Assembly: GCA_964016885.1 (NCBI GenBank)
Contig: OZ024743.1
Span: forward strand, 347,634,001-347,698,000
Reading direction: 5' to 3'
Source: Eledone cirrhosa
Taxonomy: Eukaryota
Length of the DNA: 64,000 nt
This document shows, in pieces, positions 1 through 64,000 of this stretch. Every line of letters starts with the position of its first letter. Within the stretch, counting starts at the first letter, position 1. The translations under genes and the position numbers were made by a program. The notes below the pieces were generated by a model that made no database searches, had not been told where the DNA came from, and saw nothing but the letters and a program-made list of their open reading frames with translations.

Positions 1-295
1 TTATACGAGCAGCTTTGGCCGACACTTTTTGCTTGATTGTTTCTATCAGCATGTCTATGTCACATGTTGATCTTATACTGTACTTTTTTTTCAATTTTCT
101 AAGTTTAGTTTGTTTAACATGTTCACCTACTTTATAGTTTGTTAAAATTTCCATGTCAGATCGGAGAAGGTTTATTTGGCGATTGATGTTATCTGTCCAA
201 GTACATTTCTTGTGGGAATTCCTTTGTTTTTTCATCTTCACTCCACATAAGTGAGTGGTGACTTTAGCCGATGCATAATAGAGATGATTTAAGTC
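1..295 (-). mobile_element. R4/Dong-type RLE non-LTR retrotransposon, 5'-truncated copy running off the window's left edge
   Basis: Minus-strand translation DLNHLYYASAKVTTHLCGVK...WTDNINRQINLLRSD...LKKKYSI...LIETIKQKVSAKAARI (one stop) resembles the pre-RT region of R4/Dong ORFs. It starts next to the (TAA)n tail of the adjacent copy. Confidence 0.65.
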
Positions 296-296
296 A

Positions 297-343
297 GTAA
301 TAATGATTATTATTATTATTATTATTATTATCATTATTATTAT
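297..343. repeat. (TAA/TTA)n microsatellite between the two Dong-type copies
   Basis: Direct reading. Confidence 0.95.
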
Positions 344-1748
344 AGTTGCATTTATCTTGCTTTATGTTCATACGAGTTATCACCAAGTCACATAGTGACC
401 TCAAGAGACAACAAGGTCCGCCATGTTCAAGAAAGAACATACATACTCACACATGCATCCTTAGTGTTTAGACTTGTGATGTAGTTATATTAACAGAATC
501 TTCCTTAGTATATGGGCAGTTCCCATTAGTACTATCTTTTGTATTTCTCCTATACGCGGGTTTCCTGGGATTTGCGATAAGTAATCATTAGACCCCTTAG
601 GTATCATTTCCAGAGCGCCTACAACCACTGGTATTGTTTTAGTTCTCAATTTCCACATTTTTCCAATTTCTATCTCCAGGTCCTTATACTTGCAAAATTT
701 TTCAAATGTCTTTATAGACACATTCTTGTCTATTGGAACAGACATATCAATTAGCAGGCATACCCTCTTTTGAAAGTCCTTCAATATTATATCAGCTCTA
801 TTTGCATCTATTTTTCGGTCTGTTTGGATGCTAAAGTTCCACAAGATTCAGATGTGATCTTTTTCAAGTATGGGAGGTGGTTGATGCTCCCACCTATTCT
901 TTTGATGGGGCAGGTCAAAATGCTTACACATTATCCAATGTATGTATTGTGCAGCTCTGTCATGCCTGTTTAGGTATTCGGTTGGAGCTATAGGACTGCA
1001 CATTGAAATTATATGGTCAATGGTCTCTGGTTGTTTTTTAGCATACACGGCATAATGGGCTGCACCCATTTTTTATTATGTTGGCTTGGTAATTTTTTGT
1101 TGGCAGACACTGATCTTGTGCCGATATAATCAGTCCTTCAGTCTCCGATTTCAGTCCAGAGGATGCCAACCACTGATGGGTTAAAGTTTTGTCAACATCA
1201 GGATTGTTAGCTCGCTCTGGGTATTTTCCATACAGAGGCTTTTCTTGCCATTTCTTAGTCAGTTTCTGTAGCAGTTCTTTCTTTGCAGTTACTTTTACCT
1301 GCTTTGCTTTTTCTGTGTTTTCCATTTCAGCAGTAAATGAGACTTCTGAAATTTGTAGTCCATTACTGTATCTTTGTGCATCTTTTGTAATGGAATATGA
1401 TCTTTTGATGCTTTCGTGTTTCAAAACGAGTTTGATCATCCAATCATGTGATTCCCTTAGATATGTAGATAATCCAATTGTTGCAGTTTTCAACGCAATG
1501 TCTAACTGGATTAACCCACGTCCTCCTTCTTTCCTAGGGAGATATATTCTATCTATATCTGCCTTAGGGTGATGCATTCTGTGCATGGTTAAGAATTTTC
1601 GAATTTTTGTATCGAGCCTACGGATCTCTGTGCTTGACCAGTTGATGACATTGTAACTGTAGGTTACTACTGGTATGGCAAGCGTGTTTATGGCATCGAT
1701 CCTATTCCTTGCATTCAATTCCGTTCTTAAGATTGCTCTTACTCTGAA
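344..1748 (-). mobile_element. R4/Dong-type non-LTR retrotransposon, 5'-truncated and pseudogenised (RT thumb, CCHC finger, RLE endonuclease)
   Basis: ORF pieces 1038-1718, 848-1069 and 485-844 give LYLPRKEGGRGL-like (IYLPRKEGGRGL), CRVC..ETIDHIISMC, RHD, NRADI..LLIDMSVP..K..KY. There is a frameshift near 1040 and a stop at 848. The 3' UTR (344-484) ends in (TAA)n on the sense strand. Confidence 0.9.
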
Positions 1749-1750
1749 AA

Positions 1751-1786
<36 letters not shown>
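1751..1786. repeat. (ATT)12 microsatellite at the divergence point of the Dong and Tx1 arrays
   Basis: Direct reading. Confidence 0.95.
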
Positions 1787-2002
1787 GAATGCCATGGTTG
1801 ACGGAGGCTCGGCTCTGTAAGGTATAGTAATTTTTAACCGTTAAAACAATTGTAAATTGTTTAAAACTTGAACCAAATTGTTGATAAAGACACCCTCCTC
1901 CTCGTGAGAGGGGTCTTTCTGTCCGTTATTTGGCCCTTCGGGGTTAAATAACCAGTTATTGGGGTTTTGTACCCAAAATTTCATTTTAAACAAAAAAACA
2001 AC

Positions 2003-3699
2003 ATGGCTACGAAAAAGAAATTTCATACGTCACTCCCACTCATTCCGTCTTCTTCTTCCTCAATCATCACTACAGCAGAGAGAAGATTGTCTCTCTCCCT
2101 CCCTTCTTTAAATGTGTCTCTCTCCCTCCCTTCTCTTTCGCAAGCGACGAAAGAAAAGAAAAGTCTCGTGCAAAGCGTGCAAGGTTTCTCCACGACGACG
2201 ACGACAGCGACGAAACAGGTGTGCGGGAAATACGAAAACCCAGTTCATTCGTCTGACGTCAGGAATAATAGCAGTAGCAGCCGTAATAACAACAGCAACA
2301 GTGACAATGAAAACAACAGTAGCAGCCGCAACAGCATCACCAGCAGCATAAACAACAACAGCATTAGCAGCAGCAACACCAACAACAACTACAGCAACAG
2401 CGGCGGAGGCAGTAGTCGTAGTACCTGCAACAACAACAAAAGTAGCAGCAGCTCTGACGACAACAACAACAGCAGAGAAAAACCAATCTCATTTGCAGGT
2501 ATTGCGAAAAACTTGGAAACAATCCTCATAACAAATGAGGAATTAGAGGAAGCGAAGAAGATGGTGACAAAGAACGGACACCGAGCAATCTGCAAGGCAG
2601 CGAAAATTTTTTTCGAAACCCAAGAGCACTGTACGGTCACGTACCGTACAGTAAGTACAAAATCCCGTAGGGTGGAAAGAGCCACAGAGGCCCAAATACA
2701 AAAAGCCTTGGGGTCTGTGTGGCAGCGGAAAACGCACATCACCCGAGGCAAAAAATATGCCACCGTAGACGTACTTTTTGCCACACCCCAGGAGGCAAAG
2801 GCCCAATCAGTAGTGATCCTAAGGAGCGAGGAAATGGTGTTGGTGCCCTCCTACTGTGGGCAAAAAATTGTGAGGGTCAAACTGACCCACGTCCCCCCCC
2901 CGGAATGACCCCTTCTTGGCTGGCCGCGTCTGTCCTCGTCGGAATCGAGGACAAAACAACTGTACTGCAAGTACAGAAAAAAGTAAGAAAAGATTGGGTC
3001 GGCTCCTCCATTGAGATGCTAATCCAAACCAACCAGGAGTGCATCGAAGCTATCCCGGATGTGATAGACTTCGATAACGGCACTCAACTGCCCATAAGTG
3101 TTGAGGGCAAACGCCCGAAATGCTTTCGCTGTGGATCGAAGACTCACCTCAGGGCCTTCTGCAACGAGAAGACCCTGAGAAAGGAGAAAACCCCCCTCCT
3201 TCCGAATCCGGCTCCACGGCTACCAGCAACAGGACAAGCGGCAACCAGGAACGATAGGCCCGTGGCACCCATACCCACTCCACGGAAATCAAAAACAGCA
3301 GCAGCAGTGGAAATACTAACAACAACAACAGCAATACCAAATGCAGCTGCAACAGAGACTCCAGTGCAAACATCACCAACAACAACAAGTGAAAGAGTGG
3401 AGTTGGTACCCCTCCCCGACCTCACAGAATCAGACATGGAGTGTGAGGTGGGAGAGAGATGGCAAAAGGTCGTAAGAAGGCACAAACGCAGAAGCAGCGC
3501 ATCGTCGCCTTTGAAAAGGGAGGAAAGAAATGAGAAAAGGGTAAAGTCTACTGCAAAGAGACCCACAGCAGCAACAACACCAACACCATCACCACCCACA
3601 CTAGCACCATCATCACCACCGGCGGCAACCCCACCGCCAACAACAACAACACCTTCAAAACCACCACCACAAACACCAACATATTTTGTAGGGAAATAG
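2003..3699 (+). pseudogene. Tx1 ORF1 (N/S-rich region, RRM-like domain, CCHC knuckle, P/T linker)
   Basis: ATG at 2003, one frameshift in the C9 run at 2893-2901, knuckle CFRCGSKTHLRAFC. Colinear with the ORF1s of copies 2 and 3. Confidence 0.8.
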
Positions 3700-6491
3700 A
3701 TAGGTCTAGCATAGGCTGTCCACAATTCAAGATAGTCAGCTACACGGACCACAAATTCGTGATCTGTGTGCTTGACTTAGATAGGCTTCATAGACGAGGA
3801 CCCGGCTACTGGAAGCTAAACGCGTCCTTACCAGCGCGCAAGGCCTACAGAGACCGGATTAGCGAACTAGTTAAGCGGGCGTTGACGGGGGCCATCGTCA
3901 ACAACAAGTGGTGGTTTGCTCTGAAAAGAGCGATTAGAATAGAATCGATTAGGTTTAGTAAGGCTTTAGCAATAGAGAAAAATAGAGCAGAGGGAGAACT
4001 AGTTAGAAAATTAGACGAGGCGCTTAGCAAAGGCATTGCGACCGACGTGCTTGCGGCGAAATTGGCCCTTGACCAATTCTTCAATGCAAAGCACGAAGGC
4101 TGCGTTGTCAGAGCAAGGGTGCGTGCTCTCAGACACGAGGGGACGAAAGCCGTGCAATGGGCCCGAGTGGCGGAGGCGCGTCGTGGCAACAAAGCCACGA
4201 TCCGGTCTTTGGTGGACCACGACGGGCGCATGCTACTCGATCCCGGGCAAATGTGTGAAGCTTTTCAGCGACACTTCGCTCAGCTGTTCGGGGGCAGCGG
4301 GGGGCCGGGTAGAGGGATGGACTTTAGTGTCTACCTCGACGGACTGCCGCGGCTCTCGGCCACTGAGGCGAAGTGTTGCGAAAAGCCGATAACAGCCGCT
4401 GAAGTAAGGGAGGCAATGACTGGCTGCACAAGGGGTAAATCGCCTGGTTTGGATGGTCTGCCCTATGAACTTTACGTACAGATGCCAGACTTGTTCGGAG
4501 GCCTCTTGGCGGACGTCTACTGCAACTGGCAACAGAACGGGAGAATTCCCAGTTCTGTGAGCCGAGGAGCGGTGGCACTGCTGAGAAAGGATCCGAACAA
4601 GGGGGATAACATAGAAAATTTCTGGCCCATAACTCTGCTAAACACAGAGTTCAAGATTTTGGCCAAGGTGCTAGCAAAGAGGTTGGCGCTTGTCGTTGGT
4701 GGTCTGGTGGGAGAGGCGCAGGCATGCGCCATTCCCGACAGATCCATCCACGACAACCTCCACCTCATGCGATACATCGTAGAGAGGGTAGCTAGGGAAC
4801 CTGGCACGGGTGGGTCCTTGATCAATTTAGATCAGTCGAAAGCTTTCGATAGGGTCGACCATCGTTACCTAGCGGCAGTCCTGAGGGCGGCTGGCTTTGG
4901 GCCCGTCTTCAGAGGCTGGATCGCTGCCATGCACAGCGACATCTGCTCTGTGGTGAGAGTGAACGGTCACCTGTCGGAACCGTTCAACATCATGCGCTCG
5001 GTCCGCCAAGGATGTCCCCTCTCGTCCCTCTTGTACGTATTGACTCTCGAGCCATTACTGCACAAACTGGAGACGTTGAGGGGAGTCCCGCGCGAACTAG
5101 GATGCGGAAGATCCGTGTCAGCATATGCGGACGATGTCACCGTAGTGGTGTCGAACGCCAAACACATCGAGGCGATCGGCACTACACTAAGAGAATACGA
5201 AGCGGTGACAGGAGCAATGATCAACCAGGAAAAGTCAGTGGGCCTGCAGCTCGGCACCTGGAGAGGCAGGTCCATGCCGTCCAACAGCGTCGTCGGGCGC
5301 TGGACGGACGGACCGGTTAAATTGCTAGGGGTCTGGTTCGGTCCGGACCTCCAGACGGACAAAAACTGGGACGAGGTGACGAGCAGGGTGGCTTCTCTCA
5401 CCCAGAAATGGGCGGAGAGGAAGCTATCCCTGAAAGGTCGAGCGGAGGTGGCTAACGCGTACATCGCGTCTGTCATCTGCTACCGCCTAACCGTCGTACC
5501 TTGTCCTAAGCCTCGCCTGACTGCGCTGGAGCGTTTGCTCTTTCGCTTTTTGTGGAAGGGACGTGCTCCGATGGTCAGGCGGTCCATCTGTTGTCAACAC
5601 CCGCTACGTGGAGGGCTGGGCATGCCGTGGCTGATGATGCGCAGGCACGCGCTCAGGCTACGACATCTCCACCTCTTCCTCGACGGTGATCAGGTGTGGT
5701 CGCCGTTTGCTAGGCGCGTTTTTCCCCAGCTCGTTTCCTTGACGGAGCTGCAGTCCTGGGTCAAGCGAAGACCGAGAGGGAGCGCCTGGAGACTGGAATG
5801 TCTTCAGGCGCTCACAGCCCTCGACCAATCGGGCAATGTGATCGGTGGAAACTCCACCTCGGCGTTCTATAGAGGATTAGTGGAGGGGAAGAGCGACGAC
5901 GTACTTGGGGAAACTCTAGGCGTCGACGAAAATCAACTAGCCAATCTCTTCGGAAGAACTTTCGGGCCAGGGCCTATGGACAACTTCCAGAAATCTCTGG
6001 CCTGGCAGTGCTACCGAGGAGCCTTGCCAGTTCGGGATAAACTCTACAGGCATGGAGGTGCCGTCAGCCGGGCATGTCCGAGATGCGCGCAGGGCGACGA
6101 AACCGTCCTGCACGCACTCGTCCAGTGTCCGAAAATTGCTGACTTGTGGGTTTATGTCGAACACCTGCTGTCGCGTTTAGGACGGATCCAGCTATCATCT
6201 GAGTCTATCGTGAGGATTGCCCCGCCCTCCTCCTTTAGCCGGGAAGGGCAGGCAGTTTTTATCTGTCTGGTGGCCATGGCGAAAGAGATAGTATGGTGGA
6301 CACGTTTGAAAGGGCTGAAGACGAGCACTTACCTCTTCGGTGATGCTCTGATTGACTTTTTCAAATTTCATTTGAAAAGGAAAATCAGAGTAGAGAAGGA
6401 AGTGCTCTCTTCCCAGCATTTTGTTGAAAGATGGGTGAGAGAAGCAAGAATGGCCCGAGTGAATGGGCCGACTCTGAGTATATATCTGTAA
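3682..6491 (+). CDS. Tx1 ORF2 lacking most of the endonuclease: reverse transcriptase plus C-terminal zinc finger
   Basis: Open frame with YTDH, PGYWKLN, KSPGLDG, DQSKAFD, QGCPLS, YADD, CPRC..ETVLHALVQC. Near-identical to 9574-12383. Confidence 0.9.
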
Positions 6492-6751
6492 ACTAAAGGT
6501 GGAAAACTGGGAGAGGGCACTTGCCTTGGTGGTCAGGGTCATTGTGGCTTTTTACTGGGCTTTCTCCACAAATGTCCCTCCGAAGTCTCCCCCCTATTGG
6601 GGAATTTTTCATTGTTATTTTCATTGTTATTTTTGTTACATCCTCTGTTTTTGTTTTTTTACACGCAGAAATGCCCATTTGTACCGTCCTGCATTGTCCT
6701 GCACTGTCCTTAATGTCTACTTTATGTAAACCCTTGTGGTTAATAAAGAAA

Positions 6752-6753
<2 letters not shown>

Positions 6754-6801
<48 letters not shown>
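6754..6801. repeat. (ATT)16 spacer between Tx1 copies 1 and 2
   Basis: Direct reading. Confidence 0.95.
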
Positions 6802-7015
6802 GGCGACCTACATAGTAAATCGTATCATCGTGAGCTCCGCAAATGTTTGTTATTTTCAGTTGTTTAATTGCCATTTATGGAAAATTTTTATTGTTAACTG
6901 TATATAAGTGCACATACACTGATTTCTGAAAAGGACACTCAAAAATATTGGGGCCTTGAGCCCAAAATTAAAATTTTTTTATAATTATCAAACAAAAATG
7001 TTTCTTTGAAAAATC

Positions 7016-8929
7016 ATGGATGATTCAGAGTCACTCCTTCCTCACAATCTAACAGCTCACACCGACACCACCATTGTAAATATTGCTACGTTTGCCAACA
7101 CTGGAAATGTAAGCAGTAGCAATATTTTTAATTTGTCTCAGGCAGACGTACATTTCCCGCCATTACCAATGACTGCAGGTGTTAAAGCCGCCACCACCGC
7201 GACAACCCCCCCCCCACCACCACAGCGACAACAGAAACAAAAGAAACAAATAAATTAACTCGTGATATCGAAATGAATTCAACCAAAATGAACTCTTCCA
7301 CACCGAACACCACTAACGCCGCCACCACAAACAACTGAAACTAAAATTAACAATAACAAAAATAACGATAACAACAACAGCAACAATGAAATTAAGAAAA
7401 CTACCCTGAGTTTTGCTAGAGTAGCAAAAACGTGCGAAGCGATCCAGGTAACTGAGGAGGAATTAGAAGAAGCTAAAGGAATGGTAAAGAAAGATGGGTA
7501 CAGGGTCAGCCTCACCCCTCCCACCTAATAAAATGGAGCAACGTCGTCTATGCACCGTGTCTTATCGGACAATTACCATAAAATCGCGCCGAGTGTAACG
7601 GGCATCCGAGTCCCAAATCCAAAAACTTTGGGTCATGTGTGGGCAAAAAACCCACATCAGACGTGGGCAGAAATATGGAATGTGGACGTGTTCTTTGAAA
7701 CACCACAGGAGGCCATAGAACACTCCCTGGCCCCATTAAGAAGTGACGACTTCTCACTCGTCCCAAGCTATTGTGTCCAGAGACTTGTGAAGATCAGGGT
7801 GACCCACGTTCCACCGGCCATCGAAATTCCCTGGCTAATGGTTGCCGTCCTTGCCGACATCGAGGCCAACACCAAGATAATAGAAATAGCGAAAGAGAAG
7901 CAGGAGAACTGGTCCGGATCTGGGATGGAGCTCCTGATCCAAGCGGACCATAAAAGCATTGAGGAGATCCCAGAGGTAATAGACCTCACTGACGGCAGCC
8001 ACCTCACCGTAATCGTCGAGGGCAGAAGACTTAGGTGTGTCGTTTGTGGTGAAGGAACCCACCTAAGGGCTTCCTGCCCCCAGGCTAAAAGGTAGAGGCC
8101 ACCTCTCTTACCCGCCCCAGTGACTCAACCATCAACATCACCAGCAGCAGAAATGGCAGCAACAACTGTAGCAGCAACAACCCCAGCAACAGTAGCAAAA
8201 CTAACACCACCACCACCCATCGCGCCAGAACTAGCACCAGCGCCTACACCATCCACCACGCCACAACCAAAACCAACGCCTGTGGAGGATTTTCCACTCC
8301 CCGGCTTATCGCAACTGCAGACAGATTGTGACGACGAGGAGTGGGAAACGGTATCAGGATAAAAGAAAAAAAGAAACCAAAAAGGAAAAAATTCTCTTCC
8401 TTCCCTCTCCAAAAACAAAATACAGAGGGAAACAAATAAATTATCAAACAAAAAAGTTAGGTCAGATAGGCCACTATCCACACCAGCATCACCAACCCCA
8501 TCACCACAAACATCACCACCATCACCATCATTAACCCCAACACCACCATCACCAACACCACAAAAGTCACCAAAAAGCGTAACAGAAACAAACCCACAAC
8601 AAACGCAAACAAAACAAAACAACCAAAACGATACACACTATACAGCATTAAATTTGAACAACAACCAATTATTACACTACATCCAACACAACACCAACAT
8701 CACAGGAATAGACTACACAACAACCCAAAAGTTCACACCACCTCCACACATACAAATCACTCGCATCACACAGAAAACGTACACGACACTAAAACAAAAA
8801 TTCCCCAAAGACATCGGAGACTTCCGACAAACACTTTCCAGGAGGATTTATAAGGACATCCTTCCGGAGGAGGCCACAAGCAGTGAAAAGGATGGACAAA
8901 CCATCCTTCCTCTACGAGAAGTAAGGTAA
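7016..8929 (+). pseudogene. Tx1 ORF1 with several frameshifts and stops
   Basis: Fragments LSFARVAK, VDVFFETPQEA, VTHVPP, CVVCGEGTHLRASC. Stops at 8093 and 8360 plus frameshifts. Confidence 0.8.
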
Positions 8930-8963
8930 GTGGTCTTTCCCATCTTTTCCACTCCATTTCAAC

Positions 8964-11900
8964 ATGACCTCACTCAGAATAGGCAGCATAAATGCGCGTG
9001 GCTTGGGGTCGTCATGGAATCAGGGCCACCTGCTCAACGACCTCAGGTCACTAAACATAGATGTAGTGGCCATCAGCGAGACCAGAATCTCCGAAGCACA
9101 GGCTTTCGCACCGATCTTCGGCGGCTACGATGTGTACGCATCTCCCAGCCGTCCGGGATCGGGGGGAGGAGTTGCTGTGCTTTTTCGGAGAGGTTTGGAT
9201 CTTGCCATACGGGCCATCTTCCTGGACCCAGAAGGTAAGTTGGTGGTGCTGGACGTGACCAGCGGAGACGGGCAAGCTTTCAGGTTAGTGGCCGTCTATG
9301 CCCCGACAGGAGCAGGGCGGCCTGATTTCTTCCGGCGTCTGGAGACCTTTCTTGGAACGTCCCGCTCTTTAGTGTTAGTGGGCGACTGGAAGGGGATCTT
9401 AGATGCACGCTGGGATTGTGTGGGATTAGTGGATAGGGAAGGAGGGTGCAAGAGTCTCACCAACCTGCTCAGACGTTTTGAACTGTCTGACAGGTACCGA
9501 ATGGATTTCCCGAATGTACCAATGTGGACTTGGACAAATCGCATAGGGTCATCCAGATCATATCTAGATAGAGTATTTTGTAGGGAAATAGATAGGTCTA
9601 GCATAGGCTGTCCACAATTCAAAATAGTCAGCTACACGGACCACAAATTCGTGATCTGTGTGCTTGACTTAGAAAGGCTTCATAGACAAGGACCCGGCTA
9701 CTGGAAGCTAAACGCGTCCTTACCAGCGCGCAAGGCCTACAGAGACCGGATTAGCGAACTAGTTAAGCGGGCGTTGAAGGGGGCCATCGTCAACAACAAG
9801 TGGTGGTTTGCTCTGAAAAGAGCAATTAGAATAGAGTCCATTAGGTTGAGTAAGACTTTAGCAATAGAGAAAAATAGAGCAGAGGGAGAATTAGTTAGAA
9901 AATTAGATGAGGCGCTTAGCAAAGGCATCGCGACCGACGTACTTGCGGCGAAATTGGCCCTTGACCAATTCTTCAATGCAAAGCACGAAGGCTGCGTTGT
10001 CAGAGCTAGGGTGCGTGCTCTCAGACACGAGGGGACGAAAGCCGTTCAATGGGCCCGAGTGGCGGAGGCGCGTTGTGGCAACAAAGCCACGATCCGGTCT
10101 TTGGTGGACCACGACGGGCGCATGCTACTCGATCCCGGGCAAATGTGTGAAGCTTTTCAGCGACACTTCGCTCAACTGTTCGGGGGCAGTGGCGGGCCGG
10201 ATCGAGGGATGGACTTTAGTGTCTACCTCGACGGACTGCCGCGGCTTTCGGCCACTGAGGCGGAGAGTTGCGAAAAGCCGATAACAACCGCTGAAGTACG
10301 GGATGCAATGACTAGTTGCACAAGGGGTAAATCGCCTGGTTTGGATGGTCTGCCCTATGAACTTTACGTACAAATGCCAAACTTGTTCGGAGGCCTCTTG
10401 GCGGACGTCTACTGCAACTGGCAACAGAACGGGAGAATTCCCAGCTCTGTGAGCCGAGGAGCGGTGGCGCTGCTGAGAAAGGATCCGAACAAGGGGGATA
10501 ACATAGATCATCTTAGGTCCATAACTCTGCTAAACACAGAGTTCAAGATTTTGGCCAAGGTGCTAGCAAAGAGGTTGGCGCTTGTCGTTGGTGGTCTGGT
10601 GGGAGAGGCACAGACATGCGCCATTCCCGACAGATCCATCCACGACAACCTCCACCTCATGCGATACATCGTAGAGAGGGTAGCTAAGGAACCTGGCACG
10701 GGTGGGTCTTTGATCAATTTAGATCAGTCGAAAGCCTTCGATAGGATCGACCATCGTTACCTAGCGGCAGTCCTGAGGGCGGCTTGCTTTGGGCCAGTCT
10801 ACAGAGGCTGGATCGCTGCCATGCACAGCGAAATCTGCTCTGTAGTGAGAGTGAACGGTCACCTTTCGGAACCGTTCAACATCATGCGCTCGGTCCGCCA
10901 AGGATGTCCCCTCTCGTCCCTATTGTACGTATTGACTCTCGAGCCATTACTGCACAAACTGGAGACGTTGAGGGGGGTCCCGCGCGAACTAGGATGCGGA
11001 AGATCCGTGTCAGCATATGCCGACGATGTCACCGTAGTGGTGTCGAACGCCAAACACATCGAGGCGATCGGCACTAAACTAAGAGAATACGAAGCGGTGA
11101 CAGGAGCAATGATCAACCAGGAAAAGTCAGTGGGCCTGCAGCTCGGCACCTGGAGAGGCAGGTCCATGCCGTCCAACAGCGTCGTCGGGCGCTGGACGGA
11201 CGGACCAGTTAAATTGATAGGGGCCTGGTTCGATCCGGACCTCCATACGGACAAAAACTGGGACGAGGTGACGAGCAGGGTGGCTTCTCTCACCCAGAAA
11301 TGGGCCGAGAGGAAGCTATCCCTGAAAGGTCGAGCGGAGGTGGCGAATGCGTACATCGCATCCGTCATCTACTACCGCCTGACCGTCGTACCTTGTCCTA
11401 AGCCCCGCCTGACTGCGCTGGAGCGTTTGCTCTTTCGCTTCTTGTGGAAGGGACGCGCTCCGATGGTCAGGCGGTCCATCTGCTGTCAACACCCGCTACG
11501 TGGAGGGCTGGGCATGCCGTGGCTGATGATGCGCAGACACGCGCTCAGGCTACGACATCTCCACCTCTTCCTCGACGGTGATCAGGTGTGGTCGCCGTTT
11601 GCAAGACACGTTTTTCCCCAGCTCGTCTCCTTGACGGAGCTGCAGTCCTGGGTCAAGCGAAGACCGAGAGGGAGCGCTTGGAGACTGGAATGTCTTCAGG
11701 CGCTCACAGCACTCGACCAATCGGGCAATGTGATCGGTGCAAACTCCACCTTGGCGTTCTATAGGGGATTAGTGGAGGGGAAGAGCGACGACGTACTTGG
11801 AGAAACTCTAGGCGTCGACGAAAATCAACTAGCCAATCTCTTCGGAAGGACTTTCGGGCCGGGGCCTATGGACAACTTCCAGAAATCCCTGGCCTGGCAG

Positions 11901-12383
11901 TGCTACCGAGGAGCTTTGCCAGTTCGGGATAAACTCTACAGGCATGGAGGTGCCGTCACCCGGGCATGTCCGAGATGCGCGCAGGGCGACGAAACCGTCC
12001 TGCACGCACTCGTCCAGTGTCCGAGCATTGCTGACTTGTGGGTTTATGTCGAACACCTGCTGTCACGTGTAGGACCGATCCAGCTATCAGCTGAGTCCAT
12101 CGTGAGGATTGCCCCGCCCCCTTCCTTTAGCCTGGAAGGGCAGGCAGTTTTTATCTGTCTGGTGGCCATGGTGAAAGAGATAGTATGGTGGACACGTTTG
12201 AAAGGGCTGAAGACGAGCACTTACCTCTTCGATGATGCCCTGATTAACTTTTTCAAATTTCATTTGAAAAGGAAAATCAGGGTAGAGAGGGAAGTGCTCT
12301 CTTCCCAGCATTTTGTTGAAAGATGGGTGAGAGAAGCAAGTATGGCCCGAATGAATGGGCCTTCTCTGAGTATGTGTCTGTAA
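8964..12383 (+). CDS. Tx1 ORF2: APE endonuclease, reverse transcriptase, zinc finger (1139 aa)
   Basis: NARG, SET, VYAP, GDW(K), YLD and TDH endonuclease motifs; KAFD, QGCPLS and YADD RT motifs; CCHC finger. The canonical GDxN Asn is replaced by Lys. Confidence 0.95.
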   Translation: MTSLRIGSINARGLGSSWNQGHLLNDLRSLNIDVVAISETRISEAQAFAPIFGGYDVYASPSRPGSGGGVAVLFRRGLDLAIRAIFLDPEGKLVVLDVTSGDGQAFRLVAVYAPTGAGRPDFFRRLETFLGTSRSLVLVGDWKGILDARWDCVGLVDREGGCKSLTNLLRRFELSDRYRMDFPNVPMWTWTNRIGSSRSYLDRVFCREIDRSSIGCPQFKIVSYTDHKFVICVLDLERLHRQGPGYWKLNASLPARKAYRDRISELVKRALKGAIVNNKWWFALKRAIRIESIRLSKTLAIEKNRAEGELVRKLDEALSKGIATDVLAAKLALDQFFNAKHEGCVVRARVRALRHEGTKAVQWARVAEARCGNKATIRSLVDHDGRMLLDPGQMCEAFQRHFAQLFGGSGGPDRGMDFSVYLDGLPRLSATEAESCEKPITTAEVRDAMTSCTRGKSPGLDGLPYELYVQMPNLFGGLLADVYCNWQQNGRIPSSVSRGAVALLRKDPNKGDNIDHLRSITLLNTEFKILAKVLAKRLALVVGGLVGEAQTCAIPDRSIHDNLHLMRYIVERVAKEPGTGGSLINLDQSKAFDRIDHRYLAAVLRAACFGPVYRGWIAAMHSEICSVVRVNGHLSEPFNIMRSVRQGCPLSSLLYVLTLEPLLHKLETLRGVPRELGCGRSVSAYADDVTVVVSNAKHIEAIGTKLREYEAVTGAMINQEKSVGLQLGTWRGRSMPSNSVVGRWTDGPVKLIGAWFDPDLHTDKNWDEVTSRVASLTQKWAERKLSLKGRAEVANAYIASVIYYRLTVVPCPKPRLTALERLLFRFLWKGRAPMVRRSICCQHPLRGGLGMPWLMMRRHALRLRHLHLFLDGDQVWSPFARHVFPQLVSLTELQSWVKRRPRGSAWRLECLQALTALDQSGNVIGANSTLAFYRGLVEGKSDDVLGETLGVDENQLANLFGRTFGPGPMDNFQKSLAWQCYRGALPVRDKLYRHGGAVTRACPRCAQGDETVLHALVQCPSIADLWVYVEHLLSRVGPIQLSAESIVRIAPPPSFSLEGQAVFICLVAMVKEIVWWTRLKGLKTSTYLFDDALINFFKFHLKRKIRVEREVLSSQHFVERWVREASMARMNGPSLSMCL

Positions 12384-12626
12384 ATTAAAGGTGGAAAACT
12401 GGGAGAGGGCACTTGCCCTGGTGGTCGGGGCCACTGTGGTCTTTTAATGGGCTTTCTCCACAAATGTCCCTTGGAAGTCTCCCCCCTATTGGGGAATTTT
12501 TCTTTGTTATTTTATTTCAACCTCTGTTTTTTTACACGCAGAAATGCCCATTTGTACCGTCCTGTATTGTCCTGTACTGTCCTTAATGTCTACTTTATGT
12601 GAACCCTTGTGGTTAATAAAGAAAAC

Positions 12627-12643
12627 ATTATTATTATTATTAA

Positions 12644-12686
<43 letters not shown>
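12627..12686. repeat. (ATT)n spacer between Tx1 copies 2 and 3
   Basis: Direct reading, one interruption. Confidence 0.95.
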
Positions 12687-15212
12687 GGCCTAATCGGACG
12701 TATTTTGCTCGCTCCCAGCAAGTCGCTTTATTTGCCTGTTAAAATTATTTGTTGTTAAATATTTCTCATTGTGTAAGGGATATAAACCCTTAGACTTTGC
12801 CCTGTGAAGAGAAAAGTATAATATTTGTGCCTTTTGGCCCAAATATTTGAACATTCTTTTACATGTAAAAAAATTTACGGAGAAAAATAAAACATGGCTG
12901 AACCACGCCCCCAGCGATATGTCTGCTGTCGTGCCACAACGACGTAGAAGTTGAGAGGAGCCCTACAGCGAAATTAACACAAATTGATAACACAAACACC
13001 ACCACAAACAATGTAAACAAAGACACCAATGATACCAATGAGAACTCTAATTTTGAAAAAAATGACAGTAACAGGGACAACGAAAATACAGATAACAAAA
13101 AGAAAAATAACAAATGCAACAACAATATCAACACCACTAACATGAAAACAAATAACGACAACACCAACAGCAACAATACCAACTGCACGGAGAACAACGG
13201 TGGCAACAAAGACAACAATGATAACAGCGACAGTGATAACAACAACACCAACGAGAACAACGACAACGACAACAACACCCCCATCGAAAACAAGAAGAAC
13301 ACTTTCGCTGCGGCAGCAGCAAAAAATAGGCCATGCTTCAACATCGCCTCTCAAACAAATATGAAAAGTTGGCCCAGGCAGGGAAGCTCATCAAGCAAGA
13401 ACAAACCTGGGCCAACTTAACTGTCCCGGTAGAAGCTATTGAGGCAGTGGAGTGCAGACATGTGCATTATAGATGCATCTCAGCATAAACCAAAAGGGCA
13501 GCTTCAATCCCACAAGAAGATGTCGAAGTCGCGCTGAGGTGCATCAGAGAAGACACCGAATACATAGAGAGGGGCAGACAGTACAGCACCATTTAGGTGT
13601 TGTTCAAGTCAGAAGCCCTCGCTATGAAACACGCTATGACTCCTTGCAAAACCGGCAAGGTCATAATGTACCCTTCCCACATGGGAAAAAGAACGGCCCC
13701 TCTCCGTATTCCCAGAATCCCACCTGGGCTTGACATGTTGTGGCTTCTGGGATGTGTGATTGTGGAGGGGACGGATAACGTCCCTATAGAAGTGACCAGA
13801 ACGGCCAGAGAGGACTGGTCCGGGGTTGACCTGGAGATCCTTCTCCAGATCAGGCCCGAGAATGTGAAGACAATCCCAGACCACATCCGCCTTCAGAATG
13901 GGACGGTCATTCACATTGTGACCGAAGGCAAAAGGCCGCAGTGTTTTATTTGCGGGGAAAAAACCCATTTGCGAGCCTTTTGCCCTCAACTACTGAAAGA
14001 GGCAAGGTGTCGAAAAGATCCACTGCTGGCGACGCCGGGGTGAGGACCACAACAAACACCAGCACCGGCAAAACCACCAACAACAACACCAATAGAAAGA
14101 GCACCACCAACATTGACCACCCAGGGGGGAAACGAAGAAAGCTGTCAAATTGCCCCTCCCCCCAACAATACACACACCAATAAAGCCTAAAGATACATAC
14201 ATACACACTTATAGACACAGACCCCTCATCTACCAGTAGTGAAGATGAGGGAAAACCAAAATCCCCAAAATACAATAAAGGAAACACAAAAAGAAAAAAA
14301 AAACTCAACAAAGCACAAAATCACCCACAATAAAAATAAAGCAGACACCACCCACGCAAACATCTCTCCAATAACACCAACATGAACACCAACATCACCA
14401 TCACCAGAATCCCCCAAACGCAAACAACCTAAACAGACGCAAGAACAAATATACACACAAACATCTGAAACCACAGACACCGCACTCACAACAAACACAG
14501 ACACAACGAAACAATACCACCAAAACCATCACCACCACAGCCACGCAAACAAATAAAATCACACCAACAAAACATACAATACTTCGTGCTCGTCAGGAGG
14601 GCCAACAAGGAACTGATGACCCTCGTAGGACGAAGAGAAATTATACAAAAAGAGGTGGACATTTTTAAATCGAGCACATTTCGCGTGCCGGAAGATTTGG
14701 TTCGGTGCGAATGTCGATCGATTTATACAAAGAAATACGAGACAGCTTTCCTCGGGACGTGGGAACCCCGAACGTAAAACCCACTTCAAGACTTTTAAAG
14801 GGGTTCCCAAAAGAAACCCCACCAACTATGGAGGTCGAACAACCCGACCTTCACAAGAGCCCGGAAGGTAAGTAAACCTTTCCTCTCTCTCTTTTTAACC
14901 TGTCAATATGGCCGTATTAAGAGTAGGATGTTTAAATGTTCGAGGCCTGGGATCGTCCTGGAAGCAGGGTCACCTGCTCAACGACCTCAGGTTTCTAGAA
15001 ATGGATGTAATTGCCGTCAGCGAGACCAGGATTTCCGACACGGGCGCACTAGCCCCCATTTTCGACGACTATCAGATCTTTGCATCTTGTAATTTTATTG
15101 TTACTTTGTTATTGTGATTCATATTGTTTACTCGATTTTTCAGTAAAACCCACTGTCCCAGTCTTTTGTATTGTCCCCTATATGTCGGTCCCTGTGGCCA
15201 ATAAATGAAATC
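12687..15212 (+). mobile_element. Tx1-clade copy 3: ORF1, first ~60 codons of ORF2, then 3' UTR (internally deleted)
   Basis: Disrupted ORF1 from ATG 12894 with CFICGEKTHLRAFC. ORF2 start MAVLRVGCLNVRGLG at 14908 breaks near 15087 into a Tx1-type 3' UTR. AATAAA at 15200 and (ATT)6 tail. Confidence 0.85.
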
Positions 15213-15359
15213 ATTATTATTATTATTATTAATATTACTATCTGTCATACCCAGCTTTACACACGTAAAGAGATTAGAGAAGACAGGTATATGAGAAAAA
15301 AATCCGCACGCGCATAGAGAACCGACGCAACGCCTGTACCCTGTTTTTTTTTTTTTTTG

Positions 15360-16039
15360 TGTACGTGCGTGTATTCGTATACCTATGGCGAGTGTTTTCG
15401 CGTATGCTTGAGTATGTACGTATATGGATGCGTGTATGTATTTATTTAATTTCAATTACCTCTGTATTTTATTTACTTTATTCTTAACTCTGAGCCGAGT
15501 ATCATTCGGTTTCCTAGTTATACCATTTACGTGGTTTTGTCTTTGCGTGCAATTGTTCTCCCCGTTCAACAATTGACGTATTATCTTCGTTTTTTCCGTT
15601 CATTGCCAGAGAACGTCTCTATGAACTACCTAATAGAATATTAGTCTACGACATCTTTTATACTATAAACGGGGTTCTCTCTTTGCGTGTAATTGTTTTT
15701 CGCCACTTCAAATAATGACATATTATATTCGTTTTCTCCCGTTCTTTGCCAGAGAACGTTTCCACAAACCAAAGTATCGTCTTCCTGTCTTCCTCCGGTT
15801 GCAACGTGTTTTGAAATATTCACTTCTGCGTTCACAGATTGACTTTGTTAGTTTCAGAAGATCCCGTTAAGGGTGAAAGCAGCGATTCTTTGCTTAAACT
15901 TTAATCCGTTATTTTAATAAATATTTGCTCTACGGTTCTTATATATATTTGATATAAATTTATCCTTATTTACCACAATATATAAATTATATATAAATGT
16001 ATCCCTCTTTGGATTTTTAGTCTTCAAATTTATTATTAT

Positions 16040-16040
<1 letters not shown>
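15360..16040. repeat. Interspersed non-coding repeat family, copy A
   Basis: 15360-15835 is the reverse complement of about 34758-35255, and 15927-16040 matches 35291-35373 directly. Contains an internal ~150-bp dimer. Confidence 0.75.
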
Positions 16041-16126
<86 letters not shown>

Positions 16127-16142
16127 TATGTATATATATATA

Positions 16143-16244
<102 letters not shown>

Positions 16245-16709
16245 GAGAAAGACTCAGTGAAATATAGACGGCAATAAAGACGATGCGCAAAAATAATACA
16301 TCGTAGCAGACGTATTTGTTACGCAGGATAGATCGGTGTTAGTATGGCTGTTTACAAACATAAAACTCCAACCCAGGTTCCACTTACTTGTCTCATTTCC
16401 TGTAAGTTCCCACATGATGGCATGAGCATTGTCACGAATAATTAACAAACTTTTACACGCGATTGTTTTTACAGAGCTTTTCAGAAATGCTGTCATATTT
16501 GTTATTAATACTACTTTTCTTTACTGAATTTTTTTTCAGTCCTTTTATTTTTGTTTGCTAGTGTTCTAAGTTTTTAAGTAATTTACTCTCACATTACGAA
16601 ATCATGCGTGAAAAAAAATTAAAACATACTACAGAAAATAATTCCTAGAATATTTAAAGAATGATGTTTCTTCTTTTTGTTTTGCATGTGTTCCATTTTT
16701 TAAAATTAT

Positions 16710-16756
<47 letters not shown>

Positions 16757-16761
16757 TATAT

Positions 16762-16800
<39 letters not shown>

Positions 16801-17504
16801 CGTATGTGTGTGTGTGCGTGCGTGTGTGTGTGTATGTGCGTGTTTGTGCGTGTGTGTTTTTGTGTATGTTTGTATATATATATATCTCCGTATATATATA
16901 TATGAATGCACTTTAGCACAAACGTCAGTCAATATTTGAGCATATAGTGCATAGGTGAATATGAGTGTGAATATTTGCTTTTTTCTGCTTCAAAAGTTTG
17001 TCAGAAAAGTTTAAACATTATTCATTCAGAAATCAACACGCATGCACATATTTGCATACGTTGCGTCGTTTTTGCACACATTCCCATGATCAGAAACGCA
17101 TATAGTGAATTTGCCTAAATTCAAGCGACGGAAACATTCAAGCATGTTGATGCTTCTGCTACTGTGGTTGTTATTATGGTTATTGTTTGTCGTGTTGATT
17201 TTGTAGAGCCTCAAGTTCGTCCTGACTGAGATAGCAATCCATTCATAACTCTTACAGCTTTCACTCAGGCATTGCGTTTTAAAGAGTAATTATGTTACCA
17301 ATTGTGCCCCGTTCTCTTCGAAAAAAATATTATCTAATTTGTCAGAGATTTGATATTCTAACATTTTTTAGTCCTCAAACTACTGATTATTTTGAGAGAG
17401 TATAGTTTACATAGTGACGTGTATTCCTAAAAAGCAATGTCATATTAATTTACCATAACTAAATTACTATATTTATATAAATGTATAGTCATTTCATTTT
17501 TCTG

Positions 17505-18127
17505 TTTCAGTATTTCATACGCTATAAGTCACAGTACCATTGTACTTGAAAAGTAATTTTATATACTTTAGAACTTACAAAATTTGTTTTCTTAAAAATT
17601 GTTTCACAGCGTGAGAGAAAGTACGGTCTTTCAAATATGCTACAATCCTTTTGTGTTCCTAGCATTATTTTCATGACACATCATAACGAGTATCCTATTT
17701 CAAATCATTATCTCCTATTATGCTGCCAGCAACAATGATACCATCACATCCAACAACAAAACCAACGTCAACAGCATTATCCCCAAAACAAATGCAGCAG
17801 TATTATATATGAACGTTTATGTCACATATATTTAATCGAACTTACTATATGCGCCTGTTATTGTTGGAATGCGTGTATGAATGACAGCTATTATACAAGG
17901 TACTCTAGGTAATGCAATGTTAAGATTTTAGGCATAGAACATTAATAATTTAACACCAATCATCAGTACTGCCCTGATGATTTCATTCGAAATAAGCAGA
18001 GTACATTTATTTATGATATTTTTTCCGGTTTATTGAAAAATAATTTTATATAGTTTAGAACTTACAAAATCTGTTTTCTTAAAGAGAGTATTACTGCGTG
18101 AGAGAAACTACGGTCTTTCAAATATGC
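17505..18127 (+). repeat. Partial tandem duplication (about 17505-17640 and 17963-18127) with a hammerhead-like relic
   Basis: Shared block TAATTTTATATAxTTTAGAACTTACAAAAT...GCGTGAGAGAAAxTACGGTCTTTCAAATATGC. CTGATGA..GAAATA near 17975. Confidence 0.6.
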
Positions 18128-18423
18128 ATTTATTTTACAATAGCCCCATATTGACGGATTTATTCTGACGACTATCAGATGGAAAGTTTATATTATATGC
18201 ATATATAGTGAGAGAAGGAGAGAGTGAGCGAGAGAGGGAGTGAGCGTGAGAGAGAGAGTGATAGAGAGAGGGATAGAGAGAGTTAGAGAGAGAGATTTAG
18301 CCAGAGATAGAGAGTGGTTGAGTGAGAGAGATAGGATAAAAATGAGAACTAGAGTAATAAACAATTCCACTACGGAACTGGTATTTTATTTATCTATCTC
18401 GAAAGGATTGGAAATGGAAAGCC

Positions 18424-20380
18424 TCAACAGATATTAAGGTACTTTTGATGCAACGCCCATTCCCTTCGACTCGTGTTGGGTTTGGGTTTAGGTTGCGGTA
18501 GTTCATGGTATGGGAAAGTAGCTATGTGGTCACAAATTTTGTCCAGAACTCTGTTCCTACCCTTTGTTGGATTGTAGTTGCTTTCATTTCGTACAATTGA
18601 TAGGTCGTTATTCTCCTTGTCAAAAAATTCCTCTGTGAGACTTAATTTTCTACAGCAGTGTGAGATATCGCCATTTATCTCATTGAGGTTAGAGTATTGT
18701 GGTGTTGGTATGAATTTCAGTTTTTGGAGAGAATTTGAATTTGTTGGGCTGAGAAATTTGTATTTGAAAGGTTGATTAAATGATTTCAAAAATTTAATTA
18801 ACGGCATCAATAACCACATCCAGTTCACAATGGAATACAGCCAAGATCAACTCCTATGTCTGGACATCTTAATGATAAAAAAGACACAAATATTGAAACT
18901 GTCATACATTACAAACCAACATATTCCAAACAATACTTGCTATCACCTTCAACCATCCAAAGCACAAGAATACGAACAACCACTTTAACCTAGCAAGAAT
19001 AATTTGCACAGGTGTTTCCAATTATGAAACGCGAAATATAAGACTTCAAGAATTAAAGGAAATTCTGCTCGAAAGACAGTACCCACCATTACTAATAAAT
19101 AATGGAATAGAAAGGGCTAAACCAATAGGCATTGATAAATTACTAAAACAGAAACAAATTCAAGGTACGTCTAATATTCTATCATATATCTCAACACACA
19201 ACCCAAGAAATGCGGAAGCTTACAACATTATTCACAAGAACATCCCATTATTGAAACAAGACCCAAGAATGAAAAAAAGCACTTGAAACACAAAATAATC
19301 AAAAGCAAAAGACAACCGAAATAACTATAAACATTACTCACCAATGCCAAATTACCTACCACAAACCTACATCCAACTGTCAAAAAATGTGGTCGCTCTA
19401 ATTGTGGAATCTGCACACACCTCATTGAAGGCAACATGTATACATTTCAATCAGGAGAAAATTTTGTTGTAAAATAATCACTTCACTTGCTCATCAAAAT
19501 ATGTAATTTATGCCATTAAATGTAAAGGATGCAATGAAGATTGTATAGGACAAACTAAACTCACACTCAGAAAGAGAATGACAATTCATCGCCAACAATT
19601 ACGAGACCCTACCACAAGACAGATACCACTCAGTGCACATCTAGACATATACACAAGTGATAAGACACCCAAATTCCAAGTCTTCCCATTTTATATTTGC
19701 GGTGACAATACAACAGAACAAATACGAATAAATATAGTTTAATATATATTATGTTAACACCATAACATGCTAACCGTACAAACAGACACATACATACACA
19801 CACACACACATAATACCTTCTATATTCGAAAATAAAAACCAGAGCTAAATAAACCTTAACATATGTTAATACTGTAACACCTTAACATACCCCCACACAC
19901 ACATAATTCAAATTACATTAAAAAAAAAAACATTTTGAGCCACTTTTTTAAAGTAAAAAGTAATTCAAACACAAACTGGCGCGAACATTTGATGTGCTCA
20001 TTCACGTGACTGCACCAACCAGCCAAATTTCACTCATATAGGGAAAAACAATCTGAGCCCCCCCCCCCCCCTCCTTTTTTTTTAAAGGCAAATATAATAA
20101 GAACTTTGTAAGGCGAACTGGCGCGAAATTTATATACTTATTCACGTGACAGTCTTCAACCAACCAAATAACTTTTCTAAAAACGCACCATTTCGAGCCA
20201 CTTTTTCCATATAAAACAGAAGTATCATCTGAACACCAACCAGATGCGAGAAAGACCACAAACCCTCCATCTCAATTCTACTTTTGAAAAGCACAAAAAC
20301 TGCGAAACCGGTAACGGAACCAAATAAACATTCTTAAAAAGTCTCCAGTTGCATTTTCGACTTCATCTTTTTTCCTTATA
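18424..20380 (+). mobile_element. Decayed Penelope-like element with inverted 5' segment
   Basis: Plus strand gives IQFTMEYS..LDI, YKPT..QYL and the GIY-YIG motif CSSKYVIYAIKCKGC..IGQT. Minus strand 18424-18785 gives the PLE N-terminal LKFIPTP..RKLSLTEEFF. The 3' end has a decayed hammerhead near 20284-20313 and abuts (TA)n. Confidence 0.85.
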
Positions 20381-20401
20381 TATAATAATATATATATATA
20401 T

Positions 20402-20445
<44 letters not shown>

Positions 20446-20964
20446 AACATAAGTTCTTTCTTGATACTTGAATTTCTAAGTCTTTCTATTTAGATATATT
20501 TTCACCTTGAATTGTAAGGTTTGTCTATGTGGACTGCCTTCCTTTTTTGCAACACTTGTACAATAAGCGCAAATGCTATTTATTTTGATAATTTGGTCTT
20601 GAAAAAGTGACTGTGGTGTAATTGACATTAGCGGACCGGCTGCAACCGATGAGTCTAATGACAATAACGTTCTTCTTAAACTGTTACAAGTCGATGGCTG
20701 AATATAAGATATTGCATGGAGAGGATTTCGGGTGAAGATTTTCTTAGAACTGTTGGACCTAGATGTTAATGCAGTTTCGTTAGACTTGTATGTAAAATTA
20801 CTAATGCGTGATCCCTCGGTGTCAGCGTGTAGTTGACACATGTCTAGTCAGCTCAAAAGAGATAAGGATATCATCTCTCAACAAATTTTAACCCCCGTTA
20901 ACATCGTGTGTACACTTATAGTGTTGTTAAATATCTCAGCTGATTTTTTACTAAAACACTAATA

Positions 20965-21395
20965 AGGATTTGTAATTGAGGCACAAGACTAATGATCTGT
21001 GGGGAAGAGAAAGTCGATTATATTGACCCCAATACATGAGATTGAAATGATGAGAGCAAAGTTTAAGTCGGCGTGACCTGAACTCACAATATAAAGAGAT
21101 AGAACAAATAACGCAATGATATTTTTTCCGTCACCCTACTAATTTTGCCAATCCACCTCCCTTAGTAGATCAGTAATAATGATTTCTAATATAAGCACAA
21201 GGCCAGTAATTTTGGGGAGGGGAACGTGGATTAAAATTGTCCCCAGTACGTTACTGGTGTTTATTTTATCGTAAGGATGAAAGACAAAGTTAACCTTGGC
21301 GGGATTTGAACTCAGATCCTGAAGAGCCATAACTCTATGTTGCAAAGCATGGTGCCTGGCGCTCTAACGATACACCCAATCTTCCGCTTCTAATT
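20965..21395 (-). mobile_element. Two tandem copies of the tRNA-derived SINE
   Basis: Reverse complement of the B-box (GGATTTGAACTC), the core and the CTTGTGC tail. The first copy is decayed. Confidence 0.75.
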
Positions 21396-22120
21396 AGATC
21401 ATTAATAATGGTTAATAATCCACGTCAACCATAATATCCTATATATCAACATGATTGATGTTTGTAGTGTTGTGGAAAATCGCATGAAACTGGTGAAAGC
21501 ATGGCAATAATAATCAATTCCACCATTATGATTATCATGTTCATCAGCATCAAAAGCAACATCTCTCCACATTACCCTCGTCGTTAATAGCATCACTATT
21601 ATTGCAACCATCATTTGTTTATCATCATGGCATTTCCCCATATTCCATCCTCAGCTTCAATTCATAGCCACATCTTCATTAACGTCATCTTCATGGCGAT
21701 GATGGTCGTTGTCATCAGCATTACTATTTTCTTTAGCCTCATTACCAATCCAAATAAAACTACTTTAATTTAGATGTGCCTAAGCCAGTCCTTTTTTCAA
21801 TAAAAATTTACAAAGAGCTCCAGTGAAAAATTAAAATCAATTACGTAAAAGCAGTTAAGAGGTAACTACATTCTTATACGTACATTCATTTTTTCTGCAA
21901 AACACACAAAAAAACGCAGTGAAACGTACGTCGCGCCCCACACACTCATGTCCATACATACACAGATATACACACACAAATAGGCAAACAGAAATAGGCA
22001 CACATGCACTCATACACACACACCCATGCATACATATATATATATATCCACTCGAGCATACATATACAAATACAGGTACATAACTGATGACTTAACCTAC
22101 ATAAATATATTTATGTAACC

Positions 22121-22169
<49 letters not shown>

Positions 22170-22183
22170 TATATACATTTGGC

Positions 22184-22231
<48 letters not shown>

Positions 22232-22760
22232 GCCAAATGTATATATACATATATATATATATAAATATATATGTGTGTGTTTGTGTCTGTTTTATGTCTA
22301 AGTGTATGTAATTAATGTATGTGTATGTGTATGTATGTATCTGTAACTGTTTATGTATCTGTGTGATTGCATGTCTGACTGTATGCGCTTCTTCACACGA
22401 ACACATAACAAATGAAAAAAATAGAATATAAAAATATAAAATTCCAACTTAACTACTCCACCTGTCTGATTTTGAATTTTCTTTCATAAAGAAATAACCA
22501 GAAAAAAGCCTACCATTGCGAACATTTTCTGATGAAAGGAAAACAGCAAAGTAACAGCTAATGTCACCTAAAGAAAATAAAAACATAGGCAACATTATAA
22601 AGACAATCAATTGAAGGTGAGAGTATTAAGAAGAGAAATTTGAAGAAAAAATATACTAAGAAATGATTCAAATAATGTAATACGGGAGGGAAGGTAAAAC
22701 AGAAAGAACAAACATTAGTAAATGAATGTATAGATTTAGATTACCTCTGAAATATAGAAA

Positions 22761-22797
<37 letters not shown>

Positions 22798-22826
22798 TGC
22801 ACACACACTAACACATAAAGTATATG

Positions 22827-22899
<73 letters not shown>

Positions 22900-23172
22900 A
22901 TGTGTGTCTGTCTGTGTGTCTGTGTGTGTGTAAGATTGAAAGTGTGATCGGTAGAATGCTATGGTGGAATGAGGGAAAAAGTAAAATAAGATGAAGCGAA
23001 AAATATAAAATGAAAGTAGTTGAGACTGGCAGGAATTTAATGAATCGTGTTCAAAGATGCTTCAAAGATGTCAGGTTCTTACTGGAGTAATAATTAGGAT
23101 CAGTTATTCTTTTACACACCCCATCTCTCCCCCTCTCTCTCTCTCTATCTCTCTCTCTCTCGCTCTCTCTAA

Positions 23173-23219
<47 letters not shown>

Positions 23220-23246
23220 TATATCTATATATCTATATTCATACAT

Positions 23247-23303
<57 letters not shown>

Positions 23304-24105
23304 GAGAGAGATATAGAGTCAGGGACCAACGGCAGAGCTGTTATTGTTTGAACAGCTAGTAAGAGTTCAGGCGTTGAGCCCCGACTCCTTCTAGTAATCA
23401 TAAACTACTGTACCAAGCATCGATTACTCTGTTGAAAAAGTGTCTAATTTAAAACTGGTTCAAACATGGCAACCCAGACATAAACGCCCAGACTGTCACA
23501 CTGCAGTTCGCATGGCTCGTCACTGTATAAAGGATTTTGTACAGCACTTGCCCCCTAGGATATAATTGGAAATATAGAAATCTTATAAATTATGGAAGTT
23601 TTGAATGATTTGAATTTTTGAAACTTTGGAATACAAACACAAAAATCATTATAAATTATGTAAACTTTAGAAAATCGGGTAAAATACACGATGAGACTGG
23701 CGTTGCAATGAACAGGCAAGAATTCAAGATAAACACGGTGGTCCATTCTCTGTAGTGATTGGTGTCCAAATTTATCTTTCCTTAAGGGAATTTTACCCGA
23801 TCTTCAAGACTTTAGTGCATTTAGCACAGATCTATTTTAACAAGATTACCTGGAACTTAATAACAGAAAGAAAATCAATAAATTATCCGGTCCTATCGCA
23901 AACCCAGAACGATCCACTAAAGGAGACACTGCATGGTTTCTTTATCAGCTAGAAATAACAGCCAACTATTGTTCGAATCACACAAGGATGTAAATGTGTC
24001 AGTGGGTTCCCTACATAAATAAAAGATAGATAAACGTGGACATACCAATACATCAAACTGCCTCTTTATAAAACAAACTGTGAAGCACTCGAATCCTATG
24101 TAACC

Positions 24106-24114
<9 letters not shown>

Positions 24115-24195
<81 letters not shown>
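24115..24195. repeat. (CTA)n microsatellite
   Basis: Direct reading. Confidence 0.95.
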
Positions 24196-24489
24196 GATAT
24201 CTCATTTGAGCCCACCTTTCAGCAATTCTGGACAAACTCTATTCTCTTATCCCTACCACCAACACGGACAAAACAACTGGTATTCCTCTATTTCTTCCAA
24301 CACCACTATTACCATTATCATCAACATTATCATTCATATTATCTTCAGCAGGATCATAATCATCAACATCATCATTACTATCATCCTCAGAATCATCATT
24401 ATAATCATTAAGATCGTCATCAAAATCATCATCGAAACATTCACCATTATCATCACCGCGATAATTATCATTTCAACATTATCTTCATT

Positions 24490-24672
24490 TTGCTGTATCG
24501 GTAGAGGGTCGGACGCCATGCTTTGCAGCATAGTTACGTCCCTTTATGGTCTGAGTTCAAATCCCGTCGAGGTTAACTTTGCCTTTCATCCTTACGGGGG
24601 TCGATGAAATATAGTACCAGTAATACACTGGAATAATTGCTGGCCTTGTGCCAAAAGTAGAAACAATTATTA
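24490..24672 (+). mobile_element. tRNA-derived SINE (Nin/Deu-type core)
   Basis: GAGTTCAAATCC B-box, GCCTTTCATCCTT..GGTCGAT..GTACCAG core, tail GGCCTTGTGCCAAAAGTAGAAACAATTATT. Confidence 0.85.
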
Positions 24673-25471
24673 GCAATTAAATCATCATCAACATCGCCAT
24701 CATCATCATAATTACCAACGTCATCATCTTCGTCATCATCTTATTGATATTTATATCACTCTCACAATCCACGGCAACAGCTTCCATCTTCACCCGCCAC
24801 AACCATCACCACCCTATCAACACTACTACCCCTCTACCTGAAAAACTTCCCACCTACTGAGTCATTCCGTGCAAACGTGTCGGGTGACTTATGCAATAGT
24901 TCTTAGCACTCAGAAATTCGTTTACTCCAACTCTCACCTCCTCCTACAGCCCCTCTTCTTTATCCTCATCCTCCTCATTCCACTCTTCACCCTCATCCTC
25001 ATTATTCGTATTCATTTTTTATTATTATTCTTTTATTTTCTTCCTCAACCATTACCAAACCAACAGTCAGTAACGTTGTCATTGCTCTCACCAACAACAC
25101 CAACACTTCCATTACACGTAACTATTACAACAACAACTATCATCAGCAGCAGCACCATCACCAACAATATTATCTTCACTACTAGCACCAGCACCAACAC
25201 CACCTTAAACATCACTCACCACTACCAAAACCACACATAGTCATAGAAATATTACCTCAATCAACATCATCATCAATATTGCTATCACCACCGAAAACAT
25301 CATAACCACCACTAACATCACCACAACAATTGTGCTTGCTAAGAACACCTTCCCCATCTTCACTGTTTATCTCTTGAAGGGCATTGAACTTTTGTTGGCA
25401 TCATCTGCTTCATTGCTGCTACATTATCTCTAAGCATATTCCTAAATAAAGCAATAAAACATGTCATTGAA

Positions 25472-26210
25472 ATAATAATTGTTTCTACATTTGGCTCAAG
25501 GCCAGCAATTAAACCAGTGAATTACTAGTGATTTATTTTATCCACCCTGTCAGGATGATAGGCAAGGTTAATCTCGGCAGGATTTGAACTCGTAACGTAA
25601 AGGGCCATAACTCTGTGCTGCAAAGCATATGTTTGAATTGAAACAATAATTGTTTCTACTTTTGGCACAACGCCAGCAATTAGTCAGTGTATTACTGGTA
25701 CTTTACTTTATCGACCCCGTAAGGATGAAAGGCAAAGTTAACCTTGGCGGGATTTGAACTCAGAATGGCAAGGGTCATAACTCTATGCGTCAAAGCATGG
25801 CGTCCGACCCTCTACCGATACTGCCAATCCACGGCGTAACTCATAATAATGGTCTTTGACTTAGATACAAGGCCAAAGAATTTTGGAGAAGCGGAATTTC
25901 GATTAAATCAACCTCAGTATGTTACTGGTACATTATTTTATCGACCCCCGTAAGTATGAAAGGCAAAACTAACATCTGCGGGATTTGAACTCAGAATATA
26001 GAAAGTCGTAATTAACTACCACAAATAATTTTGCCCGGCGCTCCACAAATACTAACAATCTTCTTGTAAATTAATAATTGTTTCTTATATAGGCACAAGG
26101 CCAGCAATTTTTGGGGGAGGGGAAAGTCGATTAAATCGACCCCACTGCGTGACTGGTACTTTATTGTATCAACCATATAAGGAAGAAAGACAAGTCTAGG
26201 CTCAATATTG
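25472..26210 (-). mobile_element. Head-to-tail array of four SINE copies
   Basis: Tails begin near 25472, 25643, 25843 and 26072, each at a short AATAAT run. Confidence 0.85.
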
Positions 26211-26357
26211 ATAATAATTGTTTCTTTATTAGCCACAAGTACCTTAATACAGGGAACAATACAATAGAGAGGGACAGTGGGGGGTTTACAAAAAAAAAAC
26301 AATAACAATCAACAAGATAATTATAACAATATAAATTCCCCATTAGGGGGAAGAACC
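26210..26357 (-). mobile_element. 5'-truncated Tx1 3'-UTR fragment
   Basis: Reverse complement has the TTCCCC-CTAAT-GGGGAA hairpin, CCCACTGTCCC and CTTGTGGCTAATAAAGAAACAATTATT, as in the Tx1 3' UTRs. Confidence 0.8.
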
Positions 26358-26379
26358 ATACACGGGTGACTCAGGAACC

Positions 26380-26500
26380 AACCAATCGCGAAACACACCA
26401 CAGTTTTATTTTTGAAAATAATACGAACTATGAAAACGGTAAAATAAATAAATATTCTTAAAAGACTCCAGTTGCATTTTCAATTCCTTTTACTTATATA
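26380..26500 (+). mobile_element. Solo PLE pseudo-LTR fragment related to 20280-20380
   Basis: Shared AATAAAxATTCTTAAAAxxCTCCAGTTGCATTTT block. Confidence 0.6.
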
Positions 26501-27754
26501 TTTACACGTGTGGTACATTAAAAAAAACTTTCATATATAACAAATCTCTATATGTCAAACAAAAGAAGGTTGGACTGGAAACTTTCTTCAACATTTTAAT
26601 TCTTCGAAAATAATATACCTATTTCAATGTCCTATTGTCATCATCAAGTCATGGTGCAAGTCTAAGGCGATTTCACATAGAGTTTATTACAGAATTAGTT
26701 AAATAAATTAGCAGGATTATGGCGAAAACAAACAGAGAATAGAGGATTGATTTGGTTCGGGGATGGCTTACCAATTCTGTGTTATTTTAACTGCAACCCC
26801 ACACCCTTCTCTCATTTTATTTTTCCGAATTAATTTCTCTTAATTCATTTAACCTAACACTCATACCTAAATATTATAATTTTTTTAAATCTTCATAATT
26901 TTAATGATTTTATTTAATTTTATAATTTTTAAAAACTTTTTATAATTTTTATAATTTAAAATTATTTCACAAAAACTCTGTAGTATATACGCTGTTATGG
27001 TGCTTATAATGCTTTAACTCTTCACCGTCACGCTACGCAGATTTTCGGCCAATGTCTATTAACACGGAGTTTCATACCCCTAGACTTTTGTACAGCGGAA
27101 TAGTTGATTGCTATTAATTGTTTCTAATTTTGGCACAATGCCAGGAATTACCCCAGGTATTAATGAATGGCATCTAAGTACAGTACAATTAATTCATCCC
27201 CCGCTCCCGCACACACACACAAAAACCACCATCCACGCTGTTACACCTACCAACCTGCAATGCTTAGCATTGTTACCTATGTCGCATTCGGAGATGGTTA
27301 ATTGTTACAATAACCACGAATTGGTAAACTATCCCCGAACCAAATCTATCCTCTACTCTCTGTTTGTGTTCGCCGAATCCTGTTATGTTATATAACAACC
27401 TCTGCAATCAACACCTGAGAAAATTGTCTTAGGCATGCATCATGATCGGGTGATGAAGCTGGATCCCATAGCAATATGCATAGTGTTTTCGAAGAATTAA
27501 AATATTAAAGAAAGTTTCAAGTCCAGATTTATGTTGTTTTTAATGAACTCTGACCACGGGATTCCACATCGGCAATGGATGATTTGCAATGGATGATCTG
27601 CATTAAGTGTGGCCGAAACTCGAGTCCGGGAACTAGTATAGGCACTCATTTTACGGGTGTTGTATTGAAGCGAATGTATCTTATATTGCCCATTAAGTAC
27701 GGAGAGATAATACCGCTCCTGCCATTGATAAATATGCTGGTTCCGTCAACTCCT

Positions 27755-27791
<37 letters not shown>

Positions 27792-27794
<3 letters not shown>

Positions 27795-27869
27795 GGTCCC
27801 CACCAAAATGTATACACATTTCAAAATCATTGCAATAAAGGTGTGCACATACTTTTTGGGAACACCCTC
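27792..27869. mobile_element. ~80-bp Tc1/mariner-type MITE
   Basis: TA-CAGGGT...ACCCTC-TA with imperfect terminal inverted repeats, inside (TA)n. A second copy is at 52470. Confidence 0.7.
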
Positions 27870-27932
<63 letters not shown>

Positions 27933-28077
27933 CGAGGGAAATGTGGTAAGGAACCAGATGGACCATAACGTACCAAAGTACTCAATACTTAGGCTAGTAG
28001 AGTGGGTAATAGGAACAAGTATGACCCCGACAGCAGAGCTCAAGCCGTTTCGACGGCTATTTCTGGACTCAATATAT

Positions 28078-28194
<117 letters not shown>

Positions 28195-28200
28195 CATATC

Positions 28201-28241
<41 letters not shown>

Positions 28242-28257
28242 TTATATATGTGCATGC

Positions 28258-28309
<52 letters not shown>

Positions 28310-28487
28310 TATGTATATATATAAATAGTTATATGTATATTGTGAAATCGATTTGTCGTTATACGTGTAGACGCCATTAGAGCAAGCCGGAATAAGAAAG
28401 TTACTGTTAAATAAGTGCAATAATAAACTGAATAATTTATATTTGTGGTGATATATTGTCATGATTGATGATATCTGACTATTGCAT

Positions 28488-28580
<93 letters not shown>

Positions 28581-28685
28581 AAAACATTTTAATGTTTCAT
28601 ACTTATTTTATGCCTACGCTCAACTATAATAATTAGCAAGAGACATTTGTGTCCCCAAGCACTATGTTTATATATATACATGCAT

Positions 28686-28804
<119 letters not shown>

Positions 28805-29724
28805 GATAAATACATGCCTGCGTATGACTTCATCTACAAAATAAACTATTGTCAGAGTCGTTGAAACCATGGCTAATATACTCAACATATGCTCAATTCG
28901 ATTTCAAACTTTCGACCACATTACCGGACATGTGAATTTTGAGAAGATTTTAGGTGAGTAAACAGAGATTCCATCGTTGAATTTGTAAAAATATATTTTA
29001 TGTGACATACGAAATGAACTCCCCTCAGATTATGCACCGAATCGATATGGTACTCATTCATGGCAATAATTTCTGTTCCAGTGAGTTGCTATAATACTGA
29101 TGATCATACATACTTGTAGAATATGTGTTTAAATATACCAACCAATAAATAAATATGAAGAGTATTTCACTCCGTATGAAATAGCTAAAAACATTGTCCT
29201 GTAATTATTCATTACTCGTCACGTCTTATTACTAGTAAGGTTTCTATTTTCAGGCATTAATAACCCATGACATACACACAAAAACATATATACAGACATT
29301 CGTGCATAAATAGAAGCCGCAATAATTATCACTATATATATACACGGTGTCAATCGATGAAGTCAATAATACTAGCAACAATAATAACTGTGGTAATAAT
29401 ATTAGCTACACCAATTCTAATATTAGCACAATCAATACAATTACTACGATTCACATTAGATCTAGACAAGCAACTGGAAATAAAAACGATAAAGCTATAA
29501 TCCACCTGAACCGAGCTCACTCAGATCTTCCCTGCAACCCAACTGAAGCTGCTGGATTAAAAAAAAAACTGCCCCCAGATTGTCTAATTAACAGTGTAGT
29601 ATATATATGCAAATTATTTACGGTAAGCAAAACGCTAATATGCATAGGAGCAACAGCCAATTCCTTCAAAATAGATATTCCTACACACACTCCTTGAAGC
29701 ATAGTGAATTAGCTAGTACAACAT

Positions 29725-29910
29725 CGGTGGATTGGCAGTATCGGTAGAGGGTCGGACGTCATGCTTTCAAGCATAGTTACGTCCCTTTGCGGTCTGAGTT
29801 CAAATCCCGCCGAGGTTAACTTTGCCTTTAATCCTTACGGGGTCGATAAAAGAAAGTACCAGTAATGTATGGGTAATTGATGGCCTTGTGCCAAAAAGTA
29901 GAAACAATTA
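29725..29910 (+). mobile_element. tRNA-derived SINE, near full length
   Basis: A-box-like TGGCAGTATCGG, B-box at 29796, core and tail. Confidence 0.85.
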
Positions 29911-31327
29911 TAAGAGGTGATTACCAAATATAAATGCGAACATATTAAATATGATTTGGAATGGGATATTCTGAAATACAAAAGAAACGAAATCCTATAA
30001 CGGAGAAGGAAGGGAATGCTCGCTTTACTCCCAGGAGATTTCCCAAATAATGATCGCTTATCAACCATTTCTATATAAAAAGCAGTAGCTTATAATTCCG
30101 TGTAACGAAAAATCCTAAGAACATTTCAATTCAGGAAACCAACATAGCCACTAATTATGAACACCCGTATTCCGTTTTCCATAACCATACAGACCCATAT
30201 AACGTTTTACTGAAATTGGACCACATAAGCTAGCCACCATAAGGCACCTATCGGAAAACCTAAACTTGAACCACTGCACATCAACTATTATTGTGAACTT
30301 CTATACGTACATGTAGTAAACTAAGCTATTTGCTTTTATCCATCTTACTAACTACGTTACATTCTCACTTTCTTATTTTACGTTTGCTACGCCTACGCCT
30401 ACATAACATTAACATAATTTCAATTGTGCAACCCTCCAGCTCTCATAAATTATAATATCCACATAAGCCCACGGAATTGCTCGTGCAGACTATCTAACAA
30501 GCAGCCGCTTAACTAACACTTAATATATGCAAAAAAGTACATAAACATTTTAGAGTACGGCAGCTCAAGCACAAACACTGCTCAACATGGGGCACTATAC
30601 ACTCTCCAGCTTGGTTTGATATTTGCAAACATACACGAGGACGCGTGGGAGGGCGCACTTATTTACCTTAATGTTACCATAATGCCACCAATACTGAATC
30701 TACATAAATAAAGACTATTAATACTTCAATCCTGTTGGACACGATACTCCAGTTTGTGCCAGGATATACCCGGCTGACCGTCTGCCGAAGTATTACACAA
30801 GAAACGAATTCTCTGTCCCGCTTCCCAAAACAGCGAATATGGATGTAGGCGTATATGTATGTAGGTATGTATGTGTATATGCGTGTCAGTACATATATAT
30901 GTTTGAATATATGTCTCCCGGTGTTGGGATATATGGATCGATATTTTAGGCTATCGATGTTTGTTGATTAATCGAAAAATTATTATGTTCATGTGGCTAA
31001 GTTTATGTAGGATTGTATATACCTTCCCAGGACAATGATTTGCGTCAGTAGATATATACAGCTATATATGTGTTTCTATGTGCGTGTGAGTTGTTTTTAA
31101 ATGTGTGAATTTATCGTCAAAACGTGTCTGACATAAATGATATATATAGCATTGGGTGACTGCCCTATCTACTCCAACTGGTAAACCACAAACTGTTATA
31201 AAGGCCACAAAGAATCTAGATGTAATAAATCTTAATTATCTCCACGCACCCTACCTTCCTAAACTCAAATGTATTTGTCTATCCGTCTACCAACTTATAA
31301 CAGTAAATTTGACCAAAGAAATTCTAA

Positions 31328-31639
31328 CCTGATAGTGGCGTTTAAAACCCTCTAAAAATGGAAAAAGATAAGTATTTACGTTTTTAAATCCTACTATCAG
31401 GTTAAAATGTATTTAGTGAAAAGTACAGCGAAACTTCACTTGCTTTTTCAAAACAAAACTTACTCGTTATTATACTTGCTATGAATATAAAGCTTCTAAT
31501 TAGAATGGAAAGGGATGTATGACGTGATGGTGTAATGGTAGCACAGTGGTCTCGATAACCAAAGATGTAGGTTCGACTGCCATGTACATCAATACTCATC
31601 CTTTACCATTTTTAGAGGGTTTTAAACTCCATTAACAGG
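31328..31639. mobile_element. piggyBac-like MITE with ~49-bp terminal inverted repeats and CTAA target duplication
   Basis: CCTG..TTTAAAACCCTCTAAAAATGG..AGTATT (31328-31376) is inverted at 31591-31639. CTAA lies at 31324-31327 and 31640-31643. Confidence 0.7.
31514..31590 (+). pseudogene. tRNA-like sequence inside the MITE
   Basis: GATGTAT/GTACATC acceptor-like stem, TGGTGTAATGGTAGCAC D arm/A-box, TGGT-CTCGATA-ACCA arm, GGTTCGACT B-box. A 7-nt insertion and weak T stem argue against a functional tRNA. Confidence 0.5.
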
Positions 31640-31642
31640 CTA

Positions 31643-31673
<31 letters not shown>

Positions 31674-32151
31674 ATGCCCGCGTGCGTATGAGTGTGTGTG
31701 TATTGAATAATGAAAATAAAACGAAAGTCAGAGATAAGTATATATTTATATATATAAACAAGTTTGGCAAACCAGTATAATAACTTGGTTTATAGTATAA
31801 CAGACTTTAAAGCTCAATGTATTTGTACAATCAGCAATAACAATGTGCATATATATCCGTGGATCATATCACGGATAAATGAATTGAATATAACTTCATC
31901 GTGTATTATTAATTTAATATAATATAGAACCAAGGGGAATAAATTCAATTATACATTTTAATGTTGTTACTAGTTGCAAGAATTTAAATGCGAATTACCC
32001 CATCAAAAAAGTAAATGCTTATATATAAAGATGAATATAGCAAGAAGAAAAAGAAAATATAATACAGTTCGTATGAGAGAAATGATTAATGATACAGAGA
32101 AAATATATTATAAGATACTACCGTTTAAAATAAGTAAGATTCTCCCATAGC

Positions 32152-32200
<49 letters not shown>

Positions 32201-32254
32201 ACACACACACCCACACACACACATACACACACACATACACACACACACACACAC

Positions 32255-32286
<32 letters not shown>

Positions 32287-32759
32287 GCACGTGTGTTCGG
32301 CTGAGAAAAAAGTGTACTGAATAGCGAAGTAGAGTTTAAATATTCATTTTATTCAATCTAATTAGTGAGTCGTGTTACTCTGGAATTTCGCCTGCTTACT
32401 CGTTTCGCAAGTGGCCTTTCCCTGTCAGACCTGACATACAATGTGAGAGAAAATCAACAATATATTTCCCTTGATTTAGCTAAGTGACAATTTCAAAAAC
32501 ATATCTTTACATCAATATAAAATATTTATAAAAATGATAACAATAATGTTACTAATTATGAAATAAATGATAATGGGAAATGTAGTGTTGATGAATCAAA
32601 TATACCCAGGGTAGTACGTGATGCTACAATTGTGTATCAATGAGTGATCGTGAGGAGTGTTGCGAAAGGAACACATGTGCCGAAAGAACCTATCTGCTAG
32701 CATCTTCATCCTTTGGAGTAATAAATGTTCAAAAATGTCCGCAGAATCTTATCTAGGCT

Positions 32760-33030
32760 TTCATCGTATGAAGTTATGCTTTGATCTTGTATTAAAATGA
32801 TTTAGTGCACCTTTAATGCTGGACAGTGTAATGCACTTCTCAATGGTGCGGGGATGATAACAGACAATGCCCTCTAAGTAGTGTCTACTTTGCGGTATTT
32901 TTTTGTATTTTATTTCATAATAACGGTTCCGTTTCAACTGCCAAATGGGATTAAACAAGGCTAAAGTAATTCGCTTTTCAACTTCCCTGTTCTTCAATAC
33001 CCCGTCCATCATCACACGCGCTTGTACATT
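32760..33030 (-). mobile_element. Possible old RTE-type LINE RT fragment
   Basis: DGVLKNREVEKRITLA resembles the post-RT DG..D.EI..RI.KA motif. Heavily decayed. Confidence 0.3.
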
Positions 33031-33334
33031 CACTCCTGGATTCCTATCGCTCTCTCTTGATCATTAACATCTTCTCTTACAACTAATACAGACCGACTAT
33101 ATATGCTCACTCCACTTTTCCCTTCACAGGTCTGTATACACAATTACACCCCCTTATATTAACACACTTTTGCTCATACCTTCGTACTTACATGCACACA
33201 CACTCTTTTACTTACATATACACACACATTTCCTCTTAACTTCGTACGGACGTATAATAACACACACACACATACACATGCTTACGCATATGCACAAGTA
33301 TAGCTCTTTTTACAAAAGGGTTTCTTTTTTCATT

Positions 33335-33626
33335 TCAGGTTGAGGCGGTCCATCATCCACTTTTCTAAAAAATAAATCATACACAAAACGCCAGCACCTA
33401 CAGTTTTACAAGAAATGTCAACAGGAATGGACCTGTTATTTTTCTCTAAAGACATTTTTTCCAATTCCAACCCGCCCGTCCCCTCAATCTATCTTATTTC
33501 TAATTCTTTCGTCTGAGGAAAGACTAGCGTCCGAAACGTTAAGAGCCTCTTCCTGCTATATCAAGCGTTAACCTATTATATCACTTCCATACACTGTACC
33601 GATTGTGTTGTTATTCCTGTTTACCT

Positions 33627-33630
<4 letters not shown>
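33335..33630 (+). mobile_element. PLE 3'-end relic with hammerhead-like motif
   Basis: CTGAGGA-AAGAC-TAGC-GTCC-GAAACGTTA near 33513-33545, followed by (TA)n. Confidence 0.5.
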
Positions 33631-33692
<62 letters not shown>

Positions 33693-33714
33693 TGTAATCT
33701 CAGTTTTTCGAATA

Positions 33715-33855
33715 TTAATAATTGTTTCTACTTTAGGCACAAGGCCAGCAATTACCCAGTGCATTACTGGTATTTTGTTTTATCGACCCCATAAGGGTGA
33801 AAGGCAAAGTCAACCTCGGCGGGATTTGAACTCAGATCGTAAAGGGACGTAATAA
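33715..33855 (-). mobile_element. SINE copy
   Basis: Same B-box, core and tail. Confidence 0.85.
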
Positions 33856-34098
33856 TAGCATTCGATTCATTTGCAATTATGCAAACAAGCCTTAATTTTA
33901 TAGCCATGTTATTAATATTCTAAAAACTCAGATTGTATTCAGCCATGTAGAGCGAAATTATCTTTTATATAAATATCCGAGATCCCAGTAGACAACTGAT
34001 GAGGAAAACTCCCCTCCCTCCTCCCGTTCTTGCATTCTTCGTATTCCCACTGCATTTTAAATTACCTTAAATAGCAACTACACACCCATTTCTATTCT

Positions 34099-34134
<36 letters not shown>

Positions 34135-34656
34135 AGCGATATATATTTTCAACCGTCAATGTAGTTTTCTACGGTCATGTGTCTATTTATAAAACAAATT
34201 TACGCACTAAGGTTGTCTTGGTTGCCCTTGAAATATATATAATTAAATAATTATGGTTTTATAAATATAGTTTCCCTTTATTAATATATTAGGCAGAATT
34301 CTAGGAGAAGGAAAACTCTAATATAACACCTGCAACCCTGATGGTATCCAATGATGTTGACTTGTTCTTCTTTTTGGTAAATAACATCTTGGTTAGAGAG
34401 TGAGACTGGCTTTGTGCAGTGCCTTTGCTCACTATAAAAGCTTCACGGCACAGGCATTGCTTTATATCTGGAGATCTCTCTACACTTGTCGTCACATGGT
34501 ACCACTGGCCCAGCACTCTGTGTCAATAATTGTCACAAGTGTAGTGTTTTAAAGTCGGTGTCTGGATTAAAATGTCACACTCGTTCACCGCATCGGTAGG
34601 GGTTCTCCTACATGGATAAAATGGAGTGGCCGTACTCGAAAACGAGTTGGCAGCCT

Positions 34657-34744
<88 letters not shown>

Positions 34745-34745
<1 letters not shown>

Positions 34746-35374
34746 CAAACACTTCCCTGAACGCAGAAGTAAATATTTCAAAAACGTTGCAACCGAAGGA
34801 AGACAGGAAGACGATACTTTGGTTCGTGAAACGTTCCCTGGCAAAGAACGAAAAAAAAAACCAAGATAATACGTCATTATTTGGAGCGGTGAAAACAATT
34901 ACATACAAAGACAAAACCATGTTTATGGTATAAATGAAGTCGTAGACTAATATTCTATTAGGTGGTTCGTGGAGACGTTCTCTGGCAATGAACGGAAAAA
35001 ACGAAGATAATACGTCAATATATGGAGAACAATTACACGCAAAGACAAAACCACGTAAATGGTATAACTGAAGTCGTGGATTAAAATTCTATTTAGGAAA
35101 CCGATTGTTTCTCTGCTTCAGAGATAAGAATAAAGTAAATCATATACAGATTTAATTGAAATTAAATATATACATACACACATTCATATACGTACGTACA
35201 CAAACATACGCGAAAACACTCGCCATGGGTATGCAAATACAAGCACGTTCACAAAAAAATAACAACACACGCACGCACATACAGAGCCCACGCTTTACAG
35301 TTCTTATATATCTGATATATATTTATCCTTATAGAGCCCTCTTTGGATTTTAGTCTTCAAATTTATTATTATTA

Positions 35375-35375
<1 letters not shown>
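34745..35375. repeat. Interspersed non-coding repeat family, copy B
   Basis: Homologous to 15360-16040 and flanked by (TA)n. Confidence 0.75.
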
Positions 35376-35409
<34 letters not shown>

Positions 35410-35412
35410 CAT

Positions 35413-35550
<138 letters not shown>

Positions 35551-35967
35551 GCATATATATGTAGATATATAGAAAGATAAATATATAAATAAATAGATAT
35601 ATAGATAGATAAATAGATAGAGAGATTGGTAGATGCATGTACGCATATTGTTGGATATATATCTATTAGTCTATAGTATGTATGGGTATATTTATATCAG
35701 ACGTGTCTGGATGCACTCAACAAACTTTATTTTGCCATGTCATTCAGTACCCCAGTAAATAGTTTTCTATTTAACATTTTCTTTACTTTATCCTAAACTT
35801 CATTTACTTTCCTTATTTTATTATATGTTTTGCCATAACTCTACATGCATCATGCATACATACATATATATACACACAACACCCACACATATACAAACAC
35901 TCACACAAACACATTCACATTTACACAGGAAAATATACATATATATATATACATACATATATATACA

Positions 35968-36082
<115 letters not shown>

Positions 36083-38334
36083 ATACATATTGATATATAT
36101 GTATATATACACACAACCATATATTTACATATATATAACTATGTTTAAGATAGCGAAAGTGTAATAGCTATAACATGTATATAAGTATGTACATAATTTT
36201 GTATATGCAGACATGTGTGTAAATGTGAATATGAGTGAGTTTTATTCAATCTATGATTCCATATCGGGGTGTTATTTTGTTCCATAAAGCTTCCGTTGCT
36301 CCGAACACTATATCTGACTCTGTATCAAGTTATTGATGGTCTTCCATCATCCAAGAACTTGCCACTGCTGCAACATTAACTCAATTTCTTTCAGCAAATC
36401 TTATCCACCTACTTACTATAATGCAGCTTATCACTGAAAACAGTTTCCATTGAAACAGCTTGAATTATGTATGTTTGTTGTAATTTTTTTTTATAATATA
36501 AGCCATATGGTATAATATATAATATAACGTAATATAATTTGGCTTCATATAATATAATAAACAATATATATGTGTGTATGTGTGTGTGATAGTGTATATA
36601 TAAATATAAATGTAGGTGTATATATATATATATATATATATGGTTTTATAATCGTTTCAGAAGGTAAAAATAAAATCTATTCATGTGGAGACCCTTCAAT
36701 TAATCTGCACATAAACGATAAATGATCGTAAAAGTATGGATTAATTTGCTACATCTCATCCTATTCATTTCGACGTTATATACCAGACTCTGGTAATGAA
36801 TACTCAACCACACATAAAATGATAGCACTGTATATAGAGCGCTAATAATGTATATATATTGATGGTGATGTTCTCTATATAATCATACATAGAAATACTA
36901 TCATACATAGAAATACTATATTGAGTGAAAGATCTTTTAATATATATCATCAATGTGCAGTTTGTTTTTATCGATGAAAAATGTGACTTGACAGCGATAT
37001 GTCAGCTTTGATGAACCCATAAATATTCATAAATCCATTACTGTTTGTAATGTTTTTATTGGTCTTGTTGTTTCCGTTGTTGTTTGCGTTGGTGTTTAAT
37101 TTGTTGTTCCCTTCAAGTTAGTACTTCTACTGTTTTACATTCCATGAGCTAAGAAGAAAACCTCTACTTGATCGTTCGAACTGCTACAAATAACATCCAA
37201 ATGACCCTCAAATCATATTCCACGTCTTCAAAAAATAATATAAAGTACCTAGAAGAAGAAACAAAATTGTGTCCATGTCGTATTCCTTGCATTTGTCTTA
37301 CTCAGAGCTGAATTGGAATTTAAAAAGTAGTGAACTTATTTTCTCTCTAATGTTCTTTCTTTTCTCCTCTCGCACCTCTCTCCTACTCTCTCTCACATAC
37401 AATATCTCTCACATGCTCGCTCTCCCTCGCATACCCACGGAATCTGTTCCACACACTCACACTCTCTCGAACCCCCCCCCCCCCCCCCCCCACAAAAAAC
37501 ACACACACACACACACTTTCCCTTCATTGTTTACTCTCTTTTTGGATTACGAGGATTTCAGAAGTTGCTTTGATTTTTGTTGCTGCAACTGCTTTTGTTG
37601 TTGTTACTCTTGTTGACGATGTTGCGGATCTTCAGTTCCAAGTCATCCAGGATTGAGCTAACCTATTATCAAAGCCCTTCCAGTTGCGATCACCGCAGCT
37701 TTCACTTGCATAATATATCGAGTACTACATTGTACAATGTCTTTTTCCCACGATAATATGATAATGTGAGCTAATGAAGTTTTGTCTCCTTTCTCTATAC
37801 GACGTAGCGCGTAGCGATATCAATGATCGAAGTAGTGGGAAAATTTGCGTCGCGGGGAAGAAGAGAACGTCTACGTTTCGGACGTTGGTCATCCTTCAGT
37901 GTATTACCATCTCGACGTTTTATATTTTAGACATAAAGAACCAACGCAAAATTTACCACTTCTTCGTTGATGGTGGAACCGTTAATTGTTGTGGCTATAT
38001 TGTTTTTTTTATTGTAGTTGTATTTGACCTGATGTTGATCGAGCTGAGATATGATAAAAAACATTCCAGCCATGATCATACCAATATTTTGAAGTATGTA
38101 TGAATACATTACATCAAACATTTCTAAAGGCGATGAATTGCTTGAATCAATAGAATGTGAGATAAAAGGTTTTGCCGTATTTCTTCCGGCGCTTCACACT
38201 CTGCATTCAAATCCCGCTAAATTCAGCTTTGCTTTGTATTTCTTCGAGGTTGATAAAATTATTATTAGTAATGAGTTCGAATTAATCAATTAATCACGAC
38301 AAATTGATCAAATTAAACAAATATATATATTTCA

Positions 38335-38618
38335 GTCATTGTCTACAGAAAGATGTAATTTGAGAAATATTTCGTTGCTATTTCTAACCCATTTCTAACC
38401 CATTGAACGACTATGAACAGCTTCGTCTCGTTATTCAAGTCAATGTCTACATAGATATGTAATTTGAGAACTATTTCATTGCTATTTCTCGCCCATTCAG
38501 TGACCATGAACAGCTTCGTCTCGTTGTTCCAGTCATTGTCTACATAGAGATGTAATTTGCGAAATATTTCGTTGCTATTTCTAGCCCATTTAGCGATCAT
38601 GAACAGCTTCGTCTCGTT
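38335..38618. repeat. 93-bp tandem repeat x3
   Basis: Units start at 38335, 38439 and 38532. The first carries an 11-bp internal duplication. Confidence 0.9.
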
Positions 38619-38953
38619 GGCCAATTCCTTTTGTGTTTTTGTGAGGAGTACTGTTAATTTCAGTATTACTTGGGTTTTTGTATTTTATGGTGCGCTAAAA
38701 TATGGCGTGTTTCGAGGTGTTGGATTTGGTTTTGGTAATTTTGATAATAGTAGTTATAGTGATGGTAGTGTTAATGCAGGGCAGGGCATATGGCAATGGG
38801 GGTGTTAGTTGTGGTGAACGATGTGGTGGAGTTCTGGTAGTAGGGATGATGGGGATGTTGTCAGTGTTGATAATAGTGGAAATGTAATGATATAATTTAA
38901 TACCTGAAGACTGAGCCATATATCATCTATCCATGTCTGTTTCTTACACACTC

Positions 38954-39071
<118 letters not shown>

Positions 39072-40179
39072 CGCATGTATGTATTTAATGTATATGTATG
39101 TGTATGTATGTATCATTTATGGGGTGCTATGTGTTGCATAAGTACGTTCACACAAGATACTGTTGTAGAAATACGGGTAGATACAGCTATAACACGTATA
39201 AGCCTGTATACAAGTTCATGTTTGTCTCAGTCTCTTCCACTCATTCTCTCACTCACTCTCTCTGTATGTGTTTTCGGTGACCCCCACAACCAACTCGAAA
39301 TGAATGCACCGAACGACTGCAGTACCGAGAAGCCTTTGCCAATGTCAAAAACGATGTCAAAATAGATTGAAATCTGTAAGTTATGATTCCATTTTCCGTC
39401 GAAACCATCCTGTTGCTGGGAAATGTATGAGCTATGAATATATTGATTGGATATTAATATTCTCTACTGCTGCTGCTGGTTGTGGTGTTGGGGTTGGTGG
39501 AATGGTATTGAGGTGGTGGTGGAGATACTACTCGTGGTACTAGGGTATGGTATGGGTTACTCACAATTCTTATTTTGTTTTTTTTGGGTTTATTTATTGT
39601 TTGTTTGGTTGAGAACTTAGATTCTTAGGTGGTTGTTGCTCTGGTTTCTGCTGATGCTGTTATTGTAGTTGTTTTTGTATTTAGCTTGGTGCTGGTATTT
39701 AGTTGTGAGGGTGATGGATATGGTTGTGGAGGTTGGTGGGGGTGGTGGAGTTGCCAAGGCTGAGGCTGCTTGGTGCTAGTTACATTCATTTTTTTTTGTT
39801 TTCATATTTATATAGTTTGCACTGATGTTAGAAGTAGAGAGTGGTTATCATTATTATTATCATTATTATTATGGCGTGGTGTTGGTGGTGGTGGTGGTGG
39901 TTTGGCGTTGGTGACGGTGTAGGCGTGTAGATGATAGTGGCTGTTGATGGTGGTGATTAGTGAAGGAGCCGGTGATACAGATGGAGGTGCTAGTGGTAAT
40001 ACGAGTGAAAGTGGCAATGTACCTTGGGTGGGCTGAAGTATTAGCAGCATCACAGTTCATCATCGTCATCATAATTATCGTTATCACCGTTGACATTTAT
40101 AATACCTACCACCACCAGCCCTCGCACCACCACTACTACCACCACACGATCATCATCCTTATCACCATCACTATGATCA

Positions 40180-40462
40180 TGAAATTCATGTTAGCTTTGC
40201 CTTTCATCCCTACGGGGTCGATGAAATAAAGGTACCAGTAACGCACTTGGGTCCATTTAATCGACTTTCCCCTTCCCCAAGATTTGCTGGCCTTGTGCCT
40301 AATTCAGATGCTTTCTAGCATAGAGTTACGTCCCTTTACGGACTGAGTTCAAATCCCTCCAAGATTAACTTTACCTTTCATACTTACGGGGTCGATAAAA
40401 TAAAGTACCAGTAATGTACTGGGTAATTGCTGGCCTTGTGCCAAAAGTAGAAACAATTATTG
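40180..40462 (+). mobile_element. Two tandem SINE copies
   Basis: Core and tail present twice. Confidence 0.8.
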
Positions 40463-40896
40463 AATAATAAACAAATATCACATCAATACATGAAAGATGG
40501 AATAAGAAAAGAACGAAAGAAAGATAAAATATGAAAATCGTTATTATTATATTAGATGTTATTGTTGCTGTTGATTTCATTGCTCATTTTTGTTTGCTGT
40601 TGTTGCTACTACTGCTGCTGATTTTGTTACAGTTGTTGTTGTTATTTTTATCAAGCAGCCGTAAAGATATGAGTACGTAACATCTGACACCATAATTTGG
40701 TTCTCTTTTCCCCACCACTACCATAGGTAAGTTTTTCTCTTCTTTTTAAGTTTCTATTTTCAATATTTTAAAACCTTCCGTTTTTCTTTATTTCATACCT
40801 TATTTTTCTTGTTATTAATGTTATTTTTATTAGTAATTTTACTATTATTTTTATTACTACTGTTGTTGTTGGTTCTGTTATTATTAATATTTTGTT

Positions 40897-42512
40897 GGCT
40901 GTTGAGTGTCTCGAGACGTGTGCACTCATCGCTCCGTAAGTTTGTTGATTTTCCCGTGGTTGCATAAAAGTCATTGTTAAAGTTTTGTTTAAACATATTA
41001 ACAAGGCCCCATGCATTTTCCACAGAAAAGGGAACTCCATAATATTTGGGCTTTTGGCCCAAATATTTGAAATCTATTTTATTGAATTTACTCTAAAAAT
41101 CTATTTAAAAAATAAAAGTGATACGCGCTTACAATTTCAGCAAACCGTCAGTTGACAGCATCTCAGTTTCGAGTCTAAAGGTCGAAAAGGATCTCACCGC
41201 TACCAACGACACCACTATTACCACAACAAATACAGACAAAAATAACCCATATACAGAAAAAAGTAACTCCAGAAAAGTCAAAGGCTCTGCAACTCGGCAT
41301 TTGGAAAGGCAAATCAATGTTGGACGTTGGTGGGACAACAGAAGAAATTGTTTCAGGTATGGTATAGGACTAATTTCCAGGTGGATACAAACTGGGACGA
41401 AGTAACGGAGAAGGTGGCCACTTCCACTAAGAAATGGGCGAGATGAAGCTATCCCAGAAACGTTCGTCAGAGTTGCCAAACGTGTATATCACTCCCGTCA
41501 TCTATGAATACCTGACAACCGTGACTTGCCACCTTTTATGTCTCACATAATTGGAATGCCTGCACTACAAAATCTAGTGAAAGGGAAAGATTCCTCTAGT
41601 GAGGCGGTCCATCTGCTGCCTGTTCCATGTACGCCATGGCCCATGGTGCGCAAACATGTACTGAGGTACGTCATTTCTAGATATCCCTAAACGATCAACA
41701 AGTGTGATCGCTGTTTGTCAGAAAGATCTTTCCACAGCTCGTCTCTTTGTTTGAGTTGTTGTCAGGTGTCAAGCAAAGACCAAGACTGGACAACTCGCAC
41801 GAGGAATGTTGTCAGGTGCTCACAACCATGCGTTCGGAGCAAATTTTACTTTAGTGTTCTATACAGGTCTAGATGTGGGCACATGCAAAATGTAATGCTC
41901 CCTGCAATCGAACTAACCAGTCTGTTCCAGAGAACTTTCGAGCCGGAGACTGTGAAAAGCTTGACGGTGTTACCGGAAGGCATTATTTTTTCGGTACAAT
42001 ATCTCCAGGCATGGAAATGCTGTCAGCCGAACATGTCCGAGATACGCGCAGAGCGATGGAAACTTTCTGCACGAAATCGTCCAGTGTCCCTGCATTACCG
42101 ACTTGTAGAGTTTTGTCGAAAAGCTATTGTAACATGTACGACGGATTGGGCTATCGACCTAGTCTACTTGAGAATGAAAGTGAATGTGGAGAGGAAAGTG
42201 CTGACCCTCCAGTACATTTGTGAAAAGGGGGTGAATGCATCGAGCATTGACCGAGTGAATGCACCTACTCTGACTATATAGCTCTAGGCTGGAGAGTGTA
42301 GAGTGTAGGGGCGTCTTCCTATGGTGCTCTTGATGACTCAGGTAGTTTGGAATTAGTTGGGTTTCTAACGGGACCCCTGGGTGTTAAAAACACCTATTCG
42401 GGATTTTATTGTTATATGTTTTTTTTTTTTTTTTTAATCGATTTATGTCAACCGCCACTGTATCCGCTTTTGTATTGCCATTCATGTGTCGGCCGTTGTG
42501 GCCAATAAAGAA
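40897..42512 (+). mobile_element. Tx1-clade copy 4, old and internally deleted
   Basis: 5'-UTR motifs (40931, 41041-41067), jump near 41271 into RT EKS..LQLG-coding DNA, decayed ORF2 3' half, AATAAA at 42504. Confidence 0.8.
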
Positions 42513-42719
42513 CGTGCTAGTTGGATATTTCTGGCTTTATATTTGTTCTACCGTAAAACTTGCACGTCCTTTATTCGCCACAAGGGCCGACACATGAATG
42601 ATAAGAGCGTGGTCTTCATTTAACACGTATGTACCTCTCTTACTAGGTTCCTGACATTAAGCTCCCTCTTCTCGCTTTCATATTAACCAGTACTGGTTAT
42701 TCTCCCATTCTTGAATACA

Positions 42720-44400
42720 AAACACGAAAGTTACATTTCAAGACGCTGCATTCCAAGACAGATCCACGATTTGGTCTTTGACGGATAGAGACGAACCCAT
42801 GCTGAAAGATTCCAGGCACATTTGTGCGGCCATTCCTCAGTATTGTGCTCGAGTGTTCGGGAGGACAGCGTGGCAGGGACAGGGACGGTGGTATATTTCA
42901 GTTCCTACCTCGTCGGCCTCCTGCGACGTTACCCAGCTGATGCTGGTTGCTGCGAATCGACATATGGTGGAAAAGACGATAACAGTAGGGATAACTGATC
43001 CCGTCTTCAGAGGCTGGAACGCTGCAATACGCATCAGCATCTGCTCGGTGGTGAAATTAATGACCATCTTTCGAAAACGTTTCAGATCTCCTGATCGGCC
43101 GTCAAGAGTGCACTCTCCCCTCCGTTCTGTGCGTATTGACTCTTGAGCTTTTAGTGCGAAAGCTGAGACTGTCGCAAGGCATCACGCTCGAACAGGGACG
43201 TGGAAAGTCTGTGTCAGTATATGCGAACGATACCATTGGGACGGTGTTGGACACCTAGGAAATCAAGGTGGTCGGCGTGGTCGGCACCTATTTGGAGGAA
43301 TATGAAAGTTTGACAGACGCTAACTTAAACTCAGAAACATTGGTGGGCTTGCAGCTCGGCACCTGTAGATGCAAATCCATGCCGCCCAAAAGCATCTTTG
43401 GGTGCTGGAGGGATGGACCTGTAAATTTGCTCTGGATTTGGTTCAGACCAGACCTCCAGGTGGATAAGATTTGGGATGAGATTAGGATCAGGAAAGCCAC
43501 TCTCACCTGAAAGGTAGGGTGTAGGTGGCGATCGCCATCATCAATTACCACCTACACGTTGTGTTGTGCTCCCGTTTACGCCTTGCTGAATTAGAAGAGT
43601 TCATCTTGTAGAGGGGGCAGGTTCCGTTGATGAGGCGGTCTATCTGCTGTCAGTACAGTCTACGTTGAAGACTGAGCATGCTAGTAATAACGATGCGCTA
43701 AAATGCGCTAAGGCTGCGGCATTTCCAGATATTCTGCCTAAAAGGTGAACAGGTTTGATCGCCATTTTTGAGACAAGCCTTTCCGGAACTTCCTGCACGA
43801 GTTCCATAGAGGAATAGGGATGGGCAAGTATGACGACGCACCCGAAGAAACTCTGAGCATCGAGAATGTCGAACTGACCAGTCTGTTCTGGAGGACTTTC
43901 GAGCCGGGGATAATAGATAACTTCCAGAAATACTTCGCTTCGCATTGCTGTTGGGAGGCACTGCGCGTTCGAAATAAACTCTACAGGCATGCACTCAACT
44001 AGTGTCCGTTCATTACTGAGTGTCGGAGTTATGTGGAACAGCTGTTGTCGCGTGTAGAATGTATCCTGCTATCTACCGAGTTCATAGTGAAGATTAACCC
44101 GTCACCCTCTTTTGGTCGGGAAGGGCAGTTAATTTACCTTTGTCTGGTGGTGATAGCGAAAGAGGTGTGTTGGACAAGTTGAAATGACTGAAGACATACA
44201 TTTTTCTTTTCAGCCAATACCTCATCGACTTTTTCAAGTTGCATTTGGAAAGGAAGGTAATGGAAAAGAGAGAAATACCGCTCCCAGTACATTTTCTAAA
44301 ACGTTGGTGAATGTGGCGAGAATGGCCCGTGTGAATGGGTCTACTCTGAGCATGCGCCTATAGTTTGGTTAACTTGAGTGGGATAGCGGATATATTCGAT
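42720..44400 (+). mobile_element. Decayed Tx1 ORF2 fragment
   Basis: PVFRGW, VGLQLGT..SMP..W.DGPV.LL..WF.PDLQ.DK.WDE, FEPG.IDNFQK; colinear with ORF2 up to its stop. Confidence 0.85.
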
Positions 44401-44753
44401 GCCCTGTTATCATTGAGGGATACAGTATACCTATGTGGTATACCTATGAAGCATTGGTACTTTTTATCCTGGCCTATGACTGGGAAGTAATCTGGCTCAT
44501 AGGTTTTGAGTTGCCTCGACACCATGTATGTGCTGAGAGCATATAAAGGGTCGTCGAACCTTCGTGAATTTGGAAAGGGCATAATTACTGGGTCTGTTGG
44601 TTCTGAGAGTATCTACGAGGTTTGGGGTATATTTCAACATAGCAGCACATGCGGTACACCAAGTACAGCATAGCCTAAAGAAAACTTGAACATGAAACGA
44701 CCACATAGACAATGCTATTAATAAGGGTAACGAATATTTCAACAACAACAACC

Positions 44754-44754
<1 letters not shown>

Positions 44755-44826
<72 letters not shown>
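44755..44826. repeat. (TAG)n microsatellite
   Basis: Direct reading. Confidence 0.95.
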
Positions 44827-44827
<1 letters not shown>

Positions 44828-46546
44828 CATTCACTATCCCACCCTACTAATGAAATGATATTTTCCAAACTACAGTATTTCTAATTCTATGTAAGGTTAT
44901 ATTTCAAAATGATAACGAATTCAAAGTTAGCTCTCTCGCGTAAAGAAAATATAAATTGACTTGATGTAATCATCCAAGAATACATAATGTATTTTGTTAC
45001 AAAGAAAATGGAGCAGGGATGTGTTTAATCAGTTGAATAATATTATATTATAAACAAAACTCTACGAAAAGACTGCCCTGTTTTAATCACAATCGTAATT
45101 GCTCGTTTTCTATGGAATTATACTGATAGCATGCAACGGTGTAAGTGGCTTAAATAATCATTGCCCGAACGTATTTTTAGGCACCTAATCGTTTAATTAC
45201 ATAAATGATTATTTTTAAAACCGTAAATATTGAAATGCCTAGAGAAAGCAGCCTCATATGAACATTGAACAAACTAGAAAGATGTGTCTAGCGTTGCTCA
45301 CACTCAACCTATGGACTGTGGTAATTGCGGCTCGATACCATTTCCCCATTCCCACTCAACCATATAATGAGCTTTGCTTTGTATCATTACTTGGCTGATA
45401 AAAAAACAACAACTCATAGTTGACTAATTAATTAAGGTATTCACTGATATTACAAATCATCTTACAACACTGTAATATATATATCGTCTCCCAATATATA
45501 TATTTTTTGTTAGTATCATTTTGAAATATTTAATCCGTTTTAATCCTATTCTCCTAAAAATAACTACAATTTACAGCTCGGCAAGTTGAAAAACCTAGTT
45601 TCTAGCCATCTTTGTAATGACTGCTCTAATAAATTATAAACCCTGCATTTTCTACTACACAGTCCACAATTTATTACACACAAATCATTTGATACTATAC
45701 CACAAACTTCACCGTTTTGAATATATCCACAACACTGCTACACGATATGATGTTTACTGTTTTATACATTGATCGTCGCAAATTATTATATATTTGTACT
45801 AAAATGTGTTAAATTACGGTTCAGTAACATGGCTCTGAGGACTGCGATCTGTGTGACAACCGATTTGATCTAATGGAAATACCAGACTTAAAATCGCAAC
45901 AATACCTATTATAACTTTATCGACAAAGCTTAAAAGCAACTGCATTTCAGGAAAAGAAAAGACAATTCTTACTACACATATTATGGTAAACAACAATAAG
46001 AAAAATGACATCAACAGGAACATCAGCAATTCAACAAAATAAGCAATAACAAAGGAGGCCAGGAATTATTACAGGACTGGTGGGAATCTATCGTTTGGAA
46101 GTTGATTATGATTTTCTCTATCAGATATTTCGACAACGTTTCTATAAGAAATACATTCATATTATTGGATAACCAAAGTTGACTATGATGCCGGTATACC
46201 TTTAAAAGATCACGTCGAATATTGCGTACTAATCAAATGCAATATGACTAAGAATCAGAAGCATGATTAACTGGAGTTTCTGCATTGAAGCTGCAACAAA
46301 TGCACTCTCAGCAATAGCATAGCAACAACACTAGTAGAGCAATAACAGTTTATGAATCTGGGTAAAATAGTTTTACAACCATATTTTTCCGAGCTCGATC
46401 CTAAGGCGCGAGACATTAAGAAATATATTATTTTCACTGTAGATTTAGTTAAACAATATGTTTGAATAGAATTAAGGGGATCTAAGAGCTGTACGGAAAT
46501 ACATCGTGTTTATATATCTATATAAATATAGATGAATATGTTCACG

Positions 46547-46607
<61 letters not shown>

Positions 46608-46799
46608 CGTTTCTGAATTTGTTTAGCAAGATCCTTTATCTGAAATCGTGCGATAAAACCGATATTGTTATACTTTGGGAGGGTCATGTTGCCAATAAGA
46701 AACACACGCACCAGTTGCTTTCACTTCAATTTATTATAATAAATTTATAAATTTCTGGTTGGTTGGTTGGTTCCACAACCAGATAGTTGTTTATATATT

Positions 46800-46842
46800 G
46801 TCATAGTTCTTTCGTCACACACTCTGTGACCTCTTCAGTGAC
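46800..46842 (-). ncRNA. Minimal type I hammerhead ribozyme (left PLE pseudo-LTR)
   Basis: Reverse complement of 50234-50276. Confidence 0.85.
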
Positions 46843-47043
46843 TGGGGATTCCGTTCTTTGTTTCTGTGCCTCTCCTTTGTTCTGTCCTACGTCATTTTGT
46901 TTCTGTGTGTGTGTTGTGTGCTCAGTCTGCGCATGCGCCACATCCAGGTGTCTGTGTGTGTTTATGTTCATTTATTTATTTGTTTATTTACATGTTACTG
47001 GTTGGTTGTTTGTTCTATGTGTGTGTGTGTTTTCATTTTGTCC

Positions 47044-48609
47044 TTAATTGTAAGTTGTGATGTTGCTGTTCCACTCATATTTTCTATTTAATTTTGGTTG
47101 TAATTCTTTTATGTTTATTGCCTCTGTAATTTGTCTAAACATTGCGTCTTTTCTGTGTGTAGATTCTATTTTTATTTCTATGTTCTCTAATTTACCCTTG
47201 TGTTCTATTTTAGCATGTTGGTAGAGTACAGATGATTCTTTACTATCTTGAAGGTCTCGCCAGTGTTCATTTATCCGTTCCCCTACACTACGAGCTGTCT
47301 CACCTATGTACACTATATTTTTGTTTCTACATTGTCCTTCAGTACATCTTATGCTATACACTACATTTCTAGTTTTACAGTTAATATGAGGGCTTATTTT
47401 ACAGGTTATACATTTCTTATCTATACATGAGGGTCTTTGAAAAGGGTATGTCTTGCTAATAAGCGTTTTTACGGACGTACGTGGTCTTTCTACTATCTTA
47501 ATATTGAGTTTATGTTTATTTAGGGCCCTTCTAAATTTGTAAGCTAATTCACCTCTAGGGGTTGTATCGATGAACATTACACTCTGGTATTTATTGCTAT
47601 CATACCATGAGTTTATTCTATTAGCCTTGTTCCTAGTTCTTTCTATTCTATTCCAAAATTTGCTACTATACAAGGGGCAGGTCCCATTTATGTCATTACT
47701 TACCATTTTTTCCCATTTGGTTCTGGCTCCTCTATACACTCTGATTTTATCTCTCTGATTGTAGCCAGAGAACTGCATACGGTGGATGAAGTGTTGTATG
47801 TGTCTCTCTAGTTCTTCGGGGTTGCACATGCGGGACACGTTTCTCATCACCCGTACCAAATCCGCAATCAGTATGTTGATTTTGGTATGGTCCGAAACAG
47901 CCGAGATTCGGTGGATCAGATGTTTGGAAGTCATGGGTTTGGCATAATGGGAATGGAGGATTTGTTTTTTATTATTAATGGTATCTAACCAGAGCTCTGT
48001 GTCTAGTACAGGTAATCGATGGTTGGGGTGCTTACTTGGGTAGTCTATAATAACTCTAATGCTCTGGTGGATGGAGTTAGCTATTTGCTGGATGCTTTCC
48101 ATTGTGTTTTTCTCTAGTTCCTGACTGTTCTCTAGTGGGGTGTCTTAACTACGATGTTTATATCATCAACGTAGCGGGAGTACATTATCAGGGTTAGGGG
48201 GTCTTCTAATTGTTCTTTAAGTTTAAGTTTAAGTCTACTGTCCCACCATACCATGAATAAGTTAGCTATGTCGCCTGCAATGCTAATACCAATGGCTGCT
48301 CCTTCCTCTTGGGCATATGTTTTTCCATTAAATTTGAACATATGTTCCTTAAGGGTTAGTTTTATGCTGGCCCCTACCGCATGTGCAATCATTTTCTTCA
48401 GTTCATCGTGGTTTTCGGGTGTCCGTATGGCTCTGGTCCACCCGTTCAATCTATCTGTGTGAGTTTGCTTGGCCATTGAGGTAATGGTAGGTGGTCTGTC
48501 TCTTGATGGTCTTGTAGGGCACAGGTTGCTAAGGTCATATGTGTCTAGGTAATTATTACTATAGGTAAGTTTAACTAGGAGTCCCAGCTCACTGGTATCA
48601 ATCCCACGG
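47044..48609 (-). pseudogene. PLE RT plus GIY-YIG endonuclease, left arm
   Basis: QEEGAAIG, RYVDD, LPVLD, Cys linker, NVVYSIRC..VYIGET. A 1-nt deletion near 48138 shifts the frame. Confidence 0.9.
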
Positions 48610-50032
48610 AACTCACACAGATAGATGGAACGGGTGGACCAGAGCCATACGGACACCCGAAAACCACGATGAACTGAAGAAAATGATTGCACATGCGGTA
48701 GGCGCCAGCATAAAACTAATCCTTAAGGAACATATGTTCAAATTTAATGGAAAAACATATGCCCAAGAGGAAGGAGCAGCCATAGGTATTAGCATTGCAG
48801 GCGACATAGCTAACTTATTCATGGTATGGTGGGACAGTAGACTTAAACTTAAACTTAAAGAACAATTAGAAGACCCCCTAACCCTGATAATGTACTCCCG
48901 CTACGTTGATGATATAAACATCGTAGTTAAGACACCCCCACTAGAGAACAGTCAGGAACTAGAGAAAAACACAATGGAAAGCATCCAGCAAATAGCAAAC
49001 TCCATCCACCAGAGCATTAGAGTTACTATAGACTACCCAAGTAAACACCCCAACCATCGATTACCTGTACTAGACACAGAGCTCTGGTTAGATACCATTA
49101 ACAACAAAAAACAAATCCTCCATTCCCATTATGCCAAATCCATGACTTCCAAACATCTGATCCACCAAAACTTGGCCGTTTCGGACCATACCAAAATCAA
49201 CATACTGATTGCGGATTTGGTACGGGTGATGAGAAACGTGTCCCGCATGTGCAACCCCGAAGAACTAGAGAGACACATACAACACTTCATCCACCGTATG
49301 CAATTCTCTGGCTACAATCAGAGAGATAAAATGAGAGTGTATAGAGGAGCCAGAACCAAATTGGAAAAAATTGTAAATAATGACATAAATGGGACCTGCC
49401 CCTTGTATAGGAGCAAATTTTGGAATTGAATAGAAAGAACTAGGAACAAGGCTAATAGAATAAACTCATGGTATGATAGCAATAAATACCAGAGTGTAAT
49501 GTTCATCGATACAACCCATAGAGGTGAATTAGCTTACAAATTTAGAAGGGCCCTAAATAAACATAAACTCAATATTAAGATAGTAGAAAGACCACGTACG
49601 TCCGTAAAAACACTTATTAGCAAGACATTCCCTTTTCAAAGACCCTCATGTATAGATAAGAAATGTATAACCTGTAAAATAAGCCCCCATATTAACTGTA
49701 AAACTAGAAATGTAGTGTATAGCATAAGATGTACTGAAGGACAATGTAGAGACAAAAATATAGTGTACATAGGTGAGACAGCTCGTAGTGTAGGGGAACG
49801 GATAAATGAACACTGGCGAGACCTTCAAGATAGTAAAGAATCATCTGTACTCTACCAACATGCTAAAATAGAACACAAGGGTAAATTAGAGAACATAGAA
49901 ATAAAAATAGAATCTACACACAGAAAAGACGCAATGTTTAGACACATTACAGAGGCAATAAACATAAAAGAATTACAACCAAAATTAAATAGAAAATATG
50001 AGTGGAACAGCAACATCACAACTTACAATTAA
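48610..50032 (+). pseudogene. PLE RT plus GIY-YIG endonuclease, right arm
   Basis: Same motifs. In-frame TGA at 49427 where the left arm has AGA. Confidence 0.9.
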
Positions 50033-50233
50033 GGACAAAATGAAAACACACACACACATAGAACAAACAACCAACCAGTAACATGTAAATAAACAAATAA
50101 ATAAATGAACATAAACACACACAGACACCTGGATGTGGCGCATGCGCAGACTGAGCACACAACACACACACAGAAACAAAATGGCGTAGGACAGAACAAA
50201 GGAGAGGCACAGAAACAAAGAAAGGAATCCCCA

Positions 50234-50276
50234 GTCACTGAAGAGGTCACAGAGTGTGTGACGAAAGAACTATGAC
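50234..50276 (+). ncRNA. Minimal type I hammerhead ribozyme (right PLE pseudo-LTR)
   Basis: GTCA-CTGAAGA-G-GTCACA(GAGTG)TGTGAC-GAAA-GAAC-TA-TGAC. Predicted cut after 50272. Confidence 0.85.
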
Positions 50277-50425
50277 AATATATAAACAACTATCTGGTTG
50301 TGGAACCAACCAACCAACCAGGAATTTATAAATTTATAAATTTATTATAAATTTATTATAATAAATTGAAGTGAAAGCAACTGGTGCGTGTGTTTCTTAT
50401 TGGCAACATGACCCTCCCAAAGTAT

Positions 50426-50488
<63 letters not shown>

Positions 50489-50765
50489 GAATAGAATGAA
50501 ACGAAATTTCATTTCTCGCTCTTAGTACGGCACTTACTTAAATGTAAGTATGTATGTATACGTACATACGTATATGTATACAGATGTACAGTAGTATGTA
50601 TATATATACATACATGCACACACATATATATATATGCACGTATCGGTTTCCCGAACATTTATTATATGCTCGGTTTGTTTGTTTGTAAACAAACAAACAG
50701 CCCGGATTACGCCGTACAGTGTTTAGGCAACCACGTGACCTTTTTGTTCAACACTGACACAGGAA

Positions 50766-50806
50766 CGATGTACTAGTTTCAAGCTTATTAGCTATAGTCA
50801 GCATCG
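50766..50806 (-). ncRNA. Hammerhead copy with mutated core (CTGACTA)
   Basis: Same stems as 51740-51780. Confidence 0.7.
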
Positions 50807-51057
50807 TATACCTTCCTGCCAGATGGTTGAACGTCTGAAAGTATATACTTTCCTTATGCATATTTGTCCTTAACAAAAAGGTGACGTGGTTGCCTAAACA
50901 CTGTACGCCGTAATCCGGGCTGTTTGTTTGTTTACAAACGAACAAACCGAGCATTATAATAAATTTTCGGTAAACCGATACGTGCATATATATATGTGTG
51001 CATGTATGTATATATATACATACTACTGTACGTGTGTATACATATATGTATGTACGT

Positions 51058-51111
<54 letters not shown>

Positions 51112-51739
51112 TTATACGTATAATAATACAAGGACGATTTTTTTAAAACCTTCATTACGTATATCAATAAACAAATCGTCCTTGTATTACACTCTGTTAA
51201 ACTGTACACCTCGTCACTGACATGAACCTATATATCAAGTAGTCACCTAGGTGAACCTACTGTAACTCAGGTTACACTCACTGGATATATATATATATAT
51301 ATATATATGGAATAGAATGAAACGAACTTTCATTTCTCACTTTTAGTACGGTACTTACTTAAATGTGACGTGGTTGCCTAAACACTGTACGGCGTAATTC
51401 GGGATGTTTCTTTGTTTACAAATAAACAAACCGAACATTATAATAAATGTTCGGTAAACCGATACGTGCATATATATATGTGTGCATATATGTATATATA
51501 TACATACTACTGTATGTCTGTATACATATATGTATGTACGTATACATACATACTTACATTTAAGTAAGTGCCGTACTAAGAGTGAGAAATGAAATTTCGT
51601 TTCATTCTATTCCCTTTATCGATTTCGGTGTACCCGGCCGACTGAACTCACTCGAAATGCAAATGTGGCTGCTCAGCCGTTAATATGCATAAGGGAAGTA
51701 TATACTTTCAGACGTTCAACCATCTGGTAGGAAGGTATA

Positions 51740-51780
51740 CGATGCTGATGATAGCTAATAAGCTTGAAACTAGTACATCG
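51740..51780 (+). ncRNA. Minimal type I hammerhead ribozyme
   Basis: CGATG-CTGATGA-T-AGCT(AATA)AGCT-T-GAAA-CTAG-TA-CATCG, with palindromic stem III ACTAGT. Confidence 0.85.
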
Positions 51781-52002
51781 TTCCAGTGTCAGTGTTGAAC
51801 AAAAAGGTGACGTGGTTGCCTAAACACCGTACGGCGTAATTCGGGCTGTTTGTTTACAAACAAACAAACCGAGCATTATAATAAATGTTCGGTAAACCGA
51901 TACGTGCATATATATATGTGTGCATATATGTATATATATACATACTACTGTATGTCTGTATACATATATGTATGTACGTATACATACATACATAATTACA
52001 TT

Positions 52003-52034
<32 letters not shown>

Positions 52035-52404
52035 CGCGCGCGCCTGCGTGTGTATGTGGGGGTGTGGGCGTGTGTGTGTGTGCGTGTGTGTGTGTGTGTG
52101 TGTGTATGTGTCTGTGTGTGTGTGTGTCAGTTTTTATGTTAACACCAGTAGACGAACCGGTGGTTTTCATGTTACAGCGCGTTGTGTCCCTCATCCTCTC
52201 TTTTTACAAAGAAATCTCGATAATTCCTGGTGTTGCTATCACCATTTGAAATGTTGGAGGGTGTGCACAAGCATGGCCGCAGTCTATTGAGTGAGAGCAG
52301 TAAAAGAATGAAATGAAAAGATATATATAAGCCTATATACGCACACAAAGACACACGGACACACACACACACACATACACATTCACATACACACAATCAC
52401 ACAC

Positions 52405-52469
<65 letters not shown>

Positions 52470-52471
<2 letters not shown>

Positions 52472-52546
52472 AGTCTCCCAAAAAATGTATACACACTTCA
52501 ACAACATTCTGATCAAAGTGTGTATATATTTCGTGGTGACACCTTG
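52470..52546. mobile_element. Tc1/mariner-type MITE, second copy
   Basis: TA-CAAG...CTTG-TA, homologous to 27792-27869. Confidence 0.65.
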
Positions 52547-52871
<325 letters not shown>

Positions 52872-53231
52872 TTGCCAAGCAGCATTAATAGTAGCAGAGT
52901 AACAATAACAATACCAAAAGCAGCAATATTAGCAGTGGCGCTAACAGCAACAGCAGCAGCAGTTACATTAGAACTAAGAATGGTCAGGATATTAGCTGAT
53001 TGCACGAATTTTAGTGTTCCCTGTGGAAATGTTGATATATTTACGAGAAATGGACACATAACCAACATGATAAGGTGACGCTGCCGATATTAACGCCACT
53101 TCCACTGTTGGACATGATATGTGGCCTGTCAAGTATGTAATACGAAGTTGATGGTTCAATCATCACTCCATACGTCACCGAGGGCCATACAATGGCTAAA
53201 GCCACACCTCTGCCTGTCATATATACATACA

Positions 53232-53281
<50 letters not shown>

Positions 53282-54360
53282 GCACACATGTGCGCACACA
53301 TATTTACAAACACACACACATCATACATACACACAAGCACACACACTGACACACACATATACACACATACGCACACATATATGTATATATATATATAAGC
53401 TGATGATTGCTCATCTTAGCAGTTTGCCACCTCCACACTTCTATTATTATAATGTCCCTCTATTCACCCACTCATCATTGAGCTGACACGAAAAACTAGC
53501 TTCTGTCCATAATTTTTATTTCCAATTATCCAGACATTTGACCCTTATCCATCCAAAACCCTGTCCACCATTAATCCTGGAAGCCGGTTTCAGTACTCTA
53601 CTGAGATACACGTTTATTGCTTCCTCGAATTTATATATTATACACCAAATACACACACTCCGTCACATACACAAATGCATACACATTCAGGTACACACAC
53701 ACACGCACACACACACACAAACTCACACATACAAATGTACACATACATGCACATACGCAGCAGCTCACTCAAACAGAGGGAGATAGATATACCGAGCAAA
53801 TGTATATAATGATATTACACGTGTACCGACTTAAACACTAAAATAAAAATCAAACATATGCATAAACATTTTGTTGTCGTTGGACCTTCGACAGTTTCGA
53901 TGAGGACCTTTCCAGTTGTTTGTACAACGAAACAGCCTGCTCATGAAATTAGCGTGCATGTAACTGAGCATTCCACAAATAAAAGTACCCTTAACGTATT
54001 TCTCGGTGTGGTTCAGCGTGACAATGCCAAGAGTTTGGCTTGTCGAATAACAGGTAGGAATAATTTTCGCTATCCGATTAGATTGGTGCAACGTAGAATA
54101 AGCTGTCTTGCGTAAAGACTTACAACTCTTAATGGATTCGAACACTGTAACCTTTAAGCCACACATCTTTACCCATTAAGATTAGATTTACGTAGTAAGA
54201 CATGGTGATACAATTCATGATAGTATTTCTGTTTAATTTCTATCATAATCTGAGTCACAACTCATATTCTTTTTCCAATGTAACTTTGCTCGGGCTAGAT
54301 ATTAATTCCATTCAATTGTCTATTCATAGAGTGTGTATTTGTGTGTGTGAAAGAGAGAGG

Positions 54361-54462
<102 letters not shown>

Positions 54463-57400
54463 CTGTGTGTGAGTGTGTTAATATATACAATACTGTCTCT
54501 GTTTTCGGGCGGGTGTCTATTCATTTTTAATTTATTATATTTAAAAATATCATAAGCTTGAATATGAGTGGATATGAAATACGGAGCGATTGAGCGATGC
54601 GAGGGACGTGTGTTTGCGAGTGTGGGCGAACAGAGTGTTAAACCTATGAGTAGGTTGTGTGTAAATGCGCACTTTATAATTATTAAACCATAATGCTAAT
54701 TGGGGTTTGAGTGTAAGGAGTCTTTGTTTGTGGGCGAAAGTGTATCGCAGACAATATTGATTTGAAATAGTTTCATTGTCTGAATAGATATTTTGGTCTT
54801 AAATTCAAACCTAATTTCAGTCGGGAACTCCTACAAAAGGTATGGTTCCAGGCTAGCAGCTAGAATGGTGGGTTCTTTCTCCCCTTAATATATGTACGTA
54901 TCACTCGCGCCTCTGGTTTATTTCTACAAAAAGTCTATGCATAATAACGTTAGTGATGTGCTTTTTCTGTAAATAAGATAATTCTTTTATCGATGGAATT
55001 TTGCAAATATGGCCCTTTTCTGTCGTTAGTTCCATTGAAGGTTTTCAGATGAGCTCTATTCTTTAATCGCACTGGTTTCACCGGAAAATGGTCGACCACA
55101 TGTAGCAAGTGGCATCTGGGATCAGCACTTTCTGGTTTTCTCAAGAATATGCAGTAAGTTCAATGTTCAAAGTTTCTTTTCCAGAACAGTTGACATTTGG
55201 ACAAAATATTTTCCAATTGCTTTTTTTCCTCAGAAATAAATTTGCTCTCTTTAAATTCAGATTTAAGAGTTACCTTGCTAAATTTAAGCACTTTCCTTCA
55301 TTTTAATATTTCTATTAGTACATTTATGTCAAACTTATTTTATTAGTTGCTTTATCGTCATCTGATTTGCAATATTTTATCTGGTATTTCATTGTCATCT
55401 TTCATTTCTTGTTTTAAATATGCATGGAATATAAATATTGTGGTATTATACAAACCACTTCTTGAAACTTTCACTTTTGATATTAGTGGTCTATCGGGCT
55501 TGTTTGCGTTATTTTGTGTAAAGAATATACAGGAATTCACCACTTTACTGCTTGAGTTTTGTGATATTGCATGGAGAAAATATTAGCTGGCTCTTTAGGT
55601 ACTGCGCGATTCATTTTCCTAAATAGAATTACACACTTAAATGGAATAATTTTTCATTTTTCTGTGTGCGTTTTTTGAAAGAGAACATTACAATGACTAG
55701 CAGAAAAATCACCCTTCGAGTGGTTTTCTGCTAGCATATGTAGTGTGTATATTGATATTATACACAAATATATATGCATGTAAATAAAATCGTAATTGAC
55801 AATATACACAGAAATTGAACGAAGACTGTGTTACACTGTCTTCTGTAATCAGTAACGTAATCCATGATACATTTAAAAAAAAGAAGATATTATATATAAA
55901 CTGCATTAGGAAAAATTTAGCGACGGAAATATATGCGATTATAAGTGTTATAATATAACGGCCGCTAACCGGAAGTGTTGACATTTGACAATTGTAAAGA
56001 AATGAATCTTTAAATAAGCTATAAAATATATTTAATCAATAGCCACGAAATTTACTAGATAAATTATGTAATATTCATTCATTATTTATTCAAATTAATC
56101 CAATTTATTTTACAAACGGGGTAAAGAAATATATATTCTGGATGCAGTCCCGCACTCCTTTCTTTATTATAGTTAACATGGATAAAGCACATGTATACCT
56201 GATTACATAATGAAAGTTATGTTGAAGGTATCACAAAAAAGGCACTACTACACAATCCATGAGCTAAACACTTCTCATTGGTAGGTATGTTCATATGTAA
56301 AATTGATTTTGTAAATTGTTTAAAGAATAAAACAATTTTAAAATAGATAATTCAATAAATTCCGTTGAGAATGATGTAAAAGAAGACCAAATAATAGTCA
56401 TCAAACAAGAAATACGCTATATGAATACAACCGTATATATGGTGTGTCTATGATTCTTAGAATTTCAAGAACTAATCCATTTCAACCAACACTTTATCCA
56501 AACAAATGCCAATATCTAAATACGAAGACAATAATGAATAAAAGAGTAAACATTTAGCAGCGCATAATAACTTATATATATCTCAGTTCTTTTGTATATT
56601 TCTATAGGTTTTATGGTGAGATGTCTTTGGAATCTTTAAGGCCAGCATACTTTAGCTGGCAGTCAAACATAGAATCAGATAAGATATATCTTGACTGATA
56701 TTCTTCAGTTTGAATCATTATTGAAGAATTAACCTTCAGGCAGTTTTCACTATTTGACCCTATTAAGAAGTTTGTATATTCCCTTCATTGTTTACTATTC
56801 GTATTTGCCTTACAGGCAACTTTTGCAACATTCGTGCTAATACATTCTATGCTGCTCTTTAAACGTCCTTCAGAAATTCTGTGCATCTATAATATACATA
56901 CACAAATATATATATAGACATCACTCTATGTGTATGCATATGCATAATAATACTGATCTGAACACAAATTTTTAAGAATAAAAGAATAATGGATTATCTT
57001 CTTCTCAATAGTTAAAGCTTATCGAATCGGTTTTGATATTGTGACGATCGTAACTAATCTATTTTCTTATCTTGCCTATCCAAGAAAGATTCTTTGAAAT
57101 ACATTGTACGAAAATTTTCGGACCTACTTCATAAATGGAAATTATTCTATAGAGTGCAAACCTATGTAGCTTTTTACTAAATGGCTAACACAGACAAATA
57201 CACACGCACACGCGATCATTGCAAGCATACAATAAACACACACACATATCTCTATATATACGTATGTGTGTCTGTGAGTGTGTGTGTGTGTGTATGTGTG
57301 CGTGTGCGCGCATATTTAGTTATTTATTTACTTATTTTTAAACATACATAAGCACTTAATAGATTTATACATATGTATACATACATATATATACATATCT

Positions 57401-57514
57401 ATATCACTATCTATCTATTTGTCTGTCTGTCTATCTATCTGTCTATCTATCTAGTTATCTGTCTGTTTGTCTATGTATCTATGTTTCCACATTTCTCTCG
57501 CTCTGTACATATAC

Positions 57515-57580
<66 letters not shown>

Positions 57581-57804
57581 TAACAGAAGGAGCCGGCGTT
57601 GCCCAAGTTAAAAAAAAAAATTTTAATTTCACTTAACACATCTTTAGGATATATTAGAGACTTGTACTAAACTGTTGCTTGTAGTTGCCATATGATTTCA
57701 TTCTTTGTTTCTTAATTCTTTTCACATGCTCGGGTTCTCTTATAACAGATGAAATATTGATGTAAATATTTGGTTTATTTTTATAAACGTGGCTGAATTG
57801 GTTC

Positions 57805-57938
<134 letters not shown>

Positions 57939-58167
57939 ATATATATATATATATATGTGTGTGCGTGTGTGTGTGTGTTATAGTTTATATATATATATAT
58001 ATATATGCATAACAATAATAATAATATTATTTATACTTATATATACACTATATATAATTATAATTATAAACAGGAAATGTCGGTAATTCATTACCACATT
58101 ATTACCAGTAAGAAAAATAGTTCAATGTAAGTACATTTTATGTTTTACAGAGCCGGAATATAAATTA

Positions 58168-59245
58168 CAGAATAATCAAAACTATGTTCAAAACATTTTA
58201 TTGCTGACAATCCTTTCTTCCAAAATTTCGTTTGGAATCATCGGAGCACTAGCAAAGTATAATTAACCTCCTATTCCACAGAACAATCGTAAAGATATAT
58301 AGATGTTAGTGTTGTCATTAACAGTGTCATATTTAAAGAGTGAAGATGATGTGGTCAGTATAAGTGGATGCGACAAAGATTATAAAAGAATAATACAACA
58401 ATTATAGAGGAATTAAATATGAAAGTTATTCGCAAATCGATGGCATTAGCAGTACATATGCAAGAGTATAGAAAGAGTGCAGATGTGTTAGGCATGTACG
58501 GAATAACCCGGTAAGAAACAAGCAATGGTACTAAGCATATATATCACGGTATGGCAAAGGTATCACATACTACAATATAGGTATAAAAGAATATTAAGCA
58601 AACAGAGATGTTTGGGTATGAAAGCAGTTTCTATGAAGTTTATGTTGGATGTAATGTGATAAATTGTTCTGGTAATGCTCAAATGTGCATGTGTTGTGAG
58701 TATTAATATCAAGGTTTTCCTTTCCATTACATTGGTTATATTTTAGTAAATGTTTATCAGTAGTTGCAACTGTGGATTGTATATTGGTCCTATTACAATC
58801 TTATCAAGGGTTCGAGATGTTCTAGAGTGATCTGTCTAACGGTTAGACAGATCACATGTATTGTATTATGTGATACCTTTGCCATACTGTGATATATATG
58901 GTTAGTACCATTACTTGTTTCTTACCTGGTTATCTGTACATGCCTAACACATCTGCACTCTTTCTATACACTTGCATATGTACTGCTAATGTCCCCGTTT
59001 TGCGAGTAACTTTCTTCTATAATTGTTGTATTATTCTTTTATAATCTTTGTCGCATCCACTTATACTGACCACATCATCTTCACTCTTTAAATATGACAC
59101 TGTTAATGACAACACTAACATCTATGTATCTTTACGATTGTACTGTGGAATAGGAGGTTAATTATATGTCTAAACTTTGCTAGTGCTCCGATGATTCCAA
59201 ACGATTGTCAGCAATAACATGTTTTAAACATAGTTTGATTATTCT
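58168..59245. mobile_element. ~400-bp inverted repeat pair, PLE pseudo-LTR-like
   Basis: 58168-58577 versus 58859-59245. Hammerhead near the outer ends and a perfect 14-bp palindrome at 58827-58855. Confidence 0.8.
58202..58248 (-). ncRNA. Type I hammerhead variant
   Basis: TGCT-CCGATGA-TTCCAAA(CGAAAT)TTTGGAA-GAAA-GGATTG-TC-AGCA. Confidence 0.7.
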
Positions 59246-60270
59246 AGTGTGGCAACAGGTCACTTTACCTGTCAGGTATTTCGGCCTTGGCTTCCGGTCC
59301 CCGATATCACTAGCTTTGCCGGCGTATCTTTCGTCGGCAACCTCGTGCCGCGCCCTCGTCAGCAGGGTTCTTCAAAACACAACAGAACCCTCTGTGTTCA
59401 GAGAACGTGAGGCCGCCTTTGAGACGTGGGACCGGCTGGGACTTAGCCCAGTACACGTCCCTCCTCATTCTCCCCATGTTGACGTCAAGTTCCCCCAACG
59501 CATTTGGGATGCCATCCAGTGCAACCTGTCCTCAGACAGGCTCACACGCCAGCTCGACCAGCATCACCTTGCTTGCTTGGTTTCGTGCGGTCTCCAAACC
59601 CCACAGTGGTTCCTGGTTCCTGGTTCCACGCTCAGCCCTCCTTCTCCACCGGCACACAGCTAGACAACCATAGCCTGCGCATCGGCGCGTTTCCCTGAGG
59701 CTTGGCCACCGGATCTGCCAGTCACACCAATGTCGCGTGGACTTTTTCGGCCTCCACCCGCTTTCCTGTCGCCACGGTGCCGGCCGCATTCCACGCGATG
59801 CTGCCCTCAACGAGGTCATTAAGCATGGCTTAGAAGCTGCAGGCTTCCCTTCCCAGCACGAGCTCGTGGGGCTGGATCGAGAGGACGGCAAAAGACCAGG
59901 TAGCATGACCATCTGCCCGTTCCACGGTGGAAAACCTCTCATCTGGGATGCCACTTGCACCGATATTTTCTGCAGCAGCAACCTGGTGCAATCTGCAACT
60001 GATCCAAGTTCTGCTGCACATCGGACTGAGGGGGCCAAACTCCTCAAATACCGGTCGCTCTCCGACAGGTTTGCGGTCGTACCCCTGGCAGTGGAGACTT
60101 CTGGTGTCCTCGGCCCCAGGGCTACCTCCTTACTCACCACCATAGGCTCTGAGCTGAGACGCAGGTGTGAGCCCCGCGAGTTGGAGTGGCCCTTCCAGCG
60201 CGTTTCCCTCGCTGATCTCCGGGAAAGGCCTTCTCCATTCTGTCCGCCGAGGCTGTGTGTGAGCCCCATC
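59246..60270 (+). mobile_element. CRE-type RLE non-LTR retrotransposon, 3' fragment
   Basis: WQQVTLPVRYFGLGFRS..ALPAYLSS, GLHPLSC..R..ALN, DGKRP(G)..IWDATC..K..KY..VPLAVETSG, with frameshifts. Confidence 0.85.
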
Positions 60271-60492
60271 GCGTACCGTTGTAGTTATTGTAGAAGAAAC
60301 ATGAAGACAACATCTAATCTAATATGTATTTATTCAACTATTGAGTACTCTGTATAAAAGATAGTCTATTGAAACGAGGATAAATAGAGAGAATAATTAT
60401 CTGTAATATGATGTAAAAAATAATAGTGTTTGAAATCCTAAAATAAAGAATAACGATGATAAATGTTTATTTATATATACATACATACATAC

Positions 60493-60603
<111 letters not shown>

Positions 60604-60604
60604 A

Positions 60605-61800
60605 GTTATGAAACGAAAGGAGCTGTGTGGTTACTAAAAACAAGGTTTAGGATGGTGGTTAGGACGGAACAGGAGGAGAAAGAAAGAAAGGAGTTTCCAT
60701 CGTCAGCTGTAAATGTTTCCCGAACCGACGTATCGGCGCTGAATTACTGGATATCGGTGTAGTTCGGGTGTGCTCGAGGCCTTTTATTAATCACAAAGCC
60801 AGGTGGAAAAGGAGAGAGAATGAGAGAAAAAAGGAGAGAGAAAACGAAAGAGAGGGAAATGGATGATGAGGGAAGAAAGAAGTGGGAAAATAGGAAAGGA
60901 ATAGAAGAAACAAGTGTACAGGTCCCATCGTGGGAGGACACAGCTGAAAGAAACATGCAAAAAAGTAACCGTGGAAAAATAGGGAAAGTAAGTTGTGGCC
61001 AACCTGGGAGACTTTAGCCTGGTGGTCAGCTACGACTCAGAGCTGGTATAATCGTGCTGCCTCTCACATAGACAGGAGAAAGTGAGAGAGAGACACGGGC
61101 AACCAAAAGTGAGGAGGAAAAGGGAAAGGGAGATAATACAGAAGGGTATTTTTACGACGGTGGTAAAAACGTGCCGCAAAGATTGCGGACAGAAAGGCCA
61201 CCACGGCACGTGTAAATATGTCAACAATCAAAACCGAACGGATGGATAGAGAGAGAGAGAGAGAGAGAGAGTGAGAGAGAGAGAAAAACGAGAGTGAGTA
61301 GAAGGGCAGAGAGAAGGGAGGGTCGATGCGAAAGTGTGGAGGAAACACAGATCGACCAAAGCAGGTAGGGTCACAGCGGTAAATACAAAATGTTATGAAA
61401 CGAAAGGAGCTATGTTGTTAGTAAAAACAAAGTTTAGGATGGTGGTTAGATCGGAATAGGAGGAGAAAGGAAGAAAGGAGTTTCCATCGTCAGCTGTAAA
61501 TGTTTCCTGAACCGATGTTTCGGCGCTGAATTACAGGACATCGGTGTAGTTCGGGTGCGCCCGGGGCCTTTTATTAATCAAAAAGCCAGGTGGAAAAGGA
61601 GAGAGAAAGAGAGAAAAAAGGAGAGAGAAAAGGAAAGAGAGGAAAAGAAGGAAGGAAAGAGAGGGAAAGGATGAGGTGGGAGGAAGAAGGAGAAAAATAG
61701 GAAAGGAATAGAAGAAAAAAAGTGTACAGGTCCCATCGTGGGAAGACAAGGTGCAAGAAACATGCAGAAAAGTAACCGTGGAAAAATAGGGAAAATATCG
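60605..61800 (-). repeat. Partial tandem repeat, period 787 bp (~400-bp direct repeats)
   Basis: 60605-~60990 matches 61392-~61795. Decayed hammerhead-like GGC...GCC-GAAACATC on the minus strand. Confidence 0.75.
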
Positions 61801-62768
61801 GGGAAAGCTTTTTAGCGATACTCCGGCCAAATTCCAACTCACTCAACAAACATTAGGAAATAAGTGAGTATATTCTTAATGTAACGTTCAAGTGCTAACT
61901 AAAAGTATTGCGTGGAAAATTGGCTGTATTATTTCATATGAGACATATCGAATATATCTCTTCCCAGACGGACGTCTCGTTTCATTATAGGATTCCTACA
62001 ATTTGGGTGAAATTATACCAATTTATGTAGGAGCTTGTATACCATCAATAGATATATATTCAAGTGGGCTCCTATAATTCATCAGTGGGTGCCCCAATAA
62101 TACTAATATTGATAATCTAACCAACATCAGTATTTAGCGATAATCATCATCTGTGCCTGAGATATCTGTCAGGTTGCCAGACCAGCAGTTCTAAAGAAAT
62201 GCTCAAACTGATTAAAAAATGAGGAAGTAAATTACCGCCAAAAAAAACAATACATGCGCATGACAATGAACTCTGAAAGGAATTCAGGCCACGTGCTAAG
62301 AACTCAATTGTATATATATGTACACATATATATATATGTACACATATGTATACATACATATATGTACACATATATATATACATACAAAAACGAAAATGTA
62401 TGTCTGTATGCAAAACATAAACTTGCACAATTTCCACCAGGTTATTTCGCTCCCGGATCATGTCAACATATAATTTAAATATTTCTGTCCCCTAAAATAG
62501 CAGAGTTCTGTGGCAATTTAAAGACGGCCATGTTGAGAAGGGCGGAGGTCTTTATTTACAGTGCCAATTGTGAGTTCGAGCAAGACTCTATATTTTACGT
62601 TGCTCCTGTTTATTTATGTTTCGAAATGAGTTGCGACGTCACTGGTGCAGAGCTATATCGACCATTGCTTTTCCCTTGGACAATATCGGTGGGTGCCAGG
62701 TGTTGTTTCATGGGGGGTAACTTTCTAGGTATAAAAACACATGCTCACCAGTGACCGATTGGGGCCTC

Positions 62769-62958
62769 TAATAATTGTTTCTACTTTTAGCACAAGGCCA
62801 GCAATTATCCAGTGCATTTCTGGTACTTTATTTTATCGACCCCGTAAGGATGAAAGGCAAAGTTAACCTCGGCGGGATTTGAAATCAGACCATAAAGGGC
62901 CGTAACACTTTGCTGCAAAGCATGGCGCCCGACCCTCTACCGATACTGCTAATCCACG
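62769..62958 (-). mobile_element. SINE copy, near full length, in (AAT)n context
   Basis: Complete head, core and tail. AATAAT runs on both sides. Confidence 0.85.
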
Positions 62959-63137
62959 AATAATAATAATAATAATTGTTTCTACTAATAATAATAATGA
63001 TATATATATATATCTAACGGTTAGACAGATCACCTGTATTGTATTGTGATACCTTTGCCATGCTGTTCTCTATACATATAATAATGACGTATTATATTCG
63101 TTTTTTCCCGTTCTTTGCCAGGGAACGTTTCCACGAA

Positions 63138-63262
<125 letters not shown>

Positions 63263-63517
63263 CCATTGATGTCTCTTATCGAAACGAGGCGAGTGTATAT
63301 TAAAATTCGTACAAAACACTGAACTGTTAAAACACCCAAATGCCGTCAAAGACTACGACGGGCAAAATGTCTCAGGATAGAGAGTTTCGGCAGAGATTCA
63401 ATTCGCGAGGTGGGTAATAGGTGGTCTTTGTCCTGGTGTTATTTTGATGATTCGCAGCTTTTATAGCGTTGAGTTTTCTCATTTTTGTATGAATTATACA
63501 CACACACACGCTCACAA

Positions 63518-63665
<148 letters not shown>

Positions 63666-64000
63666 TTTATGTTAGGCTGGCTATCATTGATTAGAGCTGC
63701 TGGTTCGGGCTGGTAAACAAATTAAAGTACTCAACGCAATGCACATCATCCATCGTAGATGTGGTTGCCAGTGGCTGGTGCAGCAACGGAGTTAATTATT
63801 CATTAAAATATGAACAGAAGGTCTGGATGAAAATTTCACTTTACAAATTTAATCCTACAAAATCACTATACATATTTAGATGCCTGAGCCGTATTATTCG
63901 AATATGATGTAAGACTTGACTATTTCATCAGGTGCCATTTGCAGAATTATTTAATTGATCCCAAATATTGAATAGGAGATAGAATATGCAAAAAAAAAAA

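What the first reader, a model, noticed from the sequence alone, without database searches (positions are those of the whole stretch)
25472..26357. SINE shares its 3' end and ATT target with the Tx1 LINE: candidate SINE-Tx1 partnership
The SINE tail CTTGTGCCTATATAAGAAACAATTATT aligns ungapped at 23/27 with the adjacent Tx1 end CTTGTGGCTAATAAAGAAACAATTATT. Full Tx1 copies end CTTGTGGTTAATAAAGAAA..ATTATT. Four SINEs and a Tx1 3' stub are stacked head-to-tail here in the same polarity, mirroring the LINE array, and other SINE copies also sit in AAT runs or in pairs. Known: SINEs borrow the 3' tail of their partner LINE, which is less typical for L1-group LINEs. Inference: a target-specific Tx1 mobilises a Nin/Deu-type SINE into microsatellites.
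Basis: partly seen in the sequence, partly recalled or inferred. Interest (0 to 1): 0.75.

Follow-up and report, generated by a model that had tools for sequence, protein, structure and literature searches.

The report
SINE riding an ATT-repeat-targeting LINE
A very abundant short retroposon (SINE) lands next to ATTAT(T) sequence in one orientation, as an ATT-microsatellite-specific L1-type LINE in the same genome does, and shares a short end motif with it, so it is likely copied by that LINE's machinery; this is a new example of a known kind of SINE-LINE partnership.

Summary
On the minus strand of 25474-26357 lie a 145-nt 3' stub of an L1-superfamily LINE and four SINE copies. All have one polarity and are joined at ATTATT tails. 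The quoted 23/27 tail match is exact.

The LINE (APE+RT+zf-RVT) is flanked by (ATT)n on both sides: 30 of 30 3' ends and 20 of 20 full-length 5' ends.

New evidence concerns the SINE. It makes up about 2.6% of a random 664-kb sample and has a strand-specific ATTAT(T) target:
- 35 of 51 full-length copies carry ATTAT within 25 nt upstream, against 4 of 51 for ATAAT and 5 of 51 in control windows.
- 22 of 24 flanking direct repeats start inside the terminal ATTATT.
- 14 of 29 older LINE tails are followed at once by a same-orientation SINE, and 1 by an opposite one.

The shared tail is short. Anchored at the ATT run, 14-18 of 24 nt match (shuffle p 5e-4 or below). An unanchored local alignment to the young LINE is not significant.

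A second abundant ATT-tailed LINE, CR1/Jockey-like, has an unrelated tail (3 of 24) and no ATT targeting.

Mobilisation by the ATT-specific LINE is therefore likely but untested. Tx1 clade membership and the Nin/Deu core were not established. Precedent exists in SINEU/Tx1-Mar, so this is a new member of a known kind.

The parts
26213..26357 (-). 3'-terminal stub (about 145 nt) of an older subfamily of the ATT-specific L1-type LINE, ending ...CTTGTGGCTAATAAAGAAACAATTATT
   Evidence: aligns with LINE 3' UTRs of L102, L098 and window 15085-15232.
26073..26193 (-). SINE, long subfamily, 5'-truncated, with tail CTTGTGCCTATATAAGAAACAATTATT
25843..26050 (-). SINE, long subfamily, decayed copy (ends approximate), ending ...GACCATTATTAT
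25645..25840 (-). SINE, short subfamily, near full length, ending TAGAAACAATTATT
25474..25628 (-). SINE, short subfamily, 5'-truncated at about consensus position 43, ending TAGAAACAATTATT
   Evidence: (170-nt period shared with the previous copy).
1786..6803 (+). LINE copy A. It starts right after (ATT)12 at 1750-1785. Its 5' part is of another subfamily and it is 95% identical to copy B from 3682 on. The ORF2 frame 3534-6491 has RVT_1 and zf-RVT. It ends CTTGTGGTTAATAAAGAAATC(ATT)16.
6804..12690 (+). LINE copy B, full length. The 5' end GGCGACCTACATAG follows the ATT run of copy A directly. ORF2 8925-12383 (1152 aa) has APE, RVT_1 and zf-RVT. It ends ...GAAAAC(ATT)n.
12691..15235 (+). LINE copy C, a third subfamily 5' end (GGCCTAATCGGACG...), internally deleted, ending ...CCCTGTGGCCAATAAATGAAATC(ATT)6. 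With copies A and B it forms a head-to-tail array joined by ATT runs.
62770..62984 (-). Full-length SINE (62770-62962) preceded by an ATT run and a 14-nt SINE tail stub (62971-62984)
21172..21381 (-). SINE, long subfamily, with tail ...CCTTGTGCTTATATTAGAAATCATTATT
24489..24671 (+). SINE, short subfamily
29727..29911 (+). SINE, short subfamily
33717..33852 (-). SINE, short subfamily, 5'-truncated
40190..40462 (+). Two stacked SINEs in one polarity: a long-subfamily fragment, then a short-subfamily copy at 40308-40462

Best explanation
The stack at 25474-26357 consists of four SINE copies and one LINE 3' stub that inserted one after another into each other's ATT tails, and the SINE is likely copied in trans by the (ATT)n-specific L1-superfamily (Tx1-like) LINE lineage of this genome.

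Shown directly:
- The LINE is bounded by ATT repeats on both sides and forms head-to-tail arrays.
- The SINE inserts, in one orientation only, at sites that begin with ATTAT(T), and makes 7-22-nt direct repeats that start with that motif.
- SINE and LINE ends share CCTTGTG, then 11 nt, then AGAAA, 2 nt and the ATT run, at identical spacing.

Inferred:
- The LINE endonuclease would nick the AAT strand of ATT sequence.
- The freed 3' end would pair with the AUUAUU end of the LINE or SINE RNA.
- The LINE reverse transcriptase would accept the SINE because of its short LINE-like end.
- Each new copy brings a new ATT seed, so elements pile up in the same polarity.
For: LINE target.
- 30 of 30 loci around the best 3' UTR matches end in (ATT)n. 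The median is 14 units in the 29 loci outside the window.
- 20 of 20 full-length 5' ends (19 plus the window's own) are preceded by an ATT run directly before GG|CGACCTAC. In 7 of these 20 the sequence upstream of that run is another LINE tail, and in 1 it is a SINE tail.

SINE target, in a random sample of 60 x 10 kb plus the window.
- There are 147 SINE hits.
- ATTAT lies within 25 nt upstream of 35 of 51 full-length copies. ATAAT does so in 4 of 51, and ATTAT in control windows 100 nt further up in 5 of 51 (Fisher p 1e-9 and 2e-10).
- Of 35 full-length copies with usable flanks, 24 have a flanking repeat of 7 nt or more, and 22 of those 24 start inside the terminal ATTATT.
- The 28 best genome copies give the same picture: 22 have such a repeat and 20 of them start in ATTATT.
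- 14 of 29 diverse LINE tails are followed within 110 nt by a same-orientation SINE and 1 by an opposite one. The sample holds about one SINE hit per 4.5 kb, so chance predicts about 1%.

Tail.
- An ungapped alignment anchored at the ATT run gives 14-18 of 24 identities, with shuffle p from 5e-4 to below 5e-5.
- Among 3559 ATTAT sites the background mode is 5 of 24. Every site at 15 or more looks, by eye, like a SINE or LINE tail, although the automatic classifier left several decayed or truncated ones unclassified.

Rival LINE excluded.
- The other ATT-tailed family (APE+RT, no zf-RVT) has a tail matching 3 of 24 by eye, and its local alignment is not significant.
- Its 16 truncated young copies show ATTAT upstream in 2 of 16 and no flanking repeat that starts in the tail. 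An ATT tail alone therefore does not produce the SINE's target signature.

Age. The LINE lineage spans about 64-95% identity to copy B in the sample, plus copies with 100% identical 3' UTRs. This brackets the SINE, whose median identity to its consensus is 90.6% and whose best copies reach 95-99%.

Precedent. SINEU families were assigned to Tx1-Mar LINEs by shared target preference (PMC4494074; abstract and sections 15 and 16 read).
Against: - The shared tail is short. A local alignment of the SINE's last 90 nt against the last 300 nt of the young LINE scores no better than shuffles (212 and 226 of 500). Only the old stub stands out (0 of 500 with the ATT run, 41 of 500 without it).
- The SINE consensus matches the youngest LINE tail at 14 of 24, and about 3 unrelated ATTAT sites among roughly 3400 also reach 14.
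- SINE tails carry 1-2 ATT units in 62 of 82 copies and 4 or more in 5 of 82. LINE tails carry a median of 14, and full-length LINEs sit in runs of 2-22 units. The two elements therefore mostly use sites of different length.
- Only 2 of 29 of the youngest LINE tails have a SINE behind them. The best SINE copies are 1-5% from their consensus, whereas many LINE copies have 100% identical 3' UTRs. The SINE may no longer be moving with the current LINE subfamily.
- A shared hairpin (stem, loop CTTGT, stem) is possible, but covariation is not significant (930 of 5000 shuffles reach the observed pairing). The predicted folds of the SINE tails do not recover it.
- Only about 0.66 Mb of random sequence plus targeted loci were inspected, so a rarer LINE family with a better tail match cannot be excluded.
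- No transposition experiment exists.
Confidence: 0.66

Rival explanations
1. The SINE is mobilised by a different LINE with an (ATT)n tail. Candidates are the very young, abundant CR1/Jockey-like family found here (L112 type) or a family not sampled. On this view the resemblance to the L1-type LINE tail is convergence or chance.
For: - Such a LINE exists and is highly active. At least 150 copies have 98-100% amino-acid identity over the last 200 residues, among 31,635 first-look candidates.
- Its ATT tails are short (median 5 units), closer to the SINE's 1-2 units than the L1-type LINE's 14.
- For conserved-core SINEs of bivalves, the partners proposed in the passages I read are CR1-Zenon, CR1 and Nimb elements (PMC11481361, passages).
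- The unanchored tail alignment to the young L1-type LINE is not significant.
Against: - Its tail...GAGCACTGTACACAATAATTTC(ATT)n, matches the SINE tail at 3 of 24 anchored positions, and the local alignment is not significant (195 and 166 of 500 shuffles).
- Its 16 truncated young copies show ATTAT upstream in 2 of 16 and no direct repeat starting in the tail. The SINE shows 35 of 51 and 22 of 24.
- No other repeat family in 664 kb carried the SINE-type tail.
Confidence: 0.17
2. There is no specific partner. Any LINE reverse transcriptase can prime on the SINE's AUUAUU end, and the ATTAT target preference comes only from base pairing between the RNA end and nicked DNA. The LINE-like tail motif would then have no function.
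For: The flanking repeats start exactly with the bases that end the SINE, as simple microhomology priming predicts. Evidence for a shared hairpin is weak.
Against: - The CR1-like LINE also ends in ATT repeats yet shows no ATTAT preference at its insertion sites (2 of 16). Pairing alone therefore does not give the signature.
- The motif CCTTGTG, 11 nt, AGAAA, 2 nt, ATT is kept in both SINE subfamilies and across LINE subfamilies at the same spacing.
Confidence: 0.12
3. The local stack is a product of segmental or tandem duplication and not of repeated insertion.
For: TRF reports a 170-nt period over 25466-25798.
Against: - The four SINEs belong to two subfamilies and are truncated at different positions.
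- The two lower copies are only about 82% alike.
- Equivalent stacks with other combinations occur at many unrelated loci.
Confidence: 0.03

Closest known systems
SINEU families and Tx1-Mar LINEs of crocodilians (Kojima 2015, PMC4494074; abstract and sections 15 and 16 read)
   Same: A SINE is assigned to a target-specific Tx1-type LINE mainly because both prefer the same target. Both are found stacked next to each other at that target, and their activity periods overlap.
   Different: There the target is a Mariner DNA transposon and the heads derive from U1/U2 snRNA. Here the target is ATT sequence, the head has only tRNA-like boxes, the SINE is far more abundant (about 2.6% of sampled DNA), and a short shared end motif exists.
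Kibi (TC)n and Koshi (TTC)n, and the crocodilian (TTCC)n/(TTTC)n Tx1 families: microsatellite-specific Tx1-clade LINEs (as described in PMC4494074 and PMC3812793, passages read)
   Same: An APE-bearing L1/Tx1-type LINE flanked by its target microsatellite on both sides, in one orientation, forming arrays.
   Different: The repeat unit is ATT. Clade membership is not tested here. In the passages I read, no SINE partner is described for Kibi or Koshi.
Stringent-type LINE/SINE pairs such as UnaL2/UnaSINE1 (Kajikawa and Okada 2002, seen only as cited in PMC4494074; details recalled)
   Same: The same terminal short repeat and a LINE-like end on the SINE.
   Different: Classical shared tails are tens of nucleotides long with a proven stem-loop. 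Here only about 22 nt are alike, and a common hairpin is not supported statistically.
Dong elements, which target (TAA)n microsatellites (PMC3812793, passage read; the R4-clade assignment and restriction-like endonuclease are recalled)
   Same: The same microsatellite family (TAA/ATT) is used as target.
   Different: The LINE here carries an AP-type endonuclease N-terminal to the RT and a zf-RVT domain, and its best solved relative is L1 ORF2p. It is not a Dong-type element.
L1/Alu (recalled general knowledge)
   Same: The target duplication begins with the bases that end the RNA (A-rich for L1/Alu, ATTATT here), as expected from target-primed reverse transcription at a sequence-biased nick.
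   Different: L1 recognition of Alu rests on poly(A). Here the end is an ATT repeat plus a short specific motif, and the LINE is confined to microsatellite runs.

Membership tests
SINE-LINE partnership by shared 3' end (stringent type) | SINE tail homologous to the LINE 3' end | tested here: inconclusive
   The anchored ungapped match is 14-18 of 24 nt upstream of the ATT run (shuffle p 5e-4 to below 5e-5; the genomic background rarely reaches 14). The unanchored local alignment to the young LINE is not significant (212 of 500 shuffles).
SINE-LINE partnership by shared 3' end (stringent type) | Same terminal simple repeat | tested here: met
   Both end in ATT units. The numbers differ: SINE mostly 1-2 units, LINE median 14.
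SINE-LINE partnership by shared 3' end (stringent type) | Same insertion-site signature | tested here: met
   The LINE is flanked by ATT runs at 30 of 30 3' ends and 20 of 20 5' ends. The SINE has ATTAT upstream in 35 of 51 copies against 4 of 51 for ATAAT, 22 of 24 flanking repeats start in ATTATT, and 14 of 29 LINE tails are followed by a same-orientation SINE.
SINE-LINE partnership by shared 3' end (stringent type) | Overlapping periods of activity | tested here: met
   LINE relatives are about 64-95% identical to copy B in the sample, and other copies have 100% identical 3' UTRs. SINE copies are about 75-99% identical to their consensus. The very youngest LINE tails are rarely followed by SINEs (2 of 29).
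SINE-LINE partnership by shared 3' end (stringent type) | Mobilisation in trans shown by assay | not testable with these tools
   This needs a retrotransposition assay.
Tx1 clade of L1-superfamily LINEs | ORF2 with AP endonuclease, RT and a C-terminal zinc-binding domain, with L1-like RT | tested here: met
   Pfam finds Exo_endo_phos, RVT_1 and zf-RVT. The best solved relative is human L1 ORF2p (E 8e-48), against R2 at 1.5e-17.
Tx1 clade of L1-superfamily LINEs | RT phylogeny placing it inside Tx1 (RTclass1 or a reference tree) | not tested
   No named Tx1, L1 or other clade reference set could be assembled. The only named homologue is a coral protein automatically called 'Transposon TX1 uncharacterized 149 kDa protein' (30% identity). 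A profile search added no relevant names.
Tx1 clade of L1-superfamily LINEs | Target-sequence specificity | tested here: met
   ATT runs lie on both sides and the copies form head-to-tail arrays.
Tx1 clade of L1-superfamily LINEs | ORF1 of the RRM/CCHC type (described as consistent with Tx1 in PMC5203782, passage read) | tested here: inconclusive
   An intact 522-aa ORF1 (L046:1728-3293) shows one CX2CX4HX4C motif by eye, but there is no Pfam match below E 0.01.
tRNA-derived SINE with Deu/Nin-DC core | tRNA-related head | tested here: not met
   ARAGORN finds no tRNA in the window. The Rfam tRNA model does not hit SINE copies even in a 301-nt search. Only box-like motifs (GGTAGAG, GAGTTCAAATCCCGCC) are seen by eye against a recalled consensus.
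tRNA-derived SINE with Deu/Nin-DC core | Deu or Nin-DC central domain | not tested
No reference sequence of these domains was available from any tool.
Dong-type (TAA)n-specific LINEs | Restriction-like endonuclease C-terminal to the RT, and no AP endonuclease (recalled definition) | tested here: not met
   An AP endonuclease domain lies at residues 30-223 of ORF2.

The most novel reading that the evidence does not exclude
A microsatellite-specific 'safe-haven' LINE has been hijacked by a SINE that needs only a 5-6-nt ATTAT(T) seed. The machinery of a site-restricted element has thereby spread some 10^5-10^6 SINE fragments through a 3-Gb genome. Every SINE or LINE insertion plants a new ATT seed, so same-polarity nested arrays grow by themselves. 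The recognition signal would be a minimal end module (CCTTGTG, 11 nt, AGAAA, 2 nt, then AUU repeats) much shorter than classical stringent tails.
Probability: 0.45. Interest if true: 0.6.

Novelty: new member of a known kind. Interest (0 to 1): 0.45.

Why it matters
Target-specific LINEs are usually thought of as confined to a harmless niche. Here a dependent SINE appears to use the same targeting rule but with a very short seed. It has become one of the commonest repeats in the genome.

That gives a natural system for three questions:
- How much of a target-specific LINE's specificity lies in the endonuclease and how much in RNA-DNA pairing.
- How short a LINE-like end a SINE needs.
- How ATT microsatellites and retroposon arrays seed each other.

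It also has a practical use for repeat annotation of this genome. Same-polarity SINE/LINE stacks joined by ATT runs should be read as serial insertions and not as satellites.

Tried and rejected
- **Common hairpin.** I looked for a shared stem, CTTGT loop, stem. The LINE 3' ends fold that way (z about -1.2 to -1.5, not significant). The SINE tails do not in the minimum-energy fold. Across 41 distinct LINE tails, pairing is 77%, but 930 of 5000 arm shuffles reach that. I dropped it as evidence.
- **Unanchored local alignment** of SINE and LINE ends: not significant for the young LINE.
- **tRNA origin of the head:** no Rfam or ARAGORN support.
- **Tx1 assignment.** Two protein searches and the Atlas gave almost no names, and the cluster look-up gave no organism or clade.
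- **Direct repeats around 5'-truncated L1-type LINE copies.** One was convincing (L145, 13 nt). The other nine of the ten matches listed looked like internal 3' UTR repeats, other repeats or larger duplications.
- **Genome DNA search with the 3' end of the CR1-like LINE** returned nothing, not even its own locus, so it says nothing. I replaced it with a protein search.
- **A third tail-bearing fragment** (L138:8322-8351) has CTCCTTGTGACTATAGAAGAAATCATTATT behind a minisatellite. It has no other copy in the held loci, and I did not pursue it.
- **Earlier notes of this scan:** nothing on this genome.
- **One literature search was mis-formatted** and not repeated. The 'TX1' in PMC4176376 is a mutant label, not the LINE.
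- **Prior description.** I found no paper describing an ATT-specific Tx1/L1 LINE or this SINE in the searches. Repbase and Dfam could not be consulted, so both elements may already be catalogued.

Full report
**1. What is at the site.**

Read on the minus strand, 26357->26213 is the last 145 nt or so of a LINE 3' UTR. It ends CTTGTGGCTAATAAAGAAACAATTATT. It aligns with the 3' UTRs of older subfamilies of the LINE that stands full length elsewhere in the window.

Four SINE copies follow in the same polarity:
- 26193->26073, long subfamily, 5'-truncated.
- About 26050->25843, long subfamily, decayed.
- 25840->25645, short subfamily, near full length.
- 25628->25474, short subfamily, truncated near consensus position 43.

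Each junction lies at or a few bases after an ATTATT. The quoted 23/27 match between the SINE tail at 26099->26073 and the stub tail is exact. The tail 14-mer is strongly over-represented in the window: 16 matches against 1.74 expected, and 0 of 100 shuffles reach 16. The copies differ in subfamily and truncation point, so the stack is a series of insertions and not a tandem duplication, although TRF reports a 170-nt period.

**2. The LINE.**

ORF2 at 8925-12383 (1152 aa) has an AP endonuclease, RVT_1 and zf-RVT. Its best solved relative is human L1 ORF2p (E 8e-48, against 1.5e-17 for R2). The only named homologue is a coral protein automatically labelled 'Transposon TX1...' at 30% identity. 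Further searches added no useful names.

An intact 522-aa ORF1 in another copy shows one CCHC-type knuckle by eye but has no Pfam match. L1-superfamily membership is therefore shown. Tx1-clade membership is plausible but untested.

The window holds a head-to-tail array of three copies joined by ATT runs: 1786-6803, 6804-12690 and 12691-15235.

In the genome:
- 40 scored 3' UTR matches (1309 first-look candidates) are 100% identical over 261 nt. All 30 loci inspected end in (ATT)n, with a median of 14 units in the 29 outside the window.
- All 20 full-length 5' ends inspected (40 scored of 3041 candidates) are preceded by an ATT run directly before GG|CGACCTAC. In 7 of them the sequence upstream of that run is another LINE tail, and in 1 it is a SINE tail.
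- In the 19 loci outside the window, that 5' flank holds 2-22 uninterrupted ATT units.
- That query began with 14 nt of ATT. This favours such copies slightly, but it adds little to scores above 1000 bits.

The LINE is thus specific for ATT microsatellites in one orientation. The lineage is old and still young at once: copies in a random sample are about 64-95% identical to copy B.

**3. The SINE.**

A 194-nt majority consensus from 28 genome copies finds 147 hits in 664 kb (60 random 10-kb stretches plus the window). That is about 2.6% of bases. Simple extrapolation gives several hundred thousand fragments in 3 Gb. Median identity to the consensus is 90.6%. The best genome copies reach 95.3-99.0%.

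Two subfamilies share the body and the tail. The long one has an insert before the tail. Rfam and ARAGORN do not recognise a tRNA in the head. Only box-like motifs are visible by eye. The 'Nin/Deu' label could not be tested.

**4. SINE target, the main new result.**

In the random sample:
- 35 of 51 full-length copies have ATTAT within the 25 nt upstream. The reverse-complement pentamer ATAAT occurs in 4 of 51, and ATTAT in control windows in 5 of 51 (Fisher p about 1e-9 and 2e-10).
- Partial hits show a weaker trend: 19 of 95 against 4 of 95.
- Of 35 full-length copies with usable flanks, 24 have a flanking direct repeat of 7 nt or more. In 22 of these 24 the repeat begins inside the SINE's terminal ATTATT. 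Seven of those are insertions into the tail of an older SINE.
- 11 of the 35 have no such repeat.

The 28 best genome copies agree: 22 have a repeat and 20 of these start in ATTATT.

In a set of 29 diverse LINE tails found by a pattern search (36 genome matches, 0 for the reversed control), 14 are followed within 110 nt by a same-orientation SINE and 1 by an opposite one. Among the 29 youngest LINE tails the count is only 2 and 0.

Most SINE sites are short, however. 62 of 82 3' ends have 1-2 ATT units and only 5 of 82 have 4 or more.

**5. The shared end.**

Aligned without gaps from the start of the ATT run, SINE and LINE tails agree at 14-18 of the preceding 24 nt (shuffle p 5e-4 to below 5e-5). 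The common pattern is CCTTGTG, 11 nt, AGAAA, 2 nt, then ATT, at the same spacing.

Against 3559 ATTAT sites of the sample, the background mode is 5 of 24. About 3 unrelated sites reach 14. Every site at 15 or more looks, by eye, like a SINE or LINE tail.

Beyond about 24 nt there is no similarity. A local alignment of the SINE's last 90 nt with the young LINE's last 300 nt is no better than shuffles (212 of 500). Only the old stub stands out. A common small hairpin is conceivable, but neither folding nor covariation supports it.

**6. Rivals.**

A Pfam scan of 51 long ORFs from the random sample showed other LINE families. One of them (the L112 type) also ends in (ATT)n:
- Its ORF2 is 957 aa with AP endonuclease (including Exo_endo_phos_2) and RVT_1 but no zf-RVT, which suggests a CR1/Jockey-like element. 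The clade is not determined.
- It is very young and abundant: at least 150 copies at 98-100% amino-acid identity, among 31,635 first-look candidates.
- Its tail is unrelated to the SINE tail (3 of 24 by eye; local alignment not significant).
- Its 16 truncated young copies show ATTAT upstream in 2 of 16 and no direct repeat starting in the tail.

An ATT tail alone thus does not create the SINE's target signature. This points to the endonuclease of the ATT-specific LINE. No other family with the SINE-type tail was seen in the sample, but the sample is small.

**7. Comparison with the literature.**
- Kojima 2015 (PMC4494074; abstract and sections 15 and 16 read) assigned SINEU families to target-specific Tx1-Mar LINEs by shared target. 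The same paper lists Tx1 families specific for (TC)n, (TTC)n, (TTCC)n and (TTTC)n.
- PMC3812793 (passages) lists Dong as (TAA)n-specific. By recollection Dong carries a restriction-like endonuclease instead of an AP type, and ORF2 here has an AP domain.
- PMC11481361 (passages) proposes CR1-Zenon, CR1 and Nimb partners for bivalve conserved-core SINEs.
- My searches found no description of an ATT-specific L1/Tx1 LINE or of this SINE. Repbase and Dfam were not available, so both may be catalogued already.

**8. Verdict.**

The partnership is the best-supported reading (about two in three), through target signature more than through tail homology. It is a new member of a known kind.

Still open: the clade of the LINE, the core type of the SINE, whether the short end motif is a recognition signal, and any experimental proof.

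Noticed in passing
L112:5255-7620; full copy L196:about 40-4700 (G000:C4:324948500-324954309): A second LINE family, very young and abundant: at least 150 copies at 98-100% amino-acid identity over the last 200 residues, among 31,635 first-look candidates. ORF2 is 957 aa with APE and RVT_1 but no zf-RVT. The upstream region of L196 holds a cysteine/histidine-rich stretch that looked PHD-like by eye, with no Pfam match. The 3' UTR carries an internal tandem duplication of about 130 nt. The element ends in (ATT)2-10 but is not ATT-targeted.
   Followed up: partly
L003, L005, L010, L011, L012, L021, L026, L027 (3' flanks); L089:about 9165; L132: A repeat beginning GTTCTTTGAGTCTCAGTCATTGATG lies directly after the ATT run in 8 of 29 young LINE 3' flanks and at other ATT arrays. 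It may be an element with an (AAT)n tail on the other strand that supplies target arrays.
   Followed up: no
L109:160-5720: A satellite with a unit of about 556 bp. Each unit contains (ATT)4.
   Followed up: no
window 31521-31591 (+): An Rfam tRNA match at 31 bits, just above the gathering score of 29. It is either a true tRNA gene or the head of another SINE.
   Followed up: no
L110:1701-4808, L135:8838-9998, L116:9111-9998: A third LINE family with APE, RVT_1 and a PHD finger after the RT. The L110 copy is followed by a long TA-rich simple repeat.
   Followed up: no
L138:8322-8351 (-): A single fragment ending CTCCTTGTGACTATAGAAGAAATCATTATT, the same end pattern as the LINE and SINE. It sits behind a 17-nt minisatellite and is followed by a same-orientation SINE. 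It has no other copy among the held loci.
   Followed up: partly
L103:4808-6337: A long open frame with AMP-binding and AMP-binding_C domains, probably an exon of a host acyl-CoA synthetase-like gene.
   Followed up: no
window 20300-28800: Many long (TA)n and (AT)n microsatellites and an (ACT)27 run surround the stack. They give spurious miRNA-family hits in Rfam below the gathering scores.
   Followed up: no
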